32,000 nucleotides of DNA. Origin: Candidatus Poseidoniaceae archaeon (lineage in GTDB: Archaea > Thermoplasmatota > Poseidoniia > Poseidoniales > Poseidoniaceae). The first letter of the stretch is position 1. Every line of letters starts with the position of its first letter. Of this stretch, positions 1 to 32,000 are shown one piece after another. Where the stretch lies: assembly GCA_943789275.1 (NCBI GenBank), contig CALSTM010000003.1:30001-62000 (forward strand). Direction: 5' to 3'. The position numbers were made by a program, and so were the translations under genes. A model generated the notes under the pieces. That model was not told the DNA's origin. It searched no databases and saw nothing but the letters and a program-made list of their open reading frames with translations.

Positions 1-2019
1 TACACCCACCAGTGCCAAACCCAAAATTGCAGATGCGATTAGACCCTTGCCGAAGGCTTTGTTACCACGCACGAAGGAGTAAATAATCGCCCCAATGTAG
101 GAAATCGGATACGCGATGAATGCAAAGGTGTAGAAGTTGTCGACTGGATTTGAGTAATCGTCGTAGTCATCATAGTAGTATTCTTTTTGGTATTCTATGT
201 ACTCTTCACCGTAAAGATATGCGTTATAATCGAAGTAGCCGGTGTTTTGCGGAGATGATTCTGGCATCAGATTGAGCGACATTTCAACAGTGGGCGGGAT
301 GGGGCCCAAGGGCAAAAACCACATGGTCTGATTCGATGAATTATAACCACCTATGGCTTCTGTTTGAGTTGAGATGCCGTCATAAATCGGTTCACTGAGA
401 TTACTGTCGCAATCATCACAAACCAACCAAGAAAAACTATGGCCGCCAGCTCGAAGAGGCGTGCTGTTGACGATTTCAAATTCCATTTGGAAATATCCCC
501 ATTCTCCACCACCATCTGACTCTTCAAAGGTTACAGTGAAATTCGTACGCTCGCCTACGCTATCCGGGCGTTCAGTGATCGGTGACGAATAGAGTTCATA
601 GGCAGAAAAATCGTCGTTACGAACATGGAGTGTTCGATTAAATTCGACATGGAATTCACGCGTCTCTGGGTCCCATGATTGATATTCAAGAGAGATATGT
701 TCATCGATTTCAAAGGTCGAATCTTGATAAATTACGGCATCATAACCTTCGCTGAGGGTGTCATCCATGCAATAAATTGGGAAGCGTTGACTTTGGTCGT
801 AGTATGCTGGCCATTGATACGAATCTACTTCACAGCCCAATACACTCCAAGGGTTAGCATCGCTTGAAATCAAAATCTGAGACGCATATGTTCCATTGGC
901 TGAAGACGTGACCTCAATGGCTGAGTTGTACCCGTACACATACGATTCTTCCCAAGTTGTGCTGTTGTCAATAGAAACCGGAGCCCAGTCAATACCGATA
1001 TCAAATTCCAATTGATTTGGAAAAGCAGAGCCATCAGCCATCGGTAAGGGTTCAAACGAAAGTCGATTCAACTCGGCATCATATGCCCCAATTTCAACCC
1101 ATTTTTCAGTTCGGTAGAACTGAGCCCAGTCAAGAAACGCAAACTCCTCATCAGGACAAGAGTCGCATGCTTCAGCAGAGAAAAAATAACTTGAATCTTT
1201 TAGACTCATCTCCATATAGAATTCTTCGGTCGAATTCGTCTGGATGTCGAATGTGTAGTTTAGGCCATCCACTGTTTCTCCGAGGGTGGAAAGTTTCGAG
1301 TACTGGCCTTCATCGTTCAAGAAAAAAGCATCGAGAGAAAGGTTTTCAGAAAAACTATTGTCGAACGACAAGGTAAGGTTCCTCTCCTGAAAACTGTACT
1401 CAGCACCGACCAGAGTGGTTTGCTCGCCGCCTGTAGGTGTGTCTTGTATGAGTTGCCAAACGAGTAATTCTCCGCTCGGTTCAACATAAAATTCAGCATA
1501 AAGGGATGGTTCCGTTGTACCGCATATAATCGATTCAGGAGAGTATTCATTGAAGATGGGTTCAAGAGAATACCTGTTTCCTGGCTCTCCATTCAAATCA
1601 ATGTAGCATTGTGAAAGTTCATGTGTGTCAGGTAAATCAATCGTTGTCGAATATTCTCCGGTCTCGTTGCGAACAAATGTCATTTCGTATGGGTCTGGGA
1701 ATTGTTGCCCGTATTCCACGTATTCTTCATGTTCACGCTCTTCCCTATCGCGCTGGGAATCCTCCATGCTAAAGCCGATGATTTGAATTAAAATAAGAAG
1801 GGCAATGGGTAGGAAAACTCCGAGCAGAAACATGAAAATGGATTTCCCCGTAGAGTCCGGTTGTTTCACAAATGAAGGGGCAAGATAGGGTTGTGAGGAA
1901 GGGGAACTCGTTTCACCCTGCAAAAAACCAATCGGCGCTGTTGGTTCGTTCAAAACGATTGAGGCTGGTCGCTGGGTAGAATCCGAGCCCTTTGGCGTCA
2001 AGGGTGATTCAAGGCCCAT
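1..2019 (-). CDS. Membrane-anchored, probably extracellular protein of unknown function (C-terminal end cut by window edge)
   Basis: Absent from the ORF track because no stop codon lies inside the window. I translated the minus strand from ATG 2019-2017 (MGLESPLTPKGSDSTQRPASIVLNEPTAPIGFLQGETSSPSS...). The frame stayed open in every block I translated (2019-1801, 1320-1201, 720-601, 120-1) and runs in frame to nt 1. There is a TM-like segment SIFMFLLGVFLPIALLILIQIIGF near the N-terminus and a hydrophobic FIAYPISYIGAIIY...LIASAILGLALVGV at the edge. The middle is acidic and rich in N-x-S/T. No family recognised. Confidence 0.75.
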   Translation of the reverse strand, partial: MGLESPLTPKGSDSTQRPASIVLNEPTAPIGFLQGETSSPSSQPYLAPSFVKQPDSTGKSIFMFLLGVFLPIALLILIQIIGFSMEDSQRDREEREHEEYVEYGQQFPDPYEMTFVRNETGEYSTTIDLPDTHELSQCYIDLNGEPGNRYSLEPIFNEYSPESIICGTTEPSLYAEFYVEPSGELLVWQLIQDTPTGGEQTTLVGAEYSFQERNLTLSFDNSFSENLSLDAFFLNDEGQYSKLSTLGETVDGLNYTFDIQTNSTEEFYMEMSLKDSSYFFSAEACDSCPDEEFAFLDWAQFYRTEKWVEIGAYDAELNRLSFEPLPMADGSAFPNQLEFDIGIDWAPVSIDNSTTWEESYVYGYNSAIEVTSSANGTYASQILISSDANPWSVLGCEVDSYQWPAYYDQSQRFPIYCMDDTLSEGYDAVIYQDSTFEIDEHISLEYQSWDPETREFHVEFNRTLHVRNDDFSAYELYSSPITERPDSVGERTNFTVTFEESDGGGEWGYFQMEFEIVNSTPLRAGGHSFSWLVCDDCDSNLSEPIYDGISTQTEAIGGYNSSNQTMWFLPLGPIPPTVEMSLNLMPESSPQNTGYFDYNAYLYGEEYIEYQKEYYYDDYDDYSNPVDNFYTFAFIAYPISYIGAIIYSFVRGNKAFGKGLIASAILGLALVGV

Positions 2020-2158
2020 AGCCAGTGTAGCCCGGCTTAGCGTTTAATGGGTCGCCCGGTTTATTCAACCAAATTCAAACACCGTCGTATAACGCTTAGG
2101 AAATTATGGATTTATGCTCGGTCGCGTTGAAATAGAACTGCTCAATCGGGGAAACACT

Positions 2159-2229
2159 GCACGGGTGTCGGAGCGGCTACGTCGGGGATTGCAAATCCTC
2201 TTACCTGGGTTCAAATCCCAGCCTGTGCT
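2159..2229 (+). tRNA. tRNA-Cys (anticodon GCA), CCA not encoded
   Basis: 7-bp acceptor stem GCACGGG/CCTGTGC (one G-U). Anticodon arm GGGGA-TTGCAAA-TCCTC. T arm CTGGG-TTCAAAT-CCCAG. 4-nt variable loop. Discriminator U73, the known CysRS identity element. The D stem is weak, with only C11-G24 and G12-C23 as Watson-Crick pairs. Confidence 0.85.
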
Positions 2230-2251
2230 CTTCTAATCGTGGCCTCAAGTG

Positions 2252-2257
2252 TTTTTT
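2252..2257 (+). terminator. T6 run downstream of tRNA-Cys (archaeal oligo-T termination signal)
   Basis: gtgTTTTTTacg lies 23 nt after the tRNA 3' end. Archaeal RNA polymerase terminates at oligo-T tracts. Confidence 0.4.
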
Positions 2258-2334
2258 ACGCGCAGTCTTGATATTCAAGAAGCGTTTCGTTTCTTTTATC
2301 ACATAGACACTGTCTATTGGATGGGGATGGGCCT

Positions 2335-3471
2335 ATGCCAGAGATAAATCGTTCATTAGAGCATGTTGGAATTGGATTTGCTGCATTCTTAGCTCCACCA
2401 GGGCCTGAGGTCATCCGATTCACCGTTGGTCAACCGGACTTTGACACCCCTAAACCGGTTGTCGATGAAGTCAAAGCGGCATTGGACCGTGGAGAAACTG
2501 CCTATACGCGGACCCAAGGTTCGGTTGAATTGTGCGAAGCTGTGGCCCAACATCTGTCAAAACACGACATTGTTGCTGTGCCTGATGATGTCTTAGTGAC
2601 TCCAGGTTGTAAACAGGCCATCTTGTATGGCCTTATGGCGACTCTCAACGCTGGCGACGAAGTTCTTCTTTTATCTCCCGCTTGGCCGTCCTATGACGGA
2701 ATGCTCAAATTGCTCGATTGTGTTCCAGTTCATGTTCCAGTCAAGCGAGAAAATTACCACCCGAACTTCGAGGCATTGGAAGCAGCAATCACTTCGAAAA
2801 CCAAAGCGATATTGCTGAACTCTCCGAACAACCCCACAGGCGCAGTTTACGAACCTGAAGAAATTCAACGAATTCTCGATTTTGCAATCAAGCATGATTT
2901 ATGGATTCTTGACGACATGATTTACGCCACATTGGTATGGACAGATTACCCTTACACCTCGCCAGCATCGCTTGAAGGCGGTGCTGAGCGAACCATCACC
3001 ATCGGCGGTTGGTCGAAAGGTTGGGCAATGACGGGGTGGCGTCTTGGATGGATTACTGGTCCAAAACAAGTCATGGATGGCGTCAAAAAAATCAACGTTA
3101 GCGCCGCAACCCACGTTGCTACATTCTTGATGCCTGCTGCAACAGTTGCTTTGGGGCTTGAAGAAGAAACTGCCAGGATGGCTGCTTCATTCAAAGAACG
3201 CCGAGGGTTAATGCATTCTCTTCTTTCTGAACTCCCCGGCATCGTGGTGCCTAAACCGGAAGGGGCGTTTTATGCCTTCTGTGATATCACAGGCACTGGA
3301 ATGGATGACCTCGAATTTGCTACACGTGCGCTTGATGAAGCGAGTGTTCAGCTCATTCCTGGATCACTCATCGAAGGGGGAGAAGGGTTTGTTCGGATTT
3401 CATACGCTACCTCTACAGAAGACATCCATGAAGGTGTTCGACGACTGCGTGAATGGCTTAATTCGCTGTGA
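2335..3471 (+). CDS. Class I/II pyridoxal-phosphate aminotransferase (aspartate/aromatic aminotransferase-like)
   Basis: ORF 2317..3471. Motifs GQPDFDTP, LNSPNNPTGAVY and the PLP-lysine box GGWSKGWAMTGWRLGW. The track start at 2317 is TTG. The first in-frame ATG is at 2335 (MPEINRS...), which I prefer. Confidence 0.9.
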   Translation: MPEINRSLEHVGIGFAAFLAPPGPEVIRFTVGQPDFDTPKPVVDEVKAALDRGETAYTRTQGSVELCEAVAQHLSKHDIVAVPDDVLVTPGCKQAILYGLMATLNAGDEVLLLSPAWPSYDGMLKLLDCVPVHVPVKRENYHPNFEALEAAITSKTKAILLNSPNNPTGAVYEPEEIQRILDFAIKHDLWILDDMIYATLVWTDYPYTSPASLEGGAERTITIGGWSKGWAMTGWRLGWITGPKQVMDGVKKINVSAATHVATFLMPAATVALGLEEETARMAASFKERRGLMHSLLSELPGIVVPKPEGAFYAFCDITGTGMDDLEFATRALDEASVQLIPGSLIEGGEGFVRISYATSTEDIHEGVRRLREWLNSL

Positions 3472-4531
3472 TACGATACAGCGTCCCACCGCCCCCAAAG
3501 GTCGCGTAGTAGAGATTGCCTTCAGGTCCAAAAACCAAAGGTAAAGGCGTACCAATATCGGTTGCAAACCGTGTAACTGTACTGTTCCATTGTTCACTGG
3601 GCGTAGAGGCGTTGGATTGTCCCGGGGTGAAATCAATCCGAACGATTTCATGGCCTTGAGGGAGTATGGTATTCCAAGAACCGTATACGCTTGCATAGAC
3701 AGTAAAACCCTCACTGGGCAAGAGGCCAGGTACTGACGAATTGTTCGGTCGTAGTGCAAGTCCGTTCAGCGATGTATGCGGCGTCCATTGGGCGATTGGA
3801 CCAAGGGTTCCTGATGGAATCGGGTTGTCTGGGTCATCGTCAGGCCAACCGTAGGCTTCACCCTCCACCAGCAAATTGACCTCTTCATCGGGATGGTCAC
3901 CGTCCCAATCCCTGCCGTTATCGGAAAAAAGATACCCCATGCCGGGAACCCAAACACCATCAAAGGAATTGCGAACTCCGGACGCTAATACACCGTGTTC
4001 TCCGGTAACTGGATGAACCCAAAGCAACGCAGCATTACGTTCATCACTCTCTTGACAAACATTGCATGTTGAACCACTGTGCCAAATCAATGTCCCGTTT
4101 GGAAAAGCATTGATGGCGTTGGTTTGGTGATTACCTGAAGGGATGTTATCGACCAACACAACTGGTCCAGAAAATGAAAAATTAGAACGGTTGTAACGCG
4201 TAAGTTTCCCTTCTTCAGAAACGAAGAGGTGCTCTGTCGTCAAATGAATGTCGTGGGGATGGTCTAAATCCGTGAGCAGGGTTGTCGGTGAGAAATCCTC
4301 CTCAGCGTCAAGCAACAGTATTCGTCCTGAATCACGATCGCACATGAGCAAGGAGGTGTTGTCGGCCCATTCTAAACAAGTCGGCCCGCCGTATCCAGAA
4401 TCAATCTTTTCTATGGAGAATCCGTCAGCGACCTCGCTGTTAAACGGCTCCACATAGGGATAGATCTCTCTAGCGATGAGGAGGAAAAAAAGGCAACATA
4501 CGATTGGAACGAGATGCTTGCGGACGCCCAT
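3458..4531 (-). CDS. PQQ-dependent sugar (glucose/sorbosone) dehydrogenase-family beta-propeller with N-terminal membrane anchor
   Basis: ORF 3458..4600. GSDH-family signatures GVRNSFDGVWVP and EEVNLLVEGEAYGWP. N-terminal hydrophobic LVPIVCCLFFLLIA. Start moved to ATG 4531 (MGVRKHL...) because the longer ORF overlaps the divergent neighbour. The 3' end overlaps the aminotransferase by 14 nt. Confidence 0.8.
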   Translation of the reverse strand: MGVRKHLVPIVCCLFFLLIAREIYPYVEPFNSEVADGFSIEKIDSGYGGPTCLEWADNTSLLMCDRDSGRILLLDAEEDFSPTTLLTDLDHPHDIHLTTEHLFVSEEGKLTRYNRSNFSFSGPVVLVDNIPSGNHQTNAINAFPNGTLIWHSGSTCNVCQESDERNAALLWVHPVTGEHGVLASGVRNSFDGVWVPGMGYLFSDNGRDWDGDHPDEEVNLLVEGEAYGWPDDDPDNPIPSGTLGPIAQWTPHTSLNGLALRPNNSSVPGLLPSEGFTVYASVYGSWNTILPQGHEIVRIDFTPGQSNASTPSEQWNSTVTRFATDIGTPLPLVFGPEGNLYYATFGGGGTLYRITAN

Positions 4532-4556
4532 AAAATTTTGACAGAAGTGGTGTCTA

Positions 4557-4584
4557 TGAACCCTCCCCTCGGAGGGTTGGTTCA
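4557..4584. promoter_or_regulatory. Perfect 8-bp inverted repeat (AACCCTCC-CCTC-GGAGGGTT, with alternative TGAACC/GGTTCA arms) in a divergent intergenic region
   Basis: Read directly from the sequence: tGAACCCTCCcctcGGAGGGTTGGTTCa. It sits 26-53 nt upstream of ATG 4531 (minus) and 41-68 nt upstream of ATG 4625 (plus). Confidence 0.35.
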
Positions 4585-4624
4585 TATTGCCTGTATTCAA
4601 GTAGTCCCGGCTGAACCGCTCACC

Positions 4625-5542
4625 ATGCCTCGCATTGACCGACGCATCGCGCTAATGGCTCTCTTCATGGTGTCCATCGTTTCCACCGGCTATTACCTGA
4701 ATATTGTGAACTATGAAAACACATTAGGAACGAAAAACACTCTTGCGGTCAAGAATGGAGTCTCGACTGAATCAACCGAAGATGTGTTGCTCGATTTGAG
4801 TTTTGCGAAAGGCGGAGAGAACCTCAGCTGGAATTCCATTCAGTTGGAATTAAACGTTGAAGAAAACACATATCCTTGCATGGTTGGAGGAATGAGTTCG
4901 GTGGCGCAAGACAACGGAACCGTGCTTTCAAAGTTGAATGCGGACGGTAAAACATTCACAATCAACATCGACACCAACAGTGAAGATACACAGTATGTCA
5001 ATTTGCACACTATGTCGGCTTCAAACAAAACATCATCGACATTTAGTATCCTTACAACAACCGTTCTACTCGGGGAAAATATAACCGGAGTTGCTTTAGA
5101 GAGCGATTTCGATGAAATCAAATACAATTCCAGTTATGTCATGGACGAGTCGAATGAGGAAAAACTGGATTGGTACACCTATGATTTAACCAACCATCAT
5201 ATCATACCTGATTCCGAAGTTTACATTGTAGAAGATCGCGGGGTCATGTTCAAAGTTCAATTCTTGAATTACTACAACTCAGATGGCCAACCCCGTCATT
5301 ACACACTACTCGCTGCTCCACTCGGAAACTTCAGCATACCAGCGCTCACCGATGAATCGATGGTCCAGGTTACGCCTTGTTCCATTGTAGAAAACGGCGA
5401 TGGTATTTGGGGTGCAGAAGAAGTAATTTCTCTGCAAGAGAATGGAATCAGTATCTGTGAAGGCGAATGTACTGTTACGGTCGTAGCTCTGTTTGAAGAG
5501 AAGCGTATTGCCGGTGCGGATTCAAACTATCTGCTCGGCTAG
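4625..5542 (+). CDS. N-terminally anchored secreted protein, unknown function (possible HmuY-like beta domain)
   Basis: ORF 4514..5542 with the start moved to ATG 4625 (MPRIDRRIALMALFMVSIVSTGYY, signal-anchor). Many N-x-S/T sequons. The segment DWYTYDL...VYIVEDRGVMFKVQFLNYYNSDGQ resembles, from memory, the HmuY-family pattern. This is unverified. Confidence 0.7.
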   Translation: MPRIDRRIALMALFMVSIVSTGYYLNIVNYENTLGTKNTLAVKNGVSTESTEDVLLDLSFAKGGENLSWNSIQLELNVEENTYPCMVGGMSSVAQDNGTVLSKLNADGKTFTINIDTNSEDTQYVNLHTMSASNKTSSTFSILTTTVLLGENITGVALESDFDEIKYNSSYVMDESNEEKLDWYTYDLTNHHIIPDSEVYIVEDRGVMFKVQFLNYYNSDGQPRHYTLLAAPLGNFSIPALTDESMVQVTPCSIVENGDGIWGAEEVISLQENGISICEGECTVTVVALFEEKRIAGADSNYLLG

Positions 5543-5544
5543 AT

Positions 5545-5940
5545 TCACATGCTTCCGCTTTCTGAAGCAATGAGGACGCCGAATAACAGTGCGTAGCCAA
5601 TGATTCCAAGTAGCGTTAGGCCGATGACAATCCATCCCACGACTTGAGCTGCCTTTGCCATACCTGCATCTGGGTGACCGGGCATTGAATCGGTAACTTT
5701 CAGTGCGCTATTCGCTAAGATTAGGCCTGGGATCGCAGTACAAATTGAACAGGCTACAACCCCTAAAATGGACAGCACCAAAGCCAAAACGGCTTGGGTA
5801 GGTGGGTAATATCCCCCCATTGACATGCCTTGTTGTATGGGGATTTGATTTGGAACTTGAGCCCAAGCTTGTTGTCCGTCTCCGTATTTTGATGCTACGC
5901 CCGAAGGCTGCATCTGTCGTGGTTGCTGTCCAGGTTGCAT
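5545..5940 (-). CDS. Small membrane protein with Q/P-rich N-terminus and 2 TM segments (DUF4190-like), paralog A
   Basis: 131-aa ORF. N-terminus MQPGQQPRQMQPSG...QQGMSMGGYYPP, then two TM helices flanking SMPGHPDAGMAKAAQVVGWI. Clear paralogy with the next gene. Confidence 0.75.
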   Translation of the reverse strand: MQPGQQPRQMQPSGVASKYGDGQQAWAQVPNQIPIQQGMSMGGYYPPTQAVLALVLSILGVVACSICTAIPGLILANSALKVTDSMPGHPDAGMAKAAQVVGWIVIGLTLLGIIGYALLFGVLIASESGSM

Positions 5941-5956
5941 ATTTTTTCCCTCTTCG

Positions 5957-6403
5957 TTAAAGTACTACACTCTCATCTAGCATCACGAGTGCCACGAAAG
6001 CCATGAGTGCCAGCAGCATTAGTCCGAGTGTTATCCAACCAACTACTTCGGCAGATTTGGCTGTGTTCGCGTCTGGATGGCCGGGCATTGAACGGGCAAT
6101 TGCACCGGATGAGCGGGCCATGAACACCCCGGGTATTGCCAGAACACCGCACAGAGGAAAACAAAGGAGCCCTAAAGCCAGCCCTGCGATTGACAACCCG
6201 AGTGCTGTGGATGCACTTGTTTTTGGGTAGAATCCACCCATTGGAATCCCTTGTTGAGGAAACGGCTGCTGGTACTGTTGTTGAAACGGCTGCTGGTACT
6301 GTTGCTGTTGCTGTTGAGGCTGTTGCGAATCCCAAACGCTAGCAATGACTTGTTGAGGCGGGGGGGATTGGTTGTTCGGTTCCTGGCCCTGCATATTCGA
6401 CAC
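5957..6403 (-). CDS. Small membrane protein with Q-rich N-terminus and 2 TM segments (DUF4190-like), paralog B
   Basis: 148-aa ORF. QQPQQQQQQYQQPFQQQYQQPFPQQGIPMGGFYP, then two TM helices flanking SMPGHPDANTAKSAEVVGWI. It starts 16 nt after... i.e. its stop lies 16 nt upstream of paralog A's start. Confidence 0.75.
   Translation of the reverse strand: MSNMQGQEPNNQSPPPQQVIASVWDSQQPQQQQQQYQQPFQQQYQQPFPQQGIPMGGFYPKTSASTALGLSIAGLALGLLCFPLCGVLAIPGVFMARSSGAIARSMPGHPDANTAKSAEVVGWITLGLMLLALMAFVALVMLDESVVL
6259..6306. repeat. 24-nt tandem duplication (2 copies, 23/24 identical) inside the Q-rich coding region
   Basis: gaaacggctgctggtactgttgtt / gaaacggctgctggtactgttgct. On the minus strand this encodes the QQYQQPF duplication. 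Confidence 0.9.
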
Positions 6404-6434
6404 TCCTTTTCACTGATATAATGATGTTACGCCG

Positions 6435-8726
6435 TCATACAAGATTCACTTCGCAATGCCCGAGCCGCGTTCGAGCCACCCGGTGATCCGGATCAATAGC
6501 AAGAACTGCTCTCCATGCGGCAGCAGCCTCGACATGGCGTTCTTGTTGATGAAGTGTAGCCGCGATGTGAAGGCGTGAATCAAGATGGTTGCCATCACAC
6601 TTTACGGCAGCCTGGAAGTCGTCAAAGGCAGCATCTGACTCCTTGAGGTCAAGATACAAAAGTCCGCGTTGGTGCCATGCAGGTGCGTGGTTTGGATTGA
6701 GACGGATTGCTTCATTCAATGGGCCTTCTGCGCGCTCAGGTCGTTTCAATGAAAGATAACATGAGCCGAGCTTTGTCAAAGCTTGATAGTGATGTGGCGC
6801 TGATTCAAGAACCATTTTGAGGTCGTCACGTGCATTCTCCCATTCCGACAAATGCATGTATCCTTCCGCCCTACGGAAGCGTGCCAGAACAAGAGATGGA
6901 GCGAGGTCAAGGAGAATTTCACAATCATCGAGAACTTTTCGACCTTCATTGAGGGCCAGTAATATGCCGCTGCGGTTTATTCGGGCGCGGATGTGAGAAG
7001 GGTCTGATGTAAGCGCCTCGTCATAATGCATGAGTGCCTTATCCAGTGAACCGGTTTGTGCAGCAATATTGCCACGTACATAGTGAACAGTTGCAGTATG
7101 CCCGTGGACTGCGGCGGCCTCGATGTGCTTACTCGCTGCGGACGGGTCTTGCAAATCTAAAGCAAGGAGTGCTGCTTCGGAAGCGGCGGATGGGTCTTCA
7201 CTTGGCAACAACCGAAGAGCGCGAGCAATGTCTTCTTGGGCGCCTTCGTAATCTGAAACCAAGCGCTTTGTTCGAGCAAGGCCCAACCAAGCAACACCGG
7301 ATTCTCGGTCAAGTCGCAATGCGTCATTGAAAGCGGTGATGGCTTCGGAGAGAAGGGTTTGATCTGTTTCTCCAGTGCCGTCTCTTTGACGGTCTGCGCG
7401 AGCCAAATGAAGGCGACCTTCGATGACATGAAGGAGTGAATGGTCAATACCCAAGGGAGTTTCATCAAGCAGTTTCTGCGCTTCGTCGATATGTCCGTTG
7501 ATGAGTTTCCGGCTCGCCATTCGTGCGCGAAGTTCTGCGTTATCTGGAGACTCAAGTAAAGCACGGTTCAGGGCCTCTTCTGACTCAGTAATCTTGCCGC
7601 TGGCCATCAACAGGTCGGACTTAAGGAAAATGAGTTTTGTTCCGCCAGCAGATAGGGCCACTGCGTGCACAGCTGCCTTGAGGGCTTCATCGAGTTTGTT
7701 CGACATAGGAGCAAGAAGTTGAGCAAGCAATCCCCAAGCCTCACCGTTCTGTCGGTCGAGTTCCAAACACCGTTCAACAGCCTGCTGAGCTTTGCCAAGT
7801 TCGTCGTCAGCAAACAAAAGTTGGGCATAACTGCACCAATCATCAGAGCGGCTTGGGTTTTCAGCTAAAGCCAATTCAATGGCTTCAAGCGCTTCGGAGC
7901 GGGAACCAGCCCGCGCCCGTAGGCCCGAAAGGAGGGAGCGGTCAGCAGCGGTTTCAACGCCCAATGCTTCAAGCCGTCGTACGTCTCGCTCAGCACCTGC
8001 ATCCCCAAGTTTGGCGAGTAAGTGAGCGTGTGCGCGAAGCAGATCTGGTTGGTCGGGAGATACCGTCATGCGAGCTTCAAGCCAGTGCCTACGCAATTCT
8101 TCATCGCCCCGTAATAGAGCGATGTGTTCGAGTGCTTCGAGAATGTTCTTGTTTCCTGGAGACGACCTGTATGCAATTCCAAAGCATGACTCTGCCCAAT
8201 CGTACCGTCGTAGATGAAGGCAAGCGTGGCCAAAGCGATGAGCGGCTACAGGGGTAAGTCCAAGCATCTCCGCAGAAACATTCCGAACAGCAAAAACATC
8301 GAGTAATCGGGAGAGGAGGCTTTCGGTCGTTGATGCGAGCAGGCCTTCCCCGCCAACGGCGGTCTCTGGAGAAATAGCAGAAATTAACGCCTCTAATGCC
8401 GCAAGTGCTTCTTCATGAGTGGTTTCCAAATCAAACTCGGATTGGGATTCATATTGATGCAAAACAGAATGGACGAGAAGAGCCCCATCAATTTCAGGAT
8501 GGGTAGCGCGTAATGCCTGGACTAAGTCGGTCATCTGCGATAACTGGCTCCTCAAAGCGTTCACTTCGGAGTTGAGGTGAGAGAAGTGAGCTGCTTGTGC
8601 CTGTTGAAGAACAAGAGAGGAATCGGTGAGTGAATCAAGGCGTGCGTCTGCCTTCTTCAGCCAAAATCCTGCTCCACCGCCGGCACCAAGACAAGCGAGG
8701 CCAAATACTGCAGTTATGGGGTCCAT
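6435..8726 (-). CDS. TPR-repeat protein with N-terminal transmembrane anchor
   Basis: 763-aa ORF. N-terminal ITAVFGLACLGAGGGAGFWL, a coiled-coil-like stretch, then repeated 34-residue TPR-type units (e.g. AWLGLARTKRLVSDYEGAQEDIARALRLLPSE, AWHQRGLLYLDLKESDAAFDDFQAAVKCDGNH). Its stop is 31 nt upstream of the start of paralog B, on the same strand. Confidence 0.85.
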   Translation of the reverse strand: MDPITAVFGLACLGAGGGAGFWLKKADARLDSLTDSSLVLQQAQAAHFSHLNSEVNALRSQLSQMTDLVQALRATHPEIDGALLVHSVLHQYESQSEFDLETTHEEALAALEALISAISPETAVGGEGLLASTTESLLSRLLDVFAVRNVSAEMLGLTPVAAHRFGHACLHLRRYDWAESCFGIAYRSSPGNKNILEALEHIALLRGDEELRRHWLEARMTVSPDQPDLLRAHAHLLAKLGDAGAERDVRRLEALGVETAADRSLLSGLRARAGSRSEALEAIELALAENPSRSDDWCSYAQLLFADDELGKAQQAVERCLELDRQNGEAWGLLAQLLAPMSNKLDEALKAAVHAVALSAGGTKLIFLKSDLLMASGKITESEEALNRALLESPDNAELRARMASRKLINGHIDEAQKLLDETPLGIDHSLLHVIEGRLHLARADRQRDGTGETDQTLLSEAITAFNDALRLDRESGVAWLGLARTKRLVSDYEGAQEDIARALRLLPSEDPSAASEAALLALDLQDPSAASKHIEAAAVHGHTATVHYVRGNIAAQTGSLDKALMHYDEALTSDPSHIRARINRSGILLALNEGRKVLDDCEILLDLAPSLVLARFRRAEGYMHLSEWENARDDLKMVLESAPHHYQALTKLGSCYLSLKRPERAEGPLNEAIRLNPNHAPAWHQRGLLYLDLKESDAAFDDFQAAVKCDGNHLDSRLHIAATLHQQERHVEAAAAWRAVLAIDPDHRVARTRLGHCEVNLV

Positions 8727-8800
8727 TGGCCTTCACCCGCACTTTGCCCCTTTATGGTCTGCGGAGGAATTGGGGGTTCAAACGATGATTTGCGCACCCC

Positions 8801-8810
8801 TAAAAATTAT
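8801..8810 (+). promoter_or_regulatory. TATA-like box (TAAAAATTAT) upstream of the 969-aa gene
   Basis: An A/T-rich decamer ending 33 nt before ATG 8843, in the 116-bp divergent intergenic region. The reverse complement could also serve the TPR gene. Confidence 0.3.
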
Positions 8811-8842
8811 CCAGAAAGAGTGATTGTCGAACTTGGCCGGCA

Positions 8843-11752
8843 ATGAAACTGATTCAAAAGGTAGCGAATTCGGTTGTTTCTTTGCTCACATTCAAAGGCT
8901 CTCGTAGTTCTTGGAGTGTTGGGGTCGAAGTCGTGGACAATGTTGATGACGAATTCGAAGGCCCTTGGTATGCCCAACGAATTCAAGATTTGAGTCTTGA
9001 AGGATGGGTTGTTGATTCCATCGAAGCGTATCTCGAAGAAGATATCGAACTTGCAAGCGAACGTATCGTATACGTCGATTTTGCAGTGGACTTGGCCCAA
9101 GAACTGCTTGAAAGAACAGGGTACCTTGGGGAATCGGTGAATCTCCGTTCAATGGAACAAAGCGATGTGTGGGAACAAGAACTACGAGACCCTATGAACG
9201 CTGAACGAGTTCTTGAAGAATACAGTGCGTGGGCAAAAGAATGGCGTCCATGGGAATTGGAACTTAATCGCGGGCTTATCGCCTGGCGAGATGCTGAAAT
9301 GGAGGAAGATTACGCTTCTTATCTAGCACGGTTTGACGCTTTAGATGCTTCATCTCTCCCTTCGGCTCGGATTCTAGCCCCGCTGTTGTCTGAACCCGAG
9401 GAGACTGAAGAAATTCACCGCGTTTTAAGCGGGTTGGAAGAAGATGAACGGCGACAGAGAACGGCGATTTCCAACGCGGCAGAGATGCTTGCTGATGCCG
9501 GTTTCAACGTCGGCCATGTTGAGAAGATGTCCATCATCGAAGGATTGGATTGGATTACACAGTTGCATGAGTTTCATGATGTGCATGAAGAGTTGCGGCT
9601 GTTAATTCTTGAACAAATTGGAGTGTTTGACCCGGGGCTGGCCCAGCATCACGAAGCGCGTAGAAGGGAATTGCTTCGTGAAAACTCCCATCCTGAATTG
9701 CGGAACTTCAGATTACAAATGGATTCAATTGCTGATAATTTACACCAACGGTTGGCTCGGCTGAATGACTTACTCAATGAATGGCGTGAACGCGGAATTG
9801 TATTCCCTCACGGCGACAGTGTCCGGCCCCCAGAATTACTTGAATGGGAAACAAACCTGCCAGAGATTGAAGCAACTTTGGAACTCCACCTCCAAGCGTT
9901 AAGCCGATGGGAAACTATCACGCATGCTTGGCAAGATGAAAGCAGTTCCGGAGCAAAATATGCCGGGGTTTTGGAGCAAACTGAGCAATTTATCGATCAT
10001 GTCGACCATCTTGACCAAAAATGGAAACAGTATGAGCTTGAAGCACTCATGTTTGTTGAAAAATACGAGCAAATGGGACTGGCGATGGGCGATTGGAGCG
10101 ATGAGATTCAACGAGACCCTCGGGGCGCTGTCCAACAACTGAAAAAGAACCAACATCGGTTCGACATCCGATTTGAGTGCATTGAGAAATTAGCAAGTAT
10201 TGACACTTCATTCGAAGGGAAAATGGAGATTGAAGCACGTATTGAATTGCTGAAAGAAATGGATGTCGACCTTGAAATTCTTGAACATACCAAAGAGTTG
10301 ATTGAAAGAATGGCTCGAAGAGGTGCTCGGCATCGAAGAATGCTGGAGCAAGATTGGAGACAACTTGTTACAGAAGGAAAAGCACAGGATTCATTGGCTA
10401 CTTCGAGTCTCTCGCTTGCAGAATTTGAAAGTGAAATAGGTCATGTCCGACGGTTTGGCACTTCGAGTTCGGCTTCAAGAACGGGTGGGTCAATTGTGGC
10501 AGGTGAAGTCCACCAGCGTCTTATTCGGAGAACGCAGCAAGAGCTTGCTGTGTTGCAATCTGCTGGGTGGAACGTTCATCAATTGCTGATCGATGTTGAG
10601 GACAACCCGGTTGATGTCGCTCAAAAATTGAATGCTTTCAGAACCTACATCGAAACGTACTCTCGCCAATCTCGACGACTCAAGCATCTTCCATGGCATC
10701 GAGATGTGGCACTTGCATTGGAAGTACAACAGCAACTACGAGATCCCACTCAATTGAACTCGATCTTCGGCAGTATTGCTTCATTCGCACAACACCTCGC
10801 ATCTCGTAAAAGTGAAGATGGAAAGTTCGTCTTTGATGCTTGGACGCCTCAACCCATTCGACAAACTCTTGTTCCAGTTCCTGAACACACAGCCCTCCAA
10901 ACAATGGTTCCAAAGGACGCTTTAGGTGATGCTTACGAAGCGATACTTGAGGCAATGGAAGACAAGACTTCAGAGGAAGGTGAACAGGGGGAAGAAGAGG
11001 CGATGAGTGATTCGGCTCCAGTTCAACCCGCTTCCGATGAAGAACATAACAGCGATGCATCGGAAGATTCAGAGTCCATCGAACAAGAAGCGGAAGTCGT
11101 AACTCCCGTTGCAGAACTAAGCGCAACAGATGTTCAAGCGACAACAGAAAAAATCGCGGAACGACCTATCGTTAAACATGAGTCTCGTATTGAGAATCCG
11201 TCCGCTGAATTGGCGGTAAAGGTTGAACCCAAATCCTCCGACTCCCCCGTGCCGCTCGGCGTTTACAAGAACATCGTTCAGTTCTTACATGCCATAAATT
11301 TAGATGATTATGCAGACGATATGGAATTGAATGGCGGGGATTCTCTACCGAATGTTCGCCGAGGGTTGGCAAAACATGTTGGTGTCACTCCGCGCGACAC
11401 ACGGGTTGACCGGATGCTCAGACTCGCCCTTCGCCTACTACCGCAGAACAACGAATTCGACGAAAAGAAATCCGAACTTTTGGCCCTGATGGCTGGAAAT
11501 TTGAAAACAATGCAACGGTGGATGCGGTCTCGACTGGAACATCGGCACTCCGGCTCCGGTGACCATTTTCTCGAGGATGCCCGTCAACTTGGGGTTGCTC
11601 TCAAGCGCATACCTGGGCCAGGCTACCCTGTTCCATTGAGTGCAGATGATTACGACCTCCCTAATGCAAACGACATCAAAGCCTTAGAATCCGAAGTAAA
11701 GCAACTTATTGATCACTTGAATCTCCCTACGGCGGGCGGAATCAAAGCATAA
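8843..11752 (+). CDS. Large (969 aa) very acidic, predominantly helical protein of unknown function
   Basis: Single uninterrupted ORF. No TM segment or signal peptide and no enzyme motif recognised. Recurrent W-x-x-E-L-E type helical segments and an internal D/E/S-rich linker (EGEQGEEEAMSDS...SEDSESIEQEAE). Confidence 0.85.
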   Translation: MKLIQKVANSVVSLLTFKGSRSSWSVGVEVVDNVDDEFEGPWYAQRIQDLSLEGWVVDSIEAYLEEDIELASERIVYVDFAVDLAQELLERTGYLGESVNLRSMEQSDVWEQELRDPMNAERVLEEYSAWAKEWRPWELELNRGLIAWRDAEMEEDYASYLARFDALDASSLPSARILAPLLSEPEETEEIHRVLSGLEEDERRQRTAISNAAEMLADAGFNVGHVEKMSIIEGLDWITQLHEFHDVHEELRLLILEQIGVFDPGLAQHHEARRRELLRENSHPELRNFRLQMDSIADNLHQRLARLNDLLNEWRERGIVFPHGDSVRPPELLEWETNLPEIEATLELHLQALSRWETITHAWQDESSSGAKYAGVLEQTEQFIDHVDHLDQKWKQYELEALMFVEKYEQMGLAMGDWSDEIQRDPRGAVQQLKKNQHRFDIRFECIEKLASIDTSFEGKMEIEARIELLKEMDVDLEILEHTKELIERMARRGARHRRMLEQDWRQLVTEGKAQDSLATSSLSLAEFESEIGHVRRFGTSSSASRTGGSIVAGEVHQRLIRRTQQELAVLQSAGWNVHQLLIDVEDNPVDVAQKLNAFRTYIETYSRQSRRLKHLPWHRDVALALEVQQQLRDPTQLNSIFGSIASFAQHLASRKSEDGKFVFDAWTPQPIRQTLVPVPEHTALQTMVPKDALGDAYEAILEAMEDKTSEEGEQGEEEAMSDSAPVQPASDEEHNSDASEDSESIEQEAEVVTPVAELSATDVQATTEKIAERPIVKHESRIENPSAELAVKVEPKSSDSPVPLGVYKNIVQFLHAINLDDYADDMELNGGDSLPNVRRGLAKHVGVTPRDTRVDRMLRLALRLLPQNNEFDEKKSELLALMAGNLKTMQRWMRSRLEHRHSGSGDHFLEDARQLGVALKRIPGPGYPVPLSADDYDLPNANDIKALESEVKQLIDHLNLPTAGGIKA

Positions 11753-12979
11753 TCAAGAGAGTTCATTGAGAAGACTGTTTTGTTCTTCTTCACTCAGTGT
11801 GCCCTCAACTGGAGATGCCGTTACGGCTACTTCTGGAGCGTTTGGCATAGGTGCATCGAGTGGAATTGGCGCGCCAGGTATGCCGAGTGGCGGTGGCATT
11901 GGCATACCCCCTGCTATCTGAGGAAGCGGCGCTGGCGGCGGGAGGGGCGCAGTTGGGAGTGTTGCAGCCACTGGAGGGCCTGCGATTGGCGGCGGTGGAA
12001 TGTTCTGCGGCGGCGGTATAGGGGCGCTTGGAAGGGGTGGCGCTATAGGTGGGCCCGGAATTATTTGTGGAGTTGCGGGCACGGGTAAAGGCTCGGGAAC
12101 TGTGGCTACAAGAGGTGACGGGGCCAGCGGCTGACCGAGTTGCTGCTGTGCTGCTGGTTCGGGGATTGCCAAAGGTGCTGCAGGATGGGGTGCGGGCAAG
12201 GCGACTGGCGCAGGAGGCGGTGGAGGGGGGGCTGCAAGGCTTGCATGGAGTTCCTCAACCGCTGAAGTTTCAAGAATCCCTGTTCTCAAAAGACCCGCCA
12301 TCTCTGAACCAAGGTAAGCCATGCTTGCCCGGAAAAAGGGGCGGTCTGTACCGTAGCCACGAAGTGTATGGGTGAGAACACCGCCGGAATTGGCGAATTC
12401 CAACCGATGTGTCTCAAGGTGCATCTTCGTCCAATTCCATAAGCCGGCACTGACAAAAACAAGGCCCAATAGAGTGAAAACGAGGATGTTTGACAGTAAG
12501 AGCACGGCTCCAAGGAAAGCCGATCCCAACCACAGGTACTGGTGCTTGTGCATCAATTCATTATGATGGTGTTTGAAACCTGTCAACTCTCTCTTCATTG
12601 AAAGTGAAACGTTCATTCGACGTTGTCCATCGGCATCTAAACGCGTTTCGATAATCCGCAGAAGATCCTCATCGAGAACCAATGAGGTAGATTTCATTCC
12701 ATCTGAAGTTTGCAGGAGTGGGTATTCGGTGACTGACTCGTTATGAAACTGTTCGAGTAAGGGTGCAGCGCGAACGGGGAGTGTCCATTGCACGCCTTCT
12801 GGCGAAGGCGCTCCTTCCAAGGGAACAGGTGTTAATTCATCGTCGGAGTCTTCAGGCTCAATCGAAGCAAGGGGCTCCCCAACCGCAGCACTCGATTGTT
12901 CGGTCGCTTCCTCGTTCGATGTCTTGGCATCAAACGGGTCTGCATCATCAGGCCACTCGGTTGCCGCGTCCTCGCCCAT
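11753..12979 (-). CDS. Membrane protein with acidic N-terminus, TM hairpin and ~135-residue polyproline C-terminal region
   Basis: 408-aa ORF. TM hairpin YLWLGSAFLGAVLLLSNILVFTLLGLVFVSAGLW. Residues ~249-383 are about 45% Pro (PPPPPPAPVALPAPHP...IPPPQNIPPPPIAGPP...MPMPPPLGIPGAPIP). Its start is 41 nt downstream of the dnaG stop, on the same strand. Confidence 0.8.
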   Translation of the reverse strand: MGEDAATEWPDDADPFDAKTSNEEATEQSSAAVGEPLASIEPEDSDDELTPVPLEGAPSPEGVQWTLPVRAAPLLEQFHNESVTEYPLLQTSDGMKSTSLVLDEDLLRIIETRLDADGQRRMNVSLSMKRELTGFKHHHNELMHKHQYLWLGSAFLGAVLLLSNILVFTLLGLVFVSAGLWNWTKMHLETHRLEFANSGGVLTHTLRGYGTDRPFFRASMAYLGSEMAGLLRTGILETSAVEELHASLAAPPPPPPAPVALPAPHPAAPLAIPEPAAQQQLGQPLAPSPLVATVPEPLPVPATPQIIPGPPIAPPLPSAPIPPPQNIPPPPIAGPPVAATLPTAPLPPPAPLPQIAGGMPMPPPLGIPGAPIPLDAPMPNAPEVAVTASPVEGTLSEEEQNSLLNELS

Positions 12980-13020
12980 GCATGGACGAGAGTTAACGCA
13001 TTAGATGAAGGTAGCAGTTC

Positions 13021-14265
13021 TCAGCGATGAATTTCTGCCAACCAAGACTTAACGTCTTCACGCTCAGCGTATCCTTTACCCGCTTTCGTACCGATAACAG
13101 TTTCAATAGCTGATTCGGAAGCAATCTCCAGAGTGCGTTCGCTCACTGGCCCGTTGAACACGATGGCAACAGCGCCGTCTGCACTGCCAGCAGCCTTCGA
13201 TAGAGTCGATGGGCCGACCGGTTCTGAAACGGTACCGTCAACCATAACGAAAACGGCTTTGTTCTTGTCAAGAGCATCGAGGTGATCGAACATTTCTTGA
13301 ACTTCAGCAGGGGCTTCAGCTACTTCGTAGACTTCGCCCATGTCTTCGGCCCAGTTCTTGTCCGGTACACCCGCTTTCTCATCATCTTCAGCTTGTTTCT
13401 TGCTGAGTGAATGAGCGAATTTCTTGGCTTCCACTTTCATAGAGAGGCACTTTGTAACGGTCTTTTGAGGAAGTAATTCCCATTCTTGCCCAACTGGGGC
13501 TTGAGCGACAAAGTCAACTTTCATAGTGTCCATGAGTTGGCTGAATAACATCTCGCCACCACGGTCACCGTCGATGGCGAGTATGACGGTTTCCTTACCG
13601 TTTGCCAAATCGATCAGTTCTTGCTTCATGGTGCCTGCACCGTCTGCACTAATGGCGTTCTTAACGCCGCAGTTGAGGAGGTTGCGAACATCGTTTCGAC
13701 CTTCGACAATAATCAGTGAAGATGAAGATTCAATGTTTGGCCCACAGGTTAGTCCGTGGAAATTGGTCGCCGTTCCAGTCGTCATTACTGAACGAACTTC
13801 TTCAATAATTGTCTTGGAGGCTGCTTCGCCTGAATTCACGAGGTTGAGCAACAGTTCCTTTGCCCTGTCAACGACAGCGGTTCTCTTGGTTGCTCGAATA
13901 TCTTGTATTTCGACAACTTTGATAATAGCGTTGCATGGGCCAATTCGGTCAATTGTTTCAAGTGCTGAAGCAATGATTGCTGTTTCAACATTGTCGAGGC
14001 TGCTCGGAATCAAGATGAGTCCGTGGACTTTTCCACCTTTGGATTCTGTTTCGACATCGACGTGTCCTATTCGTGCAGTTCGTTGCAGTTTACGCAATTC
14101 AAGTTCGTCGCCAAGAAGGCCTTCTGTTTGACCCATGATGGCGCCAATAATGTCCTTGCGCTGGACTGTTCCGTTTACTTTGATATCGGCGCGGATTTGA
14201 TATTTCATTGCCTTGCCTTGCTTTTGACCGCCTGAGCGGCCTCCTGAGTTGTGTTTTCGAGCCAT
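13021..14265 (-). CDS. dnaG: Archaeal DnaG (Toprim-domain primase-like, exosome-associated protein)
   Basis: Archaeal DnaG N-terminal signature KYQIRADIKVNGTVQRKDIIGAIMGQTEGLLGDELELRKLQRTARIG. Toprim motifs IIVEGRNDVRNL and ILAIDGDRGGE. The track start at 14289 is GTG. I prefer ATG 14265, which has GGAG 8 nt upstream. Confidence 0.92.
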   Translation of the reverse strand: MARKHNSGGRSGGQKQGKAMKYQIRADIKVNGTVQRKDIIGAIMGQTEGLLGDELELRKLQRTARIGHVDVETESKGGKVHGLILIPSSLDNVETAIIASALETIDRIGPCNAIIKVVEIQDIRATKRTAVVDRAKELLLNLVNSGEAASKTIIEEVRSVMTTGTATNFHGLTCGPNIESSSSLIIVEGRNDVRNLLNCGVKNAISADGAGTMKQELIDLANGKETVILAIDGDRGGEMLFSQLMDTMKVDFVAQAPVGQEWELLPQKTVTKCLSMKVEAKKFAHSLSKKQAEDDEKAGVPDKNWAEDMGEVYEVAEAPAEVQEMFDHLDALDKNKAVFVMVDGTVSEPVGPSTLSKAAGSADGAVAIVFNGPVSERTLEIASESAIETVIGTKAGKGYAEREDVKSWLAEIHR

Positions 14266-14294
14266 ATGTATTTCTCCTTCTATCGACACCCCGT

Positions 14295-14321
14295 TCCAAA
14301 AAAGATGGGCCGAAGCCCATC
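14295..14321 (-). terminator. Terminator-like element in the dnaG leader: 7-bp GC-rich stem with UUCG tetraloop followed by T6
   Basis: The minus strand reads GATGGGC-TTCG-GCCCATC-TTTTTT. It ends about 30 nt upstream of the dnaG ATG. No annotated minus-strand gene lies upstream of it. Confidence 0.4.
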
Positions 14322-14421
14322 ACATATTTGCTGCATATGCGACGAAGTCACAATGCGTGAAAGGGAGGTGGATGGTTGCTCCACGGGCCGACTCCTTTTC
14401 AATGCTCTTACATATTTCGTC

Positions 14422-14438
14422 AAAAAATTAAATTTTTA
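14422..14438. promoter_or_regulatory. A/T-rich near-palindromic box (AAAAAATTAAATTTTTA), candidate bidirectional TATA region
   Basis: It lies 43-59 nt upstream of GTG 14481. A transcription start ~25 nt downstream would leave a leader containing GAGGAGGG. On the minus strand it faces the dnaG leader. Confidence 0.3.
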
Positions 14439-14480
14439 CCATACAAGAGATTCAAGAAGAGGAGGGTTCTCCATTGACGC

Positions 14481-14972
14481 GTGACGACCTCGAATTCTCG
14501 GAATTTAGATGTGTTCCGCAGCACCGTGGAAGTGATGCTCGGAGACGGACGTCTCACACGAGAAGAAAAAAGGCTAACCATCAAATTAGCAAGTGCGTTA
14601 GGACTCACCGAACATCAGCCTGCTGAAATCTACAAAGCGATTCAAAACGGCGAAGAGTCCGAGCCTGGCGAACTTGTGACCATTGAAGAAGCACGAGAAG
14701 TCTATACCAAAGTCTTCGAAGTCGCTATCGTCAACGCATCCCTTTCAAGAGACGAGTTTCGAGTCTTGGCCCATCTACGTTCAGCCTTTGAGATCGATGA
14801 TGAGGAACACGAGACAATCGAAACCACTCTCCGGGAAATCGTCAAAGAAAAATTCGAGGACCCCGGCGTTGTTGACAAAATGCTCCACACACTCCGCGAT
14901 TCGGTAGGCTTGGTTGGCGATATCTTTGATACGGTAAGGAAAAAGACCACTGATGGTGGTCGAAGTGAATGA
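14481..14972 (+). CDS. TerB-like / DjlA-N-like helical domain protein
   Basis: 163-aa ORF with a GTG start preceded by GAGGAGGG. Two units of the TerB-type pattern: GDGRLTREEKRLTIKLASALGL and SLSRDEFRVLAHLRSAFEIDDEE. Confidence 0.6.
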   Translation: MTTSNSRNLDVFRSTVEVMLGDGRLTREEKRLTIKLASALGLTEHQPAEIYKAIQNGEESEPGELVTIEEAREVYTKVFEVAIVNASLSRDEFRVLAHLRSAFEIDDEEHETIETTLREIVKEKFEDPGVVDKMLHTLRDSVGLVGDIFDTVRKKTTDGGRSE

Positions 14973-15591
14973 AAAGGTAGCGCTGTACCTCGGTGAGCCG
15001 CAACCAAAACTTCTTCGCTCAAAACGGAAATTACTCAAATTTTTGAGAGGGGCGTACGCTGCAGGCGTACCGGGAATGATGGCCAAACCCTCGACGGACT
15101 TGCTCGCTAATACTGGTGGTTACGCTTTCCACTATGGCTGCCCAAATCCAGAATTACGAGATATCGCCTCTTGGGTCCTTACAAGTGGCGAGGGGCAACA
15201 TCGTCGCGTAGCCAAACTCATCCCGGCGCTGTGGAAACGACACGGTCAGGAGGATTTGGTCATGGTGGGACTTCTGTTGGCAAATATGTCTGAAGAAGAA
15301 TTAGGCGATTCACCATGGATTGCCCTCATCCATATGCTCGGAGAAAGTGAACCCCTCGGTGCCTTGCTTGAAATCGGAGAGGAAATGCTGCGAGGAGGCC
15401 ATGAAATACCCGACGATGAATGGATTATGGCTATGGCCGGTCAAAGCAAGCTATGGCACCAAGTGGCGGTCTTGTTCCTTTCATTACGAGCAGAAAAACT
15501 CGGTTCTGTCCGAGGAGTGGTAACGACCGCTCCGGGCGGAGGTGAACTGTTCGAAAGGATTCGTAACCGTTTGCTTTCACAGGAGAATTGA
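14953..15591 (+). CDS. Hypothetical helical protein (possibly HEAT-like repeats)
   Basis: 212-aa ORF. ATG 14953 overlaps the upstream gene by 20 nt. An alternative start is MMAKPS at ~15076. No confident family. Confidence 0.55.
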   Translation: MVVEVNEKVALYLGEPQPKLLRSKRKLLKFLRGAYAAGVPGMMAKPSTDLLANTGGYAFHYGCPNPELRDIASWVLTSGEGQHRRVAKLIPALWKRHGQEDLVMVGLLLANMSEEELGDSPWIALIHMLGESEPLGALLEIGEEMLRGGHEIPDDEWIMAMAGQSKLWHQVAVLFLSLRAEKLGSVRGVVTTAPGGGELFERIRNRLLSQEN

Positions 15592-15617
15592 AGCCCTTCC
15601 TCGTTTAGGATTGTTGC

Positions 15618-15827
15618 ATGAGTGAACGGTTTCTCCCTACCGAAGACCCGGTCCTTGAAGCGGTTCTGCAATGGACAGTAGCTCGAGATGCTCAAGATGT
15701 TCGCAGATTGCTTGAATGGTTACCAGAGGCGCGCTCAAGCCGTGAAAGAAAGGCATTGCTGGACAGGGTTCGAAGCCTCTTAGCAGAATTAGAGTCGGCC
15801 CTCGATGGGCTTGAAACACTCACTTGA
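15618..15827 (+). CDS. Small (69 aa) helical hypothetical protein
   Basis: ORF with 26-nt and 9-nt gaps to its same-strand neighbours. Its stop codon is part of the GAGGT box of the next gene (ACT TGA GGT TGT CAG ATG). Confidence 0.5.
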   Translation: MSERFLPTEDPVLEAVLQWTVARDAQDVRRLLEWLPEARSSRERKALLDRVRSLLAELESALDGLETLT

Positions 15828-15836
15828 GGTTGTCAG

Positions 15837-16328
15837 ATGGTGACGGTGTTACTGCTCGCTGGTGGGAAAAGTCAGCGCATGGGCGCAGACAAAGCTCACA
15901 TGCGTGGAGGAATTGCAAGATTACGTCAATTGGCGGTTCAATGCAATGCTAAACGGGTTATCACGTTGTGTGGAGGTAAAGAGCGTGAACATATGTTTGA
16001 AGGTGAAGTTTGGACAGACCCCGTGTCTTGTAACGTATTGAGCGAGGTATTGGAATGGGCGCTCTCTTCAATTGAAGGGGCTGTTCAGCTCATATGTTGC
16101 GATGCTTTTAATCTCGAAAAAGATGGCCTTGATCTCTTGCTTGCAAGTAAAGGCTGCGTTCCTGTGGATGAATGTGGGCTGCGGCAGCCGTTGTTGGCCA
16201 ATTGCCCAGCAGATTGGTCTGCTGCAGAGAACGACGGTTCTGTCTCCTCTTTATTTGCCCATCTACCAAGCCTTGACTTGGGCCCTTTAGCCCGTCAAAT
16301 GAAAAACTTCAACAGTCCAAACGATTGA
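15837..16328 (+). CDS. MobA-like NTP-transferase domain protein (short, 163 aa)
   Basis: N-terminal LLLAGGKSQRMGADKAHM, the MobA/NTP_transf_3 LAGGxSxRMGxDK signature. CCDAFNL occupies the position of the PCDxP box. Confidence 0.65.
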   Translation: MVTVLLLAGGKSQRMGADKAHMRGGIARLRQLAVQCNAKRVITLCGGKEREHMFEGEVWTDPVSCNVLSEVLEWALSSIEGAVQLICCDAFNLEKDGLDLLLASKGCVPVDECGLRQPLLANCPADWSAAENDGSVSSLFAHLPSLDLGPLARQMKNFNSPND

Positions 16329-16332
16329 ATTG

Positions 16333-16959
16333 TTACTTCACAAGTTGGTCGATGATTTTTGGATAGAGTCGGTGTTCTTCATACTTCACCCGTTCTGCAA
16401 GCGAGTGCTCGTCATCATCAGAAAATACCGGCACTCTGCACTGGCCGAGTATCTCGCCGGTGTCCATTCCTGCATCGACATGATGGACCGTACAGCCTGA
16501 AACATGAACTCCCGAATTGATGACATCGCGATGCGCATGTGCCCCGGGGAATGCTGGAAGAAGTGATGGATGGATATTAATCAGATAAGGGGACCATTTC
16601 TCCACAAAACGAGGCGATACTAATCGCATATAGCCGCTCAAGAGAATCAGTTCAATACTAGAATCATCGAGAAGTTGTTGAATGTTTTCTTCATGGGTCA
16701 ACCGCCTTTGATTTGCGTCAGTTTTGTCTTGAGGGAGGGGGATGCAGGTTGATTTAACGCCCAATGCTTCTGCACGTTCAAGTCCCTTGACGCCTGGGCG
16801 ATCGGAAATGACCAGGACCGTTTCATGGCCGCAAGCAGAATTTACTTGCTGATGACGAATCATGGCCTCCATACCAGAACCTGAGCCCGAGATGAAAATC
16901 GCACACCGTATCGGCTCCTGTGCTGAGCCTTGTCGTAACGCCCACTGGCTACTGCCCAT
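16333..16959 (-). CDS. purN: Phosphoribosylglycinamide formyltransferase
   Basis: CAIFISGSGSGMEAMI and LILLSGYMRLV...INIHPSLLPAFPGAHAHRDVINSGVHVSGCTVHHVDAGMDTGEIL. Start moved to ATG 16959 (208 aa), because the longer ORF to 17058 would cover the TATA-like box and overlap the divergent gene. Confidence 0.9.
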   Translation of the reverse strand: MGSSQWALRQGSAQEPIRCAIFISGSGSGMEAMIRHQQVNSACGHETVLVISDRPGVKGLERAEALGVKSTCIPLPQDKTDANQRRLTHEENIQQLLDDSSIELILLSGYMRLVSPRFVEKWSPYLINIHPSLLPAFPGAHAHRDVINSGVHVSGCTVHHVDAGMDTGEILGQCRVPVFSDDDEHSLAERVKYEEHRLYPKIIDQLVK

Positions 16960-16995
16960 GCCTTGCGGTGGAGCGAGAACAACTTGAGGTCTTCG

Positions 16996-17003
16996 GATAT
17001 ATT
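16996..17003. promoter_or_regulatory. TATA-like box GATATATT in the purN / DUF454 divergent intergenic region
   Basis: It lies ~37-44 nt from the purN ATG 16959 and ~54-61 nt from ATG 17057, which itself has GAGGGGG 8 nt upstream. Confidence 0.3.
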
Positions 17004-17056
17004 GCCCATGCTTTTTTGTGGGTTGGCCCGCAGGCGCAGTTGAGGGGGAATGGCAC

Positions 17057-17563
17057 ATGGTGGAGGTTCCTCATTCCCAATCTACTGACGATTTAGAGGC
17101 CCTCAAAGTAAATCCCTTCGAGGGTTTATCTGAAGAAGCAATAATTAGAGCGGTCTTGGATGAACACAAGCCATCTCGTAACCCATTTGTGCGAGGTCTA
17201 TGGATTACGGTCGGAAGCATAGGTGTTCTCTTCGCCGTTATTGGAATCTTCGTGCCAGGGTGGCCAACGACCTCTTGGCTCGTGCTCTCAGCCTACTGCT
17301 ACGCTCGGTCGAGTAAAAAAATGTTCAAATGGTTGCTTACAAACCGACTGTTTGGTGCGGGTTTACTGGAATATTACAGAACTGGAAGGTCTTTGCCATT
17401 TCATTCAAAGGTCGTCATTGGCGGCATCATTTGTATCGCCTCAACCGGTTCAATTTACATCATCACAAAAGCAGGCGACCCGGGGTTTGGTCAGGCTTTG
17501 ATTGCCGTCGTCGCCATTATTGGAATTTGGTGGGTCGGTTGGAAAGTTCCAACCACCGCTTAA
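17057..17563 (+). CDS. YbaN/DUF454 family inner-membrane protein
   Basis: GIFVPGWPTTSWLVLSAYCYARSSKKMFKWLLTNRLFG closely follows the E. coli YbaN pattern [29 protein letters not shown]. ATG 17057 is preferred over GTG 17018. Confidence 0.85.
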   Translation: MVEVPHSQSTDDLEALKVNPFEGLSEEAIIRAVLDEHKPSRNPFVRGLWITVGSIGVLFAVIGIFVPGWPTTSWLVLSAYCYARSSKKMFKWLLTNRLFGAGLLEYYRTGRSLPFHSKVVIGGIICIASTGSIYIITKAGDPGFGQALIAVVAIIGIWWVGWKVPTTA

Positions 17564-17742
17564 TCTTCCTTGGGCGTGCCCGTATATTTCTGCACAGTTG
17601 AATGGCCGGCTTGAATGTCAAAATCAGGTATGATTCCGTGAAGGATAAGACGAAAAGCCCCCAATCCGAACCAAAAAGCCATCTTCCAAGCTTGGAGGAG
17701 ATGCTGAAAATAAGAAATATTCAAGTCCTTAAGATGGCCCAT
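17560..17742 (-). CDS. Small (60 aa) hypothetical protein (DUF6356-like pattern, from memory)
   Basis: SYFQHLLQAWKMAFWFGLGAFRLILHGIIPDF resembles the Y-x-x-H...A...HG(L/I)(I/V)P small-protein family. An AAGGAGGGGG box lies ~20 nt upstream. Its stop overlaps the DUF454 stop in a shared TTAA. Confidence 0.4.
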   Translation of the reverse strand: MGHLKDLNISYFQHLLQAWKMAFWFGLGAFRLILHGIIPDFDIQAGHSTVQKYTGTPKED

Positions 17743-17782
17743 GCTCTAAGGGGCTCGTACCCCCTCCTTAACTGAATGGGGT

Positions 17783-19426
17783 TCAATGCCGGAAAAGGCG
17801 GTGCCCTGTAAACAGCATAGAAATGCCTTTCTCATCTGCAGCATCAATGACTTCTTGGTCTCGAATTGAGCCTCCTGGTTGTACAATCGAAGATGCTCCT
17901 GCATTCGCTGCTTGTTCTAATCCGTCTTTGAAGGGGAAGAAGGCGTCTGACGCAAGCACGCATCCTTGGGCCCTATCTCCGGCTCTACGTGCAGCAATTC
18001 GAACAGCCTCAACTCGACTGGTTTGGCCCGGGCCAATGCCTACAGTTGCTGTGCCTTGAACCATTACAATAGCATTCGATTTAACTTGTTCACAGATTCG
18101 GACTGCGAATTTCATACTTGCAATTTCAGATTCACTCGGAGCCTTTTGAGTGACGACCCTCGCTTTTTCCCAATCGATGACCGGTGCTTCCTCAGTCTGA
18201 ACCAACCATCCGCCCTCAATGGGCTTACGAACCAATACTCGCTCCAAGGAAGCAAGACGGTTGTTTGGAGAATCGATGGTCAATATACGACGGTTCTTCT
18301 TCTGCATCACGATTTGTTTTGCTTCTTGGTCGTAGGCAGGGGCCATAAGAACTTCAATGAATAGCCCAGACATGGCTTCCGCCGTATCGGCTTCAAGAGG
18401 TTCGTTAAAACAAATTATTGAGCCAAAAGCAGATTCGGGGTCGCTGGCTAATGCTGCCTCATACGCTTCTTTTTGGGTTGCCCCAAGGGCTGCACCGCAG
18501 GGGTTGTTGTGCTTGACGATAACGCAGGCGTGGGGGGTCTTGGGCCACTCATCGGTCGACAGTGCACGGCATAATCGGAGGGTGGCATCCGCATCAGAAT
18601 AATTGTTGTACGACATGTCCTTTTCACCCTCAACGTGCGCTGTAACGAGGGTGGTGTGGCTGCCAAATTCACGCGGGTCAGTATACATTGCAGCTGCTTG
18701 ATGGCTGTTTTCACCGTAACGGAGCGCATGCGTTTTGACCGCTGAAGCAAGGAGAGTTGTTGGAAGGCGCAAGGTCTGGACATCGGTATCATCGCTGAGC
18801 TCAGGCCTCCCAATCCATCGGGCATGAAGTTCATCTGCAATGGCTGAATCATATGCAGCGGTGTGTTCGTATGCATCAAGTGCAAGGCTGCGGCGCATGT
18901 CGATGGAAACTCCATCTGCTGAACCGGAAGTTTGCAGTGCGGATACAATCTCATTGTACCTTTGCGGGTTGCATGCAATAATGACGTTGCGGTGATTTTT
19001 GGCTGAAGCGCGAACCATCGTCGGTCCGCCAATGTCAATCATTTCCAAAAGGTCTGAATCTTCCAGTGGGGGTTGTTGGGCTGCGGCGGCTGAGAAAGGG
19101 TAGAGGTTACATGCGACGATTTGAATCGGAGGATAGCCGAGTTCTTCCAATCCTTTTTGATCTTCTTCGGACTCAAGTCGAGCGAGAAGTGGGCCGTGAA
19201 TCGCTGGATGGAGTGATTTCACTCTGCCGTCAAAAATTTCCGGATGGCCGGTAACTTCTGAAACTCCAATCACTTCAAGTCCAGCGTCACGTAATGTACG
19301 AGCGGTTCCTCCAGTAGAAACAATTTGAAACCCAAGTTGGGAAAGTGATGTTGCGAAGTCAACGATTCCTGTTTTATCAAAAACGCTGAGGAGGGCTCGG
19401 GGTGTTGGATTTGAGGTGCTGCTCAT
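17783..19426 (-). CDS. purH: Bifunctional AICAR transformylase / IMP cyclohydrolase
   Basis: ALLSVFDKTGIVDFATSL...IVSTGGTARTLRDAGLEV..VSEVTGHPEIFDGRVKSLHP (MGS-like IMPCH domain) plus the C-terminal AICARFT region (VIVKHNNPCGAA, GGSIRD). Start moved to ATG 19426, because the longer ORF would overlap the thermosome stop. Confidence 0.92.
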   Translation of the reverse strand: MSSTSNPTPRALLSVFDKTGIVDFATSLSQLGFQIVSTGGTARTLRDAGLEVIGVSEVTGHPEIFDGRVKSLHPAIHGPLLARLESEEDQKGLEELGYPPIQIVACNLYPFSAAAAQQPPLEDSDLLEMIDIGGPTMVRASAKNHRNVIIACNPQRYNEIVSALQTSGSADGVSIDMRRSLALDAYEHTAAYDSAIADELHARWIGRPELSDDTDVQTLRLPTTLLASAVKTHALRYGENSHQAAAMYTDPREFGSHTTLVTAHVEGEKDMSYNNYSDADATLRLCRALSTDEWPKTPHACVIVKHNNPCGAALGATQKEAYEAALASDPESAFGSIICFNEPLEADTAEAMSGLFIEVLMAPAYDQEAKQIVMQKKNRRILTIDSPNNRLASLERVLVRKPIEGGWLVQTEEAPVIDWEKARVVTQKAPSESEIASMKFAVRICEQVKSNAIVMVQGTATVGIGPGQTSRVEAVRIAARRAGDRAQGCVLASDAFFPFKDGLEQAANAGASSIVQPGGSIRDQEVIDAADEKGISMLFTGHRLFRH

Positions 19427-19502
19427 CGAGATTCCCGTTATCGAATGCATCGGTCCGATGATATTGAACATAGCGACGAAGAATGTTGGAACTTCGAAGG
19501 CT

Positions 19503-21101
19503 TCAATCGCCACGAGACGAAATCACCTGGTCCACACGAAGCAGCCCACAAGCGGTTTCACAGGCCGCTTCAAACGCATGCGCAAGTGTTTCTGCACTCG
19601 CCCAAGCCTCAGTCACAGACCCACATAGACCTGAGTGTGTCACGCCGTAGTCACTGTTGCCTTGGCGATGCTGTGAACGGAGTTCCAAGAGCCGGTCCAA
19701 TTGATCGTTACCGGAATTAGAAATCAGTGTCGAAGGAATAGATTCCAAAGCGCGAGCGAACGCTTCCATTGCGAGTCGCTCTCTTCCACCGCGTTCCTCT
19801 GCTGCATCCTTGACGGCTAAACTTGCTGCGATGTGCAGGCTACCGCCGCCAAGCAGTACCTCGCCTGTTTCCATAGCACTGGTCACGGAACACAAGGCAT
19901 CGTAAAGACCGCGAATAATCTCTTCACTGGCCACACCATCGCCACCGCCAACATCCACAGTGGCAAGGCCTGCGTTGAGGCCGAAGTCAAGATGGAGGCG
20001 TTCTCTCCGAGTTTCATCACCCTCAAAGGTTTCAACACGCATGGATTCGAACGTTCCAAGCGATTGAGCATCAAGGTCCTCAAGATGGTCAATAAGTTGG
20101 GCTCCAGAGGCTTTGGCCACATCTTCGGCACCGGACCGTTCCAAGCCACCTAAGGCAAACAAGCCCGAATCAACGAACTTGTGCAAGATTCTGGGGTCAA
20201 TTTCTTCAGCGCAAATAACGATGGATGCACCTGTTGAGAGAACCATTTCTGCTTTTTTATGTAAAAGTGCTTCTTCAGCATCCATGAAGGCGACCCATTG
20301 GTCGGGAGATGAGATTTCAATCTCGGAGTCCCTGCTGCTCTGCTCTACAGCGATGGGGCAAGAAAGCACTGCGACGCTGCCAGAGGGGAGGTGCCGCGGC
20401 ATTCGATCCAAGTCGAATCGCCGCTCAAGAATGAGGCCGCGAACCATTTCGGTATCTGCAATACTACCTACGCCTCGCTTGGTCATGCGAACATCTTGAG
20501 TGCGTACGTGCAGCACGCCGTTCATCTCGCCAGCCACAGTTTGAGCAGCGTCGACAATACAACGAGCCAACTGTTGACCGCCTGATTCAGCAGAAGTCCC
20601 AGTCATTGCGGTTTGAGCGACGAGAATTAATTGGTCGACATCGGTTGGGTTGAGGCGTTGAACGCGTGCATCCAAAACACCGAGGGTTGTTTGCAAAGCC
20701 GCTTGATAACCTTCAACCAAAAGAAGTGGGTGAAGGCCTTTCTCAAGCAACCGCCCAGCCTCACGCATAAGCTCACTGGCAAGAATGAGGCAGCCAGTAA
20801 CGCCATCTCCACATGCGTTTTCTTGAGATTCTGCGAGTTGGACAAATGCTTTTGCCGCTGGGTGTTTAACCAGGAGTTCTGCAACAATTTTTGCACCATC
20901 GTTTGTGACTGCTGTTTCGCCACTGGTCTTGTACATCATCTTGTCAAGACCGTTTGGGCCGAAAGTTCCCTTGAGTAGATCTCCAAATGCAACCGAAGCG
21001 CTGACTAATTTTTGCGTGACTGCTGGACCGCTGGTGATGGAAGTGGTTGGGCGGACAATAGCAACGGGTGCGCGTCCAGAACCGTCGTTCGGTTGAGCCA
21101 T
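19503..21101 (-). CDS. ths: Group II chaperonin (thermosome/TCP-1 family), motif-divergent copy
   Basis: GPNGLDKMM, TNDGAKIV, HPAAKAFVQLA, GGGS...A, RERLAMEAFARALESIPSTL. The nucleotide loop reads GDGVTG instead of the canonical GDGTTT. There is no Gly/Met-rich C-terminal tail. Confidence 0.88.
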   Translation of the reverse strand: MAQPNDGSGRAPVAIVRPTTSITSGPAVTQKLVSASVAFGDLLKGTFGPNGLDKMMYKTSGETAVTNDGAKIVAELLVKHPAAKAFVQLAESQENACGDGVTGCLILASELMREAGRLLEKGLHPLLLVEGYQAALQTTLGVLDARVQRLNPTDVDQLILVAQTAMTGTSAESGGQQLARCIVDAAQTVAGEMNGVLHVRTQDVRMTKRGVGSIADTEMVRGLILERRFDLDRMPRHLPSGSVAVLSCPIAVEQSSRDSEIEISSPDQWVAFMDAEEALLHKKAEMVLSTGASIVICAEEIDPRILHKFVDSGLFALGGLERSGAEDVAKASGAQLIDHLEDLDAQSLGTFESMRVETFEGDETRRERLHLDFGLNAGLATVDVGGGDGVASEEIIRGLYDALCSVTSAMETGEVLLGGGSLHIAASLAVKDAAEERGGRERLAMEAFARALESIPSTLISNSGNDQLDRLLELRSQHRQGNSDYGVTHSGLCGSVTEAWASAETLAHAFEAACETACGLLRVDQVISSRGD

Positions 21102-21182
21102 TGTTTTAACCGGCGTGAAGCGTATAGATGAACCCTTTCTTCACCAAACTGAGTGGGAATGGAAGGAGATTTTCAACCAAAC

Positions 21183-22442
21183 TCACAACAAGAATACGGC
21201 AGCGAGCCCGACAACAACAACCAGTCCAACAGCGATAAGGATTCGAGCCATGTTATTCGATTCTTCCACAACAGGAGGAGGGAGTGATGATGCATCTTGA
21301 AGCGGTGGAAGGTCAGGCACCAGTTTTCCGCCCGAATCATCAATCTCAGGCTCAGGCTCAGGCTCAGGCTCAGGAGTGGTGAGGGCCTCGAGTTTCAAGC
21401 GTTCAATTTCAGCTTCTCGTTTTGCCTGTTCAAGTTCCGCTTCAGCCTGACGTTTGGCATCTTCAAGTTCAGCCTCTGCAAGGCGCCTCGCTTCATCAAG
21501 TTCGGCTTGAGCTTGCTTTCGAGAGGCTTCTTCCCTCTCAATCTCCGCTTGTGCTTGTTGGGCTGCTTCTTGAGCGGCAACGAGTTCTTGTTCAGCCTGT
21601 CGCTTGGCGTCTTCAATTTCCTGCTCAGCCTGTCGCTTGGCGTCTTCAAGTTCCTGCTCTGCCTGTCGCTTGGCGTCTTCAAGCTCTTGCTCTGCTTGCC
21701 TACGGGCTGCTTCTTCCGCCGTTCGTGCCGCTGCTTCTGCAGTGGCTCGTTCAGTGGCTTCTTTAGCTTCTTGAATTTGTGCAGCTGTCTCTGCTTTGAT
21801 ACGTGCGGTTTCTTCCTGTGCCGCGACTTTTGCCGCTTCAATCTCAGCCAGCGCCTTGTCATGTTCGTCTTTGCGGAGTTGTGCACGAGTCTCTTCTTCG
21901 GCTTTATGCGCTGCCGCTTCAGCCTCTTTGGCTGCTTGCTCGACGGTCGCTTTGGCTTCTTCAGCAGCTAATTGTGCTTTTTCTTCCAACAGCGAGTCGA
22001 TGTCAACCGGGGTTGGTTCTTCTACGACAACTGCTGCTGCTTTTTCACGCGCTTCTGCTTCTGCTTTGAGACGATATTCCTCTTCGACTTTCGCACGAGC
22101 TTCTTCCTCAGCAACACGAACCATTTCAGCAACTTTTTCCGCAGATCGCTTCTCTTCTTGCTCTTTGGTCTCGATTTCGAGAAGTTCTTTCGTGCTTATC
22201 TTCGACAAGACCGCCTTTGAAAACAATTCAAATTCTTCATCCGTAATCTCTCCGGCCATCTCTGTGCGAGCAACCTCCATCAAGCGCTGGATATCAGGGG
22301 CCATAAACGCCCCTGGATGGGCATCCAATTGCGCTCGGAACGACGTATAGAATGAACGGTGCTCGGTTGAAATAGCGCCGTCAACAGTGATTTCATCTTG
22401 CAGCGATGAAAGTATCTCTGTAAGATTGAGGGCGGCCGACAC
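21183..22442 (-). CDS. Tail-anchored protein with ~290-residue E/A/K/R/Q-rich helical stalk
   Basis: 419-aa ORF with a GTG start 27 nt after the upstream stop. It has a ~90-aa N-terminal globular-looking region and a long charged helix with ELEDAKRQAEQ repeats. This is followed by a PEPEPEPEPE linker and a C-terminal TM helix, ARILIAVGLVVVVGLAAVFLL, that ends the protein. Confidence 0.85.
   Translation of the reverse strand: MSAALNLTEILSSLQDEITVDGAISTEHRSFYTSFRAQLDAHPGAFMAPDIQRLMEVARTEMAGEITDEEFELFSKAVLSKISTKELLEIETKEQEEKRSAEKVAEMVRVAEEEARAKVEEEYRLKAEAEAREKAAAVVVEEPTPVDIDSLLEEKAQLAAEEAKATVEQAAKEAEAAAHKAEEETRAQLRKDEHDKALAEIEAAKVAAQEETARIKAETAAQIQEAKEATERATAEAAARTAEEAARRQAEQELEDAKRQAEQELEDAKRQAEQEIEDAKRQAEQELVAAQEAAQQAQAEIEREEASRKQAQAELDEARRLAEAELEDAKRQAEAELEQAKREAEIERLKLEALTTPEPEPEPEPEIDDSGGKLVPDLPPLQDASSLPPPVVEESNNMARILIAVGLVVVVGLAAVFLL
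21345..21374. repeat. Hexanucleotide repeat (ctcagg x5) encoding PEPEPEPEPE
   Basis: Read directly. Five perfect tandem copies. Confidence 0.95.
21588..21686. repeat. 33-nt tandem repeat x3 (with degenerate copies on both flanks) encoding E(L/I)EDAKRQAEQ
   Basis: Units at 21588-21620, 21621-21653 and 21654-21686 differ at 2-3 positions. The core gcctgtcgcttggcgtcttcaa is identical in all three. Confidence 0.95.
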
Positions 22443-22469
22443 GTGTCATCAACTCTACAATCAACGAGG

Positions 22470-24509
22470 TTACTTCTTCAATCCGTGAATCTTACGGGAT
22501 TCATCATTTGCCCAATGGAATGCGAGTTTCAACAATCGCAAGTAGTGTCCAAGTCCATCTTTTTCCATGCGTGAATGGAGTGTTTCGTTTTCGATGAAAA
22601 TATCTCCCCAAAGGTTTGCTGCAGTTCCTTGATTACCTTTCGGTAAGTCGAATACTTCCTTCGTTGCGGGTTCAAGCAGAGAGCGCCAGACGAGGGCTGG
22701 GTTCACGGCCATTGTCACTTCAACGATGATTTCGTTTTCGTTGAGGCCTGTACCGGTTTGCCATGAGTCTTCACCCATATCAGCAAGGAACGGTAGACAG
22801 ACATCCTGAATCGATAGGCTGGTCATTGGGTCGGCGTTGGTCAATGCACTGAATGCCTCACGCATACGTCCTCGGTCTGCTCCTCGTGCGCCGGTAATGT
22901 TTCGTAGCTTGTCAATCGATGTAGGTACGATGAAACGGATGTCTGTGTAGTAGACCATTGGGTTGTCGTCCTTTGATGCAAAGATGTGCGAATATGGTGC
23001 AGCGTCCGCCGTTTCTCCGAGTTCAGAGAGTGGGTAAATTGTCTTGAGAGCATTGGTCGCAATCGATTGAACGCAGCGACGCATCAAGCGGTCAGGTGCT
23101 GCGGAAATATCGTTGAAGGTCTGTATGTACTCATCCATACTCATAACATCATAACCGCGGACTGAAAGAATCGAGTGAACGTTTGGTCCAACTTGCTTCT
23201 TCTCACCGTCATGGAAGTCGGCTTGACTGATCCAGCGAGAACCTTGAGCGACATCGCTTGCAGCAACGAGGTCTGCATACGCCTTGAACCGGCGAGTGAC
23301 TCTGTTCATGAAGTCAGCCTGATCCAGTTTCGTGAACACGGTCGATTCATAGTTCGATTTGAGGGCGTGGTCTGCAACTTGGCTTGCGTTAACGCAGGTC
23401 AACAGGTTCCCTTGGTCGCGAGGATAAACAAGAAGACGTCGTCGCTTTGCTCCGCCACCAAGTCCACCAACCCATGGGTCGGTCAACATGTATCCAAAGG
23501 AGGCACAGACTTCAAACAAACGAGCATATTTGTCTTCGTCGCTAGCACTTGCAATCCATTCGTCCAATCCAGGTTCGATGCAATGGAATTCAAGTGGGAC
23601 CATCTCAGATCCTGCACCAAACATTTGGCGAACGGTTGAAGAGCTCATCATGCCCATCAAACTGTAAAGAGAGGTCTTTCCTGTCGTCATGAAGACATCG
23701 GTAATTCCTTCTTCCCCGAAGGAGAGTCGGCGGTCTGGAAGATTGACAAGCAAATTGAATGCTGTTGGAGATTCCCGGTTGCCGTTGACAGCTGGCCAAA
23801 TCCAAGTTCCAGGTCGAGTCATGATGTAACCGCTGGCGTCCTTGCCGAAACCGGCAGGAGAGTAACGTGTCCATCCAAGTCTGTTGTTGAACGATACGCC
23901 TCTGTGCATCAGTGAAGGATAGTAACATTGGTCCAACGGGTCGGAGTCAGGCACTACACCTCGGTGACCTAAGCCCCAAAGAATTGGTTCCCATTCAGCT
24001 ACTTCGCCCTCTTTTGCCCCGAGAAATGGGTGGTCAACACCAGGCCCGTCTCCAGTTAGGAAAGAGCCCCCCATGCGTTCTTCATCTCCAGTGGAACAGA
24101 AGATGAGCGTCTGAGTTGTCGACAATTGTTTAGGAGTCCACATGTTCGCGTTGATGATTGTCTTCTGTTTGAGAAACTCTGAAACGTTTGAAATCCGTCG
24201 TTCGAACTTGAAGCGTTCAGCTTCAATCCATGTTGAGCCAAGAATGAGGTTTGTATTGAGCAAACGTGCTCTTGCAGGGCCAATGTAACGGACTCGTGGG
24301 TCTGATTTTGTAGTGTCGGAATGTGGAAGTTCTTCCCAAGGCCCTCTTCGAGGAACATACTTGAGGAATGCTTCATGGTCAAATTCGTCGACTTGAGCCT
24401 TTGAGACTGCTTCTTCGACAATGTCCATCAAGCGAACATATGTTTCGCTTGGTCGCATTTGCTTGGTTTCTACGTACGCTTTATTTGATACTGATCGATG
24501 TTCCCACAT
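22470..24509 (-). CDS. Large (679 aa) soluble protein of unknown function
   Basis: ORF 22470..24719. I place the start at ATG 24509 (MWEHRSVSNK...), which has GGTGA 6 nt upstream and lies 10 nt after the upstream stop. The K/Q-rich 70-aa extension is only the alternate frame of the neighbour's poly-E/A tail. No TM segment, signal peptide or convincing catalytic signature recognised. Confidence 0.85.
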   Translation of the reverse strand: MWEHRSVSNKAYVETKQMRPSETYVRLMDIVEEAVSKAQVDEFDHEAFLKYVPRRGPWEELPHSDTTKSDPRVRYIGPARARLLNTNLILGSTWIEAERFKFERRISNVSEFLKQKTIINANMWTPKQLSTTQTLIFCSTGDEERMGGSFLTGDGPGVDHPFLGAKEGEVAEWEPILWGLGHRGVVPDSDPLDQCYYPSLMHRGVSFNNRLGWTRYSPAGFGKDASGYIMTRPGTWIWPAVNGNRESPTAFNLLVNLPDRRLSFGEEGITDVFMTTGKTSLYSLMGMMSSSTVRQMFGAGSEMVPLEFHCIEPGLDEWIASASDEDKYARLFEVCASFGYMLTDPWVGGLGGGAKRRRLLVYPRDQGNLLTCVNASQVADHALKSNYESTVFTKLDQADFMNRVTRRFKAYADLVAASDVAQGSRWISQADFHDGEKKQVGPNVHSILSVRGYDVMSMDEYIQTFNDISAAPDRLMRRCVQSIATNALKTIYPLSELGETADAAPYSHIFASKDDNPMVYYTDIRFIVPTSIDKLRNITGARGADRGRMREAFSALTNADPMTSLSIQDVCLPFLADMGEDSWQTGTGLNENEIIVEVTMAVNPALVWRSLLEPATKEVFDLPKGNQGTAANLWGDIFIENETLHSRMEKDGLGHYLRLLKLAFHWANDESRKIHGLKK

Positions 24510-24519
24510 ATTTTTCACC

Positions 24520-25083
24520 TTAGAATTTCTTTCGTTGTTCGTCTTCTTCTGTCGACGATGGAGTGTCGACGGCCTCGATTGTAGTTTCTTCTGTGCCTTC
24601 TTGTGTTTCGGTTTCTGCCGCTGCTTCTGCTGCTTCTGCTGCTTCTTCTGCCGCTGCTTCTTCTTCCGCCTCAGCAACCATTTCGATGGCGAGTTTTTCT
24701 GCAGATTCTTGGATTTCATCTTCCTTAACCGCTGAAATAATCAATGCAGCTGTTGCTTGCATGGATGCGTCGACATATGGTGCCGCCCTGTAGAAGTACT
24801 GAATCATAGTACCGACCGTGCCGAAAATAGCGCCTAGACCAATGACCCAGCCGTTGTTGATGTTTTGTGTACTGTTATCGCTGTTGAACAATTCAGATGC
24901 TGGGATTCCGGTTTCAGGAGGCCACCATGTTGCACCTGAAGCATTGGTTAGAACTTCGATTGTTGCCCAGACTGCATAAACAATCATGAGTATTGAAATC
25001 CAGTTCACCATAGCACGGTTTTCTAAAAGGAACTTAATCAGCGCCCTTTGGTCGCTTGATGTCGACTTATTGCCATCGGTCAT
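24520..25083 (-). CDS. 2-TM membrane protein with long acidic poly-E/A C-terminal tail
   Basis: 187-aa ORF. TM1 VNWISILMIVYAVWATIEVL, a loop with N-x-S/T sites, TM2 GWVIGLGAIFGTVGTMIQYFY, then the tail AEAEEEAAAEEAAEAAEAAAETETQEGTEE... Confidence 0.8.
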   Translation of the reverse strand: MTDGNKSTSSDQRALIKFLLENRAMVNWISILMIVYAVWATIEVLTNASGATWWPPETGIPASELFNSDNSTQNINNGWVIGLGAIFGTVGTMIQYFYRAAPYVDASMQATAALIISAVKEDEIQESAEKLAIEMVAEAEEEAAAEEAAEAAEAAAETETQEGTEETTIEAVDTPSSTEEDEQRKKF

Positions 25084-25107
25084 AGTAATCCTAAACCACT
25101 TCTACTT

Positions 25108-25134
25108 AAAAAAAAGACCCAGTAGACAACGGGT
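25108..25134 (-). terminator. Hairpin (ACCC-10 nt-GGGT) followed by T8 downstream of the ATPase gene; the T/A tract may double as a TATA-like box for the next gene
   Basis: The minus strand reads ACCCGTTGTCTACTGGGTCTTTTTTTTAAGTAGAAG, starting 25 nt after the ATPase stop. The T8 run ends 24 nt before ATG 25083. Confidence 0.45.
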
Positions 25135-25158
25135 AACGGTCCTTTACAGAACCAATTT

Positions 25159-26517
25159 CTACTTGCGGTTTTTCTTCGATTTGTTCTTGCGGCCTTTGTT
25201 GCCCCGATTGCTGTATTCCCAAGCTCGGCTATCACGGCTGCGTTGCTCGGAAACGTCTTGCCAGTGTTTGTTTTTAGGCATGGATAGAGATTCTGGCATT
25301 TCGTCAAAGGATTCGATATTGAGTTGCATCCCTCCAAGTTCGTCTTGAAGTTGACGAACGTTTTCGCCACCTTTGCCGATTAAGGTTGAAATCATATTTT
25401 GGGGTGCGTAAATTGTCGCACTGGATTCTCCTTTGAATTGGACTTGGCACTGAACACCAACCCATTGTTGAATGATGTGAGTCAATTGGTCTCTGGCGAG
25501 CATCTTTACAGGAGAAATTGCGCCTGCTTTGCGCCCTTCAACCGGGACGACAGCGATTTCTGAACCAAAAGCAAACATTTCGTGGGTGGTTTTACCACTT
25601 GGAAATTCGACCACCTCGATCACGGGGCGTGCAAGCTCTTCCTGCATCCCAGTTGGAGGTTTGACCGTCATGCGCAGTTCGAGAACCTGTTGAATCTGCC
25701 CCGATTCGACATGAATGATGGTGTCAAGAACCTGGCTTACCAATCCGAGTTCAACTTTCCCGATCAATCTTTGAATCGCTTCAAGAGCAGAATTTGCGTG
25801 TGTGACGCCAAGTAAACCGACGCCAGCAAGTCGAACATCGGCAAAAATTTCAAAGTCTCTTGCTCGCCGAACTTCATCGAAAATAACGAAATCTGGACGC
25901 ACAAGGAAAATGATTTCTGCAGTTTTTTCAAGGTCGCCTTCCAGCGGCGCATACTGGGTAATTCGGTCTGCTAATTGCAAATCTCGAGGCGCTTCCATTG
26001 TCTTAACCATGGCCCCGATGTCCGTGTCGAGGTACTCTGCTATCGCTTGTGCTAAAGTGGTCTTTCCGGAACCCGGGCGGCCACAAATAAACACGCCTCT
26101 GTGGTGGTCCGAAAGCCGGTCAATTAGCCGAGAATCGAGTTCATAGTCCTCCAAAGAAAGTTTTGCAACGGGACGAACAATCGTGATTTCCCGAGCATCG
26201 GCAAAAGGAGGCCAAGCACAGGAAATACGCAAGTCACCCAACTGAATTACTTGGCAACCTTTTCGATCAATTTCCAAAAAGCAATCGCTGCGACTGCGGT
26301 TATCTTCGACAAGTTCAACCAATTCTTCTTGGAAGGCCTCAAGTCGTAGCGTATCCCAATTTTGTTCCGATTCAACTTCGACGAGCCTGAGTTCTCCAAT
26401 GGAGCCTTGTTTAACCCTCGGGGGGCAATCGGCCTTGAGAAACACCGTGTGAACCTGGTCCATGAGCAGGTCTTCCAGTGCTTGAGGTAACGCGGGGTGG
26501 TCTCCAAACTTCGCCAT
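25159..26517 (-). CDS. PilT-family ATPase with C-terminal KH domain (COG1855 / PINA-like)
   Basis: QLGDLRISCAWPPFADAREITIVRP, Walker A GRPGSGKTTLAQA, VKTMEAPRDLQ, RPDFVIFDEVRRARDF, LAGVGLLGVTHAN. KH-type GxxG box LIGKGGENVRQLQ. Basic tail RGNKGRKNKSKKNRK. ATG 26517 is preferred over TTG 26565. Confidence 0.88.
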   Translation of the reverse strand: MAKFGDHPALPQALEDLLMDQVHTVFLKADCPPRVKQGSIGELRLVEVESEQNWDTLRLEAFQEELVELVEDNRSRSDCFLEIDRKGCQVIQLGDLRISCAWPPFADAREITIVRPVAKLSLEDYELDSRLIDRLSDHHRGVFICGRPGSGKTTLAQAIAEYLDTDIGAMVKTMEAPRDLQLADRITQYAPLEGDLEKTAEIIFLVRPDFVIFDEVRRARDFEIFADVRLAGVGLLGVTHANSALEAIQRLIGKVELGLVSQVLDTIIHVESGQIQQVLELRMTVKPPTGMQEELARPVIEVVEFPSGKTTHEMFAFGSEIAVVPVEGRKAGAISPVKMLARDQLTHIIQQWVGVQCQVQFKGESSATIYAPQNMISTLIGKGGENVRQLQDELGGMQLNIESFDEMPESLSMPKNKHWQDVSEQRSRDSRAWEYSNRGNKGRKNKSKKNRK

Positions 26518-26578
26518 TGCAATCAGACAGGGTCGAGGAGGGGGGCCTTTCACCCTTCGCCTCAAAATTGCACTTCAT

Positions 26579-26932
26579 TCAGTTGTTCTTTGGTTGAATG
26601 AGTGCGCCGGTCCACCAAAATGAACCGATGAAACACAGTGAAAGAGCGTAAGAGCCAACGGTCGGGAAGTCGAAAACTCGAATACAAATCTCAGCAAAAA
26701 TAGCGATTGATGCAATGAAGCTGAACATGACCAAGACCCCTTCAGCATTCAAACTCAGGGTACTGAATGTAAGGTCTTTTTCTGAGAGGCCCCAAACGAC
26801 AGCCACTAAAGATGAAAGGCCAATGAATGTCATTGCGGCATCCATGGCGCTGTCTTGCAAGAACCAAGTCAGAGCAGCGACAACAAAACTACCGAGGAAC
26901 ATGCGTTGAACGGCGGCGAAAGAAAGGCCCAT
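26579..26932 (-). CDS. Small (117 aa) 4-TM membrane protein, unknown function
   Basis: ORF with four hydrophobic segments. It has 48-nt and 61-nt gaps to same-strand neighbours. Confidence 0.6.
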   Translation of the reverse strand: MGLSFAAVQRMFLGSFVVAALTWFLQDSAMDAAMTFIGLSSLVAVVWGLSEKDLTFSTLSLNAEGVLVMFSFIASIAIFAEICIRVFDFPTVGSYALSLCFIGSFWWTGALIQPKNN

Positions 26933-26980
26933 GATTTTAGCGAAGCGTCAATGATTCTTGAAGACTCGCAAGAACAAGGT

Positions 26981-27958
26981 TCAATTTTCTGCGTATTTGC
27001 CGCTCCACTTTTCAGCACGGGACATTGTATAATGGAGAACCTCTGCTGTTTGTAAGTGAGTTTGAGAATGCAAAATCGACTGTTCCGAACGAGTGAGTAT
27101 CTGCTCATATTGGGATTCGAGAGGAGTTTTAGCTTCAGCCAATGAAACGGGTTTGAATCCCCCTTCCAGCGAACCAATTTCAAGTGCATTCGAGCGTCTA
27201 AAATCAAGGCGGAGGCAATTCCTTGAGCCTTCAACGGTAATCAACGAACGGTCTGTTTGCTCCCATCCAACACGAATTTCAGCGGTTACACCGCCCGTAT
27301 TGTCATTGTGAGGATACCGCATATTGAGGTGGCATTCAGAAGCATCGGCAAGATAGGTTGGTTTCTGCTGATTAAATACGGCGATGTTGTTGAAAAAAGG
27401 CTTCGGGCGAACCCCTGCTAAGAACGGTATTGTGTCAAGGGCGTGGGATGCAAGTCCGTCGATGGCATTGGCAGTTGGGTTTTTGTTACGAGAAGAATAC
27501 TTGACGTACCGTATTGATTTCAGCAAACCGATCTGCCCTTGTTCAATAATCTCTTTCGCAGCAAGAATACTTGGATGATAGCGCAACAGATACCCGGAGT
27601 GAAGCGTTCCGTTGCCAGCATTGGCTTGGTGGATGAGTTCCTTGACACCTTGAGGTGAGGTTGCTATGGGTTTCTCAATGAGAACGTTGAGACCTCGCGA
27701 CAACATGGCTTTGCCCAGAGAAACATGTGTTCTGTTCGGTGTAACCAGCGCAATGAGGTCGAAATGAACCGTGTCACACATTTCCATCCATGCAGTAAAA
27801 CAGCCGTCAATGCTATCAGGCAGTTCATCGAGTCGTTTTTCATCCACATCGCACGCGTAAATCTCTTTCACAAAGCCTGATGCCTTGAGTTTCAACAGCG
27901 TTCGGATGTGAGCAAGGCCCCATCGGCCGCAACCAACAACGCCGACGGTGTAGGTCAT
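26981..27958 (-). CDS. Gfo/Idh/MocA-family NAD(P)-dependent oxidoreductase
   Basis: N-terminal Rossmann VGVVGCGRWGLAH and the family EKP motif (VLIEKPIATS). GAGGA lies 7 nt upstream of the ATG. Confidence 0.85.
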   Translation of the reverse strand: MTYTVGVVGCGRWGLAHIRTLLKLKASGFVKEIYACDVDEKRLDELPDSIDGCFTAWMEMCDTVHFDLIALVTPNRTHVSLGKAMLSRGLNVLIEKPIATSPQGVKELIHQANAGNGTLHSGYLLRYHPSILAAKEIIEQGQIGLLKSIRYVKYSSRNKNPTANAIDGLASHALDTIPFLAGVRPKPFFNNIAVFNQQKPTYLADASECHLNMRYPHNDNTGGVTAEIRVGWEQTDRSLITVEGSRNCLRLDFRRSNALEIGSLEGGFKPVSLAEAKTPLESQYEQILTRSEQSILHSQTHLQTAEVLHYTMSRAEKWSGKYAEN

Positions 27959-28108
27959 GACAAATCCTCAGCGATAGAAAGTTAGCTTCAAAGTGCGGTT
28001 TGGAACGCAGACAAGATGGCCCGATGCATGTGAGGTGTTGAACTGCAATCGGCTCATGTTGTGAACAACTTGTCCTTGAATATCAATCAACCGTTGAGGT
28101 GGATTGCA

Positions 28109-30460
28109 TCACGCTTGATTGGGACTGCTGCCAGAAGATTCGGTGGGTTCTGTTGATTGGCCTTCGCCGCCATCACTGGAGGAGGTGGATTCGCCTTCCT
28201 CGGAGTCGGTCGAAGTGGATTCATCATATGCGTAGTACGATTGGTAAGGATTTGTGTAAGCCAGTTCGATGCTGGCGGATTGTTCCATTGTCGTGAGGTT
28301 CGTAGAAGTGATTCCAGAGGACGATACAGCGTACACGTAGTCGCCCATGAAGATTGAGCGACGAATATTATACTCGTTCCACCAGATCGTATTATCGCCA
28401 CGGTCGTAAAGGCTAGAATGGTCGACTGTTCCATGGACCGATAGATTTCCTGTCTCTTCAGATACATTCACCAAAATCAATTTTGAAACATACTGATAAC
28501 TCCAATGATAGCCGCCGTTCACGTCGGTCCAACTGTTGTATCTGTATGTTGAAAGAGGGATGGCGAGTAAATCCTTTGGAGCCCAATATTGGAAGGCTTT
28601 GTGTTCATACGATGCTTCAGAATACGACCAAACCCAAGCATTGTCTGACGGGTCAGTAACGGGTATGAGCGTGAGCGTGTCATCAACTGCAGGTGCGGAA
28701 GGGTCGCTGATATTGAACAGAGAAAGCCGGGTACTGGACCAATCTAGACCGATTCCATCCTCTCCAGGACCCATTCCAATGGTGAGTAAGTGATCTCGGG
28801 ATAGTGGGTGAATGTAGGTTGAGACGCCGGGTATCTCGAGCTCGCCAAGGATTGTCGGGTTGGTGTGGTCCGACATGTCGATGACCCAGAGCGGGTCAAT
28901 TTGCCGGAAAGTAACCAAATAACAGCGGTCGCCATCAAAACGTGCGCTCCAAATTCGTTCTTCTGGAGCGATGTTGTCAACTCTGCCAACTTCGACAAGA
29001 GTCTGCTGGTCGGTATTTGTATCGACGTTTCGAGTAAATGTAACGACGCTGGAACTCATCGGTTCAGGGTTTTCCATCCACCATCGGGCCCATTGACCTG
29101 AGGTGGTTGCGATCCGAACAATTCCTTCGTATTCTGAAACAGAAAATTGATTGAGAACTGTGCCGTTCACGCGGCCCGATCCTGTGTACAAGGTATCTCC
29201 AGGGTTGGAAATATCAAAACTGTGAATATTGGTTGCTTCTGTCATTCCATCGTTGCCCCAAAACCACCACCAATCCCACGCATTTTCTGTGAGGATGAGA
29301 ACATCTTGTGAAGCGTAAACCATCGGGTAGTTGCCAACAATGTGGTCTGCTTGAAAGTCAAGGTTTTCAGTTGACAAGTCAAAGGTGAATATACTGTTAA
29401 ATCCTCGATTAAAACCGTCTTCTGGCGCTGCAAAATCCGTACATTCGTCATCGCTCATGGTATGGGTGAGCAGTGCGCCATTGACGCGCTCATACACCTT
29501 TGGCAGGAGGTCTTCGAGTGCCATTGATTCGAGTGCTTCGACGTTATCCAACATGGTTTGATACGCCACTTTCTCGCGCACTTCACGGCGAATTGGGTCA
29601 TAGTAATCGAGATTCCAATATCCGGACGGCAAATCCAACCAGTTGCTCACCCCTGGAATATCAAGCCAGGTATGTGTTACCGTTCGGACGGTTGCGTTCA
29701 CTTCTCGGGCCGTCATGTAGTATCCTTCAAGATACAATTCCTTGCCTTCATCCGGAGATGAACGGTTCGTGATATCGAATACTGTAAATTTGGTGAGAGA
29801 GGTTGTTCTCCAAGACCCGTATCCGTCATCCCATCCCATGGCTTGGGAAAGAGGGTCTGTATCCGGCAGATTCCATGTTGACACTGTGGAAATGACAACC
29901 AGCCTATCAGCGTCAAGCATCATTGCCTGAGGTTGCCCTTCAATCGGAGTAGTCGAAAGGTGAGTCAATTCACCAAATTCCGGCACACCAAAGATTTCGA
30001 GATTTTTACCGTTCAAGAAATAGATGTAATAACCGTCTGTTTTTACAAAGTCTGCTTCATCTACACCTTGCTCCTGATTGTTTGTACCGGAATAATCGGT
30101 ACCTTCTGTGCGACGCGTTGTAGGTGCCGAGTTTCCACCTCCGTCAGCCGATTCGGCCATGACCATGTCATCATCCATCCACATGCCGCCGCCATAGTAG
30201 TATTCATCTTTAACCGCTTGAAGAAGTTGAACTCTATACTCTTCTGCTATTGATGATTTAATTGAGTCTTCCAAATCCTCGCAGCTGTCATAGTGTGAAA
30301 GGGTTGGGCTTGCAGCAGTTCTTTGAACAACTGTCGACCAATCATCGGGCAGCGTCACATCAGGTACTTCGACCTCTGCCTCGGGATTGACCATACCCAA
30401 GCATCCTGAAAAAAGAAACAGGGAAACTAAAGAGAGAGCAAGTGCTTTATGTCCTTTCAT
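28109..30460 (-). CDS. Secreted beta-propeller domain protein (COG4880 / Beta_propel family), probable lipoprotein
   Basis: Family-typical blocks FVKTDGYYIYFLNG, QFSVSEYEGIVRIATTS, RCYLVTFRQIDPLWVIDMSDHTNPTILGELEIPGVSTYIHP, LSLFNISDPSAP, EHKAFQYW, GDYVYAVSSSG. Start moved to ATG 30460 (MKGHKALALSLVSLFLFSGC, lipobox-like). S/T/E-rich C-terminal tail. Confidence 0.85.
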   Translation of the reverse strand: MKGHKALALSLVSLFLFSGCLGMVNPEAEVEVPDVTLPDDWSTVVQRTAASPTLSHYDSCEDLEDSIKSSIAEEYRVQLLQAVKDEYYYGGGMWMDDDMVMAESADGGGNSAPTTRRTEGTDYSGTNNQEQGVDEADFVKTDGYYIYFLNGKNLEIFGVPEFGELTHLSTTPIEGQPQAMMLDADRLVVISTVSTWNLPDTDPLSQAMGWDDGYGSWRTTSLTKFTVFDITNRSSPDEGKELYLEGYYMTAREVNATVRTVTHTWLDIPGVSNWLDLPSGYWNLDYYDPIRREVREKVAYQTMLDNVEALESMALEDLLPKVYERVNGALLTHTMSDDECTDFAAPEDGFNRGFNSIFTFDLSTENLDFQADHIVGNYPMVYASQDVLILTENAWDWWWFWGNDGMTEATNIHSFDISNPGDTLYTGSGRVNGTVLNQFSVSEYEGIVRIATTSGQWARWWMENPEPMSSSVVTFTRNVDTNTDQQTLVEVGRVDNIAPEERIWSARFDGDRCYLVTFRQIDPLWVIDMSDHTNPTILGELEIPGVSTYIHPLSRDHLLTIGMGPGEDGIGLDWSSTRLSLFNISDPSAPAVDDTLTLIPVTDPSDNAWVWSYSEASYEHKAFQYWAPKDLLAIPLSTYRYNSWTDVNGGYHWSYQYVSKLILVNVSEETGNLSVHGTVDHSSLYDRGDNTIWWNEYNIRRSIFMGDYVYAVSSSGITSTNLTTMEQSASIELAYTNPYQSYYAYDESTSTDSEEGESTSSSDGGEGQSTEPTESSGSSPNQA

Positions 30461-30512
30461 GGAGATACTATGGAACGCTTGCCTATGAAGGAATTGGTAA
30501 ACTGGTTTTACA

Positions 30513-31313
30513 TTAAGCGATGTTTCGTTGAACGAGAATCTCTTGCCCATTCGTTGTTAATACCCAAGGCGATCGTCTTTTCGGCAGAACCTTCTCGATG
30601 AACGATTCTTCACTTAGAGATTTGATATGGTACGACAGGAGTTGACGGGATAATTGAAGTTGCACAGCTATTTGAGCATTGGAAAGTCCGAGTTGTCCTG
30701 CTTGAGAAAGCGTTTCCAATATAGCGAGGCGGGTGCCAATGACTGGGTGGGCCACCGCTGCTCTTTGCTCGTTCGAAAGATGTGCTGCAGCGTATCGTCG
30801 GAGTTTACCGTCGCGCCATGAAATAATTTTGTTTTGTGCTTCCAACATTTGCAAATGATGTGCAGTTACTCCATTCGCCAGCTGTAACCCATCACGCAAC
30901 GCTGAAAAATGAATGCCTGCGTTACCTTCAACAAAACCGAGAATTCTTCCCTTATTGAGTTCATCATTCCTTGTTTTTTTACTAATGAGTGGTGTAAATA
31001 AAGCCATCAATACGGCGACTTTTACGACCTCAATGATGCCCGTCCCTAGGAACAAAACAGCGAGAATCCCACTCCCTAAACCAATGAAAAGGCTTGACTC
31101 ACTCCCCCGTTCGTCCTGTCTTTCGCTGTACCTTTGTTCAAAGTCATCCTCAGAGGTGGAATCTGCCGCTTCTTCGAAACTTGCTTCTGGATACGGTTCC
31201 GCATCTCCGGTTAAGCCATCGGAAAGAGCAGATGGTTCGTCCATTGAAATTCCGAACATCAACGAAGCGATGGCGGCAATGAGGAAGAAACGTACAACCC
31301 AACTCCCGTTCAT
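30513..31313 (-). CDS. Membrane-tethered transcriptional regulator with two winged-helix (ArsR/MarR-like) domains
   Basis: N-terminal hydrophobic VVRFFLIAAIASLMFGI, an acidic ~55-aa segment, and the hydrophobic block LFIGLGSGILAVLFLGTGIIEVVKVAVLMALF. Then wHTH 1 (ILGFVEGNAGIHFSALRDGLQLANGVTAHHLQMLEAQNKIISWRDGKLRRY) and wHTH 2 (RLAILETLSQAGQLGLSNAQIAVQLQLSRQLLSYHIKSLSEESFIEKV). Confidence 0.75.
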   Translation of the reverse strand: MNGSWVVRFFLIAAIASLMFGISMDEPSALSDGLTGDAEPYPEASFEEAADSTSEDDFEQRYSERQDERGSESSLFIGLGSGILAVLFLGTGIIEVVKVAVLMALFTPLISKKTRNDELNKGRILGFVEGNAGIHFSALRDGLQLANGVTAHHLQMLEAQNKIISWRDGKLRRYAAAHLSNEQRAAVAHPVIGTRLAILETLSQAGQLGLSNAQIAVQLQLSRQLLSYHIKSLSEESFIEKVLPKRRSPWVLTTNGQEILVQRNIA

Positions 31314-31348
31314 ACGCTTGCATCCACCGCGGGCTTTTCAAGAACTTG

Positions 31349-31383
31349 GTTCATTGATTTGACAAAAAAGGCGTTCATTTGAC
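31349..31383. promoter_or_regulatory. Direct repeat GTTCATT(GAT)TTGAC ... GTTCATTTGAC in the regulator/CYTH divergent intergenic region (candidate operator)
   Basis: The copies at 31349-31363 and 31373-31383 are separated by A6-containing spacer sequence. They lie 36-70 nt upstream of the wHTH gene ATG 31313. Confidence 0.3.
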
Positions 31384-31442
31384 GTTCGGTGAGACTAAGA
31401 CCGGTCGGACATTAGCGTATACGACGGTCGAGAGGGGTTTAT

Positions 31443-32000
31443 GTGCCGAGCCATTTAGAGATTGAACGACGATTCTTCTTGGACGAGGGTGCCACAAAGC
31501 CGTGGAAAATGGATGCTACCGCATCCAAAATACGCCAATACTATCTCCACAGTCCGGATATCAGTTTGGAAGAATTCTCCCTCTTCTATAAAAGTCACAA
31601 ACTGCTAAGCAACATCACTCCTGAACAAAAAATCATCTTCGAAGCAGCCAATGATTGGACCTCGCGGATTCGGTTTCGGGATGAGCATGCAACGCTCACT
31701 TTGAAAGGCAAGAGGACGCATTCATCTGCCGTTGAACTCGAATGGGCAATCGATGTTGCTGTTGCTGAACACCTCCTCGAGCAAATGGAGTGTCCGGCCG
31801 TGATCAAAACCAGATATCTGTGGACGGGGAGTGACGGCCTCGTGTGGGAGATTGACGTATTTGAGGGCGAGTTGCTCAACCTCATTATAGCAGAAGTAGA
31901 ATTGCCAAGCGAAGAGTTCCCAGTGGCCATCCCTTCATGGATTGGTGAAGAAATAACGGGCCATCATCAATGGTCGAACTCGAGTCTTGCTCGTAATGGC
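31443..32000 (+). CDS. CYTH-domain protein (triphosphate tunnel metalloenzyme), 3' end cut by window
   Basis: Absent from the ORF track because no stop lies in the window. My translation from GTG 31443 gives (M)PSHLEIERRFFLDEG...RIRFRDEHATLTLKGKR...VWEIDVFEGELLNLIIAEVELPSEE, which contains the CYTH EIER(K/R)F signature and the E-x-E strand. An in-frame TAG at 31413 limits the N-terminus. Confidence 0.8.
   Translation, partial: MPSHLEIERRFFLDEGATKPWKMDATASKIRQYYLHSPDISLEEFSLFYKSHKLLSNITPEQKIIFEAANDWTSRIRFRDEHATLTLKGKRTHSSAVELEWAIDVAVAEHLLEQMECPAVIKTRYLWTGSDGLVWEIDVFEGELLNLIIAEVELPSEEFPVAIPSWIGEEITGHHQWSNSSLARNG

What the first reader, a model, noticed from the sequence alone, without database searches (positions are those of the whole stretch)
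21183..25134. Tightly coupled three-gene orphan module: acidic-tailed 2-TM protein + 679-aa motif-less protein + tail-anchored long-helix protein
Seen in sequence:
- A hairpin plus T8 tract (25108-25134) separates this block from the upstream ATPase gene. The same T/A tract sits 24-32 nt before ATG 25083, so the block appears to have its own transcription unit.
- Within the block the gaps are 10 nt (GGTGA 6 nt before ATG 24509) and 27 nt (GTG 22442). That leaves no room for internal promoters.
- None of the three products carries a motif I can assign.

Predicted architecture: two membrane-anchored proteins, each projecting a long charged extension with no signal peptide and therefore presumably cytoplasmic. 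One extension is a poly-E/A tail. The other is a ~290-residue E/A/K/R helix, roughly 40 nm if it forms a single alpha-helix. They bracket a large soluble protein.

Inference: this is a membrane-associated scaffold, tether or cytoskeleton-like complex rather than a metabolic operon. Its neighbours, a PINA-like hexameric-type ATPase and a divergent chaperonin, could be functionally linked. This is the best candidate in the window for an undescribed system.
Basis: partly seen in the sequence, partly recalled or inferred. Interest (0 to 1): 0.7.

Follow-up and report, generated by a model that had tools for sequence, protein, structure and literature searches.

The report
Orphan membrane-tethered gene pair in MGIIa archaea
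This is a real operon found only in one family of abundant ocean archaea (Poseidoniaceae, Marine Group IIa): a small membrane protein with a long acidic tail ending in an invariant Lys-Phe, next to a 679-residue protein that evolves more slowly than the housekeeping genes around it yet has no detectable relative anywhere, so its function is still unknown.

Summary
The three minus-strand ORFs, the 10-nt and 27-nt gaps, the Shine-Dalgarno sequence and the T8 tract are all present as described. The hairpin is no better than chance.

None of the three proteins matches Pfam, NCBIfam, PHROGs, PADLOC or PDB sequences. An exhaustive HMMER scan of 1.84 billion cluster representatives found one full-length cluster for the 679-aa protein (B). 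All named sources are Poseidoniaceae, and every member is at least 71% identical.

Synteny across 80 genome loci changes the picture:
- **Core unit.** The core is the pair A-B, always 9-11 nt apart, with A's stop codon overlapping B's ribosome-binding site.
- **Gene C.** The coiled-coil gene occurs only in the window's own clade and varies from 153 to 449 aa.
- **Neighbours.** The ATPase and thermosome adjacency is lost in several clades.

B has the lowest non-synonymous divergence in the neighbourhood. All 51 complete A orthologues keep two transmembrane helices, an unalignable acidic tail of 92-234 aa and a terminal KF.

My best reading is that A tethers B to the inner face of the membrane. 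A low-confidence AlphaFold model of B matches only tubulin/FtsZ-superfamily structures (E about 0.01), but the sequence motifs and hhalign do not support this. It is a lead, not a result.

The parts
25108..25115 (-). T8 tract within TTTTTTTTAAGTA. It is a TATA-like promoter element for gene A and possibly also an oligo-T terminator for the upstream ATPase gene.
   Evidence: It is the only T8/A8 run in the window. Orthologous loci have TTTAAATA-type boxes at the same distance from A's ATG.
25117..25134 (-). Weak 5-bp hairpin. It is not a significant structure.
   Evidence: Found. The folding z-score is -0.73.
24520..25083 (-). Gene A, 187 aa: a two-transmembrane hairpin membrane protein (N-in, C-in) with a cytoplasmic acidic tail.
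   Evidence: ORF. Orthologues occur in every locus with enough upstream flank to show it. No family match.
24949..25002 (-). A: transmembrane helix 1 (residues about 28-45).
   Evidence: Read from the sequence. Conserved in all clades.
24790..24849 (-). A: transmembrane helix 2 (residues about 79-98).
   Evidence: Read from the sequence. Conserved in all clades.
24529..24789 (-). A: cytoplasmic segment after helix 2, made of a conserved YRAAPYVDASM stretch followed by a low-complexity poly-E/A tail.
   Evidence: The segment after helix 2 is 92-234 aa long in 51 orthologues, strongly acidic, and its low-complexity tail does not align between clades. Tandem GCN/GAA repeats.
24523..24528 (-). A: invariant C-terminal Lys-Phe, the end of ...[K/R/Q/P]-K-F-COOH.
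   Evidence: KF is found in 51 of 51 complete orthologues. Both synonymous codons occur for K and for F.
24510..24522 (-). A's stop codon plus the Shine-Dalgarno sequence (TAAGGTGA) and spacer. This is the translational coupling site for B.
   Evidence: AAATTY-TRA-GGTGA-N5-7-ATGTGGGAACAT is conserved in all 80 loci, and the gap is always 9-11 nt.
22470..24509 (-). Gene B, 679 aa: a cytoplasmic orphan protein and the slowest-evolving gene in the neighbourhood.
   Evidence: Searches show a closed family of 160 clusters, all at least 71% identical. Non-synonymous divergence (dN) is 0.02-0.06.
22443..22469 (-). 27-nt B-C spacer with no promoter-like element.
21183..22442 (-). Gene C, 419 aa: a clade-specific tail-anchored protein. 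It has a conserved N-terminal head of about 85 aa, a variable coiled-coil or long helix, a DLPPL linker and a C-terminal transmembrane helix.
   Evidence: Orthologues range from 153 to 449 aa and the GTG start is conserved.
21583..21692 (-). C: tandem repeat of 33 nt (11 aa), 3.3 copies, inside the helical region (AKRQAEQELED). It is a source of length variation.
21186..21248 (-). C: C-terminal transmembrane anchor (residues 399-419).
   Evidence: Read from the sequence. A C-terminal hydrophobic segment is detected in nearly all full-length orthologues.

Best explanation
This is a Poseidoniaceae-specific operon whose core is the pair A-B.

**Gene A.** A is a hairpin membrane protein with both ends in the cytoplasm. 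After its second transmembrane helix it projects a long, polyanionic and presumably disordered linker. The sequence and length of that linker are free to vary. Its last residues are fixed as a basic-aromatic peptide, ...[K/R]-K-F-COOH.

**Gene B.** B is made in step with A, because A's stop codon overlaps B's strong ribosome-binding site. B is a large cytoplasmic protein under very tight constraint.

**Proposed mechanism (inferred).** B captures A's C-terminal KF peptide. This holds B, probably as an oligomer or polymer, on a flexible leash at the inner face of the membrane.

**Gene C.** In the window's own clade a third gene adds a tail-anchored stalk. Its conserved N-terminal head is held at a variable distance from the membrane, from no coil at all to about 320 coil residues. 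C acts as a second, accessory tether or spacer for the same assembly.

**What is shown and what is inferred.**
- Shown: gene order, coupling signals, predicted topology, conservation pattern and taxonomic restriction.
- Inferred: the physical A-B contact, oligomerisation of B, and any cellular role such as membrane skeleton, shape or organisation.
For: - **Adjacency.** A and B are adjacent in every locus with enough flank across 80 genome loci. The spacer is invariably 9-11 nt and the motif TRA-GGTGA-N5-7-ATG is conserved.
- **Independent relocation.** The pair keeps this arrangement in at least four different genomic contexts. A TATA-like box is conserved 25-40 nt upstream of A.
- **A's conserved features.** All 51 complete A orthologues share two transmembrane helices, an acidic segment of 92-234 aa after helix 2 whose low-complexity part cannot be aligned between clades, and a terminal KF. 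The K and F codons vary synonymously, which argues for selection on the protein.
- **B's slow evolution.** B has the lowest non-synonymous divergence of all neighbours: 0.02-0.06, against 0.04-0.12 for the ATPase, 0.06-0.15 for PurH and 0.10-0.20 for the thermosome. B remains at least 71% identical across the whole family. Such constraint is typical of proteins with many interaction surfaces.
- **B is cytoplasmic.** It has no signal peptide or hydrophobic segment.
- **C travels with the pair.** C keeps its position after B in three different contexts within its clade.
- **Fold lead.** The better AlphaFold model of B (pLDDT 46.7, pTM 0.52, residues 270-679 at 50-80) matches only tubulin-superfamily structures in the PDB top 50. 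This is compatible with a self-assembling protein.
Against: - No experiment or structure shows that A binds B. Co-transcription alone does not prove an interaction.
- The KF codons sit directly upstream of B's ribosome-binding site, so part of their conservation could act on the nucleotides. The first codons of B (ATG TGG GAA CAT) show no synonymous variation either.
- B's N-terminal 270 residues could not be modelled at all.
- There is no evidence of oligomerisation.
- C is absent from most of the family, so it cannot be essential to the core function.
- Codon bias gives no sign of very high expression (effective number of codons 50.8 for B, against 49-60 for the other genes in the window).
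Confidence: 0.4

Rival explanations
1. B is a soluble enzyme of an unrecognised fold that acts at or near the membrane, for example in lipid, envelope or cofactor chemistry specific to MGIIa. A is its membrane partner or regulator, or is merely co-transcribed. There is no scaffold or polymer.
For: - Very slow evolution and many invariant polar, Gly, His, Asp and Arg positions also fit an enzyme.
- Several G-rich loops are invariant: TTGKTS at 275-280, FGAGSE at 297-302 and GGLGGG(A/S)K at 347-355. They resemble nucleotide- or phosphate-binding loops.
- The genomic neighbours are ordinary housekeeping genes.
Against: - A 679-aa enzyme with no relative in 1.84 billion representatives, in Pfam or NCBIfam or in the PDB would be unusual.
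- None of the loops meets a known motif definition.
- This reading leaves unexplained why A keeps a terminal KF on a freely varying acidic linker.
Confidence: 0.25
2. B is an extremely divergent member of the tubulin/FtsZ superfamily, or converges on that fold. It polymerises under the membrane, with A as its anchor. This is a specific version of the best explanation.
For: - Foldseek of the better model against the PDB gave a top 50 made up entirely of the tubulin superfamily. It includes three separate families: gamma/alpha/beta-tubulin (best E 7.9e-3, probability 0.84), TubZ (E 0.022) and CetZ2 (E 0.08), each with about 430 aligned columns.
- The poorer model gave only scattered noise with E>=0.86, and BFVD gave noise. 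The signal therefore appears only when the model improves.
- The order of secondary-structure elements over residues 447-675 (strand, helix, strand, helix, strand, strand, long helices) matches my recollection of the tubulin intermediate domain plus helices H11 and H12.
- Very slow evolution is characteristic of cytoskeletal polymers (established knowledge).
Against: - No Foldseek hit reaches E<=1e-3. TM-scores are 0.2-0.3 and rmsd is 15-17 A.
- The model's mean pLDDT is only 46.7, and only one of the five models reached that value.
- hhalign against tubulins and FtsZ is not significant (E 0.43 and 0.57, probability 0.1%). The best alignment moves to a different place when parameters change.
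- There is no Pfam Tubulin or FtsZ_C hit.
- The signature GGGTG[ST]G is absent.
- The T7-like QADFHD is not conserved in the divergent clade.
- The modelled N-terminal part has only 3-4 strands rather than six.
Confidence: 0.17
3. The genes belong to a mobile, viral or defence island, or are spurious ORFs.
For: - The proteins are orphans.
- The low-complexity regions evolve rapidly.
- C varies in presence and length.
Against: - B is found in 183 genome loci. Among the 80 kept it is usually a single hit per assembly, though one MAG carries two. Every source that names a family for it says Poseidoniaceae.
- Purifying selection on B is extreme.
- There are no PADLOC or PHROG matches for B and no relative in 2.9 million viral contigs.
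- Base composition matches the flanks.
Confidence: 0.02
4. A's polyanionic tail is itself the functional element, acting as a cation buffer or store, an entropic bristle or a nucleic-acid mimic at the membrane. B is functionally unrelated apart from sharing a transcript.
For: - The tail is the dominant feature of A, and its acidity is conserved while its sequence is not.
- The charge density is very high in some clades, with poly-D runs of more than 40 residues.
Against: - This does not explain the invariant KF terminus.
- It does not explain the strict 9-11 nt coupling to B in every context.
- It does not explain why the pair relocates together.
Confidence: 0.1

Closest known systems
FtsZ membrane tethering (the FtsZ C-terminal peptide on a disordered linker binding ZipA, FtsA or SepF)
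   Same: The logic is the same: a short conserved C-terminal peptide, displayed on a long variable disordered linker, joins a cytoplasmic assembly to a membrane anchor. ZipA likewise has a transmembrane anchor followed by a long charged linker. This comparison rests on established knowledge, not on a test made here.
   Different: The polarity is reversed, because here the peptide and linker sit on the membrane protein. The linker is polyanionic. The motif is [K/R]KF-COOH rather than the FtsZ C-terminal peptide. No homology to FtsZ, ZipA, FtsA or SepF was detected.
Tubulin/FtsZ superfamily (tubulin, FtsZ, CetZ, TubZ)
   Same: They are the only structures matched by the better AlphaFold model of B. 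Very slow sequence evolution is also shared.
   Different: There is no significant sequence or profile similarity. B has no GGGTG[ST]G signature and no conserved T7 loop. B is 679 aa, with an extra N-terminal region of about 270 aa that could not be modelled.
Acidic C-terminal tails ending in an aromatic hub motif (bacterial SSB ...DDDIPF; alpha-tubulin and EB1 ...EEY/F, read by CAP-Gly domains)
   Same: In both cases a disordered acidic tail ends in a terminal aromatic residue that acts as a docking peptide for partner proteins. This comparison rests on established knowledge.
   Different: In A the residues before the Phe are basic (K/R-K-F) and the tail is attached to a membrane hairpin. No homology was detected, and binding has not been tested.
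Tail-anchored coiled-coil tethers (for example golgins in eukaryotes)
   Same: C has no signal peptide, a single transmembrane helix at the extreme C-terminus, and a long helical stalk carrying a conserved N-terminal head.
   Different: C is an archaeal, clade-restricted family of unknown partner. Stalk length ranges from none to about 320 residues among close relatives. It has 11-residue repeats rather than clear heptads.
DUF485 (YjcH-like two-transmembrane proteins)
   Same: It gave the only Pfam match for A, over the loop and second helix region, and DUF485 proteins are also small proteins with two transmembrane helices.
   Different: The score of 18.3 bits is below the 28-bit gathering cut-off. 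DUF485 proteins have no acidic tail and pair with acetate permease genes, which are absent here.

Membership tests
Tubulin/FtsZ superfamily (for B) | A match to the Pfam Tubulin (PF00091) or FtsZ_C/Tubulin_C models, or significant profile similarity. | tested here: not met
   No Pfam or NCBIfam hit at E<=0.1. hhalign against alpha/beta/gamma-tubulin gave E 0.43 and against FtsZ E 0.57, both at probability 0.1%. The best alignment is unstable.
Tubulin/FtsZ superfamily (for B) | The GTP-binding signature [SAG]GGTG[SAT]G (T4 loop). | tested here: not met
   The closest string is GGLGGG[AS]K at residues 347-355. It is invariant but does not fit the signature.
Tubulin/FtsZ superfamily (for B) | A conserved T7 synergy loop NxDxx[DE] after the core helix. 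| tested here: not met
   The candidate QADFHD at 429-434 is replaced by QAQV plus a variable stretch in the divergent clade.
Tubulin/FtsZ superfamily (for B) | The two-domain tubulin fold. | tested here: inconclusive
Tubulin/FtsZ superfamily (for B) | Nucleotide-dependent polymerisation. | not testable with these tools
   This needs purified protein.
P-loop NTPases (for B) | Walker A motif GxxxxGK[ST], plus Walker B. | tested here: not met
   The string VFMTTGKTS (272-280) has GKT but not the first Gly. B matched no AAA or P-loop model, whereas the neighbouring ATPase matched dozens in the same searches.
DUF485 (for A) | A Pfam PF04341 score at or above the 28-bit gathering cut-off. | tested here: not met
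   The score is 18.3 bits, E 0.0024.
Tail-anchored membrane proteins (topological class, for C) | No N-terminal signal peptide, and a single transmembrane helix within about 30 residues of the C-terminus. | tested here: met
   The hydrophobic segment covers residues 399-419 of 419 and the N-terminus is polar. The same holds in the orthologues. Actual membrane insertion was not tested.
Known anti-phage defence systems or phage proteins | A match to PADLOC or PHROGs models, or presence on viral contigs. | tested here: not met
   PADLOC returned nothing for A, B or C. PHROGs returned nothing for B and only E>=0.03 for A and C. No relative was found in IMG/VR.
PRK13764 / PINA-type archaeal ATPase (upstream neighbour, not part of the module) | NCBIfam scores above the curated cut-offs. 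| tested here: met
   PRK13764 scored 486.6 against a cut-off of 340, but only from model position 141, so the PIN domain is missing. The PINA equivalog scored 298 against 800 and is not met.

The most novel reading that the evidence does not exclude
B founds a previously unrecognised cytoskeletal family. It is either a tubulin/FtsZ-fold protein diverged beyond sequence recognition or an entirely new self-assembling protein. It polymerises beneath the membrane of MGIIa archaea and is leashed there by the KF-tipped polyanionic tail of A. In one clade the adjustable-length stalk C contributes as well. This would be a lineage-specific archaeal membrane skeleton in one of the most abundant archaeal groups of the surface ocean.
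Probability: 0.15. Interest if true: 0.85.

Novelty: categorically new. Interest (0 to 1): 0.6.

Why it matters
Poseidoniaceae (MGIIa) are among the most abundant archaea in surface seawater and have never been cultured, so their cell biology is inferred from genomes alone.

B is found in 183 genome loci from this family. It changes more slowly than the chaperonin and the purine-synthesis gene beside it, yet it has no detectable relative in about 15 billion predicted proteins. That combination implies an important, family-defining function that current annotation misses entirely.

The A tail gives a concrete, testable handle on that function: a variable acidic leash with an invariant KF tip. 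The immediate experiment is to ask whether B binds the peptide and whether B assembles.

If the weak tubulin-fold signal holds, this would add a new and very divergent branch to the tubulin/FtsZ superfamily. If it does not hold, B is a large new fold. Either way the pair is a clean marker for MGIIa and a good target for structure determination.

Tried and rejected
**Family and sequence searches.**
- Pfam, NCBIfam, PHROGs and PADLOC on A, B and C gave nothing usable.
- PDB sequence searches with B as a single sequence, as a profile and as two halves gave nothing better than E=1.6.
- I hoped to find distant relatives of B. The exhaustive profile scan found one full-length 50%-identity cluster plus frameshifted fragments. 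Viral contigs held none.
- I hoped to reach other lineages through the less conserved A. The 120 hits listed were all at least 81% identical, and every source name that specifies a family or order says Poseidoniaceae or Poseidoniales, so this gave no new context.

**Structure.**
- AlphaFold with 16 sequences was useless (pLDDT 31.5).
- AlphaFold with 123 sequences was only partly usable.

**Specific hypotheses tested and dropped.**
- Profile-profile comparison with tubulins and FtsZ was not significant and was unstable.
- Internal repeats or propeller blades in B's Trp/Gly-rich N-terminal region were not found: the best off-diagonal self-alignment had E 0.41.
- A 680-aa ORF upstream in L026 is not a B paralogue.
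- Codon bias showed no clear signal of high expression.
- dN/dS ratios could not be used because synonymous sites are saturated. Only non-synonymous divergence is reported.

**Literature and annotation.**
- Literature searches on MGII found no description of these genes.
- All public source names checked for B are 'hypothetical' or 'uncharacterised' protein. The same is true for A, apart from one JGI label of 'nucleoid-associated protein YgaU'.

Full report
**What is in the sequence**

Three ORFs lie head to tail on the minus strand:
- A at 24520-25083, 187 aa.
- B at 22470-24509, 679 aa from ATG 24509.
- C at 21183-22442, 419 aa with a GTG start.

The A-B spacer is 10 nt. GGTGA follows A's TAA directly and lies 5 nt before the ATG. 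The B-C spacer is 27 nt. The mechanical ORF for B runs further upstream, to ATG 24719. However, all 80 orthologous loci conserve AAATTY-TRA-GGTGA-N5-7-ATG TGG GAA CAT, so ATG 24509 is the start.

Upstream of A, T8 at 25108-25115 is the only run of eight T or A in the 32-kb window, whereas shuffles average 4.9. The neighbouring 5-bp hairpin is no better than chance. Its folding z-score is -0.73, and terminator-like sites number 7 against 9.1 expected. At the same distance before A's ATG, 25-40 nt, the other clades carry TTTAAATA- or TTTAATA-type boxes. I therefore read the tract as the TATA-like element of A's own promoter, possibly doubling as an oligo-T terminator for the ATPase gene. That the block is its own transcription unit is an inference from these signals and from synteny. 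No transcript data were available.

**The proteins are orphans**

- For B and C, Pfam and NCBIfam returned nothing at E<=0.1 and PADLOC nothing at E<=1. PHROGs returned nothing for B and one E 0.055 match for C. For A, NCBIfam and PADLOC returned nothing, PHROGs gave two matches at E>=0.03, and the only Pfam match is DUF485 at 18.3 bits against a 28-bit cut-off.
- B has no PDB sequence relative as a whole, as a profile or in halves.
- A word-index search of 5.8 billion clusters found 160 clusters for B. Every listed hit is at least 73% identical to the window.
- An exhaustive HMMER profile scan of 1.84 billion 50%-identity representatives found one full-length cluster. The rest are short fragments, and most of those inspected are frameshifted.
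- Re-seeding with the most divergent members returned the same 160 clusters, with a floor near 71% identity.
- No relative exists in 2.9 million viral contigs.
- B is called 'hypothetical' or 'uncharacterised' in every public source checked, and A is too apart from one JGI 'nucleoid-associated protein YgaU' label. Every source name that specifies a family says Poseidoniaceae or Poseidonia. These taxa belong to the order Poseidoniales in the Thermoplasmatota.

A published survey had already noted a module of 99 families specific to Poseidoniaceae without describing them (PMC9258230). The existence of MGIIa-only families is therefore known in aggregate. This pair has not been described.

**Synteny redefines the module**

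I fetched 80 genome loci (183 were detected) and mapped the window's proteins onto them.

- A lies immediately upstream of B in every locus with enough flank.
- C is found only where B is at least 87% identical to the window (L001-L026).
- In L027-L072 the thermosome gene starts only about 50-110 nt after B, or after an assembly gap in L042.
- The ATPase-A-B-(C)-thermosome-purH arrangement is common but not obligatory.
- In L075, which represents the L073-L080 clade, the pair sits between a peptidase M28 gene and a convergent M50 peptidase gene.
- In L020 the genes A-B-C form an isolated plus-strand island between a divergent nitroreductase gene and a convergent 556-aa gene. In L026 they lie between unannotated ORFs and a LysE gene.

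Three conclusions follow:
- A-B is the invariant core and moves as a unit.
- C is a clade-specific accessory that stays attached to B in three contexts.
- There is no evidence that the ATPase or the chaperonin is functionally linked to the pair.

**Anatomy of A**

Across clades A's membrane part drops to 34-47% identity with the window, but the plan is constant. It runs as follows:
1. A short N-terminus bearing K and R residues.
2. Transmembrane helix 1.
3. A loop of about 30 aa with no basic residues.
4. Transmembrane helix 2.
5. A strongly acidic low-complexity tail.
6. A basic-aromatic end.

By the positive-inside rule the topology is N-in and C-in, so the tail is cytoplasmic. This is an inference.

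In 51 complete orthologues the segment after helix 2 is 92-234 aa long (median 141). Its composition ranges from poly-E/A to pure poly-D runs, and the low-complexity part cannot be aligned between clades. Even so, all 51 end in KF, preceded by K, R, Q or P. Both Lys codons and both Phe codons occur, which points to selection on the peptide. One caveat remains: these codons abut B's ribosome-binding site.

A freely varying linker with a fixed terminal peptide is the hallmark of a tethered docking motif. That statement is established knowledge from SSB tails, the FtsZ C-terminal peptide and EEY/F tails. Those systems are analogies, not homologues.

**Anatomy of B**

B has no hydrophobic segment or signal peptide, and its pI is 5.6.

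It is the slowest-evolving gene in the neighbourhood. Non-synonymous divergence from nine orthologous loci is shown below.

| Gene | Non-synonymous divergence (dN) |
|---|---|
| B | 0.02-0.06 |
| ATPase | 0.04-0.12 |
| PurH | 0.06-0.15 |
| Thermosome | 0.10-0.20 |
| A | 0.12-0.23 |
| C | 0.20-0.44 |

Synonymous sites are saturated, so dN/dS ratios are not meaningful. In the Poseidonia clade B is 75-77% identical to the window, whereas the thermosome is about 60%. Codon bias is unremarkable. No internal repeats were found in the Trp/Gly-rich N-terminal region.

**Structure of B**

| Model | Alignment | Mean pLDDT | pTM |
|---|---|---|---|
| First | 16 sequences | 31.5 | 0.24 |
| Second | 123 sequences | 46.7 | 0.52 |

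In the second model, residues 270-679 score 50-80 while residues 34-268 remain unmodelled.

Foldseek of the second model against the PDB gave 387 hits at E<=10 and none at E<=1e-3. All of the top 50 belong to the tubulin superfamily:
- gamma-tubulin, E 7.9e-3, probability 0.84
- alpha- and beta-tubulins
- TubZ, E 0.022
- CetZ2, E 0.08

Each aligns over about 430 columns, but TM-scores are only 0.2-0.3. As controls, the poorer model gave scattered unrelated hits at E>=0.86 and BFVD gave noise.

The sequence evidence does not back the fold lead:
- hhalign against tubulins and FtsZ gave E 0.43 and 0.57.
- The first best alignment happened to place GGLGGGAK on the tubulin GGGTGSG loop. It moved elsewhere when parameters changed.
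- The GGGTG[ST]G signature is absent.
- A T7-like QADFHD is not conserved in the divergent clade.

**Anatomy of C**

Orthologues share these features:
- a conserved head of about 85 aa (LNLTEILSSLQD...HRSFYT.FR...AVLSKI)
- a conserved GTG start
- a DLPPL-type proline linker
- a C-terminal transmembrane helix

Between head and linker the E/A/K/R/Q-rich helical region ranges from none (L018 and L023, 153-161 aa in total) to about 320 residues (449 aa in total). In the window it contains 33-nt (11-aa) tandem repeats. The length is clearly not conserved.

**How it most likely works**

The shown steps are the co-location, the coupling signals, the predicted topology and the conservation pattern. 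The inferred mechanism is this: A anchors in the membrane and displays KF-COOH on a long polyanionic leash, and B, made in step with A, binds that peptide. B is thereby concentrated at the inner membrane face, plausibly as an oligomer or polymer. In the window's clade C adds a second anchor of adjustable reach. I give this 0.4.

The main rival is that B is a new enzyme and A a partner or bystander (0.25). Others are that the acidic tail is itself the functional element (0.1) and that the block is a mobile or defence island (0.02, effectively excluded). The tubulin-like polymer version (0.17) is a sharper form of the main explanation.

**Verdict**

This is a genuine orphan module with a membrane-tether architecture, but its core is two genes, and it is not tied to the ATPase or the chaperonin.
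- It belongs to no known family.
- Interest is moderate to high. An essential-looking, family-defining protein with no relatives, together with a clear peptide-on-a-leash feature, makes a focused experiment possible.

Noticed in passing
window 25125-25135 (-), and the equivalent position in L004, L007, L011, L024, L046, L049, L055, L058, L066 and L070: A conserved AAATAYWGGG-like motif lies about 8-10 nt upstream of the TATA-like box in front of gene A in several clades. The window's version is 'tctactgggtc'. It could be a BRE or second promoter element, or a regulator-binding site.
   Followed up: partly
window 25159-26565 (-): The upstream ATPase matches NCBIfam PRK13764 (486 bits against a cut-off of 340) only from model position 141. 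It therefore lacks the N-terminal PIN domain but keeps the KH domain. It does not reach the PINA equivalog cut-off (298 against 800).
   Followed up: partly
window 19503-21101 (-): The chaperonin scores below the NCBIfam thermosome cut-offs (about 376 bits against 450 and 671). It is only about 60% identical across Poseidoniaceae, so it evolves faster than the orphan B next to it.
   Followed up: partly
window 8843-11752 (+), 11753-12979 (-), 3458-4600 (-), 4514-5542 (+): Four further sizeable ORFs (969, 408, 380 and 342 aa) have no Pfam match at E<=1e-5. The window is rich in lineage-specific unknowns.
   Followed up: no
window 24520-24719 (-), in the frame of B: The ORF finder extends B to 749 aa through a K/Q/R-rich reading of A's GAA/GCA-repeat tail in another frame. 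This is a shadow ORF, not coding sequence, as the conserved start and ribosome-binding site show.
   Followed up: yes
L018 10034-10519 and L023 10069-10530: These are short forms of C (161 and 153 aa). They keep the N-terminal head and the C-terminal transmembrane helix but have no coiled-coil. The stalk has expanded or collapsed within one genus-level clade, probably through the 33-nt repeats.
   Followed up: partly
L021 (CAWVZQ010000408.1): A 3-kb contig carrying B at 87% identity is binned in a MAG labelled 'uncultured Opitutales bacterium'. This is almost certainly a misbinned MGIIa contig.
   Followed up: no
L037 and L042 (both from assembly DALZ01, UBA128): Two contigs of the same MAG each carry a B gene at 81-82% identity to the window. 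This could be strain heterogeneity in the bin or a real duplication.
   Followed up: no
window 28109-30550 (-) and 6435-8726 (-): The window also encodes a large secreted-looking Beta_propel (PF09826) protein and a 763-aa TPR protein. A 761-aa TPR protein also lies upstream of the relocated A-B pair in L075.
   Followed up: no
window 2159-2230 (+): A tRNA-Cys (GCA) gene. It is the only Rfam or ARAGORN hit in the window.
   Followed up: yes
window 22470-24509 (-), first codons: The first four codons of B (ATG TGG GAA CAT) show no synonymous variation in 80 loci, although Glu and His each have two codons. This suggests nucleotide-level constraint on the translation-initiation region.
   Followed up: partly
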